From Escherichia phage ECP2304: 63,590 nucleotides of DNA. The notes beneath the pieces are model-generated. The model saw only the letters and a list, made by a program, of their open reading frames with translations. It did not search any database and had not been told where the DNA came from. The DNA is taken from sequence record OR880647.1, one strand, 5' to 3'. Both the position numbers and the translations under genes were made by a program. Shown piece after piece: positions 1 to 63,590 of this stretch. How positions within the stretch are numbered: position 1 is the first letter of the stretch; each line of letters begins with the position of its first letter.

Positions 1-441
1 GAATAATTTATTCCTACTTGATAGAATAATGGAATCGGTACTCCAGAGCGCAAAAACCTAAAACTTTCAGTCAACAGACTAAAAACGGATAGAAACTAAA
101 AGTTAATAAGTAATAACATAAATATATATAAAATAAGGATTTATTAGTAATGTATATAGTACCTATTGGTATTATTTGAATGTTTTTGGGTCATTGTTAA
201 AAAGTCCCAAAACTCACAAAAAGTGAAAGAATACAATTCGTGACAGGATTGTTAATGGAATAAGGTGTATGGATATACAGTATTATTCCAGATTCCGGAA
301 TAATTGGAATAATGGAATAAATTATTGAACTATTGTGATCGGAAGGTATATCAAGCTATAATGCGCTTAATCGCGGGATATTGGAGGAGGACTTTATTGC
401 GCGGTTAACCGGACCAGTAGGAGGGCTGGCCCGGAAGTAGT

Positions 442-768
442 TTAGAGCTGTACAGGTGTGAAGTGGGCTAGCGTATCGTCGGACATAATACCCGACAGTT
501 TTTCGTTTACCCAGTCGGACCAAATGCTATCCGGTTCCTGGCGGTGCACAAACCAGATTTCGGATGTGCCTTCTTTGCGCATCGGTTGCACTTCTGCAAG
601 GAACTTGTCCTGCATAAGGCGCGTGAAGCAGACGCTGGTCATTGGAACCGGCTTTTCGTCTTTATTGTAATAAGGGACCAATATTTTATTTCCGAAGTCT
701 GCAACTTCATAAACTGTTCCTTTGCGAAGGCCTCTGATGTCAGTGTAAGAGCGGATGAACTTTTTCAT
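442..768 (-). CDS. hypothetical protein (108 aa)
   Basis: ATG start, clean ORF in minus-strand gene string inside repeat. Confidence 0.5.
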   Translation of the reverse strand: MKKFIRSYTDIRGLRKGTVYEVADFGNKILVPYYNKDEKPVPMTSVCFTRLMQDKFLAEVQPMRKEGTSEIWFVHRQEPDSIWSDWVNEKLSGIMSDDTLAHFTPVQL

Positions 769-770
769 AT

Positions 771-947
771 TTATTTCCTTACGAACACAGAGCCGACGAA
801 TAATGTTGATTGAGTTGCAGCTTGCTCGATTAATTCGCCAACAAGCTGGGACTGCGTCAGAGGTTTAAGGCCTTCTTTGGCGCGAGCTTCATTTACACGA
901 CGTTGAAGGTCTTTTAGGTATTGAGTTGCGAAACTATCTAATTGCAT
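771..947 (-). CDS. small hypothetical protein (58 aa)
   Basis: ATG at 945-947 preceded by AAGGA RBS; stop 771-773; below track size cutoff. Confidence 0.4.
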   Translation of the reverse strand: MQLDSFATQYLKDLQRRVNEARAKEGLKPLTQSQLVGELIEQAATQSTLFVGSVFVRK

Positions 948-996
948 CTTCTTATCCTTAGGGCTCCCGCAGAAGCCCGTTGAATGTGGTTATCGA

Positions 997-1146
997 CTAT
1001 AACGCTGCAAACATAAGCAGACGAATATTAACTGAAGTTTGGCTATTAAAGTCTTGACATTCTTTGATAATCTCTTCTTCACTTTTACCACTAAGTTTAG
1101 AATATTCTGTGATTGCTTGTTTTAATACAGAATCAAAATTGTTCAT
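997..1146 (-). CDS. small hypothetical protein (49 aa)
   Basis: ATG at 1144-1146 preceded by AAGGAGG RBS; translated by hand to TAG at 997-999. Confidence 0.45.
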   Translation of the reverse strand: MNNFDSVLKQAITEYSKLSGKSEEEIIKECQDFNSQTSVNIRLLMFAAL

Positions 1147-1156
1147 TTTATCCTCC

Positions 1157-1771
1157 TTATGCGTCCAGACCGTTGTATTTGCGCCAGGCGTAGAACTGAA
1201 TGGCGACAGTTGTTCCGTTGTAAGAAGGCATTGCAGCTTTCATCTCTTTCAGCGCCGGCGTGCGGCCCAGTTCCTTCAGAAGCTTGTCACCCATTGCCCA
1301 CACTTCGGCAGTTTTTCCTTTAAGGGGCTTGCGAGCGCCATTTTTGAAATCGCAGCGAGCAGCTTTTGCATCCTGTTTTGGAGCGGCAGCTTTTGGCTCT
1401 TCAATTTTGATTTCAGAAACCTGCGTGGCAGCTTTTGCGTGTTTCATATCTTTCTCTTCCTCCTGCTCCAAAGCTTTGAGGCAGCTTTTGACGATTTCCG
1501 GATTTACCATCGGGCGCAGTACCGAGGCGCTAGCAGCTGGAGCGGCGGTCGGTGCTGGGGCTTTCTGCTCCGGCTTTTGAGCTTTTTCGTGATCGCGCAG
1601 CACCTGAAGGACTTCCTTTTCGACGATGTAAAAACCGATATCGTCCTGATGGATAAGCTGTTCGTGTGCGTCGCGTGCAACCTGGCCCCAGCGAGTTTTC
1701 AGAGCGCGGCGTGCATTCGTTTTCATGGTGTAGCGCATTTTGTCCTGTTCGCGGTGAGTTACTTTAGACAT
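1157..1771 (-). CDS. hypothetical protein (204 aa), basic N-terminus and Ala/Pro-rich linker
   Basis: ATG at 1769-1771 preceded by AAAGGAG RBS; in-frame with track ORF 1157..1816. Confidence 0.6.
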   Translation of the reverse strand: MSKVTHREQDKMRYTMKTNARRALKTRWGQVARDAHEQLIHQDDIGFYIVEKEVLQVLRDHEKAQKPEQKAPAPTAAPAASASVLRPMVNPEIVKSCLKALEQEEEKDMKHAKAATQVSEIKIEEPKAAAPKQDAKAARCDFKNGARKPLKGKTAEVWAMGDKLLKELGRTPALKEMKAAMPSYNGTTVAIQFYAWRKYNGLDA

Positions 1772-1844
1772 GGTATAGCTCCTTTCGTTAATGTTAGTTT
1801 GCTTATTACTGCCCACCGTAATGATGAGCAGTGTATAAGAAAAC

Positions 1845-2093
1845 TTACTGCACGATTGCTACGAAATCGGCGGTTGCGATATCCATGCTTGCAAACGCTT
1901 TGACGGTGTAGCTGGTATCTGCCGCGGCGTTGAAGTCGCTCAGGAACTGTTGTACCGCGTGCTCATGGTTGAGCATTACGTCTACATTGCAGTCCCAGCT
2001 ATAAACCTTGCGCTGACCGAAACCTTTAACTGCAATACGCGCGCCTTTGGTGTTGGTTGGTGCCAAAAATTTGGTGACGATAGAAGTAGCCAT
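1845..2093 (-). CDS. hypothetical protein (82 aa)
   Basis: ATG with GAGGA RBS. Confidence 0.55.
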   Translation of the reverse strand: MATSIVTKFLAPTNTKGARIAVKGFGQRKVYSWDCNVDVMLNHEHAVQQFLSDFNAAADTSYTVKAFASMDIATADFVAIVQ

Positions 2094-2166
2094 GATGTAA
2101 TCCTCGTTTTGTTTAAGTTGACTTATTATTGCCCAGTCAGATCAACTAGGCAAGATATAAATCAGC

Positions 2167-2391
2167 TTATTTAACCATCAAGGCCCATCTTTTATAGCCG
2201 TTCAGCTCCATTCTATGACCGTGGTCGTTGCAGTAACGTTGGATATTATTAAAGTCGTTATCGTTCATATCGCTGACGTCAATATTAAAATAGTTGCGCT
2301 TTGCAGGTGTAACGTATTGGGATAACTGCATTGAGTACAGATGTTCAATGTTGTCGATAATAGCTTGCTGAACTTTAGTGATAGTAGCCAT
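2167..2391 (-). CDS. hypothetical protein (74 aa)
   Basis: Internal ATG at 2389-2391 preceded by GGAGGTG RBS; track ORF extends to 2451. Confidence 0.5.
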   Translation of the reverse strand: MATITKVQQAIIDNIEHLYSMQLSQYVTPAKRNYFNIDVSDMNDNDFNNIQRYCNDHGHRMELNGYKRWALMVK

Positions 2392-2781
2392 GATACACCT
2401 CCTAATGTGGTTAAGCAGTATTGCTTTGTTGAAGTAATAATAGCCTTGCATCGTGATATTGAATAGGCCAAACGTGCTATTTTGATATTGTTTTGCATCT
2501 AGTGAAAATCATGCTTGTATCGCATATTTAGCACTAATGGCCTAACTAACATCACACGATCTGGTCTACGCGCGTGCATACATACATATAAGGAGTGCCG
2601 GACAGGATCGGACCGACCAGGGGCGCTCAACCGTCTCTGTCCGTCCTGTAAGCTGGTCCCCGGACTGGTCCAAAATATTTTTATAAAAAGATGCAAAAAG
2701 GTGTAGACATATGATCAATCTAACCCTACTATATACACATACCGCAAGGGTACTACAAATTAACTTAAAGGGGTTTACATC

Positions 2782-2985
2782 ATGTCTATTCGTAGCGTTA
2801 TCTGTGTAATGGTTGCAAACAATAATTTTGGTTTCGTAGAAGGTGCAGAGTATAAAATGGATCTTAAGACTCGTTGCATTATTAAAGGTGAAGAGGAATG
2901 GCGTGCAGTGGTAGAAGATCGCGGCGATATCTACATCTATAGTTCTGATACAATGAAAACTATTGCCGTCTTCGAATTTAACTAA
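2782..2985 (+). CDS. hypothetical protein (67 aa)
   Basis: ATG with AAAGGGG RBS; first plus-strand gene after divergent intergenic region. Confidence 0.55.
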   Translation: MSIRSVICVMVANNNFGFVEGAEYKMDLKTRCIIKGEEEWRAVVEDRGDIYIYSSDTMKTIAVFEFN

Positions 2986-3053
2986 GCTAACTTATACAAT
3001 GGGCATTAGTACAGTGCCCATTAATAAGCTAACTAATTATAACGAGGTGTATT

Positions 3054-3239
3054 ATGTCTACGAACACTGTGAAGTCTGTAAATAATAGCAACAGAACATT
3101 TAAAGTTATCTATTATGGCGAATATATTGGAGACGTTACAGCTCCCAGCCGCATCGCTGCGGAAGACTTCGTCCGTACAGAGATGGAGCTTGGAATCGCC
3201 GATTTTGCAGCCATTATCGAACTGGTAGAGGTATTCTGA
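3054..3239 (+). CDS. hypothetical protein (61 aa)
   Basis: ATG with GAGGTG RBS. Confidence 0.5.
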   Translation: MSTNTVKSVNNSNRTFKVIYYGEYIGDVTAPSRIAAEDFVRTEMELGIADFAAIIELVEVF

Positions 3240-3240
3240 T

Positions 3241-3381
3241 ATGCAACGCAAATACACGCTTACACGCGCACAGCACGCGTTATTGATTGCAGCTATGCGC
3301 GCAGAATATGCAGTACACGGCTGGCATAGCGCCATGATGCGAGGTAAAAGCATATATGCAGACATATGCTCGCAAGAATAA
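3241..3381 (+). CDS. small hypothetical protein (46 aa)
   Basis: TGAtATG coupling to upstream gene; hand-translated to TAA at 3379-3381. Confidence 0.35.
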   Translation: MQRKYTLTRAQHALLIAAMRAEYAVHGWHSAMMRGKSIYADICSQE

Positions 3382-3944
3382 CGCACACAGCAGCACCACA
3401 GCGAGCTAAAGCTCAAAGGTAATGGTAATGCATTACCAACACACAATAAGCACGCTGTACCCAGCAAAGCGGCGCTAATTTCAACACTCACAGGCTGTAC
3501 GTTAACGCGTACGGCCTGCTCTGCTATATGCACGCCATGTATATAGCCAGCTCACAATGCACATCAATATAATTACGAATGAAATGGATTCGTCTGGAAG
3601 AATAACAATTCTTACAGTCACAGACCGGTCCAATGAGCCAACTCATAGACCCCACCTAGGATCATCAGGGTACTAATAATCACCCGAGGGCCCTTATCCA
3701 TCCTGATAGTAAGTGCTTGCCTAAATCTTACCCATCACTTTACTATCCACATACATCCATGACCCCACCTACCTTCTTTTTGAATATATTGCGCTCATCC
3801 TTTCTAAATATATGGATTTTGGTAGTAAATTCTGAGTCGTCAACGTATAATCCGTCTTGTAGCTGCCCCATAGCTACCATCTTTAAGCGGATGCAACCAA
3901 TTTCTATCAATTCTCACCAGTTTTAGAGCATCAAGGAGGTATTT

Positions 3945-4196
3945 ATGTGCGACTCCAGCGCAAGCACCACGACAAACTCCTCCAGCAATGTGGTTACAGA
4001 GGTAAATGCAATGCGATTAGGTCCATATCGCGGCTATTATGGTCGTGCTGCATGGAATGACGCTACTCAACGTTTTGAAGGCTGGATTATCTGCCCGGAA
4101 CGTGTTAAATTTCACTCCGTAAAAGAGAAAAACATCGTTCTTAATTTTCAAAAATGTGTCACTAAATATGTAGAGGAGCAAGAAGAATGCGTGTAG
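3945..4196 (+). CDS. hypothetical protein (83 aa)
   Basis: AAGGAGG RBS, ATG start. Confidence 0.6.
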   Translation: MCDSSASTTTNSSSNVVTEVNAMRLGPYRGYYGRAAWNDATQRFEGWIICPERVKFHSVKEKNIVLNFQKCVTKYVEEQEECV

Positions 4197-4438
4197 GGGA
4201 GGGTGAAAAGGTTGTCAACTATTTCGGGACTCAGGTTATAGTACCTGCCTGGGTTAACTGGCTCGCGGTTGATGAGTGTGAAGAGCTCTATGCTTATGAA
4301 AATGAGCCTTATATAGACGAATGCGACGATTACGACAAATGGTATGAGGATACGGGTAAATCCATCTTTATCGGCAAGTTTCCTTTCGAAGAAGGTTGTT
4401 GGGTAAATTCTTTAGTTAATGTTAGTTCGGAGGCTTAA
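4187..4438 (+). CDS. hypothetical protein, member of 3-copy paralog family
   Basis: Shares VPxWVxWLAxD...YxxExEP motif with 42828..43127(-) and 5013..5309. Confidence 0.6.
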   Translation: MRVGEGEKVVNYFGTQVIVPAWVNWLAVDECEELYAYENEPYIDECDDYDKWYEDTGKSIFIGKFPFEEGCWVNSLVNVSSEA

Positions 4439-4717
4439 ATGCTTGTAGAAGAGATTGTTGAAGGTAAAGAGTATCGTTTACTGACCGATATTGGTGGTGT
4501 TGGGTATGCTCCGGGCGATGGTGTTGAGTTCCGGGAACTGAAAGCTGGTTCTATTGTTACTGTTAATAAGGTGGTGTTTGATCTGCATAGCCTTTTCGGG
4601 CAGTGGAACCATACTGTAATTGTTAGCCAGGGTAGCGATGAATACGATGAAGAAGAGGATGCTTACGAAATCAGTTATACTGGTCTTGTAGGCGCCAATT
4701 TCCTGGAAGAAGTATAA
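4439..4717 (+). CDS. hypothetical protein (92 aa)
   Basis: Start overlaps upstream stop (TAAATG); clean ORF. Confidence 0.55.
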   Translation: MLVEEIVEGKEYRLLTDIGGVGYAPGDGVEFRELKAGSIVTVNKVVFDLHSLFGQWNHTVIVSQGSDEYDEEEDAYEISYTGLVGANFLEEV

Positions 4718-4767
4718 TTATCAATCTATAATGGGCTCTACGGAGCCCTTAATTATCTGGAGGAGAT

Positions 4768-5010
4768 GTGTTTCCGCGGAATGGTTTAAAGTGGACCGCA
4801 AGGGATCTTGCTTTGCTAAAGGTCAACGCTGGCAAGATTTCGGCGGAAGAAATAGCTTACTATCTTAGAAGAGACGTTGAATCTGTACATATCAAAGCAA
4901 GTAGGCTAAAGTTGTCCTTAGTAACAAACAGGTGCAAGCGCGGGCACGAACGGGTATACCGCAAAGGGCGCTGGCGCTGCAATGAATGTCGTAAACTTAA
5001 AGGGTACTGA
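4768..5010 (+). CDS. hypothetical zinc-ribbon protein (CxxGH...CxxC)
   Basis: GTG start after GGAGGAG; C-terminal CKRGH..RCNEC motif resembles N-terminal zinc module of the HNH protein at 38512..39069. Confidence 0.45.
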   Translation: MFPRNGLKWTARDLALLKVNAGKISAEEIAYYLRRDVESVHIKASRLKLSLVTNRCKRGHERVYRKGRWRCNECRKLKGY

Positions 5011-5012
5011 CT

Positions 5013-5309
5013 ATGTTGTATTTAGGAATGGATGAAACTGGACACGAAATTCCTTCTGTTAGCAAAGAGACGCAAGTATTTACCGACCATTATGGGTCTA
5101 CTATCCCTGTTGAGCCTTGGGCTAAATTTGTGGCTGTAGACGCAGATGGTAAAGTTCATTGCTATGACGGAAAACCTTATTCCTATAAAGCTGGTAGGCA
5201 ATGGATGATTGGTTGTGATGGTACAAAAGTTCGTTACTGCGGTGAAGTTGACCTTGAAGGTATGGACTGGCGTGATACTCTAATGGAGATTAAACATGTC
5301 CGCGGCTGA
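5013..5309 (+). CDS. hypothetical protein, member of 3-copy paralog family
   Basis: Shares VPxW..AVD and EVDLEGMDW motifs with 42828..43127(-). Confidence 0.6.
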   Translation: MLYLGMDETGHEIPSVSKETQVFTDHYGSTIPVEPWAKFVAVDADGKVHCYDGKPYSYKAGRQWMIGCDGTKVRYCGEVDLEGMDWRDTLMEIKHVRG

Positions 5310-5385
5310 AGTTACGACATTTATAATAGCTTTTGCGGTTGCTTTATTTCTTCTAGCTAAGTTAGATTTATTTATTTGGTGACTT

Positions 5386-5610
5386 ATGCGGTTACTTATG
5401 GTTATTGGCGTTATAATTGCCGCTTTCGTCATATTTGCAATGGTGGACTCTAAAGAAATGGAGCGGCAAAATTGTCAACGTACTGGTAACAGCCGGGATG
5501 ATATCATTTGGCAATATATTTACGATGCAAAAGGTAATGTTATGTCAATGTATCCTCAGGTTATTACTGAGTATGAATATAAATGCAATGACCGTAACAG
5601 GTGGAGATAA
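5386..5610 (+). CDS. hypothetical membrane protein (74 aa)
   Basis: N-terminal hydrophobic helix. Confidence 0.5.
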   Translation: MRLLMVIGVIIAAFVIFAMVDSKEMERQNCQRTGNSRDDIIWQYIYDAKGNVMSMYPQVITEYEYKCNDRNRWR

Positions 5611-5612
5611 TA

Positions 5613-5885
5613 ATGGAAGTTACTGAAGCTGCTAAACGCATGGTGAAATTCTATGTTGGTTCTGATTCACCTTTAATCCGCGCTTTTGGGCAAGAGCTTT
5701 ATATATTTCAAGGAGAAAGAGAAGAAGCTGAAGATGTTGCTCAGAAGATTCTTGATTTACAAGAAAAAGCTAAACGGGCGGATGCCCTGGAATCTGTAGC
5801 AAAGGACTTCCTGCGTCGTAATAAATATGGTCCTTTGTTCTACCGTGATTTGTATAATCGTTTTAAGGAGATTTTAGGTGATTGA
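5613..5885 (+). CDS. hypothetical protein (90 aa)
   Basis: ATG at 5613 after GGAG; overlaps upstream stop (TAATGG). Confidence 0.55.
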   Translation: MEVTEAAKRMVKFYVGSDSPLIRAFGQELYIFQGEREEAEDVAQKILDLQEKAKRADALESVAKDFLRRNKYGPLFYRDLYNRFKEILGD

Positions 5886-5939
5886 ACAAGAGCTCTTACA
5901 CTGGAAAGATTTCATTAAAGAAATGCTAGGAGACAAATA

Positions 5940-6410
5940 ATGGCTGACGTTAAAACTATTGTTGATGCAATGGACGAATCCAAAGACTGCCAACTGAAGA
6001 AGTCGTTTGAGGTAAAACAGGTTACAGAAACGCAGTTGATAGCCAACTTTGCGCGTTATTGCGGATTGGGTCGCGGGAAGGACTGGAATGGGCTTATTGT
6101 TATGCCCACATCACAGATCCTTGTCTATGTCCGTAATGTTGTAGAAGATCTTTTACGTCTTCAAATAGATATTGGTGACGTAGAAATTAACATGACCGCG
6201 AGCTCCACCATTGTGGTTAAATGGCAGTCGGGCGAGACCCTTCGTTTGGAAGCGTGTCATTGTGCTAAGAGCTTGCACCACCTGCGCGGTTGTCACTACC
6301 AGTTTGTTGGGTTTGTGCATCTACAAGGGTTAAGCGGGCGTACGGCGATGGTAGCGCGTTTGCTGCTGCGTCCTTATAATAACGAGCCGGAAGTCATATA
6401 CGAGGCATAA
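5940..6410 (+). CDS. hypothetical protein (156 aa)
   Basis: Clean ORF with RBS. Confidence 0.6.
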   Translation: MADVKTIVDAMDESKDCQLKKSFEVKQVTETQLIANFARYCGLGRGKDWNGLIVMPTSQILVYVRNVVEDLLRLQIDIGDVEINMTASSTIVVKWQSGETLRLEACHCAKSLHHLRGCHYQFVGFVHLQGLSGRTAMVARLLLRPYNNEPEVIYEA

Positions 6411-6411
6411 G

Positions 6412-6834
6412 ATGATTAAACACGTCAAGCAACCAACATTGAATACATGCGTTTCTGCGTGTCTAGCAATGATTCTTAATAGACCTGTAGAAGAAGTAAT
6501 TGCGGAATTTCATGATCGATATTACAACAATTGGGAAATAACAATTTCCGAATATCTAGTACAAAACAACGTTGACCACATCTGTTCTGTAGGCGGTGGG
6601 CGTGAAACTATATACATGGGTGGTTTGTTTTTGTGCACTGTCCCAAGTCTCAATGTTCCTGGAGCACTGCATCAGGTTGTGATCGATACAACTAATCACA
6701 AGTTTATTGTACATGACCCGATTAAAGGTTGGGAAGGTAAAAAGTTCTACGTTGGCCCGGATCAAGATCCTGAACAGCCAGGAGCATTTATCATTCATAC
6801 TTGGGTTAAAGACGTTGAGATTGTGCTTAATTAA
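6412..6834 (+). CDS. putative papain-like cysteine peptidase (C39-like)
   Basis: N-terminal QPTLNTCVSACLAMIL resembles the Q...C(G)xACLAMI catalytic-Cys motif of peptidase C39; downstream His residues present. Confidence 0.45.
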   Translation: MIKHVKQPTLNTCVSACLAMILNRPVEEVIAEFHDRYYNNWEITISEYLVQNNVDHICSVGGGRETIYMGGLFLCTVPSLNVPGALHQVVIDTTNHKFIVHDPIKGWEGKKFYVGPDQDPEQPGAFIIHTWVKDVEIVLN

Positions 6835-6896
6835 AAACCTTGCTATCAGATAACCCTTCATTGTATTGTGTACCCATCGAATAAGAGGGGTACACA

Positions 6897-7082
6897 ATGA
6901 CCAAACTATACGCCGGATTGTTTTTATTTGCGACGTTAATGTTCGCTGGACTTTATACCTATACAGTAGTCGAACAACCTTCCACGGTTATCCGAATCTT
7001 TGCAAGTACAGGACTGTGCATCTGTCTTATTCTGTTTGTTTTATGTATTGTTATTATCCAAGACCAAAGGAAAATTAAATGA
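6897..7082 (+). CDS. hypothetical membrane protein (61 aa)
   Basis: Two hydrophobic helices; GAGGGG RBS. Confidence 0.5.
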   Translation: MTKLYAGLFLFATLMFAGLYTYTVVEQPSTVIRIFASTGLCICLILFVLCIVIIQDQRKIK

Positions 7083-7543
7083 CAACCATTGCTTACGATG
7101 GAAAAGTATTAGCTGCGGACCGTGGAGTTATGCGCGGGGAAGTTGTGACTGCATATAAGAAAGTTCACAGCGTAAATGGACATCGTGGCCGCTTCTTGCT
7201 GGGCTTGTGCGGTTTGACTGCATTTACTGATCAGGTGTTGCGCTATTTTAATAGTCCTGAGCCTGTTAAGTTCCCAGATATTAAAGTTTACAGCAAAGAT
7301 GACGATTATGGGCAAACTTGCGGTCTTGCTGTTACTCCGGAAGGTACTTGCCATTTTATTTATAATGATGGTACTTTGAGCGAACCCATGCTGGATGGAT
7401 GGGGGTCGGATGGTAGTGGCTGCGTGTTTGCTGCGGGTGCTCTAGCTGCTGGTGCAAGCGCACGCGAAGCTATCGAGCTAGCAATCAAGCATACTACATG
7501 TGCATTTCTTGGCGTTGATACAATATCGTTTGAGGGTTTTTAA
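7079..7543 (+). CDS. putative Ntn-hydrolase, HslV/proteasome-like
   Basis: Starts MTTIAYDG (Thr right after Met as in HslV MTTIV); GSDGSGCVFAAGALAAG resembles HslV GSGGPYAQAAARAL. Confidence 0.45.
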   Translation: MTTIAYDGKVLAADRGVMRGEVVTAYKKVHSVNGHRGRFLLGLCGLTAFTDQVLRYFNSPEPVKFPDIKVYSKDDDYGQTCGLAVTPEGTCHFIYNDGTLSEPMLDGWGSDGSGCVFAAGALAAGASAREAIELAIKHTTCAFLGVDTISFEGF

Positions 7544-7804
7544 ATGACTACATTCAGTCACCTGATCCCACCTGCTTATCACAGCAAGGTAGTTGACCAC
7601 GGGACGCATGTTGTAATTGGTGGCGAAATCTTTATCACAGATAACGAGGAAATCGCCATTGCAATTATTGACAGCACTCAGCATGACTTTATGGTTATCC
7701 TGCAACACGAACCCGATAACTTCACTTTTTACTCCAGCTACGGGGTCGATAAAGGTGGAAAAAGCCTTGTTAGCTGGTACATTAGCGAGTGGTTTGACGG
7801 GTAA
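7544..7804 (+). CDS. hypothetical protein (86 aa)
   Basis: Clean ORF. Confidence 0.5.
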   Translation: MTTFSHLIPPAYHSKVVDHGTHVVIGGEIFITDNEEIAIAIIDSTQHDFMVILQHEPDNFTFYSSYGVDKGGKSLVSWYISEWFDG

Positions 7805-7886
7805 TCTCCTTAGATCAATTCTCCTTGCGCCGTATCAAGTTTCTCTGTTACCCTTCAGTGGTTCATGTCAAGCGGAGGAACTCGAT

Positions 7887-8324
7887 ATGGCGCTTCAACC
7901 TCGTGGTATTCGTAACAACAATCCAGGTAACATTCGCTGGGGTGATAATTGGCAGGGATTGGTCCCTGTTGATAAGCGGACCGACAAATCTTTTGCACAG
8001 TTCACGCAACCGATTTACGGCATCCGTGCTCTAGCTAAAGTCCTGACCAACTACACCAAACGCGAAGGCTTGCCCAATGTGGGTAAGAAAAACATCGACA
8101 CTGTACGTGAAATTATCGCTCGCTGGGCCCCGCCTAATGAAAACGATACGGAAGCGTATATTCGTTCTGTTGCCAAAGCAATTGGTGTTCAACCTAACGA
8201 TCCAATTAATGTCTTCGACAAGACGATAATGTCAGGTTTGGTGAAAGCAATCATTCGTCATGAAAATGGCATGATGCCTTATACTGATGACGTGATCGAC
8301 CGCGCTATTGCAATGGTAATTTAA
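7887..8324 (+). CDS. putative endolysin (soluble 146-aa protein at head of lysis cassette)
   Basis: ATG at 7887 after GGAGGA; lies directly upstream of holin-like and spanin genes; function by context only. Confidence 0.4.
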   Translation: MALQPRGIRNNNPGNIRWGDNWQGLVPVDKRTDKSFAQFTQPIYGIRALAKVLTNYTKREGLPNVGKKNIDTVREIIARWAPPNENDTEAYIRSVAKAIGVQPNDPINVFDKTIMSGLVKAIIRHENGMMPYTDDVIDRAIAMVI

Positions 8325-8360
8325 CTGATGGGGCGTCAGCCCCTTTTTATTGGAGGGAAC

Positions 8361-8705
8361 ATGTTCAACTCATCGAACGAACATTGGGCAGTTCTAGCGG
8401 GGTTTGCTCTGATTTCCCTCATTGGGGGAGCTCTCGGTTACGTCATGCGTACAATTGACGCTGGTAAGAAGGTACGGATAAGCATTGCATGTCTTGAAGG
8501 CTTATCTGCCGCGTTCTTCGGCGTTATAATGTACGCGATCTACAGGGAGTTTAATATCAGCCTTTGGTTCGCTTTTGGCCTTGCTGGCCTATTCGCTTGG
8601 GCGGGTTCACGTGCTACGCTAAAAGCTCTAAAGTCGCTTCTAGCATCGCGGACAGGGATCAAACTCGACTCAGAGGACTGCAAACATGAAAATGATTCTA
8701 AATAA
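8361..8705 (+). CDS. putative holin (multi-TM membrane protein)
   Basis: ATG at 8361 after GGAGGG; about three hydrophobic segments; between endolysin candidate and spanins. Confidence 0.5.
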   Translation: MFNSSNEHWAVLAGFALISLIGGALGYVMRTIDAGKKVRISIACLEGLSAAFFGVIMYAIYREFNISLWFAFGLAGLFAWAGSRATLKALKSLLASRTGIKLDSEDCKHENDSK

Positions 8706-9162
8706 CTTCTTCGGCTTTATAAAAGCTAAACCGCGTCTGTTTATCGAGTATTTGATGATCGGCGCGGTAGTGTTTTTATGCGGGGTAGCTGCCTACCTGT
8801 GGTCACAGAACGAGCTTAACAAATCAAATTTAAGTTTGGCTGAAGAACGTTTAACCGTTGTGGAGAAAGACAATGCAAAGCTGGGCGAGGCTGTTGTATT
8901 TCTTGCTGCACAAAGGGAGAAGGACACGGACTCTTTCAAGAAACTAACTTCTGCAATTCAAGATGAACAACATAACCACAAGTTGCTTCAGGACAAGTTG
9001 CAGACACTGGAGAAAAGCAATGCTGACGTCAAAGCTTATCTTAACGAGCGTATTCCTGATGATTTGCGCAGGTTGCTCGACGCAAACTCAACCTCCTCCA
9101 GCTCCACAGATAGTGAAGGTAAGACTACCCGCACATCTACTGGTGGAATGTCGGGAAGTTGA
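8686..9162 (+). CDS. i-spanin (Rz-like)
   Basis: N-terminal TM helix then coiled-coil; o-spanin embedded in +1 frame. Confidence 0.65.
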   Translation: MKMILNNFFGFIKAKPRLFIEYLMIGAVVFLCGVAAYLWSQNELNKSNLSLAEERLTVVEKDNAKLGEAVVFLAAQREKDTDSFKKLTSAIQDEQHNHKLLQDKLQTLEKSNADVKAYLNERIPDDLRRLLDANSTSSSSTDSEGKTTRTSTGGMSGS

Positions 9163-9325
9163 GAAAATTCCTTTGGTTTACACAAGAGATATTATCCGAC
9201 GTTTACAGGATACAGAAACTGCTCTGACTGAATGTAAGCTAAGGGTTAAGGAAATCATACGCTATGAAGCTGAAAATGTTTCGCTTGATTTTGTAGGATC
9301 AAGCAATTATATTCAGCCTAAATAG
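9020..9325 (+). CDS. o-spanin (Rz1-like outer-membrane lipoprotein)
   Basis: ATG 9020 in alternative frame of i-spanin; signal-like MLTSKLILTSVFLMICAGC with lipobox-like Cys followed by Pro-rich STQTQPPPAPQ. Confidence 0.6.
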   Translation: MLTSKLILTSVFLMICAGCSTQTQPPPAPQIVKVRLPAHLLVECREVEKIPLVYTRDIIRRLQDTETALTECKLRVKEIIRYEAENVSLDFVGSSNYIQPK

Positions 9326-9345
9326 CAATAAGAAGGGGAGCTTCC

Positions 9346-9903
9346 ATGAACGGGGCAAGTCAAGAGCAATATGATCGTGACTGGACGAACTATATCCAGT
9401 ATGCAAATAGCTTGTCCGCTGACGAGATGGCAATACGTGACAAAGTTGTTGCTGAGTATATGTTCGACTACAATTGGACTAACGCTTGCATGAGATGCGG
9501 GTTCAATGCTATGTTTGCACAGGAGCTTGGCCAACGCTTTGCCACGGACTGTTACGTTCGATGGAAGCTCAAGGAGATTGAAAGATCCCGTGTTCAACGT
9601 ACTTCTGAGCAAGCTAACATTGAAGCAGACCTAGAGCGTCAGCATATCATTGAAGCATTAAAACGTGAAGCTCATTATACAGGACCGGGATCTTCTCAAG
9701 CTGCTAGAGTAGCCGCATTGGGCAAGCTTGCACAAATTTATGATTTGGATGCGCCCAAGAAGGCTAAAATTGATGTTACTAACAGAGGCGGCGTAATGAT
9801 AGTCCCTGCTGTAGCAAATATTGACGAATGGGAAAAAAATGCATCCGAGTCTCAACAACGACTAGTTAAAGAGACTGAAGATGGAGCTAAACCGACAACC
9901 TGA
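9346..9903 (+). CDS. putative terminase small subunit
   Basis: 185-aa ORF immediately upstream of and overlapping terminase large subunit. Confidence 0.45.
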   Translation: MNGASQEQYDRDWTNYIQYANSLSADEMAIRDKVVAEYMFDYNWTNACMRCGFNAMFAQELGQRFATDCYVRWKLKEIERSRVQRTSEQANIEADLERQHIIEALKREAHYTGPGSSQAARVAALGKLAQIYDLDAPKKAKIDVTNRGGVMIVPAVANIDEWEKNASESQQRLVKETEDGAKPTT

Positions 9904-11440
9904 TAACATGCCGCGAGTAGTCTGGAAGCCACATCCAGGTTCACAGACGCTCGCTTTATCCTGTCCTGCTGATATCATTTTATACCACGGTACTCGCGGT
10001 CCTGGAAAGACGGACTGCCAGCTTATGCGTTTCCGTAAGAATGTTGGCGTAGGGTACGGTAAATTCTGGAAGGGTATTATATTCGATCGTGAATATAAAA
10101 ACCTTGATGACCTTGTAACCAAATCACAGCGTTGGTTCCCTGAATTTAAAGATGGTGCTAAATTCCTTAGCTCGAAGTCTGATTATAAATGGGTTTGGCC
10201 CACTGGGGAAGAATTGCTGTTCCGTGTTGCTTGCAAAGAAAAGGATTATTGGTCTTATCATGGTCACGAATACCCGTTTATCGGATGGAACGAATTAACA
10301 AAGTATCCGGACGGGCGTTTGTTTGAAGCAATGATGTCCTGTAACCGTTCATCATTCCTACCCGAAGATAATCCAATTATCAATCCGGACGGTACTGTCA
10401 CATATCTACCAGACATTCCTCTGGAAGTATTTGCTACCAGTAACCCGTTTGGTGCGGGGCATAACTGGGTTAAGAAACGCTTCATTGATGCTGCACCGAT
10501 GGGTAAGATACTCAGGAAAACTACGCGAGTGTTTAACCCGCGGACGCAGAAAGAGGAAGATGTGGTTACGACGCAATGTCATATCTTCGGATCTTACCGC
10601 GAGAACAAAAACCTGAGCCCGAAATATATTGCAGAGCTTATGTCCATCACAGACCCGAACAAACGAGCTGCATGGTTAGGCGGTAGCTGGGATATCACCT
10701 CCGGCGGTATGTTCGATGATCTGTGGCGTAGCACTGTTCATAAAATACGCCCATTCCCAATCCCATCAAGCTGGAAGATTACACGCTCTTTCGACTGGGG
10801 TTCTTCAAAACCATTCTCCGTTGGCTGGTGGGCTATTAGTGACGGTTCGGATGTTGTACGTGAGGATGGTACTACATTCTCTACTGTTCGCGGTGACTTA
10901 TTCCGTATTAACGAGTGGTACGGCACTAACGGTAAAACAAACGAAGGCCTACATTTGCTGGACTCAGAGATTGCAAGCGGTATACTGGAGCGGGAATTGG
11001 CCTGGGCTATACACGACCGTGTAGTTCCTGGACCTGCGGATAACTCTATTTGGGATCTGGAGAACAATAACTCTACCGCCGCAACAATGGCGAAGAAAAT
11101 CCGTCTTAACGGCAAGCTGTATAACGGCATCCATTGGAAGAGAAGTGATAAATCCGCTGGGTCGCGTAAACGCGGATGGCAGAAAATGCGTGAGTTTCTT
11201 AAAGCTGCATTGCGGGAAGATGCAAACGGTAAACCTTTGCCGGGGCCACGTGAAAATCCAGCAATGTATGTTTTCGATAACTGCAATTATTTCTTTGAAC
11301 TGGTTCCAAGTCTTCCGCGTGATGAAGTAGATCAGGACGACGTTGATACGGAATGTGAAGACCATATGGGCGATGAAGTACGTTATATGGTTCTGGATCA
11401 AGCTGTTTATACTGGTGTCGGTAGAACTATCGGTATTTAA
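9881..11440 (+). CDS. terminase large subunit
   Basis: Walker A-like GTRGPGKTD; about 519 aa; upstream of portal; alternative ATG at 9908. Confidence 0.8.
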   Translation: MELNRQPDNMPRVVWKPHPGSQTLALSCPADIILYHGTRGPGKTDCQLMRFRKNVGVGYGKFWKGIIFDREYKNLDDLVTKSQRWFPEFKDGAKFLSSKSDYKWVWPTGEELLFRVACKEKDYWSYHGHEYPFIGWNELTKYPDGRLFEAMMSCNRSSFLPEDNPIINPDGTVTYLPDIPLEVFATSNPFGAGHNWVKKRFIDAAPMGKILRKTTRVFNPRTQKEEDVVTTQCHIFGSYRENKNLSPKYIAELMSITDPNKRAAWLGGSWDITSGGMFDDLWRSTVHKIRPFPIPSSWKITRSFDWGSSKPFSVGWWAISDGSDVVREDGTTFSTVRGDLFRINEWYGTNGKTNEGLHLLDSEIASGILERELAWAIHDRVVPGPADNSIWDLENNNSTAATMAKKIRLNGKLYNGIHWKRSDKSAGSRKRGWQKMREFLKAALREDANGKPLPGPRENPAMYVFDNCNYFFELVPSLPRDEVDQDDVDTECEDHMGDEVRYMVLDQAVYTGVGRTIGI

Positions 11441-11451
11441 CTGGAGGGTAT

Positions 11452-12948
11452 ATGGGTATTGATGCAACTCACCCGCTATATGACAAGTGGAAGGATGCAT
11501 GGGTTAAGTGCAACGACTGCTATGAGGGTGAAGATAAAATTAAGGAAGAAGGTGTTAAATATCTGCCACCTTTAGCTTCTATGATTATTGATGGGATGAA
11601 TAATCCTAATGATTTGGGCTTTCAACGTTGGCTCGCTTATCGTCTGCGTGCCAACTTCCCTGACGATTATTCAAGTGCTGTTACAAACAATTTAGGTCTG
11701 CTGCACCAGAAGCCGCCTACTATCCAGCTTCCTCCTGAAATGGAGTACATGCGGGGGCGGTGTACTGCGGATGGTGAAGACATTATTGCTCTGCTACGTC
11801 GCATCAACGAAATGCAGTTAAAAAATGGACGTTTGGGCCTGCTGCTGGACTTACCAAAAGGTGAGGATGTAAATAACAGACCTTATATTAGCGTTTATGA
11901 TGCTTTATCCATTATCAACTGGGATGACGGTAAAGATGAATTAGGCAATATCAACTTGAACATGGTTGTTCTGGATGAAAGCGGTCCTGTACGTGTCAAT
12001 CAGTTTGACTGGAAAGAAGAGAAGCGTTATCGCGTCCTGCAATTAGGTCCGATGGACACAGATGAAGTTGCAGGTGGGGCGGTCTACTCCCAGCATTTAT
12101 TTATCAACAATACCAATTATGATGAAGGGCAAATGATTGCTCCTTATTATAAAGGTAAGACGCTGGACGAAATACCTTTCCAGTTTGTTAATACAACAGA
12201 TATTACCCCAGCACCGGAAGCGCCTCCATTGTTGGGGCTAGCTAACATCTGCTTAAGCATGTACCGAAGTGACGCTGATTACCGTCAAAGTCTGCATATG
12301 CAAGGTCAGGACACGTTAGTTGTTGTTGGTGGCTCGGGCGAGAATGGGGATAAAGCCCCTCAACGTATTGGTCCTGGTGCGGTGATTAACGTTGCTCTTG
12401 GGGGTGACGCTAAATATGTAGGCGTTAGCGGCGATGGTTTGTCCGAGCAACGCCTTGCATTGGCAGCGGATAAGCAGGAAGCTCAGATTAAAGCTGGGCA
12501 GATGGTAAACAACACCAAGAGCACGCAGGAATCAGGCGAAGCTATGAAAACGCGTATTGCTGCGCGTACCGCTAGCCTGATTCGAATTGCATATACTGGT
12601 GCGGCAGGTTTGGAAAACTTGCTGAAGGTCTGCGCTAAATGGATGGGTGCTGATCCAGAGAAAGTTGTGGTTAAGCCTAATCTTGAATTTACCAAGAGTA
12701 TGTTCAATGGTCAGGACTTTGTTCAAATTATTACTGCACGCAACCTTAAGGCTCCGATCAGCTTGCAGTCTATTCATGGCTGGCTTGTTGATCAGGGCTT
12801 AACCACATTAAGCTTTGAAGAAGAAATGGCAATTCTTGAAGAAGAGCTTAAGAAGTGGCCTCTGCCCGATGATGCTAAAGCTGATTTAAACGCAGAGCAG
12901 CAAGTAAACAAAGATCCTAAGGAAGACAACGCTTCCGATAAAGAATAG
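11452..12948 (+). CDS. portal protein
   Basis: 498-aa ORF directly after terminase, before scaffold and capsid. Confidence 0.6.
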   Translation: MGIDATHPLYDKWKDAWVKCNDCYEGEDKIKEEGVKYLPPLASMIIDGMNNPNDLGFQRWLAYRLRANFPDDYSSAVTNNLGLLHQKPPTIQLPPEMEYMRGRCTADGEDIIALLRRINEMQLKNGRLGLLLDLPKGEDVNNRPYISVYDALSIINWDDGKDELGNINLNMVVLDESGPVRVNQFDWKEEKRYRVLQLGPMDTDEVAGGAVYSQHLFINNTNYDEGQMIAPYYKGKTLDEIPFQFVNTTDITPAPEAPPLLGLANICLSMYRSDADYRQSLHMQGQDTLVVVGGSGENGDKAPQRIGPGAVINVALGGDAKYVGVSGDGLSEQRLALAADKQEAQIKAGQMVNNTKSTQESGEAMKTRIAARTASLIRIAYTGAAGLENLLKVCAKWMGADPEKVVVKPNLEFTKSMFNGQDFVQIITARNLKAPISLQSIHGWLVDQGLTTLSFEEEMAILEEELKKWPLPDDAKADLNAEQQVNKDPKEDNASDKE

Positions 12949-13043
12949 TTGCAACTTCCAAATTGATTGGTCTATATTAACGAACACGGGGCTGGAACGG
13001 CTCAGCCCCAAAAACGTCACACGGGTGACAACGGAGATAAGAA

Positions 13044-13916
13044 ATGAAAAAGAGTTCTGTAGCTATTAGTGTTGGTTTTGCTCTAATTAATCCACGCGCT
13101 CGCGGTGAAGGTGATGTGGAATTGCAATACGAGTATGCATCTGCGGAAGAGATCCCGGCAGAGTTTGCTGCTCTTTACGCAGAGCAGGGTGGTAAATACG
13201 TTCTTGCAAAAGTTAAAGGTGTAGCCCCTGCTGATAGCGTTCGTCGTCTGGAAAGTGCATTAGCAAAAGAACGTAACGATCATCGTCAGGTGAAACAACA
13301 AATTAGCGCACTTGGGCGTCCGGTTGAAGAAGTTCTTGCAGACCTTGATCGTATCCCTCAACTGGAAGCTGCCGCTAACGGTAAGGGTACTCCGGAAGAC
13401 ATTGAGAAGATGATTAAAGCCCGTCTTGCGCCGCTCGAGCGTCAATTGCAAACTGTAGCAGCCGAACGCGATTCCGTTAAACAGGAAATTGAAGGCTACC
13501 GCACTCGCGAAACTAAAGCGAAGATTAAAGATGCAGTTATTGCCGCTGCTTCTGGTGCTAAATTGCGTCCATCTGCTATCGAAGACGCTGTAACTTATGC
13601 ACAGTTGCAGATGACCGTCGACGAGAACGGCAATGTGGTTACGAAAGATGGTGCTGGTGTTACCCCGTATCTAACTCCGGCGGATTGGCTTAACGAAATC
13701 CTTCCGAAGCGTCCGCACTGGGTTGAAGGATCTGCTGGTGGCGGTGCATCTGGTCCGGGCGCTGGCGGCCATCACGGTGAAGACCCATACAGTCACGACG
13801 GTTGGAACATCTCTAAGCAGATGAATCTATGGAAAACTAATCAATCTTTAGCTAAACGCTTAGCTGAAAAGAATGGCGTAGATCCGTTGAAGCCTGTACG
13901 TCCTGCTAAGAAATAA
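13044..13916 (+). CDS. putative scaffolding protein
   Basis: Coiled-coil-rich, charged 290-aa protein between portal and major capsid. Confidence 0.5.
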   Translation: MKKSSVAISVGFALINPRARGEGDVELQYEYASAEEIPAEFAALYAEQGGKYVLAKVKGVAPADSVRRLESALAKERNDHRQVKQQISALGRPVEEVLADLDRIPQLEAAANGKGTPEDIEKMIKARLAPLERQLQTVAAERDSVKQEIEGYRTRETKAKIKDAVIAAASGAKLRPSAIEDAVTYAQLQMTVDENGNVVTKDGAGVTPYLTPADWLNEILPKRPHWVEGSAGGGASGPGAGGHHGEDPYSHDGWNISKQMNLWKTNQSLAKRLAEKNGVDPLKPVRPAKK

Positions 13917-13917
13917 G

Positions 13918-13946
13918 TTGACATCCCGACGTCCCTGATGTTAAGT
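13918..13946 (+). promoter_or_regulatory. sigma70-like promoter upstream of major capsid gene
   Basis: TTGACA (13918-13923), 17-nt spacer, TTAAGT (13941-13946); inverted repeat CCCTGATG/CATCAGGG (13933-13961) overlaps -10. Confidence 0.4.
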
Positions 13947-14038
13947 TTCAACACATCAGGGACACGGGTTCCTAAACAGCCTTCCACGGGGAAAGGCTAC
14001 CAACAGTAAACAAATCAATCCTTTTCCTGGAGACAAGT

Positions 14039-15100
14039 ATGTCTAAATCGAAAATTATTCTACCATTTGGTCGTGGTGACAGTGACCTGACTCGTTTGGC
14101 TGACGTGATCGTCCCTGAAATCTTTACAGGATATGTTCAAACTCAGACTGCTGAACTGTCTGCGCTGATCCAGTCAGGTGCGGTTGTGATGGATGAACGT
14201 CTGTCTGCCAACCTTGCTGGTGCTGGTTTGACTTTTAACGAGCCGTTCTACAATGACCTGAAAGACGAAGACGAAGATATTGCGATCGATAAAGGTGCTC
14301 CGTCCAAACCGTCAAACATCACTACCGGATCTGAAGTTCAGGTTCGTATGAGTCGTTCGAAATCCTGGGGTTCTGCGGATCTGGTATCAGCTTTGATCGG
14401 TAACGACCCAATGACCGCTATTGGCAACCGCGTTTCTGCATGGTGGGTTCGCCGTCTTCAGGCTGCTTATATTGCAACATGGAAAGGTGTGTTTGCTAAT
14501 GCCAAGAAATCCCATTCGGACGATCTGACGTTCGATATTTCCGGTTCTTCATTTGTAAACAACCAGACCAACTTTACCGCGTCTAACTTCATCAACGCAA
14601 CTGCAACGATGGGTGATGCTGCTCGCGGCCTGACCATGATTATGGTACACTCTACCGTTCGTAACCGTATGCGTCAGTTGAACCTGATCGACTTCATTCC
14701 GGATGCTCGCGGTGAAACTCAGTTTGAGTATTATCAGGGTCTGCGTATTATTGAAGACGACTCCATGCCACATGATCCGGCTACTGGTGTCTTCGAAAGC
14801 TGGCTGTTCGGTCCGGGCGCCACTGCAATGGGTGCTGGTTCACCGAAAGTTCCGACCGCTGTGGTTCGTGACGAAGCTGCTAACAATGGCGCTGGTGAAG
14901 AAGTTCTTCACAACCGTGTTGAATGGATTCTGCATCCGGTCGGTCATGCTTGGGCTGCTGCTCAAACTGCTAAAGGTGGTCCGTCTAATGCTGCTACCAC
15001 CAACAACCTGGCCCATGAAGATTCCTGGCGTCGTGCGTTCCCTGAGCGCAAGCAGCTTAAAGTTGCTCGCCTGATCACTCGTGAGTATCAGGGTTCCTAA
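14039..15100 (+). CDS. major capsid protein
   Basis: 353-aa ORF after scaffold; biased codon usage; followed by strong terminator. Confidence 0.7.
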   Translation: MSKSKIILPFGRGDSDLTRLADVIVPEIFTGYVQTQTAELSALIQSGAVVMDERLSANLAGAGLTFNEPFYNDLKDEDEDIAIDKGAPSKPSNITTGSEVQVRMSRSKSWGSADLVSALIGNDPMTAIGNRVSAWWVRRLQAAYIATWKGVFANAKKSHSDDLTFDISGSSFVNNQTNFTASNFINATATMGDAARGLTMIMVHSTVRNRMRQLNLIDFIPDARGETQFEYYQGLRIIEDDSMPHDPATGVFESWLFGPGATAMGAGSPKVPTAVVRDEAANNGAGEEVLHNRVEWILHPVGHAWAAAQTAKGGPSNAATTNNLAHEDSWRRAFPERKQLKVARLITREYQGS

Positions 15101-15131
15101 GGCTTCACTCAACGCCGCGCTGTAGTATTTT

Positions 15132-15157
15132 GGGGACATTTATGTCCCCTCTTTTTT
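15132..15157 (+). terminator. rho-independent terminator after capsid gene
   Basis: GGGGAC-ATTTAT-GTCCCC hairpin followed by TCTTTTTT. Confidence 0.7.
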
Positions 15158-15169
15158 AGGAGAACAACC

Positions 15170-15493
15170 ATGCGTTATCAACGTTATGAACGACATGACT
15201 TGATGGAAAAATCGTTGCAGGTGGAGCCAATTTCGATTACTCTTGATCCTGCTAAGATTGACACCACAACTTCAGAAGTAAAGACGGTTACTGTTAAAAT
15301 AAACTTTGTCCCAGGCGGAACTACAAACAAAGCGTATAGCGCGTCAGTTGACGGTTCCTCTGCTACAATTAAAGACAACGGGGACGGTACAATTACCGTG
15401 ACCACAACCGAAAGCAGTGGTACTTCAAACTTGACAGTAACGTCCAAGGCAAAGGATAGTGTTACTGGTAAATGTGTTATTAATGTGACCTAA
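15170..15493 (+). CDS. Ig-like domain protein (possible head decoration protein)
   Basis: Thr/Ser/Val-rich beta pattern typical of bacterial Ig-like domains; directly after capsid gene. Confidence 0.45.
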   Translation: MRYQRYERHDLMEKSLQVEPISITLDPAKIDTTTSEVKTVTVKINFVPGGTTNKAYSASVDGSSATIKDNGDGTITVTTTESSGTSNLTVTSKAKDSVTGKCVINVT

Positions 15494-15509
15494 AAATAAG
15501 GATTAAACA

Positions 15510-16163
15510 ATGAAGACATTAATTGAAGCATTGTTAGAACTTGATCCGGATAACCCGAATCATTGGACTAGCGACGGTCTACCTAAAGTTGACGCTCTGC
15601 GTTTCGCTACCGCTAACCCGTCTTTAACCCGCGACGATATTACAACTGCTGCTCCGATGTTTACCCGCGATAACCGCGTGCTGGAAGAGCCAGAGCCAGC
15701 GGAACCTGTTAAATCTGCTGATCCAGTTTTACATGAAGCTGTCAAACAGGAGAAAGCTCATGAAGAACAAAAGAAAGTCGCGGTTGCAACGATGCAAATC
15801 GAAGTTAAGATTAGCGAAGCACTGCGTGCTCTTCTGGAGCCGGAAAAAATCGGTGACACTTCCAGCTTAACCGATGAAGAACTGAAAGCAAAGCGTGAAA
15901 AGCTTAGCAATGTGGTTAAAGAGATTGCTGACACTAAGCACGCGCTGGAGCTTGCTATTGCCGACGTTCAAGCGGATCTGGATAAGATTATCGTTGAGCA
16001 GGAAAGTCGTCGTCCTAAGTCCGGTCTTACTGCAACTCAGATGTATCTTGAGGCGCAGAAAAAACGTAAACCGGAAGACATGCTTTCTGACCATCGCTTC
16101 CAGAACCCTATTGACGATCCGGTCGCCCGTATGGTTGCACGTAATATGATGCGTCGAGGTTAA
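15510..16163 (+). CDS. hypothetical structural-module protein (217 aa)
   Basis: Position in head module. Confidence 0.5.
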   Translation: MKTLIEALLELDPDNPNHWTSDGLPKVDALRFATANPSLTRDDITTAAPMFTRDNRVLEEPEPAEPVKSADPVLHEAVKQEKAHEEQKKVAVATMQIEVKISEALRALLEPEKIGDTSSLTDEELKAKREKLSNVVKEIADTKHALELAIADVQADLDKIIVEQESRRPKSGLTATQMYLEAQKKRKPEDMLSDHRFQNPIDDPVARMVARNMMRRG

Positions 16164-16165
16164 TT

Positions 16166-16324
16166 ATGGAAATGAGCCATAGACAATATGTGTTGTGGCT
16201 CCTCCGACGTAATAGAAAACGGCGTCAAGAAGACGCCGTTTCTGTTCCTGAAGAAGAGCTCCCGCCACTTATCCCTACAACCATCGCAATGAGGAAGAAA
16301 GATGGAGATTCCACTGATAGTTGA
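16166..16324 (+). CDS. small basic hypothetical protein (52 aa)
   Basis: ATG after GAGG; overlaps next gene start by 23 nt; weak. Confidence 0.25.
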   Translation: MEMSHRQYVLWLLRRNRKRRQEDAVSVPEEELPPLIPTTIAMRKKDGDSTDS

Positions 16325-16808
16325 AGATGGTACTGGTGTACCGGATGCCAATAGCTATATTACCATTGAACAAGCTCGAACGTATGCAGCAATGCGAGGT
16401 ATTGTTCTTCCAAGTGATGATGAAGATTTAAAGACAAAGATCTTCGACGCTATGGATTTTGTGGAAGGATACGGTCAACGGTTTAAGGGTTACAAAATGG
16501 ACCCACAGCAACCGCTAAATTGGCCACGCTACGGGGTGTTTGTGGATGGGTTCGAGCTACCCCAAAGCCCTTTACCAAAGGCGCTTATAAACGCGGTTTG
16601 CCAGCTTACAGCGGACTCTGCATCTGGCGGTCCTCTTAACGGTAAAACTACAGCATATGCAGTCAAAAGAACTAAAGTGGAAGGGCTTGAGATTGAATAT
16701 GCAACTGGTAGTACCGCGCAATCCGGACCAGCAAAGACTTACGATAAAGCAATGACGTTTTTATCACCTTTGCTGGGTTATCAAATGGGTAACAGATTAA
16801 TACGGTGA
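16302..16808 (+). CDS. putative head-tail connector/adaptor protein
   Basis: Position between head and tail modules; 168 aa. Confidence 0.4.
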   Translation: MEIPLIVEDGTGVPDANSYITIEQARTYAAMRGIVLPSDDEDLKTKIFDAMDFVEGYGQRFKGYKMDPQQPLNWPRYGVFVDGFELPQSPLPKALINAVCQLTADSASGGPLNGKTTAYAVKRTKVEGLEIEYATGSTAQSGPAKTYDKAMTFLSPLLGYQMGNRLIR

Positions 16809-16811
16809 TTT

Positions 16812-17192
16812 ATGAGCTTTCCTTATGAGCAGTTAGTTGAAGCTGCAAAGCAAATGATTAACGACGCTGGCGTGAACTGTACCCTTGTGGTTATGGAACA
16901 AGGGGAAGGCCAAGACGAGTGGGACGATCCTAGTGTTGAAAGACGCTACCCATTCATCGGAGCTTTTCTTTCTCCGAAGGAAAAAATGATCGGTGGGAGC
17001 CTTGTTGCTACTGGCGAATTGAAAGTCTTAACCTATCCAATGACTCCGCCGCTGACACGTGATAAAGCAATGACTGCACGCATTGAGCGCATGTCTCCCG
17101 ACGGTGAGTTGGAAGTATGGACAATTAACGAGTTCGTTGATACAAGACCTGCTAATGTTTCTGTTCTTTATACTTTCAAGGTGACGCGATAA
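16812..17192 (+). CDS. putative head closure protein
   Basis: Gene order only. Confidence 0.35.
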   Translation: MSFPYEQLVEAAKQMINDAGVNCTLVVMEQGEGQDEWDDPSVERRYPFIGAFLSPKEKMIGGSLVATGELKVLTYPMTPPLTRDKAMTARIERMSPDGELEVWTINEFVDTRPANVSVLYTFKVTR

Positions 17193-17599
17193 TGGGATTC
17201 GGGGCGGATATACGGCGTGCAAGTCAAAAGGTGCTTGTCCAGACTGGGGAGCAAGCCAAAAAGGTTGTTGTCAAGTTTACGGAGAACGTGATTCAGGATA
17301 CCCCTGTTAAGACAGGACGCACAAAAGGCGGTTGGCGTTCATCCATTGGTGCGCCATATGCGACGGAAACTATCCGCCTCGATCCTACTGGGGAATTAGC
17401 TAAAGCGGAAGCTAGGGTTATCGTAAGACAGTTGCCAGATGATAAAGACTGGACTTTCTACTTTAGCAACTTAACCCCGTATGCTCCGAAACTTGAATAT
17501 CTTGGTTGGTCGCAGCAAGCGCCAAATGGCATGGTGCGTATTAACGTAGCGAAGCTCCCAATGTTGATACGCCAAGCTATTGTAGAAGGAAAACTATAA
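17192..17599 (+). CDS. neck/tail completion protein (HK97 gp10-like)
   Basis: DTPVKTGRTKGGW resembles the conserved PVDTGxLR motif of HK97 gp10-like proteins. Confidence 0.45.
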   Translation: MGFGADIRRASQKVLVQTGEQAKKVVVKFTENVIQDTPVKTGRTKGGWRSSIGAPYATETIRLDPTGELAKAEARVIVRQLPDDKDWTFYFSNLTPYAPKLEYLGWSQQAPNGMVRINVAKLPMLIRQAIVEGKL

Positions 17600-18048
17600 T
17601 GCTGGGATACGATTTTATCAATGACGCATTTAATAAGATGCTACGCGAAGCCGTTGGACCGGATATAGGTATAGCGTGGAAGAACAAGAAGTTTACACCT
17701 AAAGCGAATCAGATGTGGTTAAAGGCAATCAATGCACCTGCATCCACATACGCGGCAACGTTAGGTGACAACGGTCTGAATGAAATTCCAGGATTCTATC
17801 AAGTCACAGTGTACAGTCCGTTAAACACTGGAACATCTAAACAGAATCAAATCTTGGATTCCATTCGGAAAAAGTTTAAACTGGGCTTGCGTATCCCGTG
17901 CCCGGATGACCACACGATACGAATTGTCAGCTTAGACTTTTCGCAGGGTGGACAAACTTCGCTGAATGATTTTACCAAAGGCGGGGTTGAAGACAACTGG
18001 GACGTTAACTTTATTACAATCTATTGGTCGGCTCGTGAGCCGAGGTAA
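17599..18048 (+). CDS. putative tail terminator protein
   Basis: Gene order, directly upstream of major tail protein. Confidence 0.35.
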   Translation: MLGYDFINDAFNKMLREAVGPDIGIAWKNKKFTPKANQMWLKAINAPASTYAATLGDNGLNEIPGFYQVTVYSPLNTGTSKQNQILDSIRKKFKLGLRIPCPDDHTIRIVSLDFSQGGQTSLNDFTKGGVEDNWDVNFITIYWSAREPR

Positions 18049-18062
18049 GAGAGGATCTAAAT

Positions 18063-18986
18063 ATGGCTACAGGTTCACGTTATTCGTGTTACTACGTCAA
18101 AGAAGATGTAAGCAACACAACTCCAGCGAACGCAAAGTTTACCCCGTTTCGTGTAACGAGCTCCGGTCTGGATATTAACATTGCGACGCTGGAGTCTGAA
18201 GAGTTGCGCGATGACGCAGAAACCGCAGACTTCCGTCTTGGCGCTCGAAGCGTTGAAGGTACGGTAACAGGCGAAATGTCCTTCGGTACATTTGACGACC
18301 TCATTGCGGCAGCACTGCGCGGTGAATGGCAGGACAACGTTCTTAAAGGTGGTATTGTTCGCCAGTCATTTACTTTTGTAGACTATAACGCAGATTTGCC
18401 ATCGGGTAAATACACAATCTATCGCGGTTGTGAAGTTAACAGCATGACTTTCTCATTGTCTGCTGAAAACATGACCACAGTAGAGTTCGGCATTGTTGGT
18501 CGCTCGATGGAAATTGCGGAATCGCTTCCTGCTGGTGCTACCATCAAAGCGCGTACAACTACTTCTCCGATGGACGGCTTCTCTGGTCGCTTGCTGGAAA
18601 ACAACGAAGAGATCAGCGTTATTACGGAAATCGGTCTTACCGTTGAAAACGATATCGCCCCACGCTTCGTTGTTGGCTCGAAGTTCTCCATTGAACCGTC
18701 TGCTGGTCGCCGTGCTGTAACTGGTACAGCTAACGTTTACTTCCTGGATAACAAACTGCGTATGAAGTATCTGGATGAAGTGGAAACATCAATCAAGTTT
18801 GACCTGATTGACCCGACCAATCCGGAACAGAAATACACAGTGGAAATCCCTCGCGTGAAATTCACTGAGGCTCCGCGTCCTATTGACGGTGAAGGTGATA
18901 TCATGCTTAATATGGGCTACCGCGGATTGCTGGACCCAACAACCGCAAGTTCCATCAAAATTACCCGCGTTTTAGCGGCAGAATAA
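18063..18986 (+). CDS. major tail (tube) protein
   Basis: 307-aa ORF directly upstream of G/GT chaperone and tape measure. Confidence 0.55.
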   Translation: MATGSRYSCYYVKEDVSNTTPANAKFTPFRVTSSGLDINIATLESEELRDDAETADFRLGARSVEGTVTGEMSFGTFDDLIAAALRGEWQDNVLKGGIVRQSFTFVDYNADLPSGKYTIYRGCEVNSMTFSLSAENMTTVEFGIVGRSMEIAESLPAGATIKARTTTSPMDGFSGRLLENNEEISVITEIGLTVENDIAPRFVVGSKFSIEPSAGRRAVTGTANVYFLDNKLRMKYLDEVETSIKFDLIDPTNPEQKYTVEIPRVKFTEAPRPIDGEGDIMLNMGYRGLLDPTTASSIKITRVLAAE

Positions 18987-18995
18987 GGATAAGAA

Positions 18996-19403
18996 ATGAC
19001 CGACACCAAAAAAGGCAAAGTTGCAGTAGCTAAAAGCTTCCGTGATTTTAAAACTGTGAGCCGGGCAAATGATCCGGCAAACACTAAGCCTATGAATGTG
19101 GTTATTCCTGGTGTAGGCGACACTGGCGAAAAACTCTACATTCGTAGTCGCTACTGCACAGAGTATCGTGACGCAGAATTGAAAGCACAACGTCAACTGT
19201 TGGCACTTATGCAGGGTAAAGACGGGGAAGTAACGGATGCTATGAAGGAAGATATCCTTACCCGTTCACTGTGTAATCTTGTAGCAGGTTGGACGTTTGA
19301 CGAGCCACCAACTGTTGACAACGTGTTTGAGTTCTTAACGGAGAACCCAACTGTCCGAGAAGACCTTAACGTATTTGCCGCTAAAGATAGTAATTTTTTC
19401 TAA
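18996..19403 (+). CDS. tail assembly chaperone (G-like)
   Basis: Precedes tape measure; ends AAT TTT TTC TAA with slippery heptamer. Confidence 0.65.
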   Translation: MTDTKKGKVAVAKSFRDFKTVSRANDPANTKPMNVVIPGVGDTGEKLYIRSRYCTEYRDAELKAQRQLLALMQGKDGEVTDAMKEDILTRSLCNLVAGWTFDEPPTVDNVFEFLTENPTVREDLNVFAAKDSNFF

Positions 19404-19801
19404 AAGCGCGCAGACAGTTAATTGATAAGAAGATCCTCCAATGGGAACTAAATAGTAAAGTCCCCGGCGGGGGATCTTCTTTATTATCGCAACTGCAAAA
19501 GGTTGAGGAACAGTCTGGTAAGACGCCACCTAAGCTTAAAGAATATCGGGAAAAGGAAATACCGCTTTGCTTCGAATATCTATCTACTTTATTTGATGAT
19601 ATCTACACTGGAGGAGATTTTAGTTATACAGAATTGCACAGCTATCAAGTGACAATGGGCTTACATCTTCAACCGTACGAATGCGAAATACTGCGGCAGC
19701 TATGGCTTGAAAAGCGCGTGTCAGAAGCTGAACAAAATGCTAAACTCATGGAAAGTCAAATGCAAAATCAAAATAAAGGTAGAAGAAAAAGGAGAAGATA
19801 A
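18996..19801 (+). CDS. tail assembly chaperone GT fusion via programmed -1 frameshift
   Basis: Slippery T_TTT_TTC at 19394-19400; -1 frame is open from 19394 to TAA at 19799-19801 with no start codon of its own. Confidence 0.55.
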
Positions 19802-22800
19802 TGGCCGAAACCGCTTCGCTAGTAATCAGAGTTGACGCGAGAGGGATTAGTACCGCGGACTCTATGTTGCGGAACTTAGCGCGTACAGGTGACACAGCGG
19901 AGCGGTCTGCTCAACGTGTTACCTCCAGCTATAAAACATTGTCTAACACATCTAACGAACTTGCAACTGTCACAAGTCGTTTGGATGCTGCAATTGTAGG
20001 AATGATTAGCGTTGACACTATTAGCCGTGTTATTTCGCTATCGGACTCCTGGACTATCCTCACCAACAAACTTGAACTGGCTCGTACGGGTAATGAAACC
20101 GTTGCAGATGCGCAGCAACGCGTGTTTGATATTGCCCAGCGTTCTCGTACAAGCTTAGAAGCGACTGCAACTCTGTACTCCCGTCTCCAGCGTGCGATGA
20201 AGAATACTGGTATGACAGGGATGGAGCTTGGACGCATTACCGAAACAATTAACAAAGCAATGATTGTTTCCGGTGCAACATCCCATGAAGCAAGTGCTGC
20301 CCTTATTCAGTTTTCGCAAGCAATGGCATCCGGTGTTCTGCGTGGGGATGAATTCCGCTCTGTTGCAGAACAAGCTCCGCGCTTAACTCAAATCATGTCC
20401 GATTCTTTAGGTGTTACCATTGGACAATTGCGTGAACTGGCCTACAGCGGCAAGTTAACAGCTGATGTGGTTATCAAATCGTTGTCTGGTGCTGCGGATA
20501 CAATTGATAAAGAATTTAGCCGCACTATGCCAACGTTCAACCAGCAATGGACAGTTGCAACAAACAACCTGACTAAGTTTATGGGTGAATCCCAAAAGAC
20601 TCAAGGTGCGGTCGCTGCATTGGGACAGACGTTTGTTGCATTATCCGAAAACTTAGGAACGGTTGTAACGGTTGGTTCAGCTTTAGCCACAGTAATCACC
20701 GCCCGTATCATTACGGCAATGCTTGCTAAGACTAAAGCGTCTATAGCTGCTGCAAAAGCATCTCAGATGGAAGCTGCACAAACTGCGGCAACTACGGCGG
20801 TGATGCAAAGCTCCATTGGCGTTACTGCACAAAAAGCGGCTGCGGACCGTGCTGCTTCCCTTGCATCTTTGCAGGTTGCACGCGGTGCGTTAGCGGTTGC
20901 TAAGGGTACGGCAGCGGAAGCGGGTGCTCGCCTTGCGCTCATCAATGCTACCCGTGCTCACTCTGCGGCAATTATGGCGGACGTACAAGCGCGGCAAGCG
21001 CTCAATGCTGCTCTTAATGCAACTGTACCAGCCGCAAGCCGGGCAGCTACAGCAATGAGCGTGCTGCGCGGTGCTATGGGGTTAATTGGCGGTCCTGTTG
21101 GTGTAGCAATGCTGGCAGCGGGTGCAATTTACTCCTATAAAGCGTCGCTGGAAGCTGGTCGTGCGGAAAACAATCAGTTTGCAGATAGTGTTGATAGTGT
21201 ACGCGAAAAACTGATGCAAATGACGGAAGCTCAGCTTGCAGCTAATGCTGTTAAAGCTAGAGCAATACTTCCGGAACTTGAAGAGCAAATGAAGCGCGAG
21301 CAGACCGCTCTTAAATCTGCAACGGAAACGCAGAAGTTCTATGAAGCACAATTGAAGCGTCGAGCTGCATCCGGTCGAGATACTGCTAGTGCTGAGAAGA
21401 ACTTACAAATTGCTACGGATAATGTCAAGCTTGCTGCTGAGCGTGCGGAAGAAGCGCAACGTCGTTACAATAACGTATTGGAAATGACAAGCCCCGCTAT
21501 CGAGAAGATAATCCCTCTAGCGCGTCAGCTTGCTGCGGATATGAAGGCTGTCCTTAACATTAAATCCGGTCCGTTAATTGACGAAAAAGTATTGGATCGC
21601 TTTAAAGGTCAGCTCGGGGACGTTAACCGTGAGATTGATGTTAACACGGTTAAGGGTGCTGGCAATGCTCGCCAAGCTGCAATCCTTAGTGGGCTGTATC
21701 AGACGCTGGGCAAGGATGCGGATACATACGGAAGTCTTATTCGCAAAGTAGCTATGGGTCAGGACGTTAGCTCAGAGGCAACAAGCGAATCCGCTAAAGA
21801 GCTTGTTAAATATGCTCAAGAATTAGCAGAAGCTTACGGCAAGAATTATGATCTCGAGGAAGCGGAGAGGAACCGAACTAAAGCGACAAAAGACGGTATT
21901 AAAGCAGAACAACAGAACGCCAAAGTTATTGACGATTTACGCAACAAGCTTAACGAAGTAACCACAGGGGTTAAGGAAAACGCCAAAGCTAAAGCTCAAG
22001 CTGTGGCGCTTAATAAGCTCAATGCGTCTGCAACGGCTGCGGAAAAAGCAGAAGTTGTTAGTCTTGCTGCTGCAATTTACGATGCAGAAGAAGCTCAAAA
22101 GAAACTGGACGAGCGTAAGAAGAATCGTAAGTTTGCTCAGGGTCTGTTAGATGAAGGTATGACAGACTATGAAAAAATCGCGTACGAGCAAAATACAAAG
22201 ATTGCAGAGCTTAATGCAAAACAGCGAGCGGATGATTTAGCTTACTATCAGCTTTACGAAGATGCTAAAACCCAAGTGCTGAAAAAAGCAAGCATGGAAA
22301 GGGAAAACCTGGATAAAGTTCTTATGAACCGAATGATATCCTTTTCTCAGGAATCGTTGGGTATTATACTGTCTGGCCTGGAAGAAGGTGTTAGTAAGCA
22401 AAACTTTATTTATAAAGCGATGTTTGCTGCACAGAAAGCAATGCAAATCCCATCAATCCTTGCTAACACGGAAACCGCAGCATCCGCCGCGCTTGCGTGG
22501 GGTACACAGCAGGGCGGTGCTACAATGGGCGCAGCTATGGCTGGTATAGTGAAAGCTATGGGTTACGCTTCCGCTGCCACTGTGGGTGGCTTAGCGATTG
22601 CTGGTATGGCTCACGACGGTATCGATAACGTTCCGCGCGAAGGTACATGGTTGCTGGATAAGGGTGAACGTGTACTTAATGCTCCGTCTAATGACAAGTT
22701 AAATCGCTTCCTGGATAGCCAATCTTCACAACAAGGTGGCGTGAATATGTCAGGCGGTGTTACCATTATTCAGAATATTACTGTACAAGGGAACGGCGAT

Positions 22801-22917
22801 GCAGCGCTCAAGCAAGCAATGCAGCAAGCCGCTCGTGATGGTGCGGAGCAGGGATATAATAAAGTTCTTACAGACTTTGCATCCCGAGGAACAATTCGTA
22901 GAACTGCAATGGGGTAA
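19801..22917 (+). CDS. tape measure protein
   Basis: 1038 aa, Ala-rich coiled-coil, follows chaperone. Confidence 0.85.
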   Translation: MAETASLVIRVDARGISTADSMLRNLARTGDTAERSAQRVTSSYKTLSNTSNELATVTSRLDAAIVGMISVDTISRVISLSDSWTILTNKLELARTGNETVADAQQRVFDIAQRSRTSLEATATLYSRLQRAMKNTGMTGMELGRITETINKAMIVSGATSHEASAALIQFSQAMASGVLRGDEFRSVAEQAPRLTQIMSDSLGVTIGQLRELAYSGKLTADVVIKSLSGAADTIDKEFSRTMPTFNQQWTVATNNLTKFMGESQKTQGAVAALGQTFVALSENLGTVVTVGSALATVITARIITAMLAKTKASIAAAKASQMEAAQTAATTAVMQSSIGVTAQKAAADRAASLASLQVARGALAVAKGTAAEAGARLALINATRAHSAAIMADVQARQALNAALNATVPAASRAATAMSVLRGAMGLIGGPVGVAMLAAGAIYSYKASLEAGRAENNQFADSVDSVREKLMQMTEAQLAANAVKARAILPELEEQMKREQTALKSATETQKFYEAQLKRRAASGRDTASAEKNLQIATDNVKLAAERAEEAQRRYNNVLEMTSPAIEKIIPLARQLAADMKAVLNIKSGPLIDEKVLDRFKGQLGDVNREIDVNTVKGAGNARQAAILSGLYQTLGKDADTYGSLIRKVAMGQDVSSEATSESAKELVKYAQELAEAYGKNYDLEEAERNRTKATKDGIKAEQQNAKVIDDLRNKLNEVTTGVKENAKAKAQAVALNKLNASATAAEKAEVVSLAAAIYDAEEAQKKLDERKKNRKFAQGLLDEGMTDYEKIAYEQNTKIAELNAKQRADDLAYYQLYEDAKTQVLKKASMERENLDKVLMNRMISFSQESLGIILSGLEEGVSKQNFIYKAMFAAQKAMQIPSILANTETAASAALAWGTQQGGATMGAAMAGIVKAMGYASAATVGGLAIAGMAHDGIDNVPREGTWLLDKGERVLNAPSNDKLNRFLDSQSSQQGGVNMSGGVTIIQNITVQGNGDAALKQAMQQAARDGAEQGYNKVLTDFASRGTIRRTAMG

Positions 22918-22920
22918 TAT

Positions 22921-23505
22921 ATGCTCACTTGGCCCGAAGAGCTTAGACCATCGGAAATGGAATGGTATCTAGTCTCAAACGCTGTAGAATTTACAAGCCC
23001 CTTCAATGGGGCTTCCCAAACTGTGTCATATCCCGGATCTCGTTGGGAAGCGACGCTGACATTTAGCAACTTAAATGACTGGCAATCCAGAAAGCTTGAG
23101 TCAACGTTAGCTAAACTTGATGGTAAAGCTGGTCGCATTATGCTTCAGGATTTTGGTCGCTGGGGGCGACCTCCAATGGGATCACCTGTGGTTAATGGGG
23201 CAAATAACACTGGGACAACTTTGTCAACTAAGGGCTGGACTCCTGACCGTAAGGTATTATGGGAAGGGGACTACATCGCAGTGAACAATGAATTAAAATT
23301 AATAACAGAAGATGCTTGGAGTGATTCTTCTGGTAACGTGATTTTAAATATTGCCCCGATGTTAAGAAGCATCCCTCCAAACGGTGCAAAGATTGAAACT
23401 CAGAAACCACAAGGATTTTTCCGTTTAGCCGAAAACACAAATGGAGTTAAACGTCAGCCTGCTTTTAATAACTCCTTTACTTTAAAATTCTCGGAGGCAT
23501 TTTAA
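22921..23505 (+). CDS. minor tail protein (distal tail, M-like position)
   Basis: Gene order after tape measure. Confidence 0.45.
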   Translation: MLTWPEELRPSEMEWYLVSNAVEFTSPFNGASQTVSYPGSRWEATLTFSNLNDWQSRKLESTLAKLDGKAGRIMLQDFGRWGRPPMGSPVVNGANNTGTTLSTKGWTPDRKVLWEGDYIAVNNELKLITEDAWSDSSGNVILNIAPMLRSIPPNGAKIETQKPQGFFRLAENTNGVKRQPAFNNSFTLKFSEAF

Positions 23506-24089
23506 TGTTATTCAGTCCGTTTAGCGACAGCCTTCTTAGCGCAATGGAGCGACCAAACGTTGCGCTAGTGTTGGCAGCGGAAATAGACTTCCCTTCCGGT
23601 ATAACCCGCGTTCATACTGGAACAGGAACTGTTATTATCAATGGTCAGACTTTTCTTGGTGTAGGCACTCTAGGGGATGTTGGATCGGTTACAGAAGAAA
23701 ACAGCACAAGCTCAAGCACTATGTCCATGGCACTTAGCGGTCTGGATATGAGTCTTGTAGGAGAAACGTTAAACGAAGAAGTTATTGGCCGCAATGTTAT
23801 TTGCTATCTTGCGGTTATGAACGATCAAGGCGTTGTCACTGGTGCAAACGTATTATTTGAAGGGTTTATCACAGACACTGCTTTACAAGCAGGCCAACAG
23901 AATGCGTTGAGTTATGTTATTGCCAATGTCTTTGAGCGTTGGTCGCAGGGTTTACCGGATCGCTATACGGATGAAAGTCAGCAACGTTTACATCCGGGTG
24001 ATCGGTTCTTTAGATATGTTGCGCAAATGGCTGAACGTTCAATCTTTTGGGGGAGTAAAAAAGATGCGCCAGGATTCACGTATGAGTAA
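23505..24089 (+). CDS. minor tail protein (L-like position)
   Basis: Gene order. Confidence 0.45.
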   Translation: MLFSPFSDSLLSAMERPNVALVLAAEIDFPSGITRVHTGTGTVIINGQTFLGVGTLGDVGSVTEENSTSSSTMSMALSGLDMSLVGETLNEEVIGRNVICYLAVMNDQGVVTGANVLFEGFITDTALQAGQQNALSYVIANVFERWSQGLPDRYTDESQQRLHPGDRFFRYVAQMAERSIFWGSKKDAPGFTYE

Positions 24090-24498
24090 AATGCCAGGAT
24101 GGCAGACACGTTTATTAACCACAGTAAAGGAGTTAGCATCGACTCCTTTTTCTTGGGGCGAAAACGATTGCTGTACGTTTGCCGCTAAATGTGTTGATGC
24201 ACAATACAACACAAATATTTATAATCAGATAGCAGGTAAATATAGCACAGAGATTGGAAGCAAGCGGTTTTCAATTGAAAAAGTCGGAACAGCTTATCTT
24301 CCAACCTTGCTGGATGCTTACCTGAGTGAGCGTGTTGATAAGAACTTTGCACAAAGAGGAGATGTGGTTACATTTGAGGGAGCATTGGGCTTAACTGCTG
24401 GCATATTATGGACGGGATATGTATGGGCTATGGGTCCGAACGGTGTGGAAACATTCCCGCTTAATAAGATCAAAATCACGGATATTTGGAGGGTCTAA
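24064..24498 (+). CDS. tail assembly protein (K-like, possible NlpC/P60-type Cys peptidase)
   Basis: ATG 24064 after GGGGGAG; ENDCCTFAAKC Cys motif; gene order. Confidence 0.4.
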   Translation: MRQDSRMSKMPGWQTRLLTTVKELASTPFSWGENDCCTFAAKCVDAQYNTNIYNQIAGKYSTEIGSKRFSIEKVGTAYLPTLLDAYLSERVDKNFAQRGDVVTFEGALGLTAGILWTGYVWAMGPNGVETFPLNKIKITDIWRV

Positions 24499-27137
24499 TG
24501 CCACCAGCAATAATTGGAGCAGCAATAGCTTTAGGTGCTTCCGCTGCCGCTGCGGCGGGGTGGATTGCTACGGGCGTAGCTTTGGCTATTGGTATGGCTG
24601 CAACTGCGGCAGGTGCTCTTTTAACTAAGACACCTAATATGAACTTTAATGCTTATAAAGGTCAACAAGAGCGTAAGCAGGTTTTACGAGCGGCCGCAGC
24701 GTCCCGAACAGTGGTATACGGGACAACGGTTGCTTCCGGTGTTATGACGTTTGCCGAGGAGCAGCCTGGTGATCAAGACGAAGACGAACTCCTGCATATG
24801 GCGCTTGTTGTAGCTTCACATCCATTGGAGGGGATTGGTGATATTTGGCTTGGGGATGATCTTGTACAGACTTTCGAACAGTATGTTACTTGGGAATTTC
24901 ATAACGACCGTCAGACTGTAGATCCATTCATGTTAAGTAATTGCCCTTCCTGGAAAGAGGATATGATTGGGAAAGGGATTGCATGGCTTCGCATTAGCTT
25001 TAAATTTAATGCGGAAAAATTCCCGTCCGGCTTGCCAAACATTAAGCTCCTTAAAAGAGGTCGCCGTGTATATGATCCTCGTTCTGGTTATACCATATTT
25101 AGCGATAATGCAGCTTTAGTAATACTTGATTACTTCCGCACGTATTTAAAGCGAAAAGATGAAGATATTAACTGGGACCAGTTCAAAGAAGCTGCTAACA
25201 TCTGTGATGAATACGTCAATAACGCTGATGGTTCTACAGAGCGCCGTTATAAAATTAACGGTGAATTTGAAGTAGATGAGGCCCCCTCCAAAATTCTGGA
25301 TGCTATGTTGCAAGCTTGCGGTGGCGAGCTAACGTATGTGGCTGGTAAACACGGTCTTCTGGTTGGCGCATATTACGGTCCAGCAACAATGACGCTGGAC
25401 GAAAGTTGTATTGCTGGGGATATTAAGATTGTTCCAGAGACTTCTTATAAGGAGCGCACAAACACCATCACAGGGACATTTATTGATCCGAAGCAGAACT
25501 ACGTTGAAGCAGACTTCCCTCCAGTTGTGGTTAAGGAATGGGTGGAAAAGGATGGCGGGGAAATAACTCAGGACATGGATTTTCGTTTTGTAACTAGTGA
25601 ATATCAGGCACAACGTTTGTCTAATATTATTCTACGTCGTAAACGTGTTGGACGTACAATTGAAATCCCTTGTAATATGAAGGGTTATAAGTTCCGTCCA
25701 GGAATGTATGTAAAAGTTACCATCACGCAGATTGGCATGAAGAATGTTGAAATGCGCGTTACCAAATGGTCTTTTAATCCTAAAGGTGGTGTTAACCTTA
25801 CATTACGTCAAGATTTCCTGGAAATGTGGGACGATGCAATTGGTAAGCCTATGGACCGACCGGATCTTGTAGACTTGCCCAGTGGTGGTGTTGCTCAGCC
25901 TCAAAATCTTCAATACCAGATATTGCAGATTAGTGATGTGGTACAAGGGGTATTATCCTGGACCAACATGGGGCAAGTTGCATATAACCGCGTAGCCGTG
26001 CGACAGGGTGGCGTTACTATTTGGACCGCACAAGTCCCTGGCCAAAGCGTTCGTGTTACTGGGTTGCTGCGGGGAGCGTATACTGCGCACGTTCAAGCTG
26101 TATCGCACAGTGGCGCAATATCACCGGAAGCGTATCTGGAGTTTAATATTCAAGCCCCGCCGCCACCTTCATCTGTCGAAATACAGAACGGTTATTTTTC
26201 TTTAACTCTTATACCAAAGATTGCAGAGCTGACTAGTGTTAGCACACAATTTGATTTCTGGACGTCTGGTGAAACAAAACTGCCATCTGCTAATACAGAT
26301 GTTGTCGAGCGCGATGCTACCCGTGAAGGTATGGGTACTATATGGCAGAAAAATAACTTACTCAATGACCACACTTATTACTGGTATATAAGAACCATCA
26401 ACGCCTTTGGCTCGTCCGCGTTTGTGGAAGTTGAAGCTCGTGTATGGGCAGAAACTGCACAAATCATAGAAATTATGGATAAAGAGTTTCAAGAAACTGA
26501 GACTTTCAAAAACCTCATGGAGACTGTACAAAAGGTTGATGACGGTGTAACAGAATTGTCCAAAGTGGTAGAAGGTCAAGCTTCCAAGATAGATTCTGTT
26601 CAGACAAGTGTGGGTAATGTTGTTGTCACCGTGCAAGAACAGTCACAAGCACTAGCAGACCTTAACGGCAAACTTTCCGCTCAATGGGGTCAAAAAGTTC
26701 AGATTGACAATAATGGTAATAAATATGTTGCAGGTATGCAGCTAGGTATTGAAGGTAGCGGAGGACAATTCCAGTCTTACTTCATGGTAAGTGCGGACAA
26801 CTTCGCTATTTATAATCCTGTAGCGGGAGCAGCACAGCTTGCTTTTGCTATTAAAAACGGTCAAAGTTTCTTACAAGAAGCCTTTATTGAGAATGGCTCA
26901 ATCACCAACGCCAAGATTGGTAATGTTATTCAGTCCAATAACTGGAATGGTAACGATCAAGGTTGGGCAATTACAAAAGACGGTTATTGCGTATTTAATA
27001 ACGTTACCGTCAGAGGAACGGTCGTCGCTAACGCTGGTCAATTTGGTTTCAACGGAAATGGAGGTATTACAATTGATAGTAACGGTATTCGCGTTCCGTT
27101 ATCCGGCGGTGGTGTTGTCATAGTAGGACGCTGGTAA
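24498..27137 (+). CDS. tail tip / host specificity protein (J-like)
   Basis: 879 aa; ATG 24498 after GGAGGG; Gly/Ala-rich hydrophobic N-terminus; position after K-like gene. Confidence 0.6.
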   Translation: MPPAIIGAAIALGASAAAAAGWIATGVALAIGMAATAAGALLTKTPNMNFNAYKGQQERKQVLRAAAASRTVVYGTTVASGVMTFAEEQPGDQDEDELLHMALVVASHPLEGIGDIWLGDDLVQTFEQYVTWEFHNDRQTVDPFMLSNCPSWKEDMIGKGIAWLRISFKFNAEKFPSGLPNIKLLKRGRRVYDPRSGYTIFSDNAALVILDYFRTYLKRKDEDINWDQFKEAANICDEYVNNADGSTERRYKINGEFEVDEAPSKILDAMLQACGGELTYVAGKHGLLVGAYYGPATMTLDESCIAGDIKIVPETSYKERTNTITGTFIDPKQNYVEADFPPVVVKEWVEKDGGEITQDMDFRFVTSEYQAQRLSNIILRRKRVGRTIEIPCNMKGYKFRPGMYVKVTITQIGMKNVEMRVTKWSFNPKGGVNLTLRQDFLEMWDDAIGKPMDRPDLVDLPSGGVAQPQNLQYQILQISDVVQGVLSWTNMGQVAYNRVAVRQGGVTIWTAQVPGQSVRVTGLLRGAYTAHVQAVSHSGAISPEAYLEFNIQAPPPPSSVEIQNGYFSLTLIPKIAELTSVSTQFDFWTSGETKLPSANTDVVERDATREGMGTIWQKNNLLNDHTYYWYIRTINAFGSSAFVEVEARVWAETAQIIEIMDKEFQETETFKNLMETVQKVDDGVTELSKVVEGQASKIDSVQTSVGNVVVTVQEQSQALADLNGKLSAQWGQKVQIDNNGNKYVAGMQLGIEGSGGQFQSYFMVSADNFAIYNPVAGAAQLAFAIKNGQSFLQEAFIENGSITNAKIGNVIQSNNWNGNDQGWAITKDGYCVFNNVTVRGTVVANAGQFGFNGNGGITIDSNGIRVPLSGGGVVIVGRW

Positions 27138-27147
27138 TTAAACATTC

Positions 27148-27169
27148 AAACGGGGCCCATGCCCCGTTT
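27148..27169. terminator. bidirectional terminator between convergent genes
   Basis: AAA-CGGGGC-CCAT-GCCCCG-TTT, flanked by A and T runs. Confidence 0.65.
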
Positions 27170-27170
27170 A

Positions 27171-28136
27171 TTAATACATATTTGGTATAGCTATGAGCGG
27201 TGTCGAGATTACCACGTTACGACCGGGCAGTTGGAATTGTTGTCGCGAGTAGTTGCCTACCACGCGGTTTCTTGCAGCACCTACCACATTATCTGCCATG
27301 CGAATCCCGTTCATGCGAATATGATTATAACCTCCGTTGTTCTCAATAAGCGTGCCTGTGTATGCAAGTTGTATTAAGCTGTTACCAATATTTTGCCATC
27401 CTGCGCTAAGATCTACTGTTCCGTTGAATACAAAAGGCTTCTTAACCGTGGAGAACGTAACCTGCCCCGCGCTGTTCGTCATGGTAATACCATCACCAGG
27501 CTGTGGGGGAGTATTGTTAAATATTACTAATTCCATTCCAACAGAAGCCGCTACGTCATCAATTCCACCATATGCTGCGTTACGAACGATAATATTCGAA
27601 CCATCAAAACCTACTGACACGTTAGGGTCGTTCCAGCGAGCAAACGGAACACCACCGACAGGTAATGGCATACTGCCGTTAACCCATACGTACTGGGAAT
27701 ACTGACAAGTCATGAGAAAGGCTGCGTTGGATATTGCTGTGAAGTCCGTGGAGTTAGCCACAAATAGACCCTCGTTTCGCGTTCCTACAGGTAGCAGTTC
27801 CATAATCACCCCTGCCCATTGCGGCAGTCCCCTATAGGCACCCAGTCCGTCCGCACCTCGCAACGTAACTCCACTGTCCCCGTTTCGGGTTACGGACGTT
27901 ACATACATTGGATCGGGGATAACTAGCGTCTGATCAAATACTTCCAGTACTTCAACTGGGTTAGTCATAATAACGACAAGCTGCGATCCTGGCGTCAGAG
28001 GTGTATTGATGGTTAGCGTCTTATCGGATTGACAGCGTTGATTGAAGTTGGCGCAGAAAGACGGAGCGCGTAATCCTGCTGTTATCTGCATTGCAGGTCT
28101 GCCGTCATTGTAGTTTATATAAATACCCTCTGGCAT
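27171..28136 (-). CDS. hypothetical beta-rich protein on opposite strand within tail module
   Basis: ATG 28134-28136 after GGAG; track ORF extends to TTG at 28172; no signal peptide seen. Confidence 0.55.
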   Translation of the reverse strand: MPEGIYINYNDGRPAMQITAGLRAPSFCANFNQRCQSDKTLTINTPLTPGSQLVVIMTNPVEVLEVFDQTLVIPDPMYVTSVTRNGDSGVTLRGADGLGAYRGLPQWAGVIMELLPVGTRNEGLFVANSTDFTAISNAAFLMTCQYSQYVWVNGSMPLPVGGVPFARWNDPNVSVGFDGSNIIVRNAAYGGIDDVAASVGMELVIFNNTPPQPGDGITMTNSAGQVTFSTVKKPFVFNGTVDLSAGWQNIGNSLIQLAYTGTLIENNGGYNHIRMNGIRMADNVVGAARNRVVGNYSRQQFQLPGRNVVISTPLIAIPNMY

Positions 28137-28260
28137 AATTACTCCAACAATGTGGTTAAAGATGGTAGACAATATTGTTTTATATTCTAATTTAATTTAC
28201 CATATTTGTATGCCATAGTGCATCCATTAATTGATCAACTCTGCGAAACAAGAGGTAAAA

Positions 28261-37592: not shown

Positions 37593-38512
37593 CAGAACAA
37601 CTCCATTACACGATCACGGAATGTGCCGTCATGGGTAGCGTTAATGTTTGCAGCAATTACACCATACGCCCATAAGTTGAAGGCGGCACGTGATTCATAG
37701 ATTGTTGATAAACGTTCGTAAGTGAAACCGTTTTGCTCAAGGTATTTAAGGACAGCGTCTTGTTCAATTTCAGTTAATGTTGAAACATGCTTACCAAAAT
37801 GATGGCGGTCCGGTGACTTATCTGATACGCGCATTGGTCCCCACGGAGGGGTAACCACACTTCCAAACGCTGCCGCTTGAATCCAGGAGGATGAGTCACA
37901 GCTATACCACGGATAACGCTCCATAATGGTTGTGGACGTAATACCAAACGCATGAAGTTTAATTTTAGCACGTCCGCTACCGTCGCAAATATATTTGTCC
38001 CACATGCGGTCCAGCCAAGTTTTAAGCGTGTCCGTTGAACGTCCTACCATGCCCCCAATGGTGATATATTCGTAGTTCTTCATGTAGTATTCAAGATAGC
38101 GGAAGTCCTCCCCAAAGTGAAAGCAAGGTAACGGTTTAGCACCGCGTGCTTCCATTTCAAGCTGGTTACGGTAGGTTTGCAACGGGTCACCAATACCGTC
38201 GAGCACCGACGCCATTACAGCACCATCTTCTACGCGAAGGATGTCTTTGTTACGCTTGATGTATTCGCAGTATTCAACAATATCAATGTGAGCACCCAAA
38301 GAGTGCGCGGAGAATGCACCTGAGTCGAGAAACACTTTAGCCCCATCCGCACGCATTTGATCAACATACTTCTGACGTCCAACGTAGTGGTATGATTCCA
38401 AAATATTTGGAAGGCTATTAACAATGTCTTTTTCCCGATCGTTTAACTTTTCATATCGTTGTTGACCAGCTTTATAGCCGTTGGTATATACCGCAGCGAC
38501 AAACAGATGCAT
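37592..38512 (-). CDS. dpdA: DpdA-like DNA-guanine transglycosylase
   Basis: TGT-superfamily-like FLDSGAFS motif; 306 aa; inside queuosine-precursor gene cluster. Confidence 0.6.
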   Translation of the reverse strand: MHLFVAAVYTNGYKAGQQRYEKLNDREKDIVNSLPNILESYHYVGRQKYVDQMRADGAKVFLDSGAFSAHSLGAHIDIVEYCEYIKRNKDILRVEDGAVMASVLDGIGDPLQTYRNQLEMEARGAKPLPCFHFGEDFRYLEYYMKNYEYITIGGMVGRSTDTLKTWLDRMWDKYICDGSGRAKIKLHAFGITSTTIMERYPWYSCDSSSWIQAAAFGSVVTPPWGPMRVSDKSPDRHHFGKHVSTLTEIEQDAVLKYLEQNGFTYERLSTIYESRAAFNLWAYGVIAANINATHDGTFRDRVMELF

Positions 38513-39069
38513 TATTCCACCTCAAATTTATTACGCTTAGATCTGTTTTCTTCAATAGATAAGTATTGTAGGTTACTAAGGACGTGAAGTCCACTGACTC
38601 TTTTACCGCAAAGGGGTATAATATGATCAACCTCCATCCCATCCGGGCAGTTAGCGTAGAACAATTCAATTTGTTCTTTTTCAGACCACGCAGGGATTCT
38701 TAAAGACCTTTTCTTATGCACTTCAAGGGAATGTAACCTTGATCTAGCTTTACCGTAATCTGTCTTAGCCCAGCGTTTCAGCCTTTCTTTATTTTGTTCT
38801 TTACCTTTCTCAGTAGAATCATAAGCAGCTTTTGAACGTTGAAGGGCTTCTTTTCCTTTCTGTGACTTATGGTATCTCTTAACAGCATTCCTTGCAGCTT
38901 CTGTTTTATTGTAAATACGCATTCTTTTCTTTCGTGCTTCTCTGTCACAAGTAATACAATAGCCATCTACAGTCTTTCTTTCAGAAACATGACCTTTCGC
39001 ACAAGGCTTACCAGTAAAATAATATTTCAAACCTCTTTCTTTTGCTTCAGCTCTTGTGATAATTTCCAT
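38512..39069 (-). CDS. HNH homing endonuclease
   Basis: EVDHIIP...N...N HNH motif; N-terminal zinc module; very basic. Confidence 0.7.
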   Translation of the reverse strand: MEIITRAEAKERGLKYYFTGKPCAKGHVSERKTVDGYCITCDREARKKRMRIYNKTEAARNAVKRYHKSQKGKEALQRSKAAYDSTEKGKEQNKERLKRWAKTDYGKARSRLHSLEVHKKRSLRIPAWSEKEQIELFYANCPDGMEVDHIIPLCGKRVSGLHVLSNLQYLSIEENRSKRNKFEVE

Positions 39070-39139
39070 TGTCTTATACCAACTAAAAAGCCCATACCAG
39101 TATTATGACCGATATGGGCTTGATCTGTAAAGCTATCTA

Positions 39140-39736
39140 TTATTTACAAGCTTCTAGGAACTCACGGCGCCAAATATAACCATTCTCCGTCTCAATACCA
39201 AATTCACCAGTGGCTGTCGCACCGCGAAATGCTTTAGTGATAGTAGAGCTTCCGCATACCTGCTTAACACCGCGCGACTCCATGCACATATGCTTGGCGT
39301 CAATATAAACACATACAGCTTTCGGGTTTAAATGCTCTTGAATAGCGTCTGCAATCTGGTTAGTAAGACGTTCCTGAACTTGCAGTCGACGACTAAAAGC
39401 ATCCACAACGCGAGACAGCTTACTAAGCCCAACGATCTTCCCATTGGGGACATAACCCACAACAGCATGACCGATGATAGGAGCCATATGGTGTTCACAA
39501 TGGCTGTATACAGGAATATCACGGACAATGACCATTTCATTGGTGTTTTCCGCCCCGTCTTCAAAGGTCTTAAACAGACCAGCAATATCTACATCGTAAC
39601 CGCCGAACCATGTAGCATAGGCTTTGGCTACACGTGATGGAGTTTCTTGTAGACCTTGACGTAGAGTAGGTGAAGCATGGTCTTCAATATTAAACAACAG
39701 GGACATCACAGCGTTTTCAACAGCTTTAATATTCAT
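39140..39736 (-). CDS. folE: GTP cyclohydrolase I
   Basis: CEHHM and GLSKL motifs; 198 aa. Confidence 0.8.
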   Translation of the reverse strand: MNIKAVENAVMSLLFNIEDHASPTLRQGLQETPSRVAKAYATWFGGYDVDIAGLFKTFEDGAENTNEMVIVRDIPVYSHCEHHMAPIIGHAVVGYVPNGKIVGLSKLSRVVDAFSRRLQVQERLTNQIADAIQEHLNPKAVCVYIDAKHMCMESRGVKQVCGSSTITKAFRGATATGEFGIETENGYIWRREFLEACK

Positions 39737-39771
39737 GGTTTGCAGTTTCCTTGTTTGTTAATGTGGTCATA

Positions 39772-40308
39772 TTACAGGCTATAGTTTACGTGACATTTCG
39801 AAGTTTCTTCGATGGTGCATTCTACAAGTTGAACACCATGTTCGTCAAGCAGTTGGGGGCCAATCACGTTAACCATATATGCAGCTAAGTTTTCCGCAGT
39901 TGGGTTGAATGGTAAGGACACTAACGAATTAAAGAAGTGGTTTTCATCTTCTTTATCTATAGCATCGTCATCAAAATTGTTTCGATCGAAGATAATTAAT
40001 GTCTTCAAACCATCGATAAGATTATCCTTTTCCCAATGCAGGAATTTATGATCCCAGTTATCTTCCAGCCATTGGCAGAGCGTAGTTTTAACCACACTAA
40101 AATCAATAACGCGCCCAACATCGTCCAGTTTACCTTCAACGGAGAAACCTTTCGCGCCCGGGATGTAGTTTTCGCTTTCTACGCGCTTCGGCGCAACCTT
40201 AAAATGAAACTTATAGTTGTGACCGTGAAGATGACGACACTTGCTTTCATGTCCTACAACACGATGTCCAGCACAAATTTCATGTGAACGAATTACTGTA
40301 TAGCTCAT
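39772..40308 (-). CDS. queD: 6-carboxy-5,6,7,8-tetrahydropterin synthase
   Basis: CxGH...HGHNY motif. Confidence 0.75.
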   Translation of the reverse strand: MSYTVIRSHEICAGHRVVGHESKCRHLHGHNYKFHFKVAPKRVESENYIPGAKGFSVEGKLDDVGRVIDFSVVKTTLCQWLEDNWDHKFLHWEKDNLIDGLKTLIIFDRNNFDDDAIDKEDENHFFNSLVSLPFNPTAENLAAYMVNVIGPQLLDEHGVQLVECTIEETSKCHVNYSL

Positions 40309-40309
40309 T

Positions 40310-40579
40310 TTAATCCTCTTCTACTCTATTCATAAATTCCAAATAACGACGCATAGTTTCTTCTTTTGTGGAAGAATTAAAATGCGACCAACCGTTATCT
40401 AACGAATAACCCCAGTAATACTCACCATACTTCTTCCGCATAGCTGGGATGGGGCATTTCCTTCTTTCAAGCTTAGGATTCTGCGATCTTATATACGCTT
40501 GTTTTTCTTTAAGGCTTAATGCTTCAAACCAATCAGCTTGCTCGTGTGGCTTTAAATGACTTGGAGGTACAGGAATCAT
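40310..40579 (-). CDS. hypothetical protein (89 aa)
   Basis: Clean ORF inside modification cluster. Confidence 0.5.
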   Translation of the reverse strand: MIPVPPSHLKPHEQADWFEALSLKEKQAYIRSQNPKLERRKCPIPAMRKKYGEYYWGYSLDNGWSHFNSSTKEETMRRYLEFMNRVEED

Positions 40580-41154
40580 TTTAACACCTCTTTAGATTGT
40601 TCGATTTCTAACGCACGCTGTGCAGACGCAATAATGTCTTTCAAATCTTCTACCAGACTTTTATGACCGCGTTCGCCAGGCTGCAACGCCTTTTTAATCA
40701 AATGTTGTAAAGCTGGGTTAGTCGTTTTCCAAGCTTCCAAGACATCATACACGTCCACGATGCATTTTACAACATTGCCGTTTTGATCTTTACCATAAAT
40801 AACTTTCTGGTATTTGTTTAGATTGTCGTCTTTATTCATAACAGATCGTATATCCCAATCCTTTCCGTATACGCCCAGTCCATCAATAGCGAAACTTTCA
40901 GAAGTCACTTTAAATCCATTTTCACCGGCTTGTCTAACGTAATCTTCTGCGACAATATAACGCCAAGATATAACCGAATCCCTTTCTAACGGTATTACGT
41001 TATCACAGGATTTTTTATACCAGTCCCATCCTTGCCTATGATTTTTCTTAAGAGAACCGTCAGCTAATTGAACTTCAAACTGTTCGTTTTGAAGAAAAAT
41101 GGGCATTCCTTTCCCATCATGCTTGTGCCAAATTTTATTAAGATTATCTTTCAT
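40576..41154 (-). CDS. hypothetical protein (192 aa)
   Basis: Clean ORF inside modification cluster. Confidence 0.5.
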   Translation of the reverse strand: MKDNLNKIWHKHDGKGMPIFLQNEQFEVQLADGSLKKNHRQGWDWYKKSCDNVIPLERDSVISWRYIVAEDYVRQAGENGFKVTSESFAIDGLGVYGKDWDIRSVMNKDDNLNKYQKVIYGKDQNGNVVKCIVDVYDVLEAWKTTNPALQHLIKKALQPGERGHKSLVEDLKDIIASAQRALEIEQSKEVLK

Positions 41155-41156
41155 TT

Positions 41157-41636
41157 TTACGCTCTCGCTGTACGTGAATGAACTTCATAAACAACCCAAA
41201 GGATGGCAGATGCTGTGAACTTACTTAAGCTCATTGCTACCATTGATCCCGGATTAACAATACCTATAATACTTAAGAACACAATGGAGTCAATCGGTAC
41301 AGCTACCAAAGAGCTAATAAATACACGTTGATGAAACGGCTTCTTAGTAATCGTGTATACCGCATAGTCCGCAAACTCGCTAAGAGCAAAGGATGCAACG
41401 GATGCAACTACAACAGCAGGATCCCCGAATACCCAGCTAAGGACACAACCAATAATCATTGCAGGGATAACACCTTTGCCAGCATTACGCTGTGCGTAGT
41501 CGCGCAACACAAAGATAATACCTACAAAGAAAGCCATCATGGGGACTACGCCAAGAGGCGTGTTAAGCATTGGAAGGTAGGAAAAGCCCAGGTTCACGAA
41601 TGTAATTGCAGCCAGATAAGCAACGATAAATTTCAT
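41157..41636 (-). CDS. putative queuosine-precursor transporter (YhhQ-like)
   Basis: ATG 41634-41636 after GGAG; multi-TM protein resembling E. coli YhhQ segments by eye. Confidence 0.45.
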   Translation of the reverse strand: MKFIVAYLAAITFVNLGFSYLPMLNTPLGVVPMMAFFVGIIFVLRDYAQRNAGKGVIPAMIIGCVLSWVFGDPAVVVASVASFALSEFADYAVYTITKKPFHQRVFISSLVAVPIDSIVFLSIIGIVNPGSMVAMSLSKFTASAILWVVYEVHSRTARA

Positions 41637-41756
41637 ACTTTTGTTCTCCAGTTTTAACAGCGTTATTCGCTGGTTGTTGGGTTTAAAAGCTTTAGTAGTA
41701 TAGTTGGGTTCCCGCACCCTAAACAATGCGCTAGCGGTGCGGTTTTCGCGGTAAGA

Positions 41757-42479
41757 TCAAACGTGTTTGCTGTAAGCGTTATCCATAAATTCGCTGTACC
41801 CTTTAGCACGTAGTTTGCACGCAGGACATTCACCGCAACCATATCCCCAGTCATGCAGAGTGCGACGGACGCCGTTATAGCAAGTATGGGACTGTTCAAT
41901 TACTGTGGTTAAGAAACCAACCTTATCCGCTAGCTCAAACGTTTCTGCTTTATTTAAACGCATAAGCGGGGTAACGAAATGAATATCTGTTTCATATCCA
42001 ACGTTTAACGTAGCTTCAAGCAAGTCTACAAACTGCTGGCGGCAATCTGGATAACCGCTATAGTCTGTTTCACAAACGCCCGTAACCACATATCGGGCGC
42101 CAACTTTCTGTGCGTAGGCGTGCGCGGTAGTCAGGAAAAGAGCATTACGGTTTGGCACAAAGCTTGCCGGAAGGTTGTTGTGCTGTTCGTGATGTTCGTT
42201 AACATCACCTTCGTCCCCGATTAAAGCGCTATTCCCAATCTGTTTCAAAGCAGGTAATTCAAAGACAACAAATGGGACATCGTGCTCTTTACAAATTTGA
42301 TTAGCACAAGCCAGCTCAATGTTATGACGTTGACCGTATGCAAAACCAATAGCGTAAACCTTATCATAGTTATTAAGTGCAAGACCTAAACAGGTCACGC
42401 TGTCCTGGCCGCCAGACAGGACGACAACGGCGGAGTTATGATTTTTTACAGGGAACACCAGTTTATCTAATTTATTCAT
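41757..42479 (-). CDS. queC: 7-cyano-7-deazaguanine synthase
   Basis: PP-loop SGGQDS; C-terminal zinc Cys cluster CGECPAC; ATG at 42477-42479. Confidence 0.8.
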   Translation of the reverse strand: MNKLDKLVFPVKNHNSAVVVLSGGQDSVTCLGLALNNYDKVYAIGFAYGQRHNIELACANQICKEHDVPFVVFELPALKQIGNSALIGDEGDVNEHHEQHNNLPASFVPNRNALFLTTAHAYAQKVGARYVVTGVCETDYSGYPDCRQQFVDLLEATLNVGYETDIHFVTPLMRLNKAETFELADKVGFLTTVIEQSHTCYNGVRRTLHDWGYGCGECPACKLRAKGYSEFMDNAYSKHV

Positions 42480-42480
42480 C

Positions 42481-42669
42481 TTAGAACCCTTTAAGGCTAA
42501 TATTAAGATTAACGACCACTTGTTCAACTACATCATCAGATGTCATCTGACGCTTATGAATTTCAAGCTCCGAATGTATGTTCTTTGATGCAGCACGACA
42601 GATAGCGTCATTCAGCTCGTCTTGTAAACGTTGCATCTTCTGCATAAGAATCACAGTTTCTTCATTCAT
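42481..42669 (-). CDS. hypothetical protein, tandem paralog A (62 aa)
   Basis: Similar to adjacent 42662..42874 product. Confidence 0.5.
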   Translation of the reverse strand: MNEETVILMQKMQRLQDELNDAICRAASKNIHSELEIHKRQMTSDDVVEQVVVNLNISLKGF

Positions 42670-42874
42670 CTTCTACACCTTTAATATCACAAGGATTAAT
42701 TGTTACATTTGACATCACAATTGGATGATTGCGTGCCCCGATTGTGCTAACGTGATTAATATCTAATTCTACATGCACGCCCTGCATGGTAGCGTGAGCA
42801 ATTGCAGAATTAAGTTTTTCTACCAGCTCAGTGATCATTTCCTGATGCTGTTTCGCTTCTTCCAAAGTGATCAT
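42662..42874 (-). CDS. hypothetical protein, tandem paralog B (70 aa)
   Basis: GAAGGTGA RBS; similar to 42481..42669 product. Confidence 0.5.
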   Translation of the reverse strand: MITLEEAKQHQEMITELVEKLNSAIAHATMQGVHVELDINHVSTIGARNHPIVMSNVTINPCDIKGVEDE

Positions 42875-43127
42875 TTCTTTTCACCTTCACTAATGTTTGT
42901 TTATAATCCATACCTTCAAGGTCAACTTCTGCCATTTCACAAAAGTTATTATCCTCCCAGTATGGTGTCCATTTAGTTTGACCATCCCTCAATGTTGGCT
43001 CATACTCGAATCCATAAATTGTACCGTCTTGATCCGTAGCTAGCCACCATACCCATTCAGGGACATCAAGCTTATTGCCAAAATATTCAACTTCTTTAGT
43101 ATGCACAACCTGACTTAACACACGCAT
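42828..43127 (-). CDS. hypothetical protein, third member of paralog family
   Basis: Shares motifs with 4187..4438 and 5013..5309. Confidence 0.55.
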   Translation of the reverse strand: MRVLSQVVHTKEVEYFGNKLDVPEWVWWLATDQDGTIYGFEYEPTLRDGQTKWTPYWEDNNFCEMAEVDLEGMDYKQTLVKVKRNDHFGRSETASGNDH

Positions 43128-43834
43128 TATTCCACCCCGATATATTTGTGAACCTGAAGCTGCAATGTGTACCCGTGTTTCATACAGCTTTGGACAACCG
43201 CTTGAATGTTACTGTGGTTAAGATCTTCATCCTGCTCGTCCATTGGCTGTAAATATATCTTACCCTTGAACCCCTTCGGAGGTCTAGCGATAAATGGCGT
43301 AGCCTGATGATCTAATGCTTGAAGAGGTAAACCATCTTCCACGTTTACACAGCACGCTTTAAGTACATATTTAAATGCATTAGCGCGGTACAGCACAGAA
43401 GGATGAATCTTTGAGGTCTTAGGACTACATACAATCACAGGCAACTGGGAAAAGTTCTTAGGTAAAGGCATAGACCCATTAGTTTCAATTTGCACCAAAT
43501 AGCCGCGCGATAACAGTTGTTGAATAAACGGGTTAATTTGCTGACGGAACGGTTCACCCCCAGTAATAACCACAAGTGAGGTGCTATTGCCTGATTCCAG
43601 CTTACGGCTTTCAATTAAACGCATGATATCAACAATGTGATATTTGGTGCGACCGTTGGTATAGTCAGTATCACAGCCCGGACATTGCAGGTTACACCCA
43701 GCAAGACGCACAAATACAGCAGGCTGGCCGCAGAATGGCCCTTCACCTTGAATGGTAGAGAATACCGAATGCACGTCTAAATACATATCGTTTTCTTTAG
43801 AACGAGACTCGGGAGCTTGTTGATTAATATTCAT
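43127..43834 (-). CDS. queE: 7-carboxy-7-deazaguanine synthase (radical SAM)
   Basis: TIQGEG, CNLQCPGCDT cluster, ITGGEP, ETNG; AGAGGA RBS. Confidence 0.8.
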   Translation of the reverse strand: MNINQQAPESRSKENDMYLDVHSVFSTIQGEGPFCGQPAVFVRLAGCNLQCPGCDTDYTNGRTKYHIVDIMRLIESRKLESGNSTSLVVITGGEPFRQQINPFIQQLLSRGYLVQIETNGSMPLPKNFSQLPVIVCSPKTSKIHPSVLYRANAFKYVLKACCVNVEDGLPLQALDHQATPFIARPPKGFKGKIYLQPMDEQDEDLNHSNIQAVVQSCMKHGYTLQLQVHKYIGVE

Positions 43835-43903
43835 CTTAAATCCTCTAGTGAAAAAGAAAGCGCCTCATTGGGCGCCTTCATTATAACGTGATATGTTTTA
43901 ATA

Positions 43904-44704
43904 TTACAAGCCGTTCAGGGCTTCCGGTACTGGTACAGGTACGCAACCAGTCACACCATTAAATTTCTTCCAGCGTGCATACTGGGTTTTAACAGTATCT
44001 TCGTTCAGCCCGTGGCGACCAGCCAGGTTCAGAACATAAGAGATCGGAGCAGGCTGACCCAGCGTAGCGCTAATCTGGTCCATCAGAGCCCAAGCACGAC
44101 CGCAGGAAGTTTCCGGTTGCGGACGGCGAACACCGTTCTGTTCCGGCATACGATTAGCTTCTTTTTCTTTCTCACGGAGCTCTTTAGCGCGTGCTTTTTC
44201 CGCTTCTTTTTCTGCCTGTTTTGCAGCACGGATCTTGTCTTTGAAGCCTTTAATAGTAGCTTCCAGTTCGTCGACCATGCTCTGAGCAGCAGTCACTGCA
44301 CCGGACAGATCTTCACCTTTGGATTTTTTAACAACTGCTTTCAGATCTTTCAGAGCATTCTTTAAATGCTTCAGCTGTTCAGAACCCTTAGATTCTGCTT
44401 CCGTAATCTGTTCAACAGTGCTTTCATCGGTAATACCGGATAAAGCAAACTTCACGGTTTCAACTGCCTGGGAAAGAGCGGTAAATTTGTTTTCCGCTTC
44501 AATGCGGATTTCAGCTTGTTTCTTTTCAGCGGCAGCTTTTTTCTCTGCTTCTTTTTTCTCTTTTGCTACGCGTGCAGCTTCAGCAGCAGCGGCTTTCTTA
44601 GCTTCTGCGTCATTCACAGTAGCTTCTTTCTTTGCAGGTTTAGCAGATTTTGCAGCGGCAGCGGCGGCTGCGGCAGCAGCTTTTTTGTCTTCAATGTTGC
44701 TCAT
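43904..44704 (-). CDS. hypothetical Ala/Lys-rich coiled-coil protein
   Basis: ATG 44702-44704 after GGAG; poly-Ala run and KKAAAE repeats; C-terminal 70-aa globular region. Confidence 0.55.
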   Translation of the reverse strand: MSNIEDKKAAAAAAAAAAKSAKPAKKEATVNDAEAKKAAAAEAARVAKEKKEAEKKAAAEKKQAEIRIEAENKFTALSQAVETVKFALSGITDESTVEQITEAESKGSEQLKHLKNALKDLKAVVKKSKGEDLSGAVTAAQSMVDELEATIKGFKDKIRAAKQAEKEAEKARAKELREKEKEANRMPEQNGVRRPQPETSCGRAWALMDQISATLGQPAPISYVLNLAGRHGLNEDTVKTQYARWKKFNGVTGCVPVPVPEALNGL

Positions 44705-44831
44705 TCTCTTCACTCCGAATTGTTATGGGTTCGTTTGTTACCAACGGGGTTAAATGTACCAAAGGATTTTGTGACACGCAACCCCTTATCTGAACATTTT
44801 TAAAAATATTTTTGATCAAGCTTAGAACTTA

Positions 44832-45326
44832 CTAGCTCTTTGCCCCTCTGCCCGGCGTCCATGCAGCTTGCAATGCGGGTTGCTCACAAACGACCCTGGC
44901 ACCGGAAATAATACCACCCTCCCGTTCAGCATCGTATTTGACACGGGCAGGTTTCCAAAGTCCTTCATCCATTGACGGAACGTATTGCCCAATTTGAGGT
45001 GAGCAAAAGCCTTGGATATCGTATTCCACACAGAATTCGGCTTGTGCGCTGATTTGGGCGTGATCCAGGATTGTTTCTGGAAGTTGCGTAAAGTAATCAA
45101 ACAAAATGCGCTCAACGATTTCCCGTTCATAAGGTGCAGTTCCTAAATTTTCTGTCAAGTTAATATAAAGCATTTGAAGATCAACATCTTCAAGATCGTG
45201 TAAATCGTCTACTGGTGTTACCAGTGTTGACTCAGGGCAACAAATAATTCCAAGTTGGTGTAGTGTCAGCCAATTGGGATGCTTTGCCAAGAGTTCAAAT
45301 TTATCTGTATCAATCAGGACGTACAT
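44832..45326 (-). CDS. hypothetical protein (164 aa)
   Basis: Clean ORF. Confidence 0.5.
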   Translation of the reverse strand: MYVLIDTDKFELLAKHPNWLTLHQLGIICCPESTLVTPVDDLHDLEDVDLQMLYINLTENLGTAPYEREIVERILFDYFTQLPETILDHAQISAQAEFCVEYDIQGFCSPQIGQYVPSMDEGLWKPARVKYDAEREGGIISGARVVCEQPALQAAWTPGRGAKS

Positions 45327-45385
45327 TGCAATCCCCTATAAATAAGTAATGCCCCAATAGTAGGGGCATTAGATGTTGAAGTCAA

Positions 45386-47368
45386 TTAGAACGGAACGTA
45401 ATCCGGATCATCTACTTGTACAGGATTAACCACATTGTTCACCGTTATACCTTGCGTATTCTGTGAAACAATATCATCCCAGCTCACATCATCATTATAG
45501 CTTGGACCTTCGGTTGTTCCATCCTGCCCGTATACTTTAACCTGAATAGCTTCGTCGTCCTGTGGTGCTTCAAACTTACCGAAACACGTACCATCATAAT
45601 CATAGTTCAATATCTCAGGCCATTTCTTATTGGTATGAACTTTGATGTATTTTGGTGTTTTAAGCATTGCAGCAACATCAAGAGCTTCTTCAATAGTTTG
45701 TGGTAAAGGTAGATGCGTCCTTTTCTTCCACCATGCGACCGCTTTACGACCTGCCCAGTCACCATGAAGTAGAGCTACCCATTCGCTGAATATTTTACTA
45801 CCGCAATAATAAGTCACCTTCATTGTTGGAGGTTTAGAGCTGTCATTGCGTTTAGTGTGCTTCGCATAAGTAACATGCGTAACTTTAAAGTCTTCAACTA
45901 CCGGAATGTCCTGCTTGATCAATGCTTCGGTACTTGCTGCCTTTTTAAGTTTGGTTTGGAACTTAAACTCATGACCGCAAAATCCTTCTTTAACATAATC
46001 CGTTCCACGTAGTCTAAATCCCTTCAAATATAATTGTTGAACTTGTTCCTGTGTAACGCTGTTCATAGGGATTGGTGCAAAGCCACCGCAATAGCGAGCA
46101 GATGCATGATTATACGACCCGCACACATCGCATTCTTTAACCGGAGCAGTACCAGCACCTTTTTCGCCCGGGCGCTTGGGTTTAACAGGGTCGTTAATGG
46201 GGCCCAAACGGCGCGTATTACCGCTGAAATCCAGTACAAGGCAGTTCTGCTTAGGGCTTGCCGCAATAGCTTGCAAGCGGCCTTCCTGCGTGGAAAGATC
46301 AAATCCTTCCGCGTATACCGGACGCGTACCGCGACCCAACATCTGAACCCATAGCACAGCCGACGCAGTTGGGCGGAGCATGATAATTAAGTCCAGCATT
46401 GGATGATCAAAACCTGTGGTTAAGACGTTATTGTTAGTTAATGCTCGAAATTCACCGCGCTTGAATTTTTCAATAATCTCGTCACGTTCTTTTGCATCAA
46501 GCTTAGAGTGAATACATCCACAGCTAATACCCATATCGTTCAGCATATCGCACGCGTCTTTAGCGTGTTCAATACCAGAACAAAATATAAGCCAGCTTTG
46601 ACGGTCTTCACCACATTCAATTGCTTCCTCAAGTGCGCGGAGTGTTGCGTCATCGCGGTTTACCGCACTTTGCAGCTCACTCTGAATAAACTCACCGCCG
46701 CGTTTCCCTACACCATTGAGGTCCAGTTCCATCTTTGTACGCTTTGGCACAACCGGAAGCAAATAGCCTTGCTCCAGGAACCAGTTAAACGCTTCAGGGG
46801 TAGTTGCATCAAACGTTACTTTATCAAATAAAGCATCATCGTCTTTGTTTTCCTTAACAATTGAGCCGTAACCCAGTCGGTAAGGTGTAGCGGTAAGACC
46901 GATAATTTTTAAATACGGGTTAACTTCACGCAATGCTGCAAAGAACTTCTTATACATTGTTGCATCACGCGGACTAATAAGGTGCGCTTCATCCACAAAG
47001 ATTAGATCAACCTTGCCGAACTTTTTAGGATGCTTAGCAACAGATGCAATCCCCGCAAATGTGATAAGATTATAAACTTCTTTACGCTTCAAACCTGCGC
47101 TGTAAATACCTGCTGGCGCTTCAGGCCAGACTTTCATTAATTTATCATAGTTTTGCGCGATCAACTCTTTGACGTGAGTTAACATCATTACGCGCTGGTT
47201 TGGATACCATTTATAAAGCAGATCGAGGAACCCCGCGATAACGAGCGATTTTCCTGTCCCTGTTGGTAACAGGATCAAAGGGTTCCCCGCGTTACCCTTT
47301 TCAGCATCAAAATAGCGGAATACGCTATAAACTGCTTCCTGTTGATAATCGCGGAGCTGCATAATCAA
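45386..47368 (-). CDS. SF2 DEAH-box DNA helicase
   Basis: Walker A LPTGTGKS; FVDEAH; C-terminal Cys cluster; 660 aa. Confidence 0.7.
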   Translation of the reverse strand: MIMQLRDYQQEAVYSVFRYFDAEKGNAGNPLILLPTGTGKSLVIAGFLDLLYKWYPNQRVMMLTHVKELIAQNYDKLMKVWPEAPAGIYSAGLKRKEVYNLITFAGIASVAKHPKKFGKVDLIFVDEAHLISPRDATMYKKFFAALREVNPYLKIIGLTATPYRLGYGSIVKENKDDDALFDKVTFDATTPEAFNWFLEQGYLLPVVPKRTKMELDLNGVGKRGGEFIQSELQSAVNRDDATLRALEEAIECGEDRQSWLIFCSGIEHAKDACDMLNDMGISCGCIHSKLDAKERDEIIEKFKRGEFRALTNNNVLTTGFDHPMLDLIIMLRPTASAVLWVQMLGRGTRPVYAEGFDLSTQEGRLQAIAASPKQNCLVLDFSGNTRRLGPINDPVKPKRPGEKGAGTAPVKECDVCGSYNHASARYCGGFAPIPMNSVTQEQVQQLYLKGFRLRGTDYVKEGFCGHEFKFQTKLKKAASTEALIKQDIPVVEDFKVTHVTYAKHTKRNDSSKPPTMKVTYYCGSKIFSEWVALLHGDWAGRKAVAWWKKRTHLPLPQTIEEALDVAAMLKTPKYIKVHTNKKWPEILNYDYDGTCFGKFEAPQDDEAIQVKVYGQDGTTEGPSYNDDVSWDDIVSQNTQGITVNNVVNPVQVDDPDYVPF

Positions 47369-48273
47369 TCTTTCCCGTAATAGTTAGCTACTTGATAGTT
47401 TTGACAACCAACTTTTTGACCCTGCGTATCTACTGCAATGGAATGAAAATTGCAATACCATGTTCCATCATCTTTTGGCTCAAGAAATTGACATGTACGA
47501 CAGTTTACTTCCGGCATAGTTTTACGCCAGCACAATGAGGAATGGTCGCACCATTTGCATTCGAAGAAGGTAGAGTCTTTGAATGCACGGTCAGGAATAT
47601 CCGTAGCAATAGCAATCTGCACACCACGATCAATATACATGTCCGCAGTGACCGGATCAAATGGAATAATTTCTGCGTAAACTTCATCATCGTTCTTGTT
47701 TACAGCAAGATATAACGCTGCACCAAGTCCAAGCTTTCGCATATACACGTTCATCTGCACATAGTGCTCAGGTTTAGCTTCTTTGACACCTTTAGCTTTC
47801 AGCTTCTTGAAAGACTTATCATTATGGGTCTTCATTTCAGTAAGCACGGGCATTCCAGGCTGAACGTCCGGACAACCTATAACCACACCATCGCATGAAC
47901 CGCCAAAGTGTCCGCCAGCTTCGCTAATACGGAACTGGTGTCCGTTTTCATCCTGCTGGTAAACCTGCATACCTGCCGCAAGAAGCATAGCAATAAAGCG
48001 CGCTTCTTCCAGATGTCCGCGGTTAAATAAGCGGAGCTGGCGTCCATCAAACTCTTTACGCGTAGCCCAGCGATACCCATAGAACAGTTTGCGAGCACAT
48101 TGCTGTCCAATAAGGGAAGCGCCTAAGTGACTGCGATTTCCGCTTTCAGGACGATATGCGTCTTCAATTGTGGGAATAACTACGCCGAGATATTTACGGT
48201 AAGTCCCACCCTGATCTTTTTGCACACCGTCATTGATCGCTTGAAGTGTTTTTTCTGCAATATAAATAGCCAT
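47365..48273 (-). CDS. PD-(D/E)xK nuclease (Cas4/RecB-like exonuclease)
   Basis: D...EMK motif and C-terminal multi-Cys cluster. Confidence 0.5.
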   Translation of the reverse strand: MAIYIAEKTLQAINDGVQKDQGGTYRKYLGVVIPTIEDAYRPESGNRSHLGASLIGQQCARKLFYGYRWATRKEFDGRQLRLFNRGHLEEARFIAMLLAAGMQVYQQDENGHQFRISEAGGHFGGSCDGVVIGCPDVQPGMPVLTEMKTHNDKSFKKLKAKGVKEAKPEHYVQMNVYMRKLGLGAALYLAVNKNDDEVYAEIIPFDPVTADMYIDRGVQIAIATDIPDRAFKDSTFFECKWCDHSSLCWRKTMPEVNCRTCQFLEPKDDGTWYCNFHSIAVDTQGQKVGCQNYQVANYYGKD

Positions 48274-48338
48274 TGGAATACCTTAGAAAAATAAGCCGTC
48301 TTTCGACGGCTTATGGACACTACAGAGGGAGGGTTAAC

Positions 48339-48760
48339 TTACTGCTGCCACGGCGGGACTGCTGCTTGTGCCGGATGGGGTTCAGCTTGCTGCTGTGGCT
48401 GCGCTTGCTGCTGTGGTGCTGCTGCCTGGCCCGGCTGTGCTACCTGCTGCGCCCACGGCTGCTGAGCTGCTTCCGGTGCTACTGGCTGTTGTACCGGAGC
48501 TTGCTGAACTGGCTGCTGCGGCGCTGCGTTTTGAGCAGGATTATCCCACGGCTGCGGTGCTGCGTTCTGCCACGGTTGAGCTGCTGCTGCGCCCTGCTGC
48601 GGTGCTGGTTGCTGCTGCACAGGCGGCTGAACTGGCTGCTGTTGCTGTACCGGAGCTTGCTGCTGTACAGGTGCTTGCTGTTGCTGAGCAAACGGGTTAG
48701 CTGCTGGCTGCTGTGGCGCTGCGCCCGGGAAAGTTGGCTGCTGTGCTGGCGCACCTGCAC
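48339..48760. repeat. CAG/CTG-rich low-complexity repeat tract
   Basis: Reiterated GCTGCTG/CTGGCTG units; creates spurious plus-strand ORFs. Confidence 0.7.
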
Positions 48761-49226
48761 CAAACGGGTTAGCTACTGCTGGAGCACCCATTGATGGAGC
48801 CTCTGCTGCTTTTTCTGCATATTTAACCGGATCGTTGATGTTAGCGTAACCGTTAGGCTCGTTGCTGTCTTCATAACCTTCCTGAGAACGAACTTTCAGA
48901 CGCAGGTTCAGCGGAATGTTATGCAGCTGAGCAGGGGTATCCCAGCGAATTACACCAACCGCATGGGACAGAGCACCCAGTTGCTCGTAAGCGATGCGTA
49001 CAGTATCTTCGTTGTCGTTAATGACGTTATAACGAGCAAAGATTTTACGCCCTTTAGCAAAACCGTCAATGATGCTAAACGTTACCTGGATCGCCATACC
49101 GCCATTTTTGGTCGGTTTAAATTCAGATGCTTCAATTACTGCTTTATACCAACCTTTCGGCAATGCGCCGTAAGAAGGTGCTTGATAGCTGCTCGCGTCA
49201 AAGTGGAAATTAGTTGGCATAGTCAT
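48339..49226 (-). CDS. putative ssDNA-binding protein with long Q/P-rich C-terminal tail
   Basis: Globular N-terminal 130 aa then about 160 aa of PQQ/AQQ repeats; sits between Sak4-like ATPase and nuclease. Confidence 0.45.
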   Translation of the reverse strand: MTMPTNFHFDASSYQAPSYGALPKGWYKAVIEASEFKPTKNGGMAIQVTFSIIDGFAKGRKIFARYNVINDNEDTVRIAYEQLGALSHAVGVIRWDTPAQLHNIPLNLRLKVRSQEGYEDSNEPNGYANINDPVKYAEKAAEAPSMGAPAVANPFGAGAPAQQPTFPGAAPQQPAANPFAQQQQAPVQQQAPVQQQQPVQPPVQQQPAPQQGAAAAQPWQNAAPQPWDNPAQNAAPQQPVQQAPVQQPVAPEAAQQPWAQQVAQPGQAAAPQQQAQPQQQAEPHPAQAAVPPWQQ

Positions 49227-49954
49227 TAGTTGATACCTTTCATTTTGTTGATAACAGAACCTAAGTGTGGGACTTCAACCGCATCTAAACGTCCCGAACG
49301 ATCCTTAGCGATTGTATTAAAGTCCGGTTGAGTTTGCAAGTAACGATATGAGTTACCTTGCTGATCCTTATTTACATTCAGACGAAACACTTCGTCGAAG
49401 AAGTAAGGGAGCATTTGCCCCAATTTGGACCCAGGCATAGATGGAGCATACGCGGTAACACCGGAGACTTCATCTTTGTCTTTGCCCATTTTAGCAGACA
49501 TATAAACATGTTTGCCAGGAATATCGCGAAATTTACGGATCAGATCTTGCATCTTTTCAAGCAAAGTACCATAAGCTTGACGAGGATCTTTTGTTCCTTT
49601 TTTCGCATTGTTTAAACATTGTTCAGCAATTTCGCTCAAGCTGTCAAGCGCAATAGAATCGAAATACTGCTGGTTAGCTGGAGTTACACACCACTGATAA
49701 GCAGCTTCAACGTCCTCCAGACATTTAACTTCAATAACTGGGATATCATAAACGATCGGCAATCCCATGTTACCATAAACGCGATTAAGGTTTTCCGCTG
49801 CAATAGATAACAGACCGGACTCTGCGCTGATCAAAATTGGTTTAGGTAGTGTGGCTACAAGGCTGGTTTTACCCATACCCGCTTCACCGTAAACCAGAAT
49901 TTTAACACCTGTGTCCTGCACAACTTGTGAAGACATTTTAATTTCAATGGCCAT
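49226..49954 (-). CDS. Sak4-like recombination ATPase (RecA-fold)
   Basis: Walker A GEAGMGKTS; about 240 aa; adjacent to SSB-like gene. Confidence 0.5.
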   Translation of the reverse strand: MAIEIKMSSQVVQDTGVKILVYGEAGMGKTSLVATLPKPILISAESGLLSIAAENLNRVYGNMGLPIVYDIPVIEVKCLEDVEAAYQWCVTPANQQYFDSIALDSLSEIAEQCLNNAKKGTKDPRQAYGTLLEKMQDLIRKFRDIPGKHVYMSAKMGKDKDEVSGVTAYAPSMPGSKLGQMLPYFFDEVFRLNVNKDQQGNSYRYLQTQPDFNTIAKDRSGRLDAVEVPHLGSVINKMKGIN

Positions 49955-50019
49955 TTAACGCCTCTCTTTTAAGTTCGCGCTCATTGTAACGTAATATACT
50001 TTGAACCCTCAATTACTTT

Positions 50020-50934
50020 TTAATCTAAAGCCTGATCACTTTCATCGCGGAAATGCATAAAGTTTGCAAAACGCGGTTTATCTTTCACGCCATGAGGGAA
50101 GTGTTTATATGAAATAGTCCGACCTTTAATTTTGTCAGGGTTATTCCAATAATAAATCTTATCCTCTTGCGTTAGTTTACCAGGACTAACGTTGATTGTA
50201 TTGCCCGTCTTAACGTCTTTACAAACCAACGTCCCGATCATACCGTTAGGAACTTTATTTTCCTGATGCGAAGATCGTGTAGTCCTGCCCAGCTCGTTAA
50301 CAGTAGCCTCATTAAGGTTAGTTTCACCCTCAATAATATCAAGGACAATAGCATCTTCCTGAATAAAGCGTTTAATACGAAGATATCCACCTTCACGAAC
50401 TGTGCCGCGCCCATGTTTATAAGGCTTGTCAGGATCACGGATAATAATACCTTCATACCCCATATCAAGCCAGATGTTTTCCCAGTAGAGCAACTCTTCT
50501 AAAGACTTAACCACATACATTGGCACAACTTGCAGATCGAGCAGTTCACCTTTCGCGTGCTGTGTGGTTATAAAATCTTTCATCATGTTGTAGCGTGCTT
50601 CATAGCCCATCTCTGCAACACTTTCAGCGCACAGATCAAAGATGTGCCATTTCAGGAACGGTTCACCTTCAATTGTGTTTACCGCACTGGTTGTTTTACG
50701 ACACAGGTCTGGATCTGTTTCCACACCTGCCGCAAGTTCACCGTCATAGCCCATGTACTGGGGACCGCTGAAAATTGCGCTGGTATGGCGGTTTTTAAAC
50801 AGCTTTAAGCTTCGCCCTACTATCTGCCCGTCCGGATTTAAACCGCGTACACCGTCGATTTTAGGCAGTATACAGCACGGAAACTTAATCTTTTCTTCAA
50901 CCGCGTCAGTCGCTAAATGTGGTTTAAATGCCAT
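50020..50934 (-). CDS. ATP-dependent DNA ligase
   Basis: Adenylation motif I KIDGVRG; ATG 50932-50934 after GAGG. Confidence 0.65.
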   Translation of the reverse strand: MAFKPHLATDAVEEKIKFPCCILPKIDGVRGLNPDGQIVGRSLKLFKNRHTSAIFSGPQYMGYDGELAAGVETDPDLCRKTTSAVNTIEGEPFLKWHIFDLCAESVAEMGYEARYNMMKDFITTQHAKGELLDLQVVPMYVVKSLEELLYWENIWLDMGYEGIIIRDPDKPYKHGRGTVREGGYLRIKRFIQEDAIVLDIIEGETNLNEATVNELGRTTRSSHQENKVPNGMIGTLVCKDVKTGNTINVSPGKLTQEDKIYYWNNPDKIKGRTISYKHFPHGVKDKPRFANFMHFRDESDQALD

Positions 50935-50942
50935 TGTTAACC

Positions 50943-51566
50943 TCATTCATAATAATCATGTTGATGAGAACTGCCACGTATACCGCAACGTTCTAAAAGT
51001 ATTGCAGCTTTTTGAGCTTTCTCTTTCATACGGGTATTACGGCGTAAATGTCCGCTACCCTTTTTAGGTCTATTTTCCTTTTTCTTTGCTTCGGAAATAA
51101 GCTCTTTGCATTCCTGCAAACGGATCTTGCTTCTTTCCAATCGCATAGCAGAACGCGCACGTTCATCGCAAAATCTTTGGGCTTTACTACGCTGGTCCTG
51201 ATTAGCTGTATGACCTTTAACGTGGCGAAACTCAATAGTAAGATTATATTTACGAAGTTGATCGTTCAACCATTTGAAAGCTACACCTTCCTGTTCACTT
51301 TTCCAGCTTGCCTCTTTATACACTTTAATAGCGGTTGAACAATCTGTTTGCACAATTAAATGATCGCCTGGATGGATTAATTTAGCCTTCATTCCCTCCC
51401 AAATAACATTACAGATTGCCATTGTTTCAGCTGCATTATTATCAGGAGCTCCACGTAACGGTCCACCGTTAGCGTTATTTCCACGGTTGCACACTACCCA
51501 TCCACCGTATCCCGCAGCTTTTGTATTTGGACAAAAACTTGCATCAGATATAATTGTTACTCTCAT
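50943..51566 (-). CDS. ribonuclease H
   Basis: RNase H-like D/E/D/H pattern (IISDAS, AAET, VQTDCS, HVKGHTAN). Confidence 0.55.
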   Translation of the reverse strand: MRVTIISDASFCPNTKAAGYGGWVVCNRGNNANGGPLRGAPDNNAAETMAICNVIWEGMKAKLIHPGDHLIVQTDCSTAIKVYKEASWKSEQEGVAFKWLNDQLRKYNLTIEFRHVKGHTANQDQRSKAQRFCDERARSAMRLERSKIRLQECKELISEAKKKENRPKKGSGHLRRNTRMKEKAQKAAILLERCGIRGSSHQHDYYE

Positions 51567-51575
51567 TATTTATCC

Positions 51576-51603
51576 TTAATAAAAAGGGGTCTGTTGACCC
51601 CTT
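51576..51603 (-). terminator. rho-independent terminator (minus strand)
   Basis: AAGGGGTC-AACA-GACCCCTT followed by TTTTTATT on minus strand. Confidence 0.65.
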
Positions 51604-51607
51604 ATAG

Positions 51608-51838
51608 TTATGCAGGAATGGATTCTTCCGGTGCTTCCGGAATAACAATCTCGATCTCTTCCTCATTCTGGAAGGTTAGTCGAAACCCGTCTCCTGGACG
51701 CCCGAAAGCAAAGGTAAGGGCTATCGTATTATCCTGCTCGTAATGACAGATACTTTCTACTTTCATTTCGTTACCGTAGAAGTCACGGTAAATCATTCCA
51801 GGTAGCGCATCGGTCGCTTTGATCTTTCTTACAGCCAT
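51608..51838 (-). CDS. hypothetical protein (76 aa)
   Basis: Clean ORF. Confidence 0.45.
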   Translation of the reverse strand: MAVRKIKATDALPGMIYRDFYGNEMKVESICHYEQDNTIALTFAFGRPGDGFRLTFQNEEEIEIVIPEAPEESIPA

Positions 51839-51849
51839 TATTCCCCCGT

Positions 51850-52662
51850 TTACAGTTTGTCTTTGAACTCTTCGATATATTGCTCAATCGGATACTGCTT
51901 ACGCTTGAAACGATCAAACAAGATTTTAGCGTTGCGAACTGCTTCAACATCCAATTGCACATCTTTGGCAACTTCTTCGGCGTTAGGTTTAACCATAAAA
52001 TCACGCCATGTAAAACCGTTCAGATTATGCATCTTAGCGATGTGCTTGTTGTAACGGCTTTCCCAGTCCACACGCGGATCTTCCATCTTGCGTAAACCGC
52101 GCCCAAGCACCTGTACATATAGATCTTTCTGACGTTGTACAGCTTCGCCATTATAAGGTCCGGTTTTAAACTCAACAACACTACCGTTAAGATCTACACC
52201 ATCTGCAAAGTTGTGTAGCATAGTTTCAATGACGTCATTCAATGTTGGAACCGTCACTTTACCCTGAGCAATACCTGCTAAATAACCGACGTTTTCTTCA
52301 CCGTACAACTCGATCAGTTCTTTCTTGGTTGCTTCTGCTTCTTTGTTTGCGGACAAAGCCAACATCTGTTGTTCGAACATGTGTTCCTGTTCCAGGAAGT
52401 GAGCATAGCGCTCTTCGTCTACTTTGCACACAATCCATTTATATTCAACATCCTTGCTGAAGTCCGGATACTGATCTACTTCTACTACTTCCGTAGTAAA
52501 GAACTTGCCGTTATATTGAATAACAACTGTATCGCCCGGCTGCAATTCGTCACTTTCCAGAGCACGGTAGGTATAAAGGCGACCACCTGCTTCAAACTTA
52601 ACTTTGACAGTTACAACGCCTTTTAACAGAGCATGATAAGCTTTCTGATATTCTTTACGCAT
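51850..52662 (-). CDS. hypothetical protein (270 aa)
   Basis: Clean ORF in replication module. Confidence 0.55.
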   Translation of the reverse strand: MRKEYQKAYHALLKGVVTVKVKFEAGGRLYTYRALESDELQPGDTVVIQYNGKFFTTEVVEVDQYPDFSKDVEYKWIVCKVDEERYAHFLEQEHMFEQQMLALSANKEAEATKKELIELYGEENVGYLAGIAQGKVTVPTLNDVIETMLHNFADGVDLNGSVVEFKTGPYNGEAVQRQKDLYVQVLGRGLRKMEDPRVDWESRYNKHIAKMHNLNGFTWRDFMVKPNAEEVAKDVQLDVEAVRNAKILFDRFKRKQYPIEQYIEEFKDKL

Positions 52663-52703
52663 TTTAGTTTCCTCTCGGGCGGATTGACCGCCCGTTAATG
52701 TGG

Positions 52704-53114
52704 TTAGGCTTTATTCGGCACAATTTCCAGAGACGCGGAACCAACTTTCGATTCAACGCACTGGTTAAAGACTGCGGCTTGCTCCGCTGTAAGTTTACGC
52801 CAAGCCGCAACTTTCAACACAGGTTTATTTTCCACAAGCTGATCAACGTTAACACCAACTTTAATCAGATCTCCCAGGATTCCGTTAAGGCTTGGAAGAT
52901 CAATCTTGCGATCAATCTTGTGTGTCATTTTCATAACCCCGCCAGTAATTTCAACTTTATTAGTCCCTTCTGATGGAGCAGGGAAATAGGACTTAATAAT
53001 CTTTTCGCGTAGTGCTCGCTCGCGAGCTTGAAGCTTTTGTAATTCTGCTTTGGTTTTATACCACTCAATAACATCTGCTTCGGTTGCTTGTACTGCTTTA
53101 TCTGCGTCGAACAT
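52704..53114 (-). CDS. hypothetical protein (136 aa)
   Basis: ATG 53112-53114 after GAGGA. Confidence 0.5.
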   Translation of the reverse strand: MFDADKAVQATEADVIEWYKTKAELQKLQARERALREKIIKSYFPAPSEGTNKVEITGGVMKMTHKIDRKIDLPSLNGILGDLIKVGVNVDQLVENKPVLKVAAWRKLTAEQAAVFNQCVESKVGSASLEIVPNKA

Positions 53115-53355
53115 TTTTCTATCCTCTGTTGTGTTTCGATGTATGTATAATAGCACATCCATGTGACAGGGCAAGACTCAATCTGTATCAATTAATCTTT
53201 TTAAACGGATTAGTAATCTAGCAACCTTCCTCCATTCGGCATCCTCCATTAATGGTGAAGGCTTATACGCTTCAGGTATCGGACAAGGTATATAGGGTTC
53301 CATGTCAGATATTACTTGCTTTGATAACTTTTTCTTCCGTTTACCCATAAATAGC

Positions 53356-54012
53356 CTATTTCAAATAGCGGGAAGTCATAATTGGATGCAAAGACACTTC
53401 TTCCTCAGATGTAACCACATCAGTGGCAGGTACAAAGTTGTTGGACTGCTCGTCTCCAAGTTTCCACCCTTTGCCGTTACCCTTTTTAAGTTCGCCCGTA
53501 CCAGTGGACCCAAAGCCATTGGCACCGCGCTCAGTGGTCTTAAGCTCTTCCACTTCTACCAGTTGCACGCCGGGCAGCTTAATAAGCATAGCTTGCGCAA
53601 TGCGATCACCATGACTGACTATAAAACTACCATCATTATCAATAGTAAGCTTAACCTTAACTTCCCCAGTGTAATCGCTGTCAATAACACCCACGCAATT
53701 TGCCAAACGCATGTCATTTTTGAATCCGTGTCCGCTACGGGAATAGACCATAAGCGCGTAACCTTCGGGAATATCAAACGCTAACCCTGTGCGGAATATG
53801 TGTTCATAAGAGAAAATGATTTGTTCACAACCTTCTTCACTCTTAAGGTCCGCGTGCAGGTCAAAGCAAGCTGCCCCAGCACTGGCAAACGATGGCAGGA
53901 TTGCGGTGTCCGTTAAGCGTTTTACCCCGAGAAGAGTTGGCGCAAAGGATGTAGCAGTTATGCTAGAATTAGTCATAGAAATAGTGTGCATGTTATTTAA
54001 TACGTCAGTCAT
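53356..54012 (-). CDS. dut: dUTP diphosphatase
   Basis: Motifs AGxDL (AACFDL), RSG, GVIDSDYTGEV, RIAQ, ERGANGFGSTG; AAGGTGA RBS. Confidence 0.85.
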   Translation of the reverse strand: MTDVLNNMHTISMTNSSITATSFAPTLLGVKRLTDTAILPSFASAGAACFDLHADLKSEEGCEQIIFSYEHIFRTGLAFDIPEGYALMVYSRSGHGFKNDMRLANCVGVIDSDYTGEVKVKLTIDNDGSFIVSHGDRIAQAMLIKLPGVQLVEVEELKTTERGANGFGSTGTGELKKGNGKGWKLGDEQSNNFVPATDVVTSEEEVSLHPIMTSRYLK

Positions 54013-54021
54013 AATTTCACC

Positions 54022-54489
54022 TTATTGAATTGAACCGCGATCAATTAACCATTGTTTCGCGTGCGCTTTAAAAATAATGCGATAGTCATCAAGACTAATC
54101 TCCGCGCGGATGGAATCTTTAACTTCGTACCACTGCCACTCGCCATTGCTAAAGACAACTGGATTGAGTGGTAGAACAACCTTCCATCCTTTACGTTCTA
54201 TTTTATACATTAGAACTGGATATCTGCCAAGCTCTTTAGCGGATTGAACAGTCTGCTTCCACCATGTGTTCACCTGTGGCGTAGCATGGTTTTTTACTTC
54301 AACTGCATGGTGGCATGTATTGCTAATGTCGCAACCACCGACCGCACTTTGATTCTGGTTACGCTGAGCAATAGGTTTTTCCGGTAACTGCATCCCCAGC
54401 TCTGCGTAAATTTCGGCATAAATTGCATTAAAGAAATCACATACTTCCCGCTCACCGCGTTGACCTTTAGCGCGAATATTTACTGCCAT
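54022..54489 (-). CDS. putative PD-(D/E)xK Holliday-junction resolvase-like nuclease
   Basis: GQRGERE...GGCDI...EVKN pattern (Hjc-like); ATG 54487-54489 after GGAG. Confidence 0.4.
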   Translation of the reverse strand: MAVNIRAKGQRGEREVCDFFNAIYAEIYAELGMQLPEKPIAQRNQNQSAVGGCDISNTCHHAVEVKNHATPQVNTWWKQTVQSAKELGRYPVLMYKIERKGWKVVLPLNPVVFSNGEWQWYEVKDSIRAEISLDDYRIIFKAHAKQWLIDRGSIQ

Positions 54490-54529
54490 GTTTGTCTCCA
54501 TAACTTTAATGTAAAACACTTCATAAAGA

Positions 54530-54558
54530 ATTTTATATTGAAGTTATGTTGATTGCAA
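54530..54558 (-). promoter_or_regulatory. sigma70-like promoter for gene 54022..54489
   Basis: Minus strand TTGCAA, 17-nt spacer, TAAAAT. Confidence 0.35.
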
Positions 54559-54560
54559 GG

Positions 54561-54594
54561 AACAAAAAAGCCCAGGCATAAGGATTCCTGGGCT
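54561..54594 (-). terminator. rho-independent terminator (minus strand)
   Basis: Minus strand AGCCCAGG-AATCCTTATG-CCTGGGCT followed by TTTTTTGTT. Confidence 0.65.
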
Positions 54595-54868
54595 CTCTTG
54601 ATTGTCAGATAGCTTACTTTGACTGCCGTCTTCGTCTATCCTGGCCTACTTGTACAGCCTCGCCAAAGGCTGGTGACGGTTTGGTACATCTGGCGCCGTC
54701 TCGTTAAACATCGTTTACATCGTTCAGTAAGTTGCGGGTTTATCCTGTCCGCTCCAGGAAGCCCAGCGAAAGTAGTTGCTGTAAGGAGGTACAGCTACCG
54801 CTTTCAAGGGCTTGAGTTAAGCATCGTTCACTAAGTTAATGTTGTTAAATTGTTAAACCTCGTTAACT
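54595..54868 (-). ncRNA. candidate small non-coding RNA
   Basis: About 270 nt without credible ORF, bracketed by minus-strand promoter and terminator. Confidence 0.3.
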
Positions 54869-54874
54869 GTGGTT

Positions 54875-54903
54875 ATCTTAAAGGATGCAATCCTGAACGT
54901 CAA
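54875..54903 (-). promoter_or_regulatory. sigma70-like promoter (minus strand) with palindromic spacer
   Basis: Minus strand TTGACG, 17-nt spacer containing AGGATtgcATCCT, TAAGAT. Confidence 0.4.
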
Positions 54904-54906
54904 GCT

Positions 54907-55224
54907 TCAATTTTGCGCGGTTCCCTTTGCCGCTTTTGGTGCTAAAGTACCATCATTTAACATCAACTCAAAACCTGTTACTTGATCGGTTGGAACAATA
55001 GGGTAATTCATGATAGCTATGTGGATACAACACCCTCCATCACATTCGTCGATGTATTCACTACCCCAATAGTATAAATGACCATCTCTTCGAATATCCA
55101 TTGCTGTAGGGAAATCTACAAGAATTCTTTTGATTTCTTTTCGTCCTTCTTTATGCAGATTAGTTTCAATACGGATAAGCTCCGCATAAATTGCTTCACA
55201 GATAGTATTTACAATTCCCATCAT
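54907..55224 (-). CDS. hypothetical protein (105 aa)
   Basis: Clean ORF. Confidence 0.5.
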   Translation of the reverse strand: MMGIVNTICEAIYAELIRIETNLHKEGRKEIKRILVDFPTAMDIRRDGHLYYWGSEYIDECDGGCCIHIAIMNYPIVPTDQVTGFELMLNDGTLAPKAAKGTAQN

Positions 55225-55418
55225 TTACCCCTTAAGTTTTGAATCATTCTATCACAGGCAGCTTTTACAGAAGAGTTCTGCCAGTCTTCCTCAATTTGTG
55301 AAGGTTCTTCAGGCGAATAAGCAGCACTAATCAAGCACTGATTATAACCTTCAATATAAGCTTGCTTTGCGGTATCTATTATTGCTTGTAAAGCAACATT
55401 AAATAATTGTTGATCCAT
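55221..55418 (-). CDS. hypothetical protein (65 aa)
   Basis: ATG 55416-55418 after GAGGTG; track ORF extends further upstream. Confidence 0.45.
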   Translation of the reverse strand: MDQQLFNVALQAIIDTAKQAYIEGYNQCLISAAYSPEEPSQIEEDWQNSSVKAACDRMIQNLRGK

Positions 55419-55527
55419 CTCACACCTCACAGAATATACATAAACCAAAAATAACCAGCTACGAAAATAGCACCCGCAAATAATTTTAAAAGCTCGAACA
55501 TTGTTCCCTCCGTTAACTTTATGCTGT

Positions 55528-55555
55528 AAGTATAGCAGGACTTGCGATGTATGCA
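55528..55555 (-). promoter_or_regulatory. sigma70-like promoter (minus strand)
   Basis: Minus strand TTGCAT, 16-nt spacer, TATACT. Confidence 0.3.
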
Positions 55556-55600
55556 ACAACTTTAGACTTGAAATACATCTATAAAATAGCACGATTTGCC

Positions 55601-55629
55601 TTTACATCTGATCAGTCTAACTGTACTAT
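55601..55629 (+). promoter_or_regulatory. sigma70-like promoter for plus-strand island gene
   Basis: TTTACA, 17-nt spacer, TACTAT; GGAGGA RBS and ATG follow. Confidence 0.35.
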
Positions 55630-55659
55630 TAACCCATAAACAGAGCGGAGGATTACAAA

Positions 55660-55884
55660 ATGGTCATGCTGAATAAAGTATATAGCACAATGGGCGCGGA
55701 TTATAAAGTTGTACGTCACCCGCGTACTGGTAAATTTGAAGCATACATCCGTCCAATGGGTGAAGGTTGGATGTATTACGGTACTTATGATGACGCTGAG
55801 AAAGCTTATGAAGAAGCGGAAAGTGCGGCGGAAGCATCCGAAATTATGGCAAGGTACGACGTCGACGATTACTATTTCAACTAA
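55660..55884 (+). CDS. hypothetical acidic protein (74 aa), plus-strand island
   Basis: GGAGGA RBS; own promoter and terminator; sole plus-strand gene in minus-strand arm. Confidence 0.6.
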   Translation: MVMLNKVYSTMGADYKVVRHPRTGKFEAYIRPMGEGWMYYGTYDDAEKAYEEAESAAEASEIMARYDVDDYYFN

Positions 55885-55888
55885 CAAT

Positions 55889-55910
55889 AAAGGGCCGAAA
55901 GGCCCTTTAT
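55889..55910. terminator. bidirectional terminator
   Basis: AAAGGGCC-GAAA-GGCCCTTT flanked by A and T runs. Confidence 0.65.
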
Positions 55911-58247
55911 TTATTTGCTTAAGTCCTTGAAAACACTCTCAATTGACTCGTCTATATACCATCCCAATCCCCTGAAATTACGCTTCAACGCATCTTCACG
56001 CGTGACTGGAACGAGCGCACCCATGTCTACAAGTTGCTTGATGGTAAGGTCTGTTGCAGTACCTGCTCCCATCCTGTGATTCTTGAATGCTGCTAGACCG
56101 TAGGTTCTGCGTGTGATAGTTGCCTTTGGAATAATACCGTCAACGCGCAGCTCCTTACGATCACATGCAATCTTACCGCCAAGATAGTCTTTGCAGACCT
56201 GACAGATAGCCTTCACACGTGTTTCGTCATCACCGCCAATAGTACCTTTTTCCCATGCGTTGATCATAATGTCCTGACCGTGCGTAACAAAATCTACCGC
56301 CCATTGCATGTGGTTTGGTTGCACCACAGGATTGATCCAGTTTTCCCCCACCGCTAACAGAGAAGCAAGACGCAAAGCTTTAAGGTGTGCACGGTTCCAA
56401 GGCTGACGGATTGCTTCGTCTTTGGTTGCGTTAATGTGTTCGTCACATAACAGGTTAAACTCCCGTTCAATCCTTTCAGCTTCAGGACTTAACTGGACTG
56501 TGACAGTTTGAAACTTCGCCATTGTTACTAAGGTGTGGTTAACAAGATGGCACACCATGTCCTTTAACTGCTGGGGCATTATAATCTCAGGGTTTTCGTT
56601 TGCAGGAACTCGATCTCCTTCATATTGCACAATGTGGAAACGGGACAAGAAACCGTCTTCCATCATTTCACGGGTTAATGCTTCAAAGAAAGTGTCCGGT
56701 GTTGTTTCTCCCAGCACGCTGAACGCTACCCCTTCCATCGTTTTGGTATTATTAGCCTTATCAGAATATCCAATACCGCCAACAACATCCATTGCGCCAG
56801 ATTTTTGATATACATCTGTGATAGTTTGCTTCAGAGTATAGTTTGCAGTACCGGGCTGAGCTGTTGCCATACCTTTGATGGTTTTGCCAAACTCTCCGTT
56901 AATGTTCACAAACGAACTATGATCCGCAAAACTTTTACGCAATGCAGGACCGGACGCATAGTTAGTCATGTCTACAAATTCATGAACTTGCGGTAATTGC
57001 TCCCCTACTTGCTTGCAAATATAGCTGGGTCCGGCGTGAAGCATCTCTTTACCCACACCTGAGCGAGCGATAAGCACAAAGTAACCGTTCAGCCCTGTGT
57101 TGGTGATAGTATTCCATACCTTACCGCACACACCAGACAGAAATGCTAACGATGCGGTGATTGCAATTTCTTTCACGGGACGTTGCGATGCTTTGTAGAT
57201 GTACTTCGCAAGCTCCCCAGCAAGCCCCGGCGGCCACTCAATAGCGGTTGCATCAATAGACGTACTTTCTGCAACTACTATTTGACCGGAAGGACTAACT
57301 GTGGTTACAGGCATCTCTGTTACTTGCTGCATTGTGCTGTGTGCGGCTTGCATACGGGCAGCATAATCTCGCGCCAGCGCCGCTACGTTTTCCTGGGCAA
57401 TGCGCTCACGCTCCATGCGACCGCGGCACATCCGCAAACAACGGTCAATATGAACATTGTTCTTATTAGCCTTCTCACGTTTGCCCAGTGCACTGTAACG
57501 GAACAGACGGCGACATTGCTCATTACTTTCTGTATAGAATGCATACATAGAAATAAGAGCAAGGTCTGCTTCAGACTGGGAAGGGAATCCCATTTCAACC
57601 CATTCACCATTGAATAGGCGTGCATACTTATCCCCGTTGTCCGCTTCAAGCGCGCGCTGGTGAATAGTTGCATCGTCTTCTACCGGATCTTTTTCTACCA
57701 GTTCAATTTCATATGTCTTGCGCTGAAGATCAATTTCATTCACAAGCATAGTAAGATAATGATCGCGTTCGGCAACTGGTTTGTTATAGACAGGATTACC
57801 CGTGCAGATAATAAAACGCTCCTGACTATAAACTTCGACACCATCACGTCGACGACCTTTGCCGATGTTTCCTCTTAACCACAGGTGAACACCCAAGCCT
57901 GAGCGACTTACTTCGGTGTAAGTATCGAACGCGGTCATGATCTGTTCGAAGCGGCGCAACTGTTCCGGCGTCGTGTGCTTCTTGGGATCTGGTTCATTGG
58001 TTGCGTTCTTTACATCCAGGTCGATGCAGGTGAACGGGTCTTGTGCAGTAAGCACGAAGCCTATATAAGGTTTGTTGAAATGAGCAGCACAACCTTTGGC
58101 AGCTTCAAACGTCATAAGCATATCCGGATCGGTAACGTCCGCTGCCATCAAACGTCCGATATCGTTGTCCCATATTAATGGGCGTTTATCTTCACCAGCA
58201 ATAGCCCACTGATTGTATTGTTTAATTTCATCAGGAAATAATTTCAT
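55911..58247 (-). CDS. DNA primase-helicase (PrimPol-like N-terminus, SF3/D5-like helicase C-terminus)
   Basis: 778 aa; acidic DxD-type motif TCIDLDV, GVHLW; Walker A ARSGVGKE; ATG at 58245-58247. Confidence 0.6.
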   Translation of the reverse strand: MKLFPDEIKQYNQWAIAGEDKRPLIWDNDIGRLMAADVTDPDMLMTFEAAKGCAAHFNKPYIGFVLTAQDPFTCIDLDVKNATNEPDPKKHTTPEQLRRFEQIMTAFDTYTEVSRSGLGVHLWLRGNIGKGRRRDGVEVYSQERFIICTGNPVYNKPVAERDHYLTMLVNEIDLQRKTYEIELVEKDPVEDDATIHQRALEADNGDKYARLFNGEWVEMGFPSQSEADLALISMYAFYTESNEQCRRLFRYSALGKREKANKNNVHIDRCLRMCRGRMERERIAQENVAALARDYAARMQAAHSTMQQVTEMPVTTVSPSGQIVVAESTSIDATAIEWPPGLAGELAKYIYKASQRPVKEIAITASLAFLSGVCGKVWNTITNTGLNGYFVLIARSGVGKEMLHAGPSYICKQVGEQLPQVHEFVDMTNYASGPALRKSFADHSSFVNINGEFGKTIKGMATAQPGTANYTLKQTITDVYQKSGAMDVVGGIGYSDKANNTKTMEGVAFSVLGETTPDTFFEALTREMMEDGFLSRFHIVQYEGDRVPANENPEIIMPQQLKDMVCHLVNHTLVTMAKFQTVTVQLSPEAERIEREFNLLCDEHINATKDEAIRQPWNRAHLKALRLASLLAVGENWINPVVQPNHMQWAVDFVTHGQDIMINAWEKGTIGGDDETRVKAICQVCKDYLGGKIACDRKELRVDGIIPKATITRRTYGLAAFKNHRMGAGTATDLTIKQLVDMGALVPVTREDALKRNFRGLGWYIDESIESVFKDLSK

Positions 58248-58248
58248 C

Positions 58249-58773
58249 TTATACACCCAATTTGTTACAACCGTGGTTCTTGTGAAAATTGTAATCGGTT
58301 AATGCTTTACTTACAGCCATTTGTGCATCTTCAAAAGTATCGTATACTCCAAGATATTTTGAAGTCCCGTCGACGCCTATACGAGCTTGCCATTTATTAG
58401 TACCTTTGTGAAATGTAACTCCATTTACTCCAGAGGTATTATTGCGTTTCTTACTTTGATTTCGTCCATTTTCTTTGTGAGTAACAAGACGCAAGTTTTC
58501 AATGCGGTCGTCGTAACGAATGTGATTAATATGGTCTATTTCCATACCTTCCGGTATTGGACCATTATGCATTTCCCATACTATGCGTGAACGGCGATAT
58601 AGTTTGCCTTTAAGAGCAATACGAACATATCCTTTATCCGTAAGCGTACCTGCAACGCAACCTTCTTTCGCTCTTGCGCCCATATCTTTCTTCCAATACA
58701 ACACTCCTTCATTATATTGGAATATTACCGCCCATTGTGGGAAAGCTTTAATTTCAGCGGGAAACAGTTCCAT
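58249..58773 (-). CDS. HNH homing endonuclease with AP2 DNA-binding domain
   Basis: HNH motif EIDHINHIRYDDRIENLRLVTHKEN; AP2-like SGVNGVTFHKGTNKWQARI. Confidence 0.7.
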   Translation of the reverse strand: MELFPAEIKAFPQWAVIFQYNEGVLYWKKDMGARAKEGCVAGTLTDKGYVRIALKGKLYRRSRIVWEMHNGPIPEGMEIDHINHIRYDDRIENLRLVTHKENGRNQSKKRNNTSGVNGVTFHKGTNKWQARIGVDGTSKYLGVYDTFEDAQMAVSKALTDYNFHKNHGCNKLGV

Positions 58774-58782
58774 TGCAAATCC

Positions 58783-59028
58783 TTACTTAGAAGCTAGTTT
58801 TAACATGGATATAATTGCCGCCTTAATATTATCAACTGTGTCCCGAGCTTCTCGCTTGGACGCAAATGTGTTAACATATTCCACGCTATCCAAAACTTTA
58901 ACGTATAAGCGATAGCCTTCACCTTCCACATGTTCAACAACATAACCGTTGATGTCTAAAGACTTGCCAAAATAGCAACATGAAGATTTTGAATTAACCT
59001 GTTTCATGAAAGGATCAATTGTAGCCAT
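58783..59028 (-). CDS. hypothetical protein (81 aa)
   Basis: ATG 59026-59028 after GGAGGA; track ORF extends to 59076. Confidence 0.45.
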   Translation of the reverse strand: MATIDPFMKQVNSKSSCCYFGKSLDINGYVVEHVEGEGYRLYVKVLDSVEYVNTFASKREARDTVDNIKAAIISMLKLASK

Positions 59029-59302
59029 AAATCTGTTTCCTCCGCCATTCTTCATATGCTGAATTATTTGCATCATATACTTCGCAAGCGTCTTTCATGC
59101 TGTCATACAGTCCAAGGAAAGTTCGCCTTGTTTCCCCGCCTGCGTCTACCCATGTTAATCGGGCGAGCCATTTACCAGTTTTGTGATCGAAAGTAACACC
59201 CTCACGCCCGCTTACATTCTCCCGAGGCACTCGAGGTTTCCGGCGTGCAAGCCCGCGACCTTTGAAATTACTGCCCGGGACAGTCCTGCACTTACGACCC
59301 AC
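59015..59302 (-). CDS. AP2-domain DNA-binding protein
   Basis: AP2-like SGREGVTFDHKTGKWLARL; non-ATG start (GTG near 59302 after GGAGG, or TTG at 59320); start uncertain. Confidence 0.4.
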   Translation of the reverse strand: MGRKCRTVPGSNFKGRGLARRKPRVPRENVSGREGVTFDHKTGKWLARLTWVDAGGETRRTFLGLYDSMKDACEVYDANNSAYEEWRRKQIYGYN

Positions 59303-59507
59303 GACCAACCTCCGACACAATCCGACCAGCGTGCAACATTAAGACAGGCTCTGCAACTTCGCGCACGTAAACGTAAACGTTAGCAATTTTAACTTCGCCC
59401 GGCAGCTTGCCGCGCAGCGAACACAACTTGCGACGGCTAAGACCGAAGCGCTTTTCAATTTCTGATGTGGTTATGTATTTAAGATCAAATTCTTTTTGAC
59501 AGTCCAT
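59292..59507 (-). CDS. hypothetical DNA-binding protein (71 aa), first gene of minus-strand arm
   Basis: Strong RBS TAGGAGGTAGGT then ATG; putative HTH segment. Confidence 0.5.
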   Translation of the reverse strand: MDCQKEFDLKYITTSEIEKRFGLSRRKLCSLRGKLPGEVKIANVYVYVREVAEPVLMLHAGRIVSEVGRGS

Positions 59508-59613
59508 ACCTACCTCCTAACAGCACTATACACAATCCATAGTAATGCATCCACAATTATTCCACCTGAAGTTATGATGTGAGAGGATTGTTAATATATA
59601 ACCACATGTGATG

Positions 59614-59704
59614 GAAAGTTTTGGGTAGGAATAGTTGGTGCTCCACAGTTTGCGCAATGTGACCGAAAGTTTTGTGAGTTTTGCGAAGTTTTGCGAAGTT
59701 TTGT
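59614..59704. repeat. Array of GA(A)AGTTTTG direct repeats in right-end non-coding region
   Basis: Five copies including tandem GCGAAGTTTTGCGAAGTTTTG at 59681-59701. Confidence 0.7.
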
Positions 59705-59761
59705 GGTGCCACTGTTGCTAAAAACTTTAATAAAAACAATAAGTTGGTGCAGTAAGTTTTT

Positions 59762-59787
59762 GCGTTTTGGGGTAAAACGCATTTTTT
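59762..59787 (+). terminator. terminator-like hairpin in right-end non-coding region
   Basis: GCGTTTT-GGGGT-AAAACGC followed by ATTTTTT. Confidence 0.4.
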
Positions 59788-60336
59788 ACCCTAACACCCA
59801 AATCCCGACTGTTAGTAAAAAACGTATATAAATCAATAGCATAGATACTAAATGAATAGTGATTGGAATGGGTAGAAATCCAAATGATGGAAGTGGAATA
59901 ATTTATTCCTACTTGATAGAATAATGGAATCGGTACTCCAGAGCGCAAAAACCTAAAACTTTCAGTCAACAGACTAAAAACGGATAGAAACTAAAAGTTA
60001 ATAAGTAATAACATAAATATATATAAAATAAGGATTTATTAGTAATGTATATAGTACCTATTGGTATTATTTGAATGTTTTTGGGTCATTGTTAAAAAGT
60101 CCCAAAACTCACAAAAAGTGAAAGAATACAATTCGTGACAGGATTGTTAATGGAATAAGGTGTATGGATATACAGTATTATTCCAGATTCCGGAATAATT
60201 GGAATAATGGAATAAATTATTGAACTATTGTGATCGGAAGGTATATCAAGCTATAATGCGCTTAATCGCGGGATATTGGAGGAGGACTTTATTGCGCGGT
60301 TAACCGGACCAGTAGGAGGGCTGGCCCGGAAGTAGT

Positions 60337-60663
60337 TTAGAGCTGTACAGGTGTGAAGTGGGCTAGCGTATCGTCGGACATAATACCCGACAGTTTTTCG
60401 TTTACCCAGTCGGACCAAATGCTATCCGGTTCCTGGCGGTGCACAAACCAGATTTCGGATGTGCCTTCTTTGCGCATCGGTTGCACTTCTGCAAGGAACT
60501 TGTCCTGCATAAGGCGCGTGAAGCAGACGCTGGTCATTGGAACCGGCTTTTCGTCTTTATTGTAATAAGGGACCAATATTTTATTTCCGAAGTCTGCAAC
60601 TTCATAAACTGTTCCTTTGCGAAGGCCTCTGATGTCAGTGTAAGAGCGGATGAACTTTTTCAT
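60337..60663 (-). CDS. hypothetical protein (repeat copy of 442..768)
   Basis: Identical duplicate in right repeat. Confidence 0.5.
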   Translation of the reverse strand: MKKFIRSYTDIRGLRKGTVYEVADFGNKILVPYYNKDEKPVPMTSVCFTRLMQDKFLAEVQPMRKEGTSEIWFVHRQEPDSIWSDWVNEKLSGIMSDDTLAHFTPVQL

Positions 60664-60665
60664 AT

Positions 60666-60842
60666 TTATTTCCTTACGAACACAGAGCCGACGAATAATG
60701 TTGATTGAGTTGCAGCTTGCTCGATTAATTCGCCAACAAGCTGGGACTGCGTCAGAGGTTTAAGGCCTTCTTTGGCGCGAGCTTCATTTACACGACGTTG
60801 AAGGTCTTTTAGGTATTGAGTTGCGAAACTATCTAATTGCAT
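60666..60842 (-). CDS. small hypothetical protein (repeat copy of 771..947)
   Basis: Identical duplicate. Confidence 0.4.
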   Translation of the reverse strand: MQLDSFATQYLKDLQRRVNEARAKEGLKPLTQSQLVGELIEQAATQSTLFVGSVFVRK

Positions 60843-60891
60843 CTTCTTATCCTTAGGGCTCCCGCAGAAGCCCGTTGAATGTGGTTATCGA

Positions 60892-61041
60892 CTATAACGC
60901 TGCAAACATAAGCAGACGAATATTAACTGAAGTTTGGCTATTAAAGTCTTGACATTCTTTGATAATCTCTTCTTCACTTTTACCACTAAGTTTAGAATAT
61001 TCTGTGATTGCTTGTTTTAATACAGAATCAAAATTGTTCAT
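60892..61041 (-). CDS. small hypothetical protein (repeat copy of 997..1146)
   Basis: Identical duplicate. Confidence 0.45.
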   Translation of the reverse strand: MNNFDSVLKQAITEYSKLSGKSEEEIIKECQDFNSQTSVNIRLLMFAAL

Positions 61042-61051
61042 TTTATCCTCC

Positions 61052-61666
61052 TTATGCGTCCAGACCGTTGTATTTGCGCCAGGCGTAGAACTGAATGGCG
61101 ACAGTTGTTCCGTTGTAAGAAGGCATTGCAGCTTTCATCTCTTTCAGCGCCGGCGTGCGGCCCAGTTCCTTCAGAAGCTTGTCACCCATTGCCCACACTT
61201 CGGCAGTTTTTCCTTTAAGGGGCTTGCGAGCGCCATTTTTGAAATCGCAGCGAGCAGCTTTTGCATCCTGTTTTGGAGCGGCAGCTTTTGGCTCTTCAAT
61301 TTTGATTTCAGAAACCTGCGTGGCAGCTTTTGCGTGTTTCATATCTTTCTCTTCCTCCTGCTCCAAAGCTTTGAGGCAGCTTTTGACGATTTCCGGATTT
61401 ACCATCGGGCGCAGTACCGAGGCGCTAGCAGCTGGAGCGGCGGTCGGTGCTGGGGCTTTCTGCTCCGGCTTTTGAGCTTTTTCGTGATCGCGCAGCACCT
61501 GAAGGACTTCCTTTTCGACGATGTAAAAACCGATATCGTCCTGATGGATAAGCTGTTCGTGTGCGTCGCGTGCAACCTGGCCCCAGCGAGTTTTCAGAGC
61601 GCGGCGTGCATTCGTTTTCATGGTGTAGCGCATTTTGTCCTGTTCGCGGTGAGTTACTTTAGACAT
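61052..61666 (-). CDS. hypothetical protein (repeat copy of 1157..1771)
   Basis: Identical duplicate. Confidence 0.6.
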   Translation of the reverse strand: MSKVTHREQDKMRYTMKTNARRALKTRWGQVARDAHEQLIHQDDIGFYIVEKEVLQVLRDHEKAQKPEQKAPAPTAAPAASASVLRPMVNPEIVKSCLKALEQEEEKDMKHAKAATQVSEIKIEEPKAAAPKQDAKAARCDFKNGARKPLKGKTAEVWAMGDKLLKELGRTPALKEMKAAMPSYNGTTVAIQFYAWRKYNGLDA

Positions 61667-61739
61667 GGTATAGCTCCTTTCGTTAATGTTAGTTTGCTTA
61701 TTACTGCCCACCGTAATGATGAGCAGTGTATAAGAAAAC

Positions 61740-61988
61740 TTACTGCACGATTGCTACGAAATCGGCGGTTGCGATATCCATGCTTGCAAACGCTTTGACG
61801 GTGTAGCTGGTATCTGCCGCGGCGTTGAAGTCGCTCAGGAACTGTTGTACCGCGTGCTCATGGTTGAGCATTACGTCTACATTGCAGTCCCAGCTATAAA
61901 CCTTGCGCTGACCGAAACCTTTAACTGCAATACGCGCGCCTTTGGTGTTGGTTGGTGCCAAAAATTTGGTGACGATAGAAGTAGCCAT
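61740..61988 (-). CDS. hypothetical protein (repeat copy of 1845..2093)
   Basis: Identical duplicate. Confidence 0.55.
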   Translation of the reverse strand: MATSIVTKFLAPTNTKGARIAVKGFGQRKVYSWDCNVDVMLNHEHAVQQFLSDFNAAADTSYTVKAFASMDIATADFVAIVQ

Positions 61989-62061
61989 GATGTAATCCTC
62001 GTTTTGTTTAAGTTGACTTATTATTGCCCAGTCAGATCAACTAGGCAAGATATAAATCAGC

Positions 62062-62286
62062 TTATTTAACCATCAAGGCCCATCTTTTATAGCCGTTCAG
62101 CTCCATTCTATGACCGTGGTCGTTGCAGTAACGTTGGATATTATTAAAGTCGTTATCGTTCATATCGCTGACGTCAATATTAAAATAGTTGCGCTTTGCA
62201 GGTGTAACGTATTGGGATAACTGCATTGAGTACAGATGTTCAATGTTGTCGATAATAGCTTGCTGAACTTTAGTGATAGTAGCCAT
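62062..62286 (-). CDS. hypothetical protein (repeat copy of 2167..2391)
   Basis: Identical duplicate. Confidence 0.5.
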   Translation of the reverse strand: MATITKVQQAIIDNIEHLYSMQLSQYVTPAKRNYFNIDVSDMNDNDFNNIQRYCNDHGHRMELNGYKRWALMVK

Positions 62287-62676
62287 GATACACCTCCTAA
62301 TGTGGTTAAGCAGTATTGCTTTGTTGAAGTAATAATAGCCTTGCATCGTGATATTGAATAGGCCAAACGTGCTATTTTGATATTGTTTTGCATCTAGTGA
62401 AAATCATGCTTGTATCGCATATTTAGCACTAATGGCCTAACTAACATCACACGATCTGGTCTACGCGCGTGCATACATACATATAAGGAGTGCCGGACAG
62501 GATCGGACCGACCAGGGGCGCTCAACCGTCTCTGTCCGTCCTGTAAGCTGGTCCCCGGACTGGTCCAAAATATTTTTATAAAAAGATGCAAAAAGGTGTA
62601 GACATATGATCAATCTAACCCTACTATATACACATACCGCAAGGGTACTACAAATTAACTTAAAGGGGTTTACATC

Positions 62677-62880
62677 ATGTCTATTCGTAGCGTTATCTGT
62701 GTAATGGTTGCAAACAATAATTTTGGTTTCGTAGAAGGTGCAGAGTATAAAATGGATCTTAAGACTCGTTGCATTATTAAAGGTGAAGAGGAATGGCGTG
62801 CAGTGGTAGAAGATCGCGGCGATATCTACATCTATAGTTCTGATACAATGAAAACTATTGCCGTCTTCGAATTTAACTAA
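62677..62880 (+). CDS. hypothetical protein (repeat copy of 2782..2985)
   Basis: Identical duplicate. Confidence 0.55.
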   Translation: MSIRSVICVMVANNNFGFVEGAEYKMDLKTRCIIKGEEEWRAVVEDRGDIYIYSSDTMKTIAVFEFN

Positions 62881-62948
62881 GCTAACTTATACAATGGGCA
62901 TTAGTACAGTGCCCATTAATAAGCTAACTAATTATAACGAGGTGTATT

Positions 62949-63134
62949 ATGTCTACGAACACTGTGAAGTCTGTAAATAATAGCAACAGAACATTTAAAG
63001 TTATCTATTATGGCGAATATATTGGAGACGTTACAGCTCCCAGCCGCATCGCTGCGGAAGACTTCGTCCGTACAGAGATGGAGCTTGGAATCGCCGATTT
63101 TGCAGCCATTATCGAACTGGTAGAGGTATTCTGA
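62949..63134 (+). CDS. hypothetical protein (repeat copy of 3054..3239)
   Basis: Identical duplicate. Confidence 0.5.
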   Translation: MSTNTVKSVNNSNRTFKVIYYGEYIGDVTAPSRIAAEDFVRTEMELGIADFAAIIELVEVF

Positions 63135-63135
63135 T

Positions 63136-63276
63136 ATGCAACGCAAATACACGCTTACACGCGCACAGCACGCGTTATTGATTGCAGCTATGCGCGCAGA
63201 ATATGCAGTACACGGCTGGCATAGCGCCATGATGCGAGGTAAAAGCATATATGCAGACATATGCTCGCAAGAATAA
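63136..63276 (+). CDS. small hypothetical protein (repeat copy of 3241..3381)
   Basis: Identical duplicate. Confidence 0.35.
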   Translation: MQRKYTLTRAQHALLIAAMRAEYAVHGWHSAMMRGKSIYADICSQE

Positions 63277-63590
63277 CGCACACAGCAGCACCACAGCGAG
63301 CTAAAGCTCAAAGGTAATGGTAATGCATTACCAACACACAATAAGCACGCTGTACCCAGCAAAGCGGCGCTAATTTCAACACTCACAGGCTGTACGTTAA
63401 CGCGTACGGCCTGCTCTGCTATATGCACGCCATGTATATAGCCAGCTCACAATGCACATCAATATAATTACGAATGAAATGGATTCGTCTGGAAGAATAA
63501 CAATTCTTACAGTCACAGACCGGTCCAATGAGCCAACTCATAGACCCCACCTAGGATCATCAGGGTACTAATAATCACCCGAGGGCCCTT

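Follow-up and report, generated by a model that had tools for sequence, protein, structure and literature searches.

Proteases encoded by phages are promising candidates for roles in host takeover and counter-defence, and substrates are known for very few of them. Among these proteins, PPH forms the only primarily viral branch of the proteasome superfamily. In the passages that describe it (PMC8665760), PPH is a phage family of proteins of about 140 aa with neither helix H2 nor the C-terminal S12/H5 elements. According to the same passages, helix H2 is part of the apical surface at which HslV and proteasome β subunits contact partner rings (PMC8665760). BPH is reported to form heptameric double rings (PMC5777263).

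The window (the whole stretch of DNA analysed, 63,590 nucleotides) is the wrapped genome of a Seuratvirus (CAjan-like) phage of E. coli, 59,895 bp in length. It carries two genes for putative peptidases, ORF1 (140 aa) and ORF2 (154 aa), both with ATG starts and both preceded by Shine-Dalgarno sequences. The ORF1 protein begins MIKHVKQPTLNTCVSACLAMIL, while that of ORF2 begins MTTIAYDG and later contains the segment GSDGSGCVFAAGALAAG; a sequence check confirmed that both reading frames and their quoted motifs are present, with exact coordinates, as the initial annotation had claimed. The genes of this region are as follows.

5940-6410, + strand: 156-aa ORF directly 5' of ORF1 (phrog_25149, E = 3.9e-107; no Pfam match)
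6412-6834, + strand: ORF1, predicted stand-alone C39-like papain-fold cysteine peptidase (homologue of CAjan gp84; phrog_4049, 'unknown function')
6864-6899, + strand: intergenic RNA hairpin 3' of ORF1
6897-7082, + strand: 61-aa protein with two predicted transmembrane segments, between the peptidase genes (phrog_22841, unknown function)
7079-7543, + strand: ORF2, predicted PPH-type proteasome homologue and N-terminal Thr hydrolase (homologue of CAjan gp86, 'peptidase HslV family')
7544-7804, + strand: 86-aa ORF beginning at the base right after the ORF2 stop (phrog_23528)
7887-8324: endolysin (phrog_873)
8328-8705: holin (PF16083)
8686-9162: i-spanin (phrog_89), in a cassette that also has an embedded o-spanin
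from 9346: TerS (phrog_5334)

The preferred reading, to which a probability of about 70% is given, is that ORF1 and ORF2 are accessory genes conserved in Queuovirinae-like siphophages and that their products are two distinct peptidases, probably active, which reside in the cytoplasm and act independently. The genes are tightly packed, as the stop of the upstream gene ends 1 nt before the ATG of ORF1 and the start of ORF2 shares ATGA with the stop of the preceding 61-aa gene. The hairpin between them (MFE -20.1 kcal/mol, z -3.56, with 0 of 200 shuffles equally stable) holds within it both the Shine-Dalgarno sequence of the 61-aa gene and the first two letters (AU) of its AUG start codon. Five Seuratviruses share the exact hairpin sequence, while their ORF1 proteins are about 15% different. 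When the loci of relatives were compared, the 156-aa, 61-aa and 86-aa neighbours were found in Seuratvirus loci only.

The prediction for ORF1 is a cysteine peptidase with a papain fold, encoded as a stand-alone protein and homologous to family C39. Four residues make up its putative active site.

6430-6432, + strand: codon of Gln7, predicted oxyanion-hole residue, aligned to CvaB Q26
6448-6450, + strand: codon of Cys13, predicted nucleophile and first residue of helix 13-22, aligned to CvaB C32
6670-6672, + strand: codon of His87, within strand 86-92, aligned to CvaB H105
6715-6717, + strand: codon of Asp102, just past strand 99-101 in an 'HDP..G' motif, aligned to CvaB D121

The predicted fold is papain-like, with solved C39 domains nearest in structure comparison. 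Alignment of the ORF1 family with 31 PF03412 domains by hhalign gave an E value of 4.3e-6 (probability 87%) and pairs Q7, C13, H87 and D102 with CvaB Q26, C32, H105 and D121. Across 121 diverse relatives (27 to 63% identity to ORF1) the only invariant columns are Q7, C13, H87, D102 and P103, and Q7 and C13 are also invariant in a smaller set of 15 family members. The C39 catalytic layout, with Cys at a helix N-terminus, Gln six residues upstream and His and Asp downstream, is present in ORF1. An ABC-exporter architecture is absent, ORF1 being a stand-alone reading frame among small phage ORFs, lysis genes and terminase.

ORF1 scored 13.7 bits against Pfam C39 (PF03412), for which the gathering cut-off is 22, in a match covering residues 3 to 24 only; the model was matched by nine of the 121 relatives (E ≤ 0.01, best E 2.4e-6). 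PDB sequences gave nothing significant against family profiles built from 15 and 121 sequences; structure and profile-profile comparison were needed to link ORF1 with C39. The description 'C39-like' in the initial annotation therefore holds for homology, as found by profile-profile comparison, and for the intact, conserved catalytic residues, but ORF1 is below the Pfam threshold and is not a domain of an ABC transporter.

Cys13, at the helix N-terminus, would act as the nucleophile, with His87 as general base oriented by Asp102 and with Gln7 contributing the oxyanion hole. ORF1 would be cytoplasmic, as the position of Cys13 leaves no space for a signal peptide. The analogy with C39 makes it most likely that ORF1 cleaves a single protein, or a small number of them, at specific sites and to a limited extent rather than degrading proteins in bulk, and it may possibly cleave after small residues, for example at Gly-Gly. 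ORF1 need not be an endopeptidase, because papain-fold enzymes sharing its catalytic residues have other activities too and include deamidases, deubiquitinase-like enzymes, acyltransferases and cell-wall amidases.

ORF1 lies four genes upstream of the endolysin. It could assist lysis as a cell-envelope amidase or endopeptidase that escapes via the holin and is analogous to CHAP or NlpC-P60 lysins or to phage-derived pseudomurein endoisopeptidases. Homologues lie upstream of the lysis cassette in three other genera too, and the endolysin in the window is likewise without a signal. Against this, ORF1 has neither a signal peptide nor a cell-wall-binding domain, and its relatives elsewhere are found in modules for replication or of early-middle type: between lambda O/P and NinB/NinG in lambdoid phages, between the genes for topoisomerase II subunits in Kuttervirus and, in Vibrio phage J2, close to a helicase. 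A role in lysis is therefore considered very improbable.

The ORF1 family is large: at 50% identity it comprises at least 929 clusters. It has no Pfam model, and its members are mostly 130 to 170 aa long among the best 150. Of cultured-phage records, 196 contain a relative, almost always labelled 'hypothetical', and the family is present in CAjan and the BASEL Seuratviruses, E. coli phages that are tractable. With an invariant C39-type catalytic tetrad, a family of this size that has yet to receive a Pfam model is a well-defined target for substrate discovery.

ORF2 belongs, as far as its sequence and model indicate, to the PPH branch of the proteasome/HslV superfamily, and it fits PPH better than HslV proper. 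The residues and motif predicted to form its active site are these.

7082-7084, + strand: codon of Thr2, predicted nucleophile (Thr1 after removal of the initiator Met), directly preceding the first strand (residues 3-6)
7118-7120, + strand: codon of Asp14, equivalent to proteasome Asp17
7160-7162, + strand: codon of Lys28, equivalent to proteasome Lys33
7211-7213, + strand: codon of Gly45, equivalent to proteasome Gly47
7412-7420, + strand: codons of Gly112-Ser113-Gly114, a G-S-G motif ahead of helix 115-123, equivalent to proteasome Ser129

ORF2 matches phrog_1040 (E = 5.9e-33), and its profile matches HslV (1.3e-7) and BPH (1.6e-6) in the PDB; HslV proteins are its closest solved relatives by both sequence profile and fold. 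In the profile alignment its residues match the 'GDRQ', 'KLRR', 'GFAG' and 'GSGG' motifs of HslV. Against Pfam Proteasome (PF00227) the score was 16.2 bits, below the cut-off of 22.4. Met1 and Thr2 are invariant among 21 relatives collected by a search that used no motif pattern. Among 80 unique viral relatives, Asp14 (80/80), Lys28 (79/80) and Gly45 (78/80) are conserved, as are Gly112 and Gly114 (80/80 each), while Ser113 is kept in just 58.

Removal of Met1 would expose Thr as an N-terminal nucleophile. Asp14 and Lys28 would complete the triad, with Gly45 as the oxyanion hole and the G-S-G loop supporting the site. The protein probably assembles into a ring-shaped homo-oligomer. Counting against its being a peptidase is the fact that proteasome-fold enzymes may be ligases, as is connectase. 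The active sites of ORF1 and ORF2 were judged from the placement of catalytic residues relative to secondary-structure elements of AF2 models, in which Cys13 of ORF1 begins a helix, His87 of ORF1 lies in a strand and Thr2 of ORF2 comes just ahead of the first strand.

The initial annotation called ORF2 an HslV-like Ntn hydrolase. It is an Ntn (Thr1) hydrolase of proteasome/HslV type by its conserved catalytic residues and by the profile match to HslV, but PPH fits better, there is no adjacent HslU-like gene and the match to the Pfam model is below threshold. The only helices in the ORF2 model are 47-58, 115-123 and 128-137, with no helix of four or more residues in 59-79, and in the profile alignment the protein is about 13 residues short of HslV at the point of helix H2. 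Both helix H2 and the C-terminal S12/H5 elements are missing from the model.

These features also bear on a reading in which ORF2 substitutes for HslV, either docking on the host HslU ATPase or poisoning host HslV rings, so that ATP-dependent proteolysis is redirected or blocked. The HslV-like catalytic residues and the place of HslV proteins as nearest solved relatives agree with it, and the E. coli host encodes HslU. However, the model is without helix H2, HslV is longer than the protein by about 20 residues, and a scan of the surrounding genes (4768 to 9903) found no HslU-like or other AAA+ gene. Furthermore, BPH, which scores nearly as well as HslV, is not known to have a partner ATPase, adjacent or elsewhere. 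Substitution for HslV is accordingly thought quite improbable.

Homology, fold and conservation of catalytic residues are established for ORF1 and ORF2, and with profiles and structures their resemblances to peptidases are well above chance. Both are probably catalytically active and cytoplasmic, and cleavage is probably site-specific. ORF1, ORF2 or both might instead be binding-only, non-catalytic descendants of peptidases, comparable to the C39-like domain of HlyB or to proteasome α subunits. Known inactive homologues have lost their catalytic residues, though, whereas the positions invariant across very divergent relatives of ORF1 and ORF2 are exactly the catalytic ones; this reading is extremely unlikely.

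The initial annotation placed both genes in the early region. This was not borne out, as they run in the same direction as, and lie directly upstream of, the genes for endolysin, holin, spanins, TerS and TerL. Scans of positions 1 to 10000 of the window for promoters and terminators gave counts no higher than shuffled sequence and so are silent on the timing of expression; the annotated promoters and terminators of SA126VB are located upstream of the gene cluster. For ORF1 and ORF2, PADLOC gave no match and NCBIfam no informative one. Literature searches found nothing on an anti-defence or host-takeover role for ORF1 or ORF2, and no functional studies of phage HslV-like or PPH proteins, of Seuratvirus proteases or of phage papain-like or C39 peptidases. 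The sole relevant paper found is the bioinformatic description of PPH, which in its passages on the family gives no function (PMC8665760).

Protease-like genes of this kind, held to be unusual in the initial annotation, turn out to be conserved accessory genes that are common in phages. In addition to the ORF1 records counted above, relatives of ORF2 are present in 59 cultured-phage records, and PPH was confirmed in 124 viral contigs, 80 of which were analysed. The RefSeq entry for CAjan already labels the ORF2 homologue 'peptidase HslV family'. One PPH copy lies in a bacterial chromosome, with terminase and capsid genes on its flanks.

Comparison of loci shows how far the two genes travel together. 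The order ORF1, zero to two genes, PPH, one or two genes and then the lysis cassette is kept in four siphophage genera, represented by Seuratvirus, the Nonagvirus JenP1, Pantoea phage Vid5 and Providencia phage PSTCR4, at 28 to 37% protein identity. In PSTCR4 the two homologues overlap by 4 nt, and four lambdoid viral contigs hold relatives of both genes 3 to 6 kb apart. A YAcAr gene (PF10686) belongs to this gene cluster in CAjan, Vid5 and PSTCR4 and stands beside PPH in one unrelated locus. These observations would suit a single functional module made up of ORF1 and ORF2, joined in relatives by the YAcAr/SLOG protein, which might for example share in processing or destroying one host or defence target shortly before lysis and packaging. 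However, the four genera share an overall syntenic backbone, and the adjacency of ORF1 and PPH may therefore be simple inheritance. No relative of ORF1 was found within 10 kb in any of 79 PPH-derived viral loci outside Seuratvirus, and PPH is absent from most ORF1-derived loci, including about 25 with full flanks. Relatives of ORF1 in Kuttervirus, Vibrio podophages and lambdoid nin regions likewise have no PPH nearby, and the YAcAr gene is missing from the present window. A joint module is thus unlikely. Adjacency of ORF1 and ORF2 probably reflects a conserved genome backbone and, on present evidence, they act independently.

Two stricter proposals were rejected. Profile searches of 130 loci do not support obligate pairing of ORF1 and PPH as a general rule, and YAcAr/SLOG, found in relatives but not in the present window, is not a conserved third partner.

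PPH genes are usually inside packaging or head modules. A gene for TerL, portal, Mu-F, scaffold, capsid, Ad1 or Neck1 is within six genes of PPH in at least 44 of 66 loci outside Seuratvirus, although many of these loci are related and the count therefore overstates the number of independent events. Several independent placements are represented (TerL-PPH-P22 portal, T7-type portal-x-PPH-scaffold-capsid, portal-PPH-MuF and Ad1-PPH-Neck1), and where the adjoining gene is annotated, it most often encodes a terminase subunit, the Ad1 adaptor, Neck1 or the portal. This bias towards packaging and head modules is absent from the passages that describe PPH (PMC8665760).

The same placements give a concrete, testable hypothesis, namely that ORF2 and PPH are late, morphogenesis-linked proteases. 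Their targets would be capsid, scaffold or packaging proteins, making PPH a proteasome-fold counterpart of prohead proteases; alternatively, PPH would be packaged and delivered with the DNA. In the window ORF2 is five genes upstream of TerS (counting the embedded o-spanin), and Seuratvirus, although it has a gene for a scaffold, lacks a recognised prohead protease between its portal and capsid genes. Yet packaging and head positions are also classic sites of moron insertion, heads of the P22, T7 and SPP1 types mature without proteolysis, and NinB or DNA methyltransferase genes adjoin some PPH genes. Furthermore, the virion proteome of Vid5 (11 proteins) includes no reported homologue of ORF1 or of ORF2, the PPH homologue there being gp95 (PMC6266253). 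A morphogenetic role is decidedly unlikely, and a fuller version, in which PPH is a late capsid-module threonine protease of a head-maturation, scaffold-removing or virion-delivered class, paired with the C39-like peptidase in Queuovirinae-like phages, is a little less likely again. If it were true, PPH would be a kind of protease for head maturation or scaffold removal that had not been recognised before, or else a virion-delivered enzyme that attacks host proteins on entry. Until activity and substrates are demonstrated, ORF1 and ORF2, here read as independently acting cytoplasmic peptidases, do not change current understanding.

Of the known systems, HslV (ClpQ) resembles ORF2 in its Met-Thr N-terminus and in aligned Asp, Lys and G-S-G motifs. 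In contrast to ORF2, which has 154 aa, no helix H2 in its model and no adjacent hslU, HslV has about 175 aa and both apical helices. BPH (about 185 to 200 aa) also has both apical helices, unlike ORF2. PPH is closer, with no defining difference found in a comparison made with the published description rather than with the PPH representative WP_042125023.1 (PMC8665760). In the passages concerned (PMC8665760), PPH proteins are similarly small (about 140 aa), occur in tailed phages and prophages of Proteobacteria, belong to group I nearest BPH and HslV, start with Met-Thr without a propeptide and keep Thr1, Asp, Lys and the oxyanion Gly.

For ORF1, the closest system is the C39 peptidase of PCAT/AMS ABC transporters (CvaB, ComA, PCAT1 and LahT). 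C39 is the N-terminal domain of an ABC exporter whereas ORF1 is a 140-aa stand-alone phage protein, with no gene for an exporter or a double-glycine peptide nearby, and P96, C97 and W101 of CvaB, conserved in C39, are not among the invariant or near-invariant positions of the ORF1 family. Both, however, have the arrangement Gln-(6 residues)-Cys followed by His-(15 residues)-Asp-Pro, and their local motifs, CxxACLAMI and HDPxxG, are strikingly alike.

The window comprises the whole genome of a Seuratvirus, a CAjan-like E. coli siphophage (Queuovirinae), and positions 5900-9400 show 90 to 98% identity to phiG7, CSP1, CAjan, and Seurat-like and BASEL phages. Its first 3695 bases recur as its last (1-3695 = 59896-63590; 3695/3695 bases identical), so the window wraps around a genome of 59,895 bp. 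Circular permutation, a terminal repeat or an overlap left by assembly may account for the wrapped ends. ORFs are duplicated by the wrap, with 1064-1903 recurring at 60959-61798. The two peptidase genes lie in a plus-strand block that leads from small ORFs to the lysis and packaging/head genes.

Genes of the plus-strand block around ORF1 and ORF2
5940-6410, +, 156-aa ORF directly before ORF1
6412-6834, +, ORF1, 140 aa, sequence MIKHVKQPTLNTCVSACLAMIL...
6897-7082, +, 61-aa protein with two transmembrane segments, between ORF1 and ORF2
7079-7543, +, ORF2, 154 aa, MTTIAYDG...GSDGSGCVFAAGALAAG...
between ORF2 and endolysin, +, 86-aa ORF
7887-8324, +, endolysin
8328-8705, +, holin
8686-9162, +, i-spanin, overlapped by the o-spanin
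from 9346, +, TerS, then TerL, portal, scaffold and major capsid protein

ORF1, with its C39-type motif, and ORF2, with its MTTIAYDG start and downstream segment, are present exactly as the initial annotation described them, each with a Shine-Dalgarno sequence and tight coupling to neighbouring genes. That annotation also placed both among the early genes, which is possible but not supported, as they run in the same direction as the lysis and packaging genes and lie immediately upstream of them. Genes for replication and DNA modification are on the minus strand (approximately 34 to 59 kb). Consensus promoter and terminator scans of 1-10000 gave counts no higher than shuffled sequence and were uninformative on expression timing. 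PADLOC gave no matches to ORF1 or ORF2. The spanins form an overlapped pair, in which an out-of-frame ORF (8963-9325) with a lipobox-like LMICAGC runs past the i-spanin stop.

The initial annotation read both motifs correctly, and its C39-like and HslV-like assignments hold. Homology and fold are shown for both proteins, and the positions that are conserved in each are precisely the catalytic ones. Direct Pfam searches left both below threshold (Peptidase_C39 against ORF1, 13.7 bits with a cut-off of 22, residues 3-24 only; Proteasome against ORF2, 16.2 versus 22.4 bits), whereas deeper profile comparisons were significant.

ORF1 belongs to phrog_4049 ('unknown function') and has no NCBIfam match. 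An exhaustive profile search retrieved 929 representative clusters (50% identity level, E ≤ 1e-3), and in an alignment of 121 of these, 27 to 63% identical to ORF1, Q7, C13, H87, D102 and P103 are the sole invariant columns. The family aligned with 31 PF03412 proteins over 98 columns (hhalign probability 87%, E = 4.3e-6), pairing Q7/C13/H87/D102 with Q26/C32/H105/D121 of CvaB. This comparison set was seeded with the CvaB peptidase domain, to which a database entry named CvaB is 100% identical. In the AlphaFold2 model (15-sequence alignment; pLDDT 93.8, pTM 0.89), Cys13 opens helix 13-22 and His87 lies within strand 86-92, a predicted placement that is the hallmark papain arrangement. Tetrad alignment, profile match and helix/strand placement together show that ORF1 is homologous to C39, with the full catalytic tetrad kept.

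ORF2 is a member of the published phage proteasome-homologue (PPH) family (PMC8665760) and thus of a kind already known. It falls in phrog_1040 ('peptidase HslV family', E = 5.9e-33), the RefSeq annotation of its CAjan homologue being the same. A 21-sequence profile matched HslV (1.3e-7), the beta-proteobacterial homologue BPH (1.6e-6) and also proteasome beta subunits in the PDB, and the HslV motifs GDRQ, KLRR, GFAG and GSGG align with ORF2. Among 80 unique viral relatives, D14 (80/80), K28 (79/80), G45 (78/80) and G112/G114 (80/80) are conserved, the Ser of G-S-G in only 58/80. All 21 relatives that came from a search using no motif pattern have M1 and T2; in the 80-sequence set the search pattern itself accounts for part of this invariance. 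The model places Thr2 directly before the first strand and has helices H1, H3 and H4, with H2 and the C-terminal extension absent. Removal of Met would activate ORF2, with catalysis probably by Thr1, Asp14 and Lys28 in a protein that probably assembles into rings. A literature search for phage HslV-like or PPH proteins found no report of function.

Such genes had been called unusual, but relatives of ORF1 occur in 196 cultured-phage records, nearly all labelled 'hypothetical', and those of PPH in 59 records. In the public record of phage CSP1C (PQ202980.1; locus L002, 2006-5228) the product names appear to be displaced by one gene: the 61-aa gene is labelled 'cysteine protease', the 86-aa gene 'HslV', the holin 'endolysin' and the spanin 'holin'. 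Once this displacement is allowed for, its annotators had named the homologue of ORF1 a cysteine protease and that of ORF2 HslV.

For PPH, 124 viral contigs were confirmed and 80 fetched. At least 44 of 66 loci from outside Seuratvirus, a count that includes many related loci, have a terminase, portal, Mu-F, scaffold, capsid, Ad1-adaptor or Neck1 gene no further than six genes from PPH. Terminase large and small subunits, Ad1, Neck1 and portal head the 78 directly adjacent same-strand neighbours (PHROG scan). PPH is found in several distinct placements (PPH-TerS-TerL; TerL-PPH-P22 portal; T7-type portal-x-PPH-scaffold-capsid; portal-PPH-MuF; Ad1-PPH-Neck1). That it is a late, morphogenesis-linked gene is a lead and not proven: morons are drawn to such sites too, many of the loci are mutually related, and the PPH homologue of Vid5 is absent from the list of that phage's virion proteins. 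In locus L005, a 72-kb viral contig with PPH, the Mu-F-like head gene is followed in the head module by one for a 444-aa product with a Pfam match to Acb1 (anti-CBASS phosphodiesterase), at 10388-10531 and onward. An HNH endonuclease gene is inserted directly downstream of PPH in phage SA126VB (L131, 8483-8974), and the corresponding region of SeppeHuegi is annotated 'putative homing endonuclease', indicating that the PPH-endolysin interval is an insertion site for homing endonucleases.

ORF1 relatives behave differently from those of PPH: at the loci examined, their genes belong to modules for replication or early-middle functions. In lambdoid viral contigs they come right after O/P- or DnaB/DnaC-type genes and right before NinB and NinG (nin region); in Kuttervirus (150-kb myoviruses), between the genes for topoisomerase II large and medium subunits; in Vibrio phage J2, upstream of a helicase; and in another relative's locus (L003), between a helicase, methylases and a pentapeptide-repeat protein. 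The relative in Salmonella phage allotria (Kuttervirus; L135, 3980-4429; 44% identical) follows the large subunit gene by 1 nt and overlaps the medium subunit start by 4 nt.

We treat ORF1 and ORF2 as independent accessory enzymes, having weighed the evidence on pairing. That they form a joint module is improbable, even though the order ORF1-(0-2 genes)-PPH-(1-2 genes)-lysis cassette recurs in Seuratvirus, Nonagvirus (JenP1), Pantoea phage Vid5 and Providencia phage PSTCR4, is kept at only 28 to 37% identity and includes a 4-nt overlap of the two homologues in PSTCR4; these genera share a common backbone. A YAcAr/SLOG gene (PF10686) accompanies both peptidase genes in CAjan, Vid5 and PSTCR4, but an unrelated 94-aa ORF (5601-5885) takes its place in the window. 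Outside Seuratvirus, no PPH-derived viral locus has an ORF1 relative within 10 kb, and most ORF1-derived loci are without PPH, the exceptions being four lambdoid contigs with the genes 3 to 6 kb apart. In L005, an unrelated contig with a Mu-like head, the YAcAr/SLOG gene directly follows PPH.

YAcAr/SLOG genes (PF10686, above threshold) in relatives' loci
L001, 2610-3002, CAjan gp82
L134, 3536-3904, Vid5 gp94
L132, 4031-4546, PSTCR4
L005, 4637-5185

Between the two genes, the 62-nt spacer 3' of ORF1 (6835-6899 region) contains a stable hairpin (6864-6899; -20.1 kcal/mol, z -3.56), within which are both the Shine-Dalgarno sequence and the start codon for the 61-aa membrane protein. In a comparison of five Seuratviruses, with about 15% difference between their flanking ORF1 proteins, variation in the spacer is confined to its first four bases and position 6849; from 6839 on it is otherwise invariant. 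This suggests a translational operator or other regulatory element. A short way upstream there is a weak sigma-70-like TTGCTA-N18-TATTGT. The 61-aa protein, found in Seuratvirus only, combines two hydrophobic segments with a charged tail (QDQRKIK) at its C-terminus, and so has a putative holin- or antiholin-like topology; its gene is upstream of the annotated LydA-type holin and translationally coupled to PPH by an ATGA overlap.

Both peptidases are good, tractable candidates for substrate discovery, of moderate to low interest. As its catalytic Cys at residue 13 leaves no space for a signal peptide, ORF1 would be a cytoplasmic thiol endopeptidase and, by analogy with C39, most probably makes limited, site-specific cuts. 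It differs from C39 in being neither a formal Pfam member nor an ABC-transporter domain, and its best 150 relatives are mostly stand-alone proteins of 130 to 170 aa. With 112 of 121 members matching nothing relevant in Pfam, ORF1 belongs to a large family that lacks a Pfam model of its own and is closest to C39.

Follow-up and report, generated by a model that had tools for sequence, protein, structure and literature searches.

The sequence analysed here, referred to below as the window, is a 63,590-nucleotide stretch of Escherichia phage ECP2304 (OR880647.1), which is a Seuratvirus (Queuovirinae) coliphage according to megablast. The interval 7887-9325 contains four consecutive genes, a hairpin and a dual-coding stretch:

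7887..8324, + strand: endolysin, 145 aa; stand-alone Enc34-type (PHA02564) lysozyme-like catalytic domain, without signal peptide or transmembrane segment
8330..8351, + strand: terminator-type hairpin GGGGC-GTCA-GCCCC followed by TTTTTATT, from a terminator scan; function putative
8361..8705, + strand: holin of the LydA type (Phage_holin_3_3), 114 aa; hydrophobic in three segments, with a charged C-terminal tail
8686..9162, + strand: i-spanin, 158 aa; membrane anchor at the N-terminus, long helix in the periplasm, conserved VKAYLNERIPDDLRRLLD motif, disordered Ser/Thr-rich tail
9020..9162, + strand: dual-coding stretch, 143 nt; frame 0 encodes the i-spanin C-terminus, frame +1 the predicted o-spanin signal peptide and the Pro-rich region
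9020..9325, + strand: o-spanin precursor, 101 aa; predicted signal peptide, putative lipobox CAGC, Pro-rich stretch, two conserved periplasmic Cys (44, 72)

A preliminary description of this DNA had read the interval as an endolysin-holin-spanin cassette of four consecutive genes, and this reading is borne out by four Open Reading Frames (ORFs) at these coordinates and a family match for each. The spanin genes adjoin and overlap each other, 3' of the holin and endolysin genes. Using megablast, the nucleotide identity of the cassette is 98.9% to phiG7, 97% to CSP1 and 91% to the BASEL Seuratviruses, in which the genes are labelled 'putative endolysin, holin, i-spanin, o-spanin'. At the protein level, the identity to CSP1 is 97% for the endolysin, 100% for the holin, 97% for the i-spanin and 99% for the o-spanin. 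The published Seuratviruses (phiG7, CSP1/CSP1C, CAjan, Seurat, BASEL Bas21-25) contain the identical four genes in the same order with 91-99% nucleotide identity, and there is no difference of substance. The locus is an ordinary lysis cassette; E. coli viruses of this type have been sequenced before, and all its components belong to described families. A promoter scan found sites no more common than in shuffled sequence.

Endolysin and holin

The endolysin gene is preceded by a Shine-Dalgarno sequence (GGAGGA) 8 nt upstream of its start. The gene stands as first described, while the length given for its product (146 aa) includes the stop codon and has to be corrected to 145 aa. A domain search of 7887..8324 was blank in the Pfam and NCBIfam profiles, neither of which has a model for this domain, and the protein was placed via PHROGs, a PDB sequence search and a fold search. 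It matches PHROG 873 'endolysin' (3.6e-63) and, over residues 5-130, chain A of PDB 7Q47 (phmmer, E=1.7e-33), which is the domain of Hafnia phage Enc34 ORF39. The AF2 model (pLDDT 88.4) contains six helices, and this all-helical fold resembles the alpha-lobe of lysozyme; Foldseek aligned it with 7Q47 at TM 0.85-0.86 (E=2.5e-15), the second-best match being at E=0.12. The two proteins are alike in fold (TM 0.85), have about 43% identity, and correspond in the N-terminal RGIRNNNPGNI, in HENG, which holds the proposed catalytic Glu, in the Trp of RWAPP and in a Tyr. Glu126, Trp80 and Tyr91 align with Glu131 (proposed catalytic), Trp79 and Tyr95 of Enc34, and all three are invariant across 19 homologues. 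From the above, the N-terminal motif left unplaced in the preliminary description is assigned to the Enc34-type domain (PHA02564), and the endolysin call, made there on context, now has direct support from the 7Q47 match, the fold and the conserved Glu, Trp and Tyr.

The catalytic domain of Enc34 (ORF39deltaC) was muralytic in turbidity assays and lyses E. coli, P. aeruginosa and H. alvei cells whose outer membrane has been permeabilised, with no substrate complex obtained; the Enc34 and chivirus homologues are the endolysins of their lysis cassettes (PMC8943055). The protein studied here is a member of the Enc34-domain family, but it does not have the full-length architecture of the Enc34 and chivirus enzymes. 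Those enzymes carry a C-terminal two-helix membrane domain with which holin-free lysis is possible, whereas here a bare 145-aa domain lies beside a classical holin. Its C-terminus comes 13 residues past the Pro-Tyr that follows the HENG motif, the maximum 19-residue hydropathy is 0.78, and neither end is hydrophobic.

Homologous domains are also contained in ejection and tail proteins, such as PHROG 7182 'tail injection transglycosylase', the tape measure proteins of PHROG 2276, K1F-type gp16 and the 1295-aa Gp29 of PDB 9vvp, and database entries for the stand-alone form are often named 'structural protein', in several records 'structural protein P5'. The 145-aa protein could accordingly be mainly a virion-borne peptidoglycan hydrolase for DNA entry and not an enzyme of lysis from within. 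We consider this improbable, because the protein stands alone, 36 nt upstream of the holin and spanin genes, in a gene order (endolysin-holin-spanin) that E. coli Seuratviruses share with Hafnia phage yong3; its Enc34 and chivirus homologues serve in lysis cassettes, and the CSP1 orthologue is employed as an endolysin together with the holin (PMC13577005). The preliminary description had left room for a different endolysin elsewhere, but no second muralytic candidate was found in the window proteins examined or in the annotation of the relative WildeMaa. In the whole window there is no paralogue of the endolysin, and no lytic domain was detected in the tape measure, tail-tip, fibre and neighbouring proteins; in WildeMaa, no other lysin is listed in the first 50 kb, and the rest of its lysis region lists only the endolysin gene.

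The holin matches Pfam PF16083 with 39.8 bits (cut-off 28.4) and PHROG 785 'holin' at 4.8e-24. Its hydropathy peaks near residues 10, 42 and 64, and its tail contains Lys, Arg, Asp and Glu. The ATG at 8361 has GGAGGG 3-4 nt ahead of it. A start at 8328 was rejected: the ATG is replaced by ACG in WildeMaa and STP-SP5, and the codon sits in the hairpin. Dual starts at 8328 and 8361, as in the lambda holin, were dismissed likewise, the upstream ATG being neither conserved nor equipped with a Shine-Dalgarno sequence.

The genes CSP1_091 'endolysin' and CSP1_092 'holin' of PMC13577005 are probably the orthologues of the first two genes here; the three-helix holin described in that paper is consistent with this. 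According to the accessible part of the paper, co-expression of the CSP1 holin and endolysin with three suppressor genes caused no lysis until dinitrophenol collapsed the proton motive force, after which lysis was rapid; lysis of E. coli by holin and endolysin alone is implied there but not stated outright. The CSP1 holin interacts with CSP1_021 and is classed by the authors as class I (PMC13577005). The product names in the CSP1C GenBank record are shifted by one gene.

Since a holin is dispensable for lysis by those Enc34-type endolysins that have a C-terminal membrane domain (PMC8943055), a pinholin route was also considered, in which depolarisation would be all that the small membrane protein does and the endolysin would get to the periplasm unaided, as proposed for membrane-anchored Enc34 and M4Lys. 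This route is very improbable here, and more so than a virion-borne role, as the endolysin has no hydrophobic segment at either end and thus nothing to carry it across the membrane, whereas the holin has three hydrophobic segments, a LydA family match and, for its CSP1 counterpart, a class I assignment (PMC13577005). An endolysin without a membrane segment should depend on the three-helix LydA-type holin.

The hairpin between endolysin and holin

The hairpin lies in the 36-nt gap from the endolysin stop to the holin start. Its stem is invariant in all seven Seuratvirus loci compared (7/7), including yong3, whose flanking sequences differ, while the loop is variable (GTCA, GTTA or TTCG). The motif also ends two other gene blocks in the window (27149-27168 and 32812-32831), and in total it gives 5 strand hits in the window versus 0.09 expected. 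The folding energy is not significant against shuffled sequences (z = -0.87), so that the case for the hairpin is made by conservation and motif recurrence, not by energy. Another fold, masking the holin Shine-Dalgarno sequence by pairing CCCCUU with GGAGGG, was dropped because it is unable to form in yong3.

The hairpin may function as an intrinsic terminator or attenuator, in which case the endolysin would be transcribed with the upstream genes, and the holin and spanins only by read-through together with the late terminase and structural genes. We regard this as a tentative proposal, rather doubtful at present. If it is true, the hairpin would add a transcriptional layer of lysis timing that is undescribed for the Seuratvirus group, and this layer would act alongside the lysis-suppression genes CSP1_020-022, homologues of two of which are present at 30625-31772.

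The overlapped spanin genes

The i-spanin was described earlier at 8686..9162 with a transmembrane segment; the coordinates hold, and a hydrophobic anchor and a mostly helical periplasmic domain are modelled. Its first 20 nt lie within the 3' end of the holin gene. The sole strongly hydrophobic stretch, the membrane anchor, covers about residues 18-40 and contains the only Cys (32); the hydropathy peak spans residues 14-41 and is preceded by K13, K15 and R17. In the AF2 model, a long helix (16-122) and a short helix (125-133) are followed by a Ser/Thr/Gly tail (137-158) with pLDDT below 50, which is predicted to be disordered. The protein matches PHROG 89 'Rz-like spanin' (2.6e-11), while its score against the LysB equivalog TIGR03495 (32.4 bits, E=9.9e-8) is under the cut-off of 92.75; judged by sequence, it is a distant relative of LysB and not an equivalog.

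The o-spanin starts at 9020, has a lipoprotein-like signal and a Pro-rich mature region, and continues 163 nt after the i-spanin stop, exactly as in the preliminary description. Its start has GGAG 8 nt upstream, and its N-terminus, in the +1 frame, reads MLTSKLILTSVFLMICAGC followed by STQTQPPPAP. The sequence features are MLTSK, a hydrophobic core and CAGC followed by S. Cys19 is the predicted lipidated residue, with Ser (no Asp) at +2, which would give a mature protein of 83 aa. Lipobox patterns such as [LVI][ASTVI][GAS]C and the older PROSITE pattern do not fit CAGC at -3, where Cys is outside the usual consensus; P2 LysC has the identical CAGC. The family matches are Pfam PF23793 LysC (45.3 bits; cut-off 27), NCBIfam NF038368 P2_Rz1 (29.1 bits; cut-off 27) and PHROG 456 (1.7e-14). 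A word-indexed protein search found only 4 close relatives, and tblastn against phage genomes extended the homologues to yong3, Erebus, Bhz54, PRD1-like phages and Torfinnsbu. Both periplasmic Cys (44 and 72) recur in P2 and, among these phages, in yong3, Erebus, Bhz54 and the PRD1-like group, and are candidate residues for intermolecular disulfides. No solved structure related to the o-spanin was found. A start at 8963 was discarded because it is not conserved: relatives have an intervening stop codon or no ATG there.

The substitution pattern distinguishes the two frames. In two relatives, position 3 of the i-frame receives 25/50 and 51/91 substitutions in the part encoding the i-spanin only. 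In the overlap, position 3 of the o-frame receives 12/20 and 11/22, and in the part encoding the o-spanin only, 7/10 and 20/35. The substitutions therefore switch at 9020, from i-frame position 3 upstream to o-frame position 3 onward. Within 9020-9080 both frames are conserved, with 4 substitutions versus WildeMaa; from 9083, most changes leave the o-spanin residues unaltered and replace residues of the i-spanin tail. Both frames are under selection, and purifying selection acts on the o-spanin frame, which is more than a chance ORF.

In relatives, the o-spanin is annotated short (153 nt in phiG7, CSP1 and CSP1C; 186 nt in BASEL phages), which might mean that no 101-aa lipoprotein is made from the +1 ORF at 9020 and that the product is the short 3' ORF (50-61 aa) or none. 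We find next to nothing to recommend this, the least probable of the alternatives considered: the short ORFs are without the signal peptide and lipobox needed by every o-spanin, whereas the full ORF with its GGAG, ATG and lipobox persists in homologues with as little as 44-45% identity and in P2 LysC, the family models align from residue 8-14 on, selection on the o-spanin frame starts at 9020, and the KS_A3 record already calls a 100-aa form.

In the terms of the field, the P2-type arrangement is 'overlapped' and the lambda-type 'embedded' (PMC6139136). The word 'embedded' in the heading of the preliminary description has to be replaced, as the o-spanin is not wholly inside the i-spanin gene and the pair is of the P2 type, not the lambda type; the text under that heading had described the overlap correctly. 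P2 LysB/LysC overlap in the +1 frame as here (146 nt in P2, 143 nt here), and in both cases the ATG arises from aATG within an Asn codon and CAGC lies over the i-spanin motif P-D-x-[LV]-R-R-L, followed by a Pro-rich mature o-spanin start. However, the o-spanins are only 33% identical, the i-spanin match is barely detectable by BLASTP, the i-spanin here is below the LysB equivalog cut-off, there is no LysA homologue, and the gene order is endolysin to holin here but holin to endolysin in P2. PRD1 P36/P37, an Rz/Rz1-like pair from a tectivirus, has o-spanin homology (29% identity, E ~1e-3), the same +1 register and the aATG start, but the lipobox is FAGC instead of CAGC, the overlap is 80 nt, and the virus belongs to a different realm; P36 and P37 are reported to be accessory lysis proteins (PMC6356626, citing Krupovic 2008). 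Side-by-side dual translations place the +1 register also in yong3, Erebus, Bhz54, PRD1-like phages and P2. In the TGC codon of the -3 Cys, TG closes an i-spanin Leu codon and C opens the Arg codon after it, in the conserved LRRLL motif, and dual coding with this motif would explain the odd Cys.

Lysis pathway and significance

We consider it very likely that this Seuratvirus coliphage cassette works through the canonical three-step pathway for Gram-negative hosts, in which enzyme activity, hole formation, lipidation and membrane fusion would be those of the respective protein families. The soluble 145-aa endolysin, with Glu126 as proposed catalytic residue, would, for want of an export signal, build up in the cytoplasm. 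The LydA-type holin (114 aa) would gather in the inner membrane until, at a programmed time, it opens holes big enough to free the endolysin onto the peptidoglycan. The spanin genes overlap in the P2 LysB/LysC manner, the o-spanin being read in the +1 frame: the i-spanin would be anchored in the inner membrane, the o-spanin would be an outer-membrane lipoprotein, lipidated at Cys19 following signal peptidase II cleavage, and as a complex the two would bridge the periplasm and disrupt the outer membrane after wall removal. The lambda S-R-Rz/Rz1 system follows the same three steps and also has a class I-like holin with three helices; it differs in having Rz1 wholly inside Rz, a dual-start holin, another endolysin family and another gene order.

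The cassette is nearly identical to deposited, partly tested ones, and its value lies mainly in curation. The formerly unplaced motif gains a home in the Enc34-type domain, for which the structure is solved and the activity measured and which has no Pfam or NCBIfam model. The minor new details are the truncated o-spanin annotation in relatives and the conserved endolysin-holin hairpin. Most Seuratvirus GenBank records omit or truncate the 101-aa o-spanin, lacking its 5' half, or label the i-spanin 'lysis regulatory protein'. Dual coding fixes the odd lipobox Cys (-3) across LysB/LysC-type spanins of very different phages, and a stand-alone Enc34-type domain beside a classical holin invites comparison with the holin-independent export of membrane-anchored Enc34 and M4Lys.

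Gene structure of the lysis cassette

The lysis cassette that the preliminary description had observed at 7887–9325 was confirmed, and our ORF check found all four reading frames at the positions it had given.

Genes of the cassette
7887–8324, + strand: endolysin, 145 aa, with Shine-Dalgarno sequence GGAGGA upstream
8361–8705, + strand: holin, 114 aa, with GGAGGG before the conserved ATG at 8361
8686–9162, + strand: i-spanin, 158 aa, its first 20 nt lying within the 3′ end of the holin gene
9020–9325, + strand: o-spanin, 101 aa, in the +1 frame

These gene structures are established in this analysis. Two alternative starts were rejected by comparison with related phages. The holin reading frame is open from 8328, where the ATG is ACG in WildeMaa and STP-SP5, lacks a Shine-Dalgarno sequence and lies within a hairpin. 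The ATG at 8963, upstream of the o-spanin, is not conserved: a stop precedes 9020 in WildeMaa and STP-SP5, and CSP1 has no ATG there.

By terminator scan, the 36-nt endolysin-holin spacer contains a hairpin, GGGGC-N4-GCCCC followed by a T-run (8330–8351), whose stem is invariant and loop variable in 7 of 7 Seuratvirus loci, including that of yong3 (Hafnia phage) with differing flanks. The folding energy of the spacer hairpin is not significant by itself. The motif has 5 strand hits in the window (0.09 expected), with two-way copies at two further gene-block ends.

Further hairpin copies
27149–27168: two-way copy, 3′ of the tail-tip gene
32812–32831: two-way copy, beyond the last listed + strand ORF (32305–32589), near the point where the WildeMaa map turns to the − strand

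The motif looks like the standard intrinsic terminator of this phage; if it is, holin and spanins would be transcribed via read-through.

Endolysin and holin

The preliminary description called the endolysin from context and could not place its N-terminal motif. The call is now backed by PHROG 873 (“endolysin”; 3.6e-63) and by PDB entry 7Q47 (E=1.7e-33 in PDB sequence search). This entry, the endolysin catalytic domain of Enc34 (a Hafnia phage), is also the sole fold match of the AlphaFold model (19 homologues, pLDDT 88.4; TM 0.85). Pfam and NCBIfam were also searched, and neither has a model for the 7887–8324 protein. In the work of Cernooka et al. (PMC8943055), the Enc34 domain, which belongs to family PHA02564, caused lysis of E. 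coli, P. aeruginosa and H. alvei cells with a permeabilised outer membrane; Glu131 was proposed to be catalytic, with Trp79 and Tyr95 conserved. These residues align with Glu126 (IIRHENG), Trp80 (RWAPP) and Tyr91 here, all invariant among the 19 aligned homologues, and members of this family share the motif left unplaced, RGIRNNNPGNI, as their conserved N-terminus. Family membership, fold and conservation of the putative catalytic residues are established on these grounds. The Enc34-type family (>4,500 clusters; 793 phage records) includes stand-alone proteins of ~145 aa, chivirus forms with a C-terminal membrane domain, and modules in ejection or tail proteins.

No second lysin was found in the sequences covered: the window holds no paralogue, no lytic domain was detected in its tape measure, tail-tip, fibre or neighbouring proteins, and the WildeMaa annotation lists no other lysin in the two stretches read, the first 50 kb and the lysis region (~6.7 kb apart). 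Hydropathy analysis found no hydrophobic segment in the endolysin, which should therefore need a hole-forming holin.

The holin scores above the gathering score of Pfam Phage_holin_3_3 (LydA type), also matches PHROG 785, and has three hydrophobic segments followed by a charged C-terminal tail (hydropathy). Its identity to the holin of CSP1 is 100%, and it is probably the counterpart of the three-helix class I holin of the CSP1 paper, whose description fits the 114-aa protein. According to this paper (PMC13577005), lysis is held back by three further genes of the phage (CSP1_020 to CSP1_022), the block is lifted by dinitrophenol, CSP1_021 binds the holin, and CSP1_021 and CSP1_022 belong to the reported lysis-suppression (antiholin) set. 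Homologues with 98% nucleotide identity are present in the window.

Homologues of CSP1 genes
30625–31332: CSP1_021
31404–31772: CSP1_022
31788–32318: CSP1_023

The tail fibre gene 5′ of the CSP1_021 homologue (28231–30453) is mosaic and mostly unlike its CSP1 counterpart, which is also needed for lysis suppression according to the same paper (PMC13577005).

An overlapped spanin pair

The i-spanin matches PHROG 89 (Rz-like; 2.6e-11) and, under the equivalog cut-off, the LysB model TIGR03495 (32 bits). Its predicted model has a membrane anchor continuing into a single long helix (16–122), then a short helix on the conserved DDLRRLLD, and ends in a Ser/Thr/Gly tail that is disordered. The o-spanin exceeds the cut-off of 27 for both Pfam LysC (45.3) and NCBIfam P2_Rz1 (29.1). 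Its precursor is MLTSKLILTSVFLMICAGC|ST, with a predicted mature protein of 83 aa that has a Pro-rich start and two conserved Cys.

The overlap is 143 nt, and the o-spanin extends 163 nt past the i-spanin stop, as first described. By the definitions of Kongari et al. (PMC6139136), the pair is therefore “overlapped” (P2 type), not “embedded” (lambda type); the earlier interpretation is supported as to a four-gene lysis cassette and corrected in this label.

Frame selection is established by the distribution of substitutions. In 8686–9019, i-spanin codon position 3 takes 25 of 50 substitutions against WildeMaa and 51 of 91 against STP-SP5. The o-spanin position 3 takes 12 of 20 and 11 of 22, respectively, in 9020–9162, and 7 of 10 and 20 of 35 in 9163–9325. 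The first 60 nt of the overlap are almost unchanged, with both frames conserved, while changes in the remainder are mostly silent in the o-spanin frame and replace residues in the i-spanin tail, so identity to WildeMaa is 80% for the i-spanin and 90% for the o-spanin.

Dual translations showed that a single conserved register is shared by the window, WildeMaa, STP-SP5, yong3, Erebus (Aminobacter phage), Bhz54 (Stenotrophomonas phage), PRD1-like tectiviruses and P2. Among these phages, the o-spanin ATG is aATG inside an i-spanin Asn codon (gATG in an Asp codon in Erebus), and the predicted lipobox overlies the i-spanin motif P-x-x-[LIV]-R-x-[LV]-L. The lipobox CAGC is identical in P2 LysC, so Cys at −3 characterises the family rather than being peculiar to ECP2304; it arises because the i-spanin Leu-Arg codons tTG Cgc give TGC in +1. 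In PRD1-like i-spanins, Ile-Arg (atT Cgc) results in Phe at −3. PRD1 P36 and P37 are described as accessory lysis proteins in PMC6356626 (citing Krupovic et al. 2008).

The last 15 o-spanin residues are not conserved (comparison loci L005 2258–2310 and L006 2001–2261): the protein is 86 aa long in yong3, and a one-base frameshift falls at this place in Salmonella phage STP-SP5. By this comparison, the C-terminal tail is probably dispensable.

Phage type, public annotation and probable lysis pathway

By nucleotide search, 34 phage records match 7500–9500, with identities of 98.9% for phiG7, 97% for CSP1 and CSP1C, and 91–92% for CAjan, Greed and BASEL Seuratviruses; these named relatives are Queuovirinae, genus Seuratvirus. 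The 7-deazaguanine DNA modification set typical of Queuovirinae is also in the window, and together with the sequence matches it places the cassette in a known phage type. Four small genes within 6412–7804 precede the cassette.

Genome context
39140–43834, − strand: 7-deazaguanine set (GTP cyclohydrolase I, QueD-like PTPS, QueC, radical-SAM QueE-like enzyme, YhhQ/Vut_1-like transporter)
6412–6834: weak C39-peptidase-like protein
6897–7082: 61-aa protein with two hydrophobic segments
7079–7543: HslV-family peptidase-like protein (PHROG 1040)
7544–7804: 86-aa protein of no assigned family

Bases 1–3695 exactly repeat 59896–63590 (3,695 bp, at the window ends), giving a unit genome of 59,895 bp; the duplication is this genome read beyond its start point, through circular/permuted assembly or terminal redundancy.

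All parts of the cassette fall into known families, the phage genus is a known one, and public annotation is present but imperfect. Most public records with the cassette limit the o-spanin to a 153- or 186-nt 3′ fragment. In phiG7, WildeMaa, CSP1 and CSP1C these fragments are without signal peptide or lipobox, and the i-spanin is often labelled “lysis regulatory protein” or “hypothetical”. In the CSP1C record PQ202980.1 (988–2426 of the locus), product names are shifted by one gene (endolysin “hypothetical”, holin “endolysin”, i-spanin “holin”, the HslV-like name on the next gene), which may mislead its users.

Overall, the cassette most likely serves the standard three-step lysis pathway, in which the cytoplasmic endolysin would exit via holin holes, the wall would be degraded, and the spanin complex would then disrupt the outer membrane. 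We infer these biochemical steps from what the protein families do and from studies of CSP1, Enc34, P2, PRD1 and lambda.

What the first reader, a model, noticed from the sequence alone, without database searches (positions are those of the whole stretch)
18996..19801. Programmed -1 frameshift site for the G/GT tail assembly chaperone
The chaperone gene ends AAT TTT TTC TAA with slippery heptamer T_TTT_TTC at 19394-19400. The -1 frame is open from there for 135 codons with no start codon, ending at TAA overlapping the tape-measure ATG (TAATG at 19799-19803). This matches the conserved G/GT frameshift of tailed phages.
Basis: partly seen in the sequence, partly recalled or inferred. Interest (0 to 1): 0.4.

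Follow-up and report, generated by a model that had tools for sequence, protein, structure and literature searches.

The report
Phage tail chaperone G/GT frameshift site
This is the ordinary, already-annotated -1 ribosomal frameshift by which a Seurat-like E. coli phage makes a short and a long version of its tail assembly chaperone; the only unexpected extra is a conserved RNA hairpin just downstream whose role is unknown.

Summary
Gene G (18996-19403, 135 aa) ends AAT TTT TTC TAA. The in-register heptamer T_TTT_TTC (19394-19400) fills the whole 7-nt overlap between the opening of the -1 frame and the G stop. The -1 frame then runs 135 codons to a TAA that overlaps the tape-measure ATG (19801). 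One correction: start-like codons do exist, but the first is 80 codons in, and none has a Shine-Dalgarno motif.

- G lies between the tail-tube and tape-measure genes.
- Both halves map collinearly on one chaperone profile, phrog_569.
- The extension passes Pfam Phage_TAC_18.
- Among 15 Seuratvirus genomes, codon-position variation switches to the -1 frame exactly at the heptamer, including across the stretch with no start codon.
- All 13 GenBank relatives examined, and 52 of 53 IMG/VR loci, keep the -1 arrangement. Most have T_TTT_TTC or A_AAT_TTT.

It is already known. The window is a Seuratvirus, and the Seurat GenBank record annotates the same join and slippage.

One extra finding: synonymous variation is suppressed over about 19383-19527. 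A hairpin there is more stable than synonymous recodings in most lineages. Its distance from the heptamer does not fit a classic stimulator.

The parts
18063..18986 (+). Tail tube (major tail) protein gene, immediately upstream of G
   Evidence: Pfam PF18906 Phage_tube_2, E 1.9e-41
18985..18989 (+). Shine-Dalgarno-like AAGGA, 6 nt before the G start codon
   Evidence: Read from the sequence. The Seurat record annotates an RBS at the homologous position.
18996..19403 (+). Gene G: the short tail assembly (tape-measure) chaperone, 135 aa, made by normal translation and ending at TAA 19401-19403
   Evidence: ORF confirmed. phrog_569 positions 11-126, E 4e-25, and phrog_313 'tail assembly chaperone', E 3.6e-11. 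Variation is concentrated at frame-0 third positions, 69 of 87 variable columns.
19394..19400 (+). Slippery heptamer T_TTT_TTC, in register with G. It fills the entire overlap between the opening of the -1 frame and the G stop.
   Evidence: Invariant in 15 Seuratvirus genomes. Conserved as TTTTTTC or TTTTTTA in all 13 GenBank relatives examined and in 26 of 53 IMG/VR loci, with A_AAT_TTT in 13 more.
19400..19801 (+). T extension in the -1 frame (first new codon CTA 19400-19402, stop TAA 19799-19801). It is translated only as the C-terminal half of the 268-aa GT fusion, join(18996..19400,19400..19801).
   Evidence: phrog_569 positions 130-256, E 4.8e-47. Pfam PF23812 Phage_TAC_18, 36.9 bits against a cut-off of 27. 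In 19401-19654, 28 of 37 variable columns are -1-frame third positions. Codon columns with synonymous-only versus amino-acid-changing variation are 22/8 in the -1 frame and 0/29 in frame 0.
19423..19486 (+). Long RNA hairpin inside the T coding sequence. Arms are 19423-19439 and 19469-19486, with an inner hairpin at 19442-19466. It starts 22 nt 3' of the heptamer. Role unknown.
   Evidence: MFE -34.3 kcal/mol, z -4.0 against dinucleotide shuffles and z about -3.8 to -4.1 against synonymous recodings. Hairpins with different arm sequences lie over homologous codons in JenK1, Vid5 and EC151. A simple scan also flags 19460-19475 as terminator-like.
19406..19526 (+). Larger predicted RNA domain in the Seuratvirus clade. 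Basal helices 19406-19419 with 19509-19526 begin 5 nt after the heptamer and enclose the main hairpin and a second hairpin at 19490-19505. It coincides with the trough of synonymous variation at about 19383-19527.
   Evidence: RNAalifold consensus with 3 compensatory pairs. 94.5% of cells are paired, against 35-56% when partners are slid. Only 3 of 40 third positions vary here against 105 of 228 elsewhere, Fisher p 1e-6. The basal helix is not supported outside this clade.
19790..19794 (+). Shine-Dalgarno AGGAG for the tape-measure gene, lying inside the 3' end of T
   Evidence: Read from the sequence. An RBS is annotated at the homologous place in Seurat.
19801..22917 (+). Tape-measure protein gene. 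Its ATG overlaps the T stop codon (TAATG).
   Evidence: Pfam PF20155 TMP_3, E 1e-59, and phrog_339, E 3e-178

Best explanation
This is a programmed -1 ribosomal frameshift. Most ribosomes translating G read AAU UUU UUC and terminate at UAA, which yields the 135-aa chaperone G.

A minority slip back one base. This happens while the two tRNA-Phe occupy UUU (P site) and UUC (A site), and both re-pair with UUU. Those ribosomes then read CUA AAA GCG ... for 133 more codons and yield the 268-aa fusion GT, with the junction ...DSNFF-LKARRQ....

By analogy with phage lambda gpG/gpGT, the G part binds the tape-measure protein. The T part recruits the tail-tube protein, so the tube polymerises around the tape measure. 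The frameshift efficiency fixes the G:GT ratio.

Shown here: the sequence anatomy, -1-frame coding constraint from the heptamer onward, family membership, and deep conservation of the arrangement. Inferred: that the slip is ribosomal, its efficiency, and the protein-binding roles.
For: (1) Anatomy. The in-register T_TTT_TTC is exactly the 7-nt overlap. The -1 frame is open for 135 codons and ends on the tape-measure ATG.
(2) Context. The order is tail tube, G/T, tape measure.
(3) Family. G and the extension map collinearly on one profile, phrog_569, at positions 11-126 and 130-256. phrog_313 is named 'tail assembly chaperone'. The extension passes Pfam Phage_TAC_18.
(4) Selection. In 15 Seuratvirus genomes, third-position variation switches from frame 0 to frame -1 at the heptamer. 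In 19401-19654, which has no start codon before TTG 19634, synonymous-only versus amino-acid-changing codon columns are 22/8 in the -1 frame and 0/29 in frame 0.
(5) Comparative. All 13 GenBank relatives examined keep T at -1 with an in-register TTTTTTC or TTTTTTA. They include Nonagvirus, Vid5, EC151, and Providencia, Klebsiella, Pseudomonas and Xanthomonas phages, plus STP-SP5 and yong3. The heptamer lies 0-54 nt before the G stop, and T homology starts right after it (FFLKARRQLID / FFLRSREKLID / FFRERVERLAAF). In IMG/VR, 52 of 53 loci have T at -1 and 39 have a canonical heptamer. The rest carry near-canonical sites such as C_AAT_TTT and G_GTT_TTT at the same spot.
(6) No Shine-Dalgarno motif precedes the first three internal start-like codons (TTG 19634, GTG 19649, ATG 19655).
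(7) The Seurat GenBank record annotates the same join and slippage.
(8) The lambda G/GT model and its wide conservation are described in PMC5009743.
Against: No protein-level evidence exists for GT in this phage or its genus, and none was found in the papers searched. In E. coli, U_UUU_UUA and U_UUU_UUU were reported as much less shift-prone than A_AAA_AAG (PMC5009743), so the efficiency may be low. That would still be consistent with the low G-T frameshifting seen in lambda. No robust stimulator at the canonical 5-9 nt spacing is conserved across lineages. A U6 run could in principle also allow RNA-polymerase slippage, which would give the same protein.
Confidence: 0.92

Rival explanations
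1. The downstream frame is an independent small gene started at an internal codon. Candidates are ATG 19655 (48 aa), as annotated in the BASEL phages, CSP1C, Greed and the KS phages, or TTG 19634 (55 aa), the window's counterpart of the TTG-started ORFs called in some relatives. Under this reading no fusion protein is made.
For: Several GenBank records annotate it this way. Start-like codons do exist from codon 81 onward.
Against: The 254 nt upstream of ATG 19655 evolve as -1-frame coding sequence: 28 of 37 variable sites are third positions, with 22 synonymous-only against 8 amino-acid-changing codon columns. These 254 nt encode the most conserved part of the T family (FFLxAR..L..W.L...PPG..SSLL, GKTP), which aligns without gaps from the heptamer onward in 12 lineages. 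No Shine-Dalgarno motif precedes these starts. The Pfam and PHROG matches extend upstream of residue 88 of the extension. The position of the first start-like codon varies from 18 to 97 codons among relatives.
Confidence: 0.03
2. GT is made by transcriptional slippage. RNA polymerase adds one extra U in the U6 run, and ordinary translation of that minority mRNA gives the same fusion.
For: The site is a homopolymeric T6 run (T7 in JenK1 and EC151). The protein product would be indistinguishable from the frameshift product.
Against: From my own knowledge, programmed polymerase slippage in bacteria typically uses runs of about 9 or more A or T. The family also uses non-homopolymeric heptamers at the same position, A_AAT_TTT in 13 loci as well as G_GTT_TTT and C_AAT_TTT. 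These fit tRNA re-pairing but not polymerase slippage. In every case seen, the T-run is locked in X_XXY_YYZ register with frame 0.
Confidence: 0.04
3. G and T are really one gene, and the apparent frame change is a homopolymer sequencing error or a pseudogenising indel in this assembly.
For: Homopolymer runs are prone to sequencing error.
Against: The identical two-frame arrangement is present in all 35 GenBank relatives matched at the DNA level (all full-length matches span 806 nt with no length change). It is also present in distant relatives and in 52 of 53 metagenomic loci.
Confidence: 0.005
4. The frame-0 ORF TTG 19503-19652 (49 aa), called as a 'hypothetical protein' in the KS_A8 and KS_S4 records, is the real gene in this gap.
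For: It is an open frame with a TTG start and is annotated in two records.
Against: In frame 0 this stretch has 0 synonymous-only against 26 amino-acid-changing codon columns, and at least one relative has a stop. The -1 frame has 18 against 8 and no stops.
Confidence: 0.005

Closest known systems
Escherichia phage Seurat CPT_Seurat13/14, 'tape measure chaperone' (GenBank KM236243; genus Seuratvirus, Queuovirinae)
   Same: It is the same gene pair in the same genus. The 806-nt region is 97.4% identical, and the heptamer with its flanks is identical.
   Different: Nothing of substance differs. The annotation is computational, and the genome announcement names only a 'tape measure chaperone' (PMC4342423). 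Most sister records annotate the region differently or leave it empty.
Phage lambda gpG/gpGT -1 frameshift, and the conserved G/GT arrangement of long-tailed dsDNA phages (Levin et al. 1993; Xu, Hendrix and Duda 2004, 2013, 2014, as summarised in PMC5009743)
   Same: Two overlapping ORFs lie between the major tail gene and the tape-measure gene. There is a -1 shift at a heptamer near the end of G, and the downstream frame has no start of its own. The expected product ratio is low, and the chaperones are absent from virions.
   Different: From my own knowledge, the lambda site is G_GGA_AAG, whereas here it is U_UUU_UUC with both sites read by tRNA-Phe. Here the G stop codon directly abuts the heptamer. 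I did not test for sequence similarity to lambda G or T; membership rests on the PHROG and Pfam chaperone families. This family also shows excess RNA structure 3' of the site.
Phage T7 gene 10A/10B frameshift (G_GUU_UUC)
   Same: It is a -1 shift on a U-rich, Phe-codon site in an E. coli phage structural gene. Some distant relatives of this family use G_GTT_TTT at the homologous position.
   Different: It is a different gene (capsid) and is unrelated to tail chaperones. The T7 site is recalled from memory and was not tested here.
E. coli dnaX -1 frameshift cassette (A_AAA_AAG plus a 3' stem-loop at a spacer of about 6 nt)
   Same: A heptamer is followed by a 3' RNA structure. PaMx74 and DoCa5 relatives have a stem starting about 6 nt after the heptamer.
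   Different: In the window and the other enterobacterial lineages, the conserved hairpin starts 22-36 nt after the heptamer. That lies outside the 5-9 nt range typical of stimulators (PMC5009743). No upstream Shine-Dalgarno-like element was seen.

Membership tests
G/GT tail assembly chaperone frameshift of long-tailed phages | Two overlapping ORFs located between the major tail (tube) gene and the tape-measure gene | tested here: met
   Tube PF18906 at 18063-18986, G/T at 18996-19801, tape measure PF20155 at 19801-22917
G/GT tail assembly chaperone frameshift of long-tailed phages | The downstream ORF is in a shifted frame (-1) and lacks its own translation start at its 5' end | tested here: met
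   The -1 frame opens at 19394. The first start-like codon is 80 codons in, and no Shine-Dalgarno motif precedes TTG 19634, GTG 19649 or ATG 19655.
G/GT tail assembly chaperone frameshift of long-tailed phages | A slippery X_XXY_YYZ heptamer in register with G inside the overlap | tested here: met
   T_TTT_TTC at 19394-19400 is the whole 7-nt overlap. TTTTTTC is depleted in the window overall.
G/GT tail assembly chaperone frameshift of long-tailed phages | The shifted frame is under protein-coding selection from the slip site onward | tested here: met
   Third-position periodicity switches at the heptamer. Synonymous-only against amino-acid-changing codon columns are 22/8 in the -1 frame and 0/29 in frame 0 over 19401-19654.
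G/GT tail assembly chaperone frameshift of long-tailed phages | The arrangement is conserved in relatives despite low sequence similarity | tested here: met
   13 of 13 GenBank relatives examined and 52 of 53 IMG/VR loci have T at -1. A heptamer is conserved at the point where T homology begins.
G/GT tail assembly chaperone frameshift of long-tailed phages | Sequence membership in tail assembly chaperone protein families | tested here: met
   Pfam PF23812 Phage_TAC_18 on the T part, 36.9 bits against a cut-off of 27. phrog_569 covers both halves, and phrog_313 'tail assembly chaperone' covers G. No Pfam hit on the G half, and no PDB relative by sequence.
G/GT tail assembly chaperone frameshift of long-tailed phages | Two proteins, G and GT, are made in a fixed low GT:G ratio, both are needed for tail assembly, and neither is in the virion | not testable with these tools
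   This needs proteomics, reporter assays and genetics. No such data were found for Seurat-like phages.
Canonical 3' RNA stimulator of -1 ribosomal frameshifting | A stable RNA structure 3' of the heptamer, beyond what composition and the encoded protein would give | tested here: met
   Window z is -4.0 against dinucleotide shuffles. Against synonymous recodings the mean z is -2.5 over 23 lineages, compared with 0.0, -0.65 and -1.06 in control regions.
Canonical 3' RNA stimulator of -1 ribosomal frameshifting | The structure begins 5-9 nt after the heptamer | tested here: inconclusive
   The Seuratvirus consensus has a basal helix starting 5 nt after the heptamer, with 2 compensatory pairs. 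Across 20 lineages, however, excess pairing is seen only at +31-42 and +55-72, with none at +1-30. The main hairpin starts at +23 in the window.
Canonical 3' RNA stimulator of -1 ribosomal frameshifting | Base pairs supported by covariation | tested here: inconclusive
   There are 3 compensatory pairs and 7 pairs with wobble-compatible one-sided changes among 5 distinct sequences. Only 3 of 500 shuffles reach the observed covariation score. In other clades, hairpins sit over the same codons but with different pairing partners. In the Nonagvirus clade all substitutions fall in loops or keep G-U/G-C pairs.
Intrinsic (Rho-independent) terminator | A GC-rich hairpin directly followed by a U-tract, conserved in relatives | tested here: not met
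   The pattern scan flags 19460-19475 plus CTTCTTTATT. That count (4 sites) is close to the chance expectation (2.3), the U-rich run forms the 3' arm of the larger hairpin, and the JenK1 and EC151 hairpins are not followed by a U-tract.

The most novel reading that the evidence does not exclude
The first roughly 130 nt of the T extension (19406-19526) may carry a selected RNA structure. Its conserved core is a long hairpin 22-36 nt 3' of the slip site, found in many lineages of this chaperone family. It may help set the relative amounts of tail proteins in one of two ways. It could tune -1 frameshifting from an unusually long distance or through a clade-specific basal helix. Alternatively, it could act as an mRNA processing, stability or attenuation element placed just after the G stop, keeping tube and G expression high and GT and tape-measure expression low.
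Probability: 0.35. Interest if true: 0.45.

Novelty: already known. Interest (0 to 1): 0.17.

Why it matters
The main result has practical value only. It confirms that the correct annotation here is join(18996..19400,19400..19801) for a 268-aa GT protein. It also shows that most of the 35 deposited Seuratvirus-like genomes mis-annotate the region as an empty gap, a 48-aa ORF or a frame-0 ORF.

The RNA element would matter modestly if it proves functional. The lambda-type G/GT shift is usually described as a bare slippery site. A conserved structure at a non-canonical distance would give a handle on how the tube : G : GT : tape-measure stoichiometry is set.

Tried and rejected
- **Antisense ORF 19335-19529 (64 aa)** as the cause of the synonymous-site trough. 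Rejected: stop codons interrupt it in STP-SP5, yong3, JenK1 and EC151.
- **Rfam scan of 18900-19900.** It returned only two sub-threshold chance hits, mir-1002 and RAGATH-25.
- **PDB sequence search with GT.** It returned nothing meaningful; the best E-value was 0.43, to Rof.
- **Intrinsic terminator reading of 19460-19475.** The pattern matches, but the site count is near the chance level and the U-tract is not conserved.
- **Canonical-spacer stimulator across the family.** No excess pairing at +1-30.
- **KS_A8 apparent single-piece tblastn match**, a possible in-frame fusion. This was a false lead: its sequence at the junction is identical to the window.
- **Nonagvirus synonymous trough.** Only marginal (5/48 against 52/216, p 0.05), and it extends further 3', so it is not an independent confirmation.
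- **Literature search for experimental evidence of GT in Seurat-like phages.** None was found.
- **Not run.** I did not run structure prediction or the large protein-database searches, because the family assignment was already clear.

Full report
**What the window is.** Megablast of 18000-21000 finds 35 phage genomes, most at 93-98% identity. They include Aeromonas phage SD04, Escherichia phages phiG7 and GottfriedDienst, Seurat (the type species of Seuratvirus, Queuovirinae) and CAjan. The window is one 59,895-bp genome plus an exact 3,695-bp wrap-around repeat.

**Checking the observation.** The sequence is as described. G runs from 18996 to 19403 and ends AGT AAT TTT TTC TAA. TTTTTTC lies at 19394-19400 in X_XXY_YYZ register. 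In the -1 frame there is a TAA at 19391-19393, so that frame opens exactly at 19394. It runs 135 codons to TAA 19799-19801, which overlaps the tape-measure ATG at 19801 (TAATG).

A productive -1 shift can therefore only happen on the two Phe codons of the heptamer.

One detail needs correcting. The frame is free of ATG/GTG/TTG for only its first 80 codons. TTG 19634, GTG 19649 and ATG 19655 follow, and none has a Shine-Dalgarno motif. G and the tape-measure gene each have AAGGA at the right distance.

**Is it chance?**
- A stop-free run of 135 codons occurred in 0.005% of shuffles of this region, and 80 start-free codons in 2.5%.
- TTTTTTC is under-represented in the genome, with 11 copies against 22 +/- 5 expected. 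This copy is the only + strand one in the + strand structural module.
- There are 44 junctions in the window where a long frame is followed by a long -1 frame. This one has by far the latest first start-like codon and is one of three with an in-register heptamer.

**What the proteins are.** The upstream gene is a tail tube protein (PF18906). The gene before that is a tail terminator (PF13554). The downstream gene is a tape-measure protein (PF20155).
- G matches phrog_569 at positions 11-126, and also phrog_313, 'tail assembly chaperone'.
- The -1 extension matches the same phrog_569 profile at positions 130-256, so the two halves are collinear on one family of fused proteins.
- The extension also passes Pfam Phage_TAC_18.

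**Is the -1 frame translated from the heptamer?** I compared the 806-nt region in 15 Seuratvirus genomes. There are no indels, and divergence reaches 14%.
- In G, 69 of 87 variable columns are frame-0 third positions.
- In 19401-19654, upstream of the ATG that several records use, 28 of 37 variable columns are -1-frame third positions.
- There, codon columns with synonymous-only against amino-acid-changing variation are 22/8 in the -1 frame, 0/29 in frame 0 and 2/26 in the +1 frame.

This rejects both alternative annotations seen in GenBank. One is the 48-aa ATG ORF or a TTG ORF. The other is the frame-0 ORF 19503-19652.

**Comparative evidence.** tblastn with the fusion finds 118 phage records. 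In relatives at 27-41% identity, G and T always match as two pieces. I examined 13 records in detail: Seurat, GottfriedDienst, KS_A8, STP-SP5, yong3, JenK1, Vid5, EC151, PSTCR4, VLCpiS6a, PaMx11, PaMx74 and DoCa5.
- In all 13, T is at -1 relative to G, and an in-register TTTTTTC (TTTTTTA in EC151) lies in the overlap, 0 to 54 nt before the G stop.
- T homology begins immediately after the heptamer in every lineage, and the first 27 codons align without gaps.

The conserved landmark is therefore the heptamer and not the stop codon.

A scan of IMG/VR with a T alignment gave 53 loci. In 52 of them T is at -1 of a 125-185-codon ORF. A canonical heptamer is present in 39: TTTTTTC in 22, AAATTTT in 13 and TTTTTTA in 4. 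The others have near-canonical sites such as C_AAT_TTT or G_GTT_TTT at the same position. Non-homopolymeric heptamers and a strict register argue for tRNA slippage and against RNA-polymerase slippage.

**Is it new?** No. The Seurat GenBank record (KM236243) already annotates a joined CDS, 'tape measure chaperone', with 'ribosomal slippage (10236)'. That coordinate maps to window 19397, inside the heptamer, and gives the same protein. The genome announcement mentions only the chaperone gene (PMC4342423).

The mechanism and function follow the lambda G/GT paradigm, as summarised in PMC5009743. G and GT are made at about 30:1. G binds the tape-measure protein and T binds the tube protein. Neither is in the virion, and the arrangement is conserved across long-tailed phages. 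No experimental test in Seurat-like phages was found.

**An extra feature: suppressed variation.** Synonymous variation is strongly suppressed just 3' of the slip site.
- Positions 19383-19434 are invariant in all 15 genomes.
- Only 3 of 40 third positions vary in 19383-19502, against 105 of 228 elsewhere (Fisher p 1e-6).

**The RNA structure there.** The RNA from 19401 to 19510 folds into a long hairpin, with arms at 19423-19439 and 19469-19486. Its MFE is -34.3 kcal/mol and z is -4.0. STP-SP5, yong3, JenK1, Vid5 and EC151 have strong hairpins over the homologous codons, but their arm sequences are different and their pairing partners are somewhat shifted.

I also used a stricter control that permutes synonymous codons while keeping the protein.
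- The first 42 codons after the heptamer are more stable than expected in all 23 lineages, with mean z -2.5 and 16 lineages below -2.
- Three control regions of the same genes give mean z of 0.0, -0.65 and -1.06 (paired Wilcoxon p from 2e-6 to 2e-4).

Within the Seuratvirus clade the consensus fold is a 121-nt domain at 19406-19526, whose basal helix starts 5 nt after the heptamer.
- It has 3 compensatory pairs.
- 94.5% of cells are paired, against 35-56% when partners are slid.
- All four sites that vary among the close genomes lie in loops or keep a G-U pair.

**Limits of the RNA evidence.** Across 20 lineages the excess pairing sits at +31-42 and +55-72, not at the canonical 5-9 nt spacer (spacer range from PMC5009743). 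A role as a classic frameshift stimulator is therefore not established.
- PaMx74 and DoCa5 do have a stem with a spacer of about 6 nt.
- An overlapping antisense ORF is ruled out.
- Rfam has no match.
- The terminator reading is weak.
- The Nonagvirus clade shows only a marginal trough, although all its substitutions are structure-compatible.

The element looks real as a selected RNA-level or DNA-level constraint, but its function is open.

**Verdict.** The finding is confirmed and correctly interpreted, but it is an ordinary and already-annotated G/GT frameshift. The downstream hairpin is the only part that might repay an experiment.

Noticed in passing
window 19383-19527: There is a trough of synonymous variation among 15 Seuratvirus genomes: 3 of 40 third positions vary here, against 105 of 228 elsewhere. 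It coincides with a long RNA hairpin at 19423-19486 and a predicted 121-nt domain. The structure is more stable than synonymous recodings in all 23 lineages of the family. Its function is unknown.
   Followed up: partly
window 1-3695 and 59896-63590: The two ends of the window are identical with 0 mismatches over 3,695 nt. The window is therefore a 59,895-bp phage genome written past its own start, either by circular permutation or as an assembly wrap-around.
   Followed up: yes
GenBank relatives (loci L001-L003, L008, L017, L020-L024): Annotation of this region is inconsistent across records. Among the 10 close Seuratvirus records whose annotation I inspected, only Seurat carries the joined frameshift CDS. 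Others show an empty gap (CAjan, SLUR76), a 48-aa ATG ORF (BASEL phages, CSP1C, Greed), a TTG-started ORF (Skure), or a spurious frame-0 ORF (KS_A8, KS_S4).
   Followed up: partly
whole window, both strands: TTTTTTC occurs 11 times against 22 +/- 5 expected from dinucleotide shuffles, and all 100 shuffles had at least 11. This suggests general avoidance of the slip-prone motif outside the programmed site.
   Followed up: partly
window 19700-19790: A second stretch of low third-position variation lies at the 3' end of T, just upstream of the tape-measure start. It may reflect the embedded ribosome-binding site (AGGAG 19790-19794) or translational coupling.
   Followed up: no
window 23481-23487: An in-register T_TTA_AAA heptamer lies near the end of ORF 22921-23505, whose -1 frame is the next gene (23505-24089). 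That gene has its own ATG in an ATGA overlap, so this is probably coincidental.
   Followed up: no
L015 (PaMx74) 838-900 and L016 (DoCa5) 745-795: These Pseudomonas and Xanthomonas relatives have a stem-loop starting about 6 nt after their TTTTTTC heptamer, which is the canonical stimulator spacing. In the enterobacterial lineages the hairpin lies 22-36 nt away.
   Followed up: partly
IMG/VR loci L048-L055, L061, L064-L066, L075: These distant members of the family lack a strict X_XXY_YYZ heptamer. At the homologous spot they carry C_AAT_TTT, G_GTT_TTT or A_CTT_TTT instead. These are imperfect P-site re-pairing sites that resemble the phage T7 gene 10 site.
   Followed up: partly
IMG/VR locus L057: This is the only locus of 53 in which the longest upstream open frame puts T at +1 rather than -1 (142 against 131 codons). 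It may be an artefact of frame choice or a sequence error.
   Followed up: no

Follow-up and report, generated by a model that had tools for sequence, protein, structure and literature searches.

The gene on the minus strand at positions 27171..28136 of the window (the whole stretch of DNA analyzed here, 63,590 nucleotides of Escherichia phage ECP2304, sequence record OR880647.1) very likely encodes the terminal, LptD-binding receptor-binding protein (RBP) of this phage, as part of an exchangeable host-recognition cassette. The 321-aa product belongs to Pfam family DUF6453 and is a homologue of RBP-Oeko/bas18 of phage Oekolampad and of Rtp44 of phage Rtp. A sequence-only reading of the same DNA had placed a 321-aa minus-strand gene between a J-like gene and a tail-fiber gene, and the open reading frame, the Pfam match, and the domains of both neighbors agree with that placement.

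The region surrounding the gene is 94–96% identical to the Seuratvirus phages phiG7 and SA126VB and 83–89% identical to the BASEL Nonagvirus and Seuratvirus phages, and because of these identities, we assign the window to a virulent, Seuratvirus-like coliphage of the Queuovirinae. We note that positions 1–3695 of the window recur base for base at 59896–63590 (3,695/3,695), corresponding to a wrap-around or a terminal repeat in the sequence as presented, and thus the unique genome is 59,895 bp. On one side, the gene is flanked by the J-like tail-tip gene (24486..27137, plus strand, 883 aa), which matches Phage_Tail_Tip, Ig_J_second, and phrog_31 (“central tail fiber J”). On the other side lies the lateral tail-fiber gene (28261..30453, plus strand), with a phage_tail_N domain and a C-terminal Peptidase_S74 domain, the counterpart of which is annotated as “lateral tail fiber protein” in the BASEL genomes. 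This gene lies outside of the cassette and is considered here only as context; its product probably recognizes a surface glycan as the primary receptor. The lateral tail-fiber locus as a whole (28261–31332) is mosaic, with only its first ~380–850 nt common to other Queuovirinae, and with a segment at 29585–30432 that is ~83% identical to fiber genes of the T5-like phages phiAPCEc03 and FFH_1. Where this phage has one 730-aa fiber with a Peptidase_S74 chaperone, phiG7 and SA126VB have three genes. The open reading frame that follows at 30496–31332 (plus strand, 278 aa from a TTG) matches phrog_9288, of unknown function, only from residue 44, and its real start is therefore probably further downstream.

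In terms of its boundaries, the gene of interest spans 966 bp, and its stop at 27171 converges on that of J at 27137. The longest version of the open reading frame (27171..28172, minus strand) starts from a TTG and encodes 333 aa, while the ATG at 28136 yields 321 aa and is preceded, 8 nt upstream, by GGAG. We consider 27171..28136 to be the right extent of the gene because the homologues, including the protein of solved structure, all begin at the equivalent methionine, and we rejected the TTG start at 28172 on the same grounds and in view of the GGAG motif. A 72-aa open reading frame on the plus strand (27159–27377) and other small overlapping frames were dismissed as chance frames inside a well-supported gene. 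The composition of the gene is ordinary, with a GC content of 47.5% compared to 44.4% for the window.

The protein matches DUF6453 over profile positions 1–290 of 291, with an E-value of 1.1e-131 and a score of 438.9 bits against a cut-off of 25, which rules out a chance open reading frame. Searching the PDB by sequence retrieved only chain C of entries 9RPT/9RPW/9RQI (E 3.4e-163, 75.6% identity over 320 residues, 2–321), where chain C of 9RPT is the RBP of phage Oekolampad (Bas18), as determined by cryo-EM in complex with LptDE, the lipopolysaccharide translocon (PMC12685063; Dunbar et al., PNAS 2025). An AlphaFold2 model of the protein from the window, built on 43 homologues (pLDDT 91.1, pTM 0.91), consists of strands only, with no helix, which bears out the earlier description of the protein as beta-rich. 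When this model was compared to the PDB using Foldseek, 9rpt_C was again the sole match at E ≤ 0.001 (E 1.9e-31, rmsd 3.0), with a TM-score of 0.88 when normalized to the 254 modeled residues of the target. The predicted structure thus superposes on the solved RBP and shares the all-beta fold of the LptD-targeting RBP family, a fold that Black et al. present as a pair of lectin-like beta-sandwiches (PMC13035648).

Membership of this family has been defined by >30% identity at >99% coverage (bioRxiv 10.64898/2026.04.02.716166), and the protein from the window is homologous over its full length, with 75.6% identity to 9rpt_C and 95.3%, 67.6%, and 66.7% identity to the proteins occupying the same slot in Bas19, Bas20, and Bas25, respectively. 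Its gene also lies downstream of J, as do those of the family, with the same arrangement in nine related loci. Homologues were found in 347 phage records, 329 of them full-length, and the family extends to Klebsiella Webervirus-like phages (~34% identity) and to many enterobacterial chromosomes. A literature search for the name DUF6453 returned nothing relevant.

The functional prediction builds on the biochemistry available for Oekolampad. The purified RBP of this phage binds LptDE, and a cryo-EM structure at ~2.8 Å places it deeply inserted in the open LptD barrel, with an interface of ~1,700 Å2 and with polar contacts mostly to loops EL3–5 and EL11 of LptD; furthermore, the LptD substitutions Y671N and D352Y each abolish both binding and infection by Oekolampad (PMC12685063). 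Gln299, which in 9RPT bonds to Ser350 of LptD loop EL4, is conserved in the protein from the window. Taking this together with the 67–95% identity to homologues from LptD-dependent phages, the protein is predicted to bind LptDE, and infection by this phage is expected to be LptD-dependent.

A different role for the same protein, namely as an assembly or accessory factor that helps J or the lateral fiber to fold, could be read from its position adjoining the fiber genes and from the fact that some records label its homologues “tail fiber protein”. We find this barely conceivable, as the homologue binds LptDE on its own through the extensive interface described above, no chaperone family was matched, and the lateral fiber carries its own intramolecular chaperone in the form of its Peptidase_S74 domain.

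The genetic evidence from related phages likewise points to receptor binding. The BASEL study by Maffei et al. (PLoS Biol 2021, PMC8594841) identified what it terms “bona fide RBP loci”, situated immediately after gpJ in phages of the Drexlerviridae, Dhillonvirus, Nonagvirus, and Seuratvirus, and reported that the allele found there matches the terminal receptor “without exception”. In the same study, a mutant collection gave no surface-protein receptor for Bas19, Bas20, and Bas25, spontaneous mutants resistant to seven such phages carried changes in lptD, and Bas25 was listed as LptD-targeting, with Bas22 being LamB-dependent (PMC8594841). The genes bas19_0020, bas20_0020, and bas25_0021 occupy the same slot as the gene described here, also on the minus strand. 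This locus rule has since been upheld on 64 T1-like phages (2026 preprint, bioRxiv 10.64898/2026.04.02.716166), and work carried out independently on phage OzMSK arrived at the same function for a family member that is less closely related.

It is worth considering where the sequence varies within the family. The most variable blocks lie at about residues 31–40, 61–110, and 261–310, and include the stretch around residue 299. We also observe that the Bas19 RBP differs from the protein of the window at 15 positions, 6 of which cluster at residues 299–311, next to Gln299, and this cluster may represent small adjustments in how near-identical alleles contact the receptor. Since the variable blocks include the LptD-contacting stretch near residue 299, the fine specificity of the protein, that is, which LptD variants are bound, could differ from that of the Oekolampad RBP. 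Taken further, the same variability, and the Bas19 differences in particular, could indicate an RBP of this family with a shifted receptor, recognizing either another outer-membrane protein or only LptD variants other than that of K-12. The isolation hosts of the closest relatives are varied (E. coli O108 and Salmonella), and Bas01 needs NupG besides LptD, via a J domain, both of which would be compatible with such a shift. However, membership of the family at >30% identity has so far predicted LptD use without exception, LptD-dependent relatives lie on both sides of the protein in terms of similarity (95% for Bas19, 76% for Bas18, and 67% for Bas20 and Bas25), and J of the window phage, at 883 aa, is of the short LptD type and lacks any additional distal domain. 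A shifted receptor thus appears quite improbable, and we retain LptD as the predicted terminal receptor.

The composition of J itself provides a further link between the gene and host recognition. The 3′ end of the J-like gene (26886..27137, plus strand) encodes the C-terminal tip of the protein, residues 801–883 of 883, which shares 46–57% identity with its counterpart in Dhillonvirus and Rogunavirus phages of the LptD type, compared to 17–34% for the rest of J, and which is 100% identical in Bas19 and SA126VB. The last ~50–80 residues of J co-vary with the type of RBP: the tip carried by the window phage is the GpJ C-terminal domain found with LptD-type RBPs, and it diverges from that of the LamB-type phage Dru_SM1, which is otherwise 93% identical. 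Based on this co-variation and on a proposal in the literature, we infer that the C-terminal tip of J is the site at which the RBP docks, non-covalently. Comparison with Dru_SM1, a Seuratvirus that carries a different allele and is 94.7% identical through J, also delimits the cassette, because DNA homology ends at 26988 and resumes at 28261, the ATG of the fiber gene, giving an exchangeable unit of ~1.3 kb. The cassette, at about 26989–28260, thus contains the final ~50 codons of J, followed by a hairpin, the opposite-strand RBP gene, and an AT-rich gap.

The hairpin is G+C-rich and lies at 27148..27169, between the converging stop codons of J and the RBP gene, with the sequence AAACGGGGC-CCAT-GCCCCGTTT forming a stem of 9–10 bp around a 4-nt loop. 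The calculated folding free energies are −15.2 kcal mol–1 on the plus strand and −16.3 kcal mol–1 on the minus strand (z-scores of −3.5 and −3.1), and none of 200 shuffled sequences folded as well on either strand. The element is identical in SA126VB, phiG7, and Bas25, and the annotations of SA126VB and AKS96 place a terminator here on each strand. A scan for consensus terminators accepts the hairpin on the minus strand only, the T-run on the plus strand being short. The earlier proposal of a bidirectional terminator is therefore upheld with respect to the stability of the hairpin on both strands and the annotation of the relatives, and with respect to the consensus scan on the minus strand only; overall, the hairpin is likely an intrinsic terminator for both J and the RBP gene.

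At its right end, the cassette is closed by the divergent intergenic region at 28137..28260, which was previously given as an AT-rich stretch of 125 bp; its AT-richness is confirmed (29% GC, compared to 44% for the window), while its length is 124 bp. This region is near-identical across four LptD-type Queuovirinae (including SA126VB, Bas19, and Bas20), and is kept in Bas20 although the Bas20 RBP is only 68% identical; its counterpart differs in LamB-type genomes. Such a pattern of conservation suggests a control region, presumably holding the promoters for the RBP gene (leftward) and for the lateral tail-fiber gene (rightward). A scan of both strands of the gap for a sigma-70 promoter of the RBP gene returned only weak matches (8/12), an example being CATACA-17-TAGAAT at 28212–28184.

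We turn now to the suggestion, made in the sequence-only reading, that the isolation of the gene on the opposite strand is moron-like and could mark a host-range, exclusion, or conversion function. In its full form, this would make the gene an autonomously transcribed, non-structural accessory gene that confers exclusion or conversion on the infected cell or lysogen, and the layout does resemble a transcription unit of its own, with the opposite strand, the 3′ hairpin, and the 5′ AT-rich gap. PHROG 1265 also files the family as “membrane protein”, under the category “moron, auxiliary metabolic gene and host takeover”, and the “membrane protein” label has been carried over to RBP homologues in several GenBank records. 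A moron would be expected to be dispensable, non-structural, and polymorphic for presence or absence; however, the slot is filled in every related Queuovirinae genome examined, and the 76%-identical homologue is a structural RBP with demonstrated LptDE binding. The slot is held by a DUF6453 RBP gene in phiG7, SA126VB, Bas19, Bas20, and Bas25, and in Bas22 and Dru_SM1 by a 77-aa minus-strand lipoprotein with a clear lipobox, accompanied by a J that is ~100 residues longer (983–987 aa); since these two phages carry an alternative host-recognition allele, the slot is never empty.

The orientation of the gene is similarly uninformative as a sign of foreign cargo. In Citrobacter prophages, whose J is detectably related to that of the window phage at the DNA level, J is followed on its own strand by the DUF6453 gene, the start codon of which overlaps the J stop codon, and then by a tail-fiber gene, making the DUF6453 gene part of the tail operon. 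In Dhillonvirus (HK1, Bas14) and Rogunavirus (AKS96) phages, on the other hand, the RBP gene also lies opposite J and converges on a terminator. Because the Dhillonvirus and Rogunavirus phages share this layout and the Citrobacter prophages keep the gene in the tail operon, the opposite-strand arrangement is the usual way in which virulent small siphoviruses lay out this cassette, and does not mark foreign cargo. For reference, the DUF6453 gene is found at 8001–8945 of prophage contig L009 and at 7720–8664 of L010, followed in both by a Phage_tail_C_2 fiber gene, and L009 additionally contains a 70-aa minus-strand open reading frame (3342–3554) just after the tape-measure gene.

The properties of the protein itself are equally at odds with an exclusion or membrane role. 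No signal peptide, lipobox, or membrane segment was found in its sequence, in which the maximum 19-residue hydropathy is 1.15, and the protein therefore cannot be an exclusion protein of the Rtp45, Llp, or Cor type. Superinfection-exclusion lipoproteins are ~60–80 aa long, with a signal peptide and a lipobox cysteine, while the present protein has 321 aa and a hydrophilic N-terminus (mean hydropathy −0.37). Lysogenic conversion is not applicable to the phages of this group, which are virulent, and the GC content of the gene is, as noted above, unremarkable. Taking all of these points into account, we regard a moron-type gene as highly improbable, and both the exclusion and the conversion proposals fall with it. 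The host-range proposal was right, since the gene encodes, in all likelihood, the terminal RBP of the phage. The “membrane protein / moron” label of PHROG 1265 is not supported, and is misleading, because the protein has neither a signal peptide nor a membrane segment, and the homologous RBP is soluble.

The sequence-only reading had also named the outcome that would count against it, namely, a conserved virion component with late expression in all relatives. As far as conservation and role are concerned, this is essentially what we find, and an RBP would be expected to be present in particles and to be expressed late. Our literature search found neither a virion proteome for any phage carrying this RBP nor a cryo-EM structure of the tail tip of a small siphovirus that carries it; the proteomics in PMC6563131 covers Tunavirinae, T5-like, and RB69-like phages, with 5–8 proteins detected for each.

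Combining these observations, the terminal RBP proposed here would most likely act as a soluble, all-beta, two-sandwich protein that assembles non-covalently on the C-terminal tip of J. The lateral fibers would contact the cell first, following which the distal loops of the RBP would insert into the extracellular mouth of LptDE, as has been demonstrated for the 76%-identical homologue, and this insertion would commit the phage to irreversible adsorption and DNA ejection. Host-recognition cassettes of this kind are exchanged horizontally between phages of the Drexlerviridae, Dhillonvirus, and Queuovirinae.

The only part of the locus without an existing explanation is the missing lipoprotein of the Rtp45 type. 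In the RBP family, a cognate Rtp45-type lipoprotein gene directly upstream of the RBP gene is an accessory rather than a strictly defining feature, and it is absent here, with only the 124-bp gap separating the RBP gene from the fiber gene. No credible exclusion lipoprotein of either the Rtp45/SE-Oeko type or the LamB type was found in the whole window by tblastn, a three-sequence HMM, phmmer, or a lipobox regular expression, with best E-values of 0.5 (tblastn) and 0.29 (three-lipoprotein profile). The same lipoprotein is absent from SA126VB, Bas19, Bas20, Bas25, and phiG7. Because it is missing from both the locus and the 59.9-kb genome, a non-homologous exclusion factor may exist elsewhere in LptD-using Queuovirinae. 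We tentatively put forward, as a conjecture that is unlikely to hold, that LptD-using Queuovirinae, with their RBP-only cassette, shield both the infected cell and the progeny against re-adsorption via LptD by means of an unrecognized, non-homologous factor. If no exclusion factor exists, these phages would provide a natural test of the worth of exclusion to a virulent phage.

The family, its receptor, its structure, and the genomic logic of the locus were all published between 2021 and 2026, and thus the finding is real but ordinary and contains no new biology. Its practical value is that the terminal receptor of this phage can be read from sequence as LptD, an essential, conserved outer-membrane protein, which is useful for choosing cocktail phages and for predicting cross-resistance: the LptD changes Y671N and D352Y, as well as deletion of EL11, should block the window phage too. 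Swapping the 1.3-kb cassette would offer a route to host-range engineering, and the misleading PHROG 1265 label is corrected.

Among known systems, the closest is Oekolampad (Bas18, Dhillonvirus), the RBP of which shares with the protein of the window the DUF6453 domain, its length, 75.6% identity from end to end, the predicted fold (TM 0.88), and Gln299, and the gene for which likewise lies just after gpJ, on the opposite strand, and with a convergent terminator. The two differ in the genomes that carry them (a 44-kb Dhillonvirus compared to a 60-kb Queuovirinae genome here), and in J, which has ~1,150 aa in Oekolampad compared to 883 aa here and is ~25% identical outside of the tip. They also differ in that the Dhillonvirus phages HK1 and TheodorHerzl have an exclusion lipoprotein gene immediately upstream of the RBP gene (bas18_0026 in Oekolampad), which is absent here. 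Within the Queuovirinae, the BASEL genes bas19_0020, bas20_0020, and bas25_0021 share the slot, the orientation, a near-identical intergenic region, and the lack of a lipoprotein gene; differences from these are allelic only, concentrated in blocks 51–110 and 236–321, and the downstream lateral fiber genes differ.

More distantly, the RBP family and fold recur in the Rtp44/Rtp45 module of phage Rtp and in the corresponding modules of Bas01, OzMSK, and Rogue1-type phages (Drexlerviridae), with the homologue in the Rogue1-type phage AKS96 being ~42% identical to the protein of the window. In the Rtp and Rogue1-type loci, too, the RBP gene lies downstream of J, is read from the other strand, and ends at a convergent terminator. 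The Dhillonvirus (HK1, Bas14) and Rogunavirus (AKS96) loci differ in being two-gene operons, in which a 74–81-aa exclusion lipoprotein homologous to Rtp45 comes first and the RBP second. Rtp45 itself binds LptDE on the periplasmic side and displaces EL4.

Outside of the family, pb5 (oad) of phage T5, with its partner Llp, is alike in that a monomeric RBP at the tip of the central fiber binds an outer-membrane beta-barrel via loops, and in both the T5 pb5 and Oekolampad RBP structures the tail-proximal part of the RBP is poorly ordered in the receptor-bound state. The receptor of pb5 is, however, FhuA, Llp excludes by an allosteric and not a steric mechanism, and pb5 has no sequence or fold relationship to the protein of the window, being absent from both our sequence and fold searches. 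Finally, the C-terminal domain of lambda GpJ and the LamB-type Queuovirinae (Bas22, Dru_SM1) represent the other type of occupant of this host-recognition site on the tail tip, where receptor binding resides in a C-terminal extension of J (983–987 aa in the LamB-type Queuovirinae) and the minus-strand slot holds the 77-aa lipoprotein only.

Follow-up and report, generated by a model that had tools for sequence, protein, structure and literature searches.

The gene at positions 41157–41636 of Escherichia phage ECP2304 encodes a protein of a distinct short (approximately 155–165 aa) and mostly viral VUT/COG1738 subfamily, phrog_4899. We regard this protein as putatively importing or recapturing the free base preQ0, or a 7-deazaguanine precursor close to it, on its own and with high affinity but low capacity, and consider this role probable. 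The window used here is the whole stretch of 63,590 nucleotides of sequence record OR880647.1. The finding is correct but already known, and a combination of de novo synthesis with salvage has likewise been put forward in the literature.

The orthologous protein of phage CAjan (AJT60526.1) was deposited as a 'putative preQ0 transporter'. In the CAjan cluster, Kot et al. (2020) could assign six genes, among them yhhQ, which they drew as an alternative source of preQ0 (PMC7544227), and Olsen et al. (2023) mention CAjan yhhQ downstream of queC (PMC10484667). In E. coli, YhhQ is required for the salvage and uptake of 10 nM preQ0 or preQ1 (Zallot et al., 2017; PMC5372724), and the bacterium itself joins de novo synthesis with YhhQ salvage, for reasons that the same paper explains (PMC5372724). 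The original prediction described a phage that both makes and imports the precursor as an unusual metabolic hedge. We do not retain this description because CAjan yhhQ has been published and deleted (PMC7544227), E. coli has the same combination (PMC5372724), and tblastn shows that 34 phage records have an orthologue that is 95% identical or more. We found no published transport measurement for a phage YhhQ-type protein of the short subfamily in the literature.

The transporter gene, its neighbours and its leader

Region 39000–44000 of the window is of the Seuratvirus type. Megablast matched this region to 54 phage records, and the best matches were Escherichia phages KS_A3, KS_S4, SA80RD, Seurat, Greed and the Bas phages at 90–93% nucleotide identity. 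The ECP2304 window is from a Seuratvirus (Queuovirinae), as is phage CAjan, which has 2'-deoxy-preQ0 (dPreQ0) in its DNA (PMC7544227). The features of the locus are listed in Table 1.

The predicted ORF exists and lies on the minus strand, where it runs from an ATG through 159 codons to a stop codon. A longer ORF with a TTG start (41726, 189 aa) is given by a mechanical ORF list. This start was rejected because homologues and the CAjan annotation begin at the methionine of the ATG (MKF), a proper Shine-Dalgarno (SD) sequence precedes the ATG, and the extra 90 nt are conserved non-coding spacer. Comparison with four Seuratvirus orthologues gave synonymous to non-synonymous codon changes of 35:4, 23:3, 40:4 and 31:6. 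With 23–40 synonymous and 3–6 non-synonymous codon differences, these data indicate an expressed gene under purifying selection.

The position of the gene between queC and ORFs of no assigned function was also as predicted. In the direction of transcription, queC is the immediate upstream neighbour, and a 192-aa ORF begins 2 nt past the stop codon of the transporter gene. Neither this ORF nor the 89-aa ORF that follows, both inside the modification cluster, has a Pfam or NCBIfam match. CAjan YhhQ has 97.5% amino acid identity to the ECP2304 protein; both are 159 aa long and both are encoded directly downstream of queC. The two phages have the same conserved 120-nt spacer, whereas the downstream 192-aa ORF is much more diverged, with only 56% amino acid identity to its CAjan counterpart as opposed to 75–98% for the flanking genes. 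Seurat, Greed, Skure and the Bas Seuratviruses carry the same gene as CAjan yhhQ.

Table 1. Features of the ECP2304 modification cluster, with positions in the window
Feature	Position	Strand	Remarks
dpdA (DNA guanine transglycosylase)	37592..38512	-	phrog_887 E=4.3e-94; 96% identity to CAjan protein
folE (GTP cyclohydrolase I)	39140..39736	-	81% identity to CAjan FolE
queD (6-carboxytetrahydropterin synthase)	39772..40308	-	75% identity to CAjan QueD
89-aa ORF	40310..40579	-	no Pfam, NCBIfam or PHROG match
192-aa ORF	40576..41154	-	phrog_23361 E=9e-90 (function-unknown family); no Pfam match
Transporter gene (short VUT/YhhQ-like, phrog_4899; CAjan yhhQ orthologue)	41157..41636	-	ATG at 41636, stop codon ends at 41157; 159 aa, six predicted TM helices
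Shine-Dalgarno sequence GGAG	41649-41646	-	9 nt ahead of the ATG
Leader/spacer between queC and transporter gene, 120 nt	41637..41756	-	strong conservation; hairpin and SD
Invariant block CUUUUAAACCCA	41689-41678	-	predicted pairing with SD and pre-AUG region 41650-41638 (RNAalifold)
Leader hairpin	41743-41736 / 41718-41711	-	
queC (7-cyano-7-deazaguanine synthase)	41757..42479	-	98% identity to CAjan QueC; megablast-hit annotations
queE (7-carboxy-7-deazaguanine synthase, radical SAM)	43127..43834	-	98% identity to CAjan QueE

The leader that separates queC from the transporter gene differs at 0–3 of its 120 nt from four relatives (97.5–100% identity), and it is at least 96% identical in 33 phage records. 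The coding DNA on either side is 90–94% identical, with third codon positions at just 72–85%. Judged by these alignments, the leader is far more conserved than a neutral rate allows, and the spacer is a functional non-coding element. The more diverged relatives STP-SP5 and yong3 have kept the hairpin, a block CUAAA-CUUUUAAACCCAA and the SD region, and their loops vary. Pairing of CUUUUAAACCCA with the SD region, as predicted by RNAalifold, has one compensatory pair only. Control of translation of the transporter by the spacer is a possibility.

A consensus scan of the spacer turned up neither a sigma-70 promoter nor an intrinsic terminator. TATACT, the hexamer there that comes closest to a -10 element, is not kept in STP-SP5 or yong3. 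A known riboswitch was likewise rejected. With permissive filters, the preQ1 riboswitches RF00522, RF01054 and RF02680 had no match at E<=10 in 41500–41900, nothing in the window reaches any Rfam gathering score, and the fold energy of the leader is ordinary (MFE z-score -0.95). In bacteria, preQ1 riboswitches control yhhQ. It is very doubtful that the leader is a phage counterpart of these, that is, a new regulatory RNA that hides the SD and opens with the 7-deazaguanine pool. If it were, the importer would be made only when the phage's own supply of preQ0 is short. In distant phages (loci L012, L015, L020 and L021), the VUT start is directly preceded by a simple GC-rich hairpin, often with a T-run after it as in a terminator. 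This suggests that expression of VUT is generally set apart from that of the upstream gene.

Family membership and predicted fold

Pfam Vut_1 (PF02592) was the only Pfam family matched by the phage protein (25.8 bits, E=1.5e-5, profile positions 57–140 of 152), and the score is 1.4 bits short of the gathering score of 27.2. The original prediction was to fall if no significant YhhQ/VUT profile match was obtained, and by that measure this score is borderline. Close relatives score 27.7–34 bits, which is above the gathering score. At E<=0.001, Vut_1 was the sole family matched by each of the aligned relatives (23 of 23), the best at 4.7e-8. The cut-off of NCBIfam TIGR00697 (queuosine precursor transporter, equivalog) was missed by a partial match of 21.6 vs 50.95 bits (E=1.5e-4). 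The viral family phrog_4899, for which no function is known, was matched over its full length (E=5.5e-48, residues 1–158 on positions 8–173 of 175), and distant phage homologues likewise match it.

Pairwise similarity to E. coli K-12 YhhQ (221 aa) was not significant (BLASTP E=1). We also used hhalign with A1, a diverse alignment of 23 members. Comparison of A1 with an enterobacterial YhhQ alignment, which is shallow (relatives at least 86% identical), gave a probability of 4.4% and E=0.009. Comparison of A1 with a cellular group of ~190-aa proteins gave a probability of 99.6% and E=5e-24, and this group includes proteins named 'queuosine precursor transporter' by JGI. The link of the phage protein to YhhQ is indirect and runs through this cellular group. 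Thus, the resemblance to YhhQ that was originally predicted stands at the level of profile and fold, but not as direct similarity to the E. coli protein.

In a collection of 5.8 billion proteins we found 118 relatives, most of which have 155–165 aa and are encoded on contigs of ~55–62 kb; the tail of this set consists of cellular proteins of 187–201 aa. The A1 profile found 1268 proteins at E<=0.001 among 1.84 billion cluster representatives. Because this number is so small, we place the short proteins in a separate, fairly small branch and not with typical YhhQ. The invariant residues of A1 are N15, R45, D46, Q49, R50, S79, E87, D90, R104, S108, S109, P114, D116, F120 and K139. In the hhalign register, which is that of the 4% alignment, E. 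coli YhhQ has the same residue at the positions of D46, R50, S79, D90, D116 and F120. The Vut_1 matches, together with the topology, fold and gene context described below, support assignment of the phage protein to the YhhQ/VUT (PF02592, COG1738) superfamily as a distant member.

The prediction of a multi-helix membrane protein was confirmed. Hydropathy shows approximately six hydrophobic segments and the helices of an AF2 model (pLDDT 86.9, pTM 0.78) agree with these. The modelled helices span residues 2–20, 33–70, 73–97, 101–124 and 129–158, with a beta-hairpin at 23–32; the long helix 33–70 covers two hydrophobic segments. Nine K/R residues (2, 45, 50, 54, 98, 99, 104, 155 and 158) are all in predicted cytoplasmic loops or termini. 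There are no K/R in the predicted periplasmic loops, and K139 is the sole K/R outside the N-terminus, 45–54, 98–104 and the C-terminus. Topology prediction had been put forward as a check on the transporter assignment. Taken together, the AF2 model, hydropathy and K/R distribution give six transmembrane (TM) helices with a cytoplasmic C-terminus and fit an N-in/C-in topology. The C-in orientation of YhhQ has been determined experimentally (PMC5372724), and the prediction for the phage protein matches this.

The top two PDB fold matches of the phage model were BtuM and RibU, and the model of E. coli YhhQ had the same top two. The two models have an identical order of elements, including the beta-hairpin between TM1 and TM2, in an indirect comparison that was based on shared PDB matches and element order and on a YhhQ model of moderate confidence (pLDDT 68.5). 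On these models, the phage protein has the fold of an ECF-transporter S-component, the substrate-capture type. The three best matches in BFVD had TM-scores of 0.65–0.72; two are nameless and the third bears the name 'putative vitamin uptake transporter'. As modelled, the protein is a trimmed YhhQ architecture of the vitamin-uptake substrate-capture type, which is how the VUT family is classed in TCDB 2.A.88 (PMC5372724). We found no solved structure of any VUT/YhhQ protein.

As a comparison, E. coli YhhQ (QPTR) shares with the phage protein six TM helices with C-in, the PDB fold matches and linkage to 7-deazaguanine genes, and its Pfam family is the one that the phage protein matches at E=1.5e-5. 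At 159 aa the phage protein is ~60 residues shorter than the 221-aa YhhQ; missing from it are the extension at the N-terminus, a periplasmic insertion that YhhQ has between TM3 and TM4 (approximately residues 90–105 of YhhQ) and part of the long C-terminal helix. The solitary S-components BtuM (8OVV) and BioY (4DVE), with cobalamin and biotin as substrates, have merely 6–8% identity to the phage protein. QueT/QrtT, which are ECF S-components for queuosine precursors, have the same proposed substrate class and general fold class. However, they belong to Pfam PF12822 and need an ECF module (PMC11130926), and the phage protein has no match to PF12822.

Linkage of short VUT genes to dpdA in other viruses

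With tblastn, the protein was detected in 74 phage records, among them every Seuratvirus-like coliphage, Vibrio phages that also belong to the Queuovirinae, and phages of Rhizobium, Aminobacter, Sulfitobacter and Roseobacter. Rhizobium phage RHEph04 and Vibrio phage 1.207.B carry the gene within their replication module, and queE and queC are a few kb away.

We searched 80 IMG/VR loci with the window proteins and several DpdA sequences. Results from this search placed dpdA on the same strand as VUT in 67 of the 80 loci. There were 18 loci that resembled the window in having dpdA together with at least two preQ0-synthesis genes, and three with synthesis genes where dpdA was not detected in the locus DNA examined. 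In 48 of the 67 same-strand loci, dpdA was adjacent to VUT (within ~1.1 kb). No FolE, QueD, QueE or QueC was detected in the locus DNA examined in 44 of these 48, although most of the 44 are fragments with a median of ~4 kb per side, and the absence of synthesis genes is proven in just two phage genomes. Matches to phrog_887 (E=1e-43 to 1e-61) confirm that the neighbours of VUT are homologues of DpdA.

The two genomes are those of Vibrio phages PS25B.1 (complete, 44,450 bp) and 1.173.O (48,063 bp), where dpdA and VUT abut or overlap. From end to end of both, tblastn at E<=0.1 found no preQ0-synthesis gene. The dpdA–VUT pair is at 35639–36872 in PS25B.1 (L094) and 9054–10318 in 1.173.O (L006), and dpdA is annotated merely as a hypothetical protein in both records.

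An ORF of ~80 aa sits between VUT and dpdA in 27 of the 48 adjacent loci (for example, L031:8843–9100, L082:974–1210 and L066:3478–3717). Residues C, D, Y, E, QE and H do not vary in an alignment of these ORFs. The ORF matches phrog_37496, a family of unknown function, and the best PDB match of its profile was the archaeosine synthase QueF-Like (5JYX) at E=1.8e-4; the catalytic Cys is among the aligned residues. The nitrile of preQ0 is the group on which QueF and QueF-L enzymes work, and those encoded by phages yield dPreQ1 or dG+ (PMC6884629). VUT together with enzymes that act downstream of preQ0, and with no synthesis genes, is the signature expected if VUT supplies preQ0, and this arrangement of genes supports such a role. 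We found no published description of VUT-QueF-L-DpdA cassettes, with incomplete coverage of reviews in the literature searched.

Four loci have the order VUT-QueC-DpdA (L053:9956–11701, and also L067, L070 and L075), with a short QueC of 182 aa (PF06508, E=1e-41). No FolE, QueD or QueE was detected in the locus DNA examined for these four. This order could reflect salvage of CDG rather than preQ0, or another role of QueC. Short VUT proteins also occur as fusions with a nucleoside 2-deoxyribosyltransferase, in both orders (P0353 and P0323, the latter at L091:111–971), which hints that base uptake is linked to base exchange in deoxynucleosides. No dpdA was detected near the deoxyribosyltransferase fusions on their contigs of ~1.6 kb. 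In P0242 and P0245 (L093:3941–4960) the partner is an HD-type (YfbR-like) phosphohydrolase, and this fusion mirrors neighbouring genes of Vibrio phage 1.207.B. The 192-aa neighbour of the ECP2304 gene is unrelated to the HD-type C-terminal domains of P0242 and P0245, and we rejected it as a Rosetta-stone partner of VUT. A homologue of this neighbour is upstream, not downstream, of VUT in L013, L014 and L016.

Proposed role and alternative explanations

Gene context ties short VUT genes to dpdA and other 7-deazaguanine genes, and to the extent that gene order can be a guide, it supports import of preQ0. We infer that preQ0 is the substrate, that the direction is inward and that no ECF module is needed. 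In this proposal, the compact six-helix, S-component-like protein of the inner membrane would capture preQ0 at the periplasmic face and release it into the cytoplasm. This would raise the pool for DpdA, which would exchange preQ0 for guanine in phage DNA. In ECP2304, the transporter would supplement or recapture the preQ0 made de novo by FolE, QueD, QueE and QueC. Because the phage makes its own preQ0, the transporter would be an accessory and dispensable supplement, as in CAjan. Where VUT occurs with DpdA alone or with DpdA and the QueF-L-like protein, it would be the sole phage-encoded route to the base, the host pool apart.

Genetic data from CAjan bear on this proposal. There, dpdA is essential for modification (PMC7544227). 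Deletion of folE or queC caused ~12-fold less preQ0 to be inserted, and this preQ0 came from the host pool (PMC7544227). Because these mutants still insert host preQ0, DpdA can use preQ0 that is not made by the phage. The DNA of a yhhQ deletion, tested in rich medium, was still restriction-resistant and its modification was wild-type (36.0% vs 34.9% of G positions called modified; PMC7544227), so no phenotype ties the gene to modification. We also counted against the importer reading that E. coli already encodes a YhhQ, so that it is not obvious what the phage would gain from another.

Substrates within COG1738 differ, since the E. coli member takes preQ0/preQ1 and that of Chlamydia takes queuine (PMC11130926), and a substrate therefore cannot be transferred by homology alone. 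The protein could be a VUT-type transporter that takes up preQ1, CDG, queuine or another purine or nucleobase, or that exports excess preQ0 or released guanine. We consider this unlikely, but it is the alternative to which we give most weight. In keeping with another substrate, specificity in COG1738 varies (PMC11130926) and no residue is conserved family-wide (PMC5372724). The four VUT-QueC-DpdA loci, having no QueD or QueE, would fit import of CDG, and the 2-deoxyribosyltransferase and HD phosphohydrolase fusions point to a broader nucleobase or nucleoside metabolism. By contrast, the commonest contexts, DpdA alone and the QueF-L-like protein with DpdA, need preQ0 itself, and CAjan DNA bears dPreQ0 (PMC7544227). 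Efflux is at odds with the fold, since proteins of the S-component type import the substrates that they capture, and the matches included no exporter with such a fold.

It is much less probable that the protein has kept a VUT-like fold for something other than transport, such as an anchor or scaffold for modification enzymes, superinfection exclusion or a part in lysis. Such a role would agree with unaffected modification in the CAjan yhhQ deletion (PMC7544227), with a length ~60 residues below that of E. coli YhhQ and with the missed thresholds of the curated families. However, the complete six-helix S-component fold is kept, and the intrahelical residues N15, D46, E87, D90, D116 and K139 are invariant across relatives of 40–80% identity. 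D46, R50, S79, D90, D116 and F120 are, moreover, identical in E. coli YhhQ in the hhalign register. From the alignments, these invariant polar and charged intrahelical residues would suit a ligand site better than an anchor. A role in lysis is also countered by the location of the gene, which is part of the module for modification and replication and not of that for lysis, and by holins appearing in BFVD just as non-significant matches (E>1). That the protein serves a modular ECF transporter as its S-component, and so depends on an EcfT/EcfA energising module of the host, seems hardly credible. The best structural matches do include RibU, FolT and ThiT, which are modular S-components, but the best of all, BtuM, and also BioY act as solitary S-components. 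E. coli K-12 is without ECF core components and yhhQ never clusters with them (PMC5372724), and no ABC-type gene is annotated in ~12.5 kb of CAjan around the gene.

A stand-alone importer of preQ0 or a close precursor is thus the reading we prefer. As a small, confidently modelled protein, it would be a convenient target for a first structure of a YhhQ/QPTR-family transporter. The VUT-DpdA and VUT-QueF-L-like-DpdA arrangements suggest that many uncultivated viruses may hypermodify their DNA with two or three genes by scavenging preQ0. If this is true, 7-deazaguanine modification of DNA in these viruses would hinge on the availability of the precursor in the environment.
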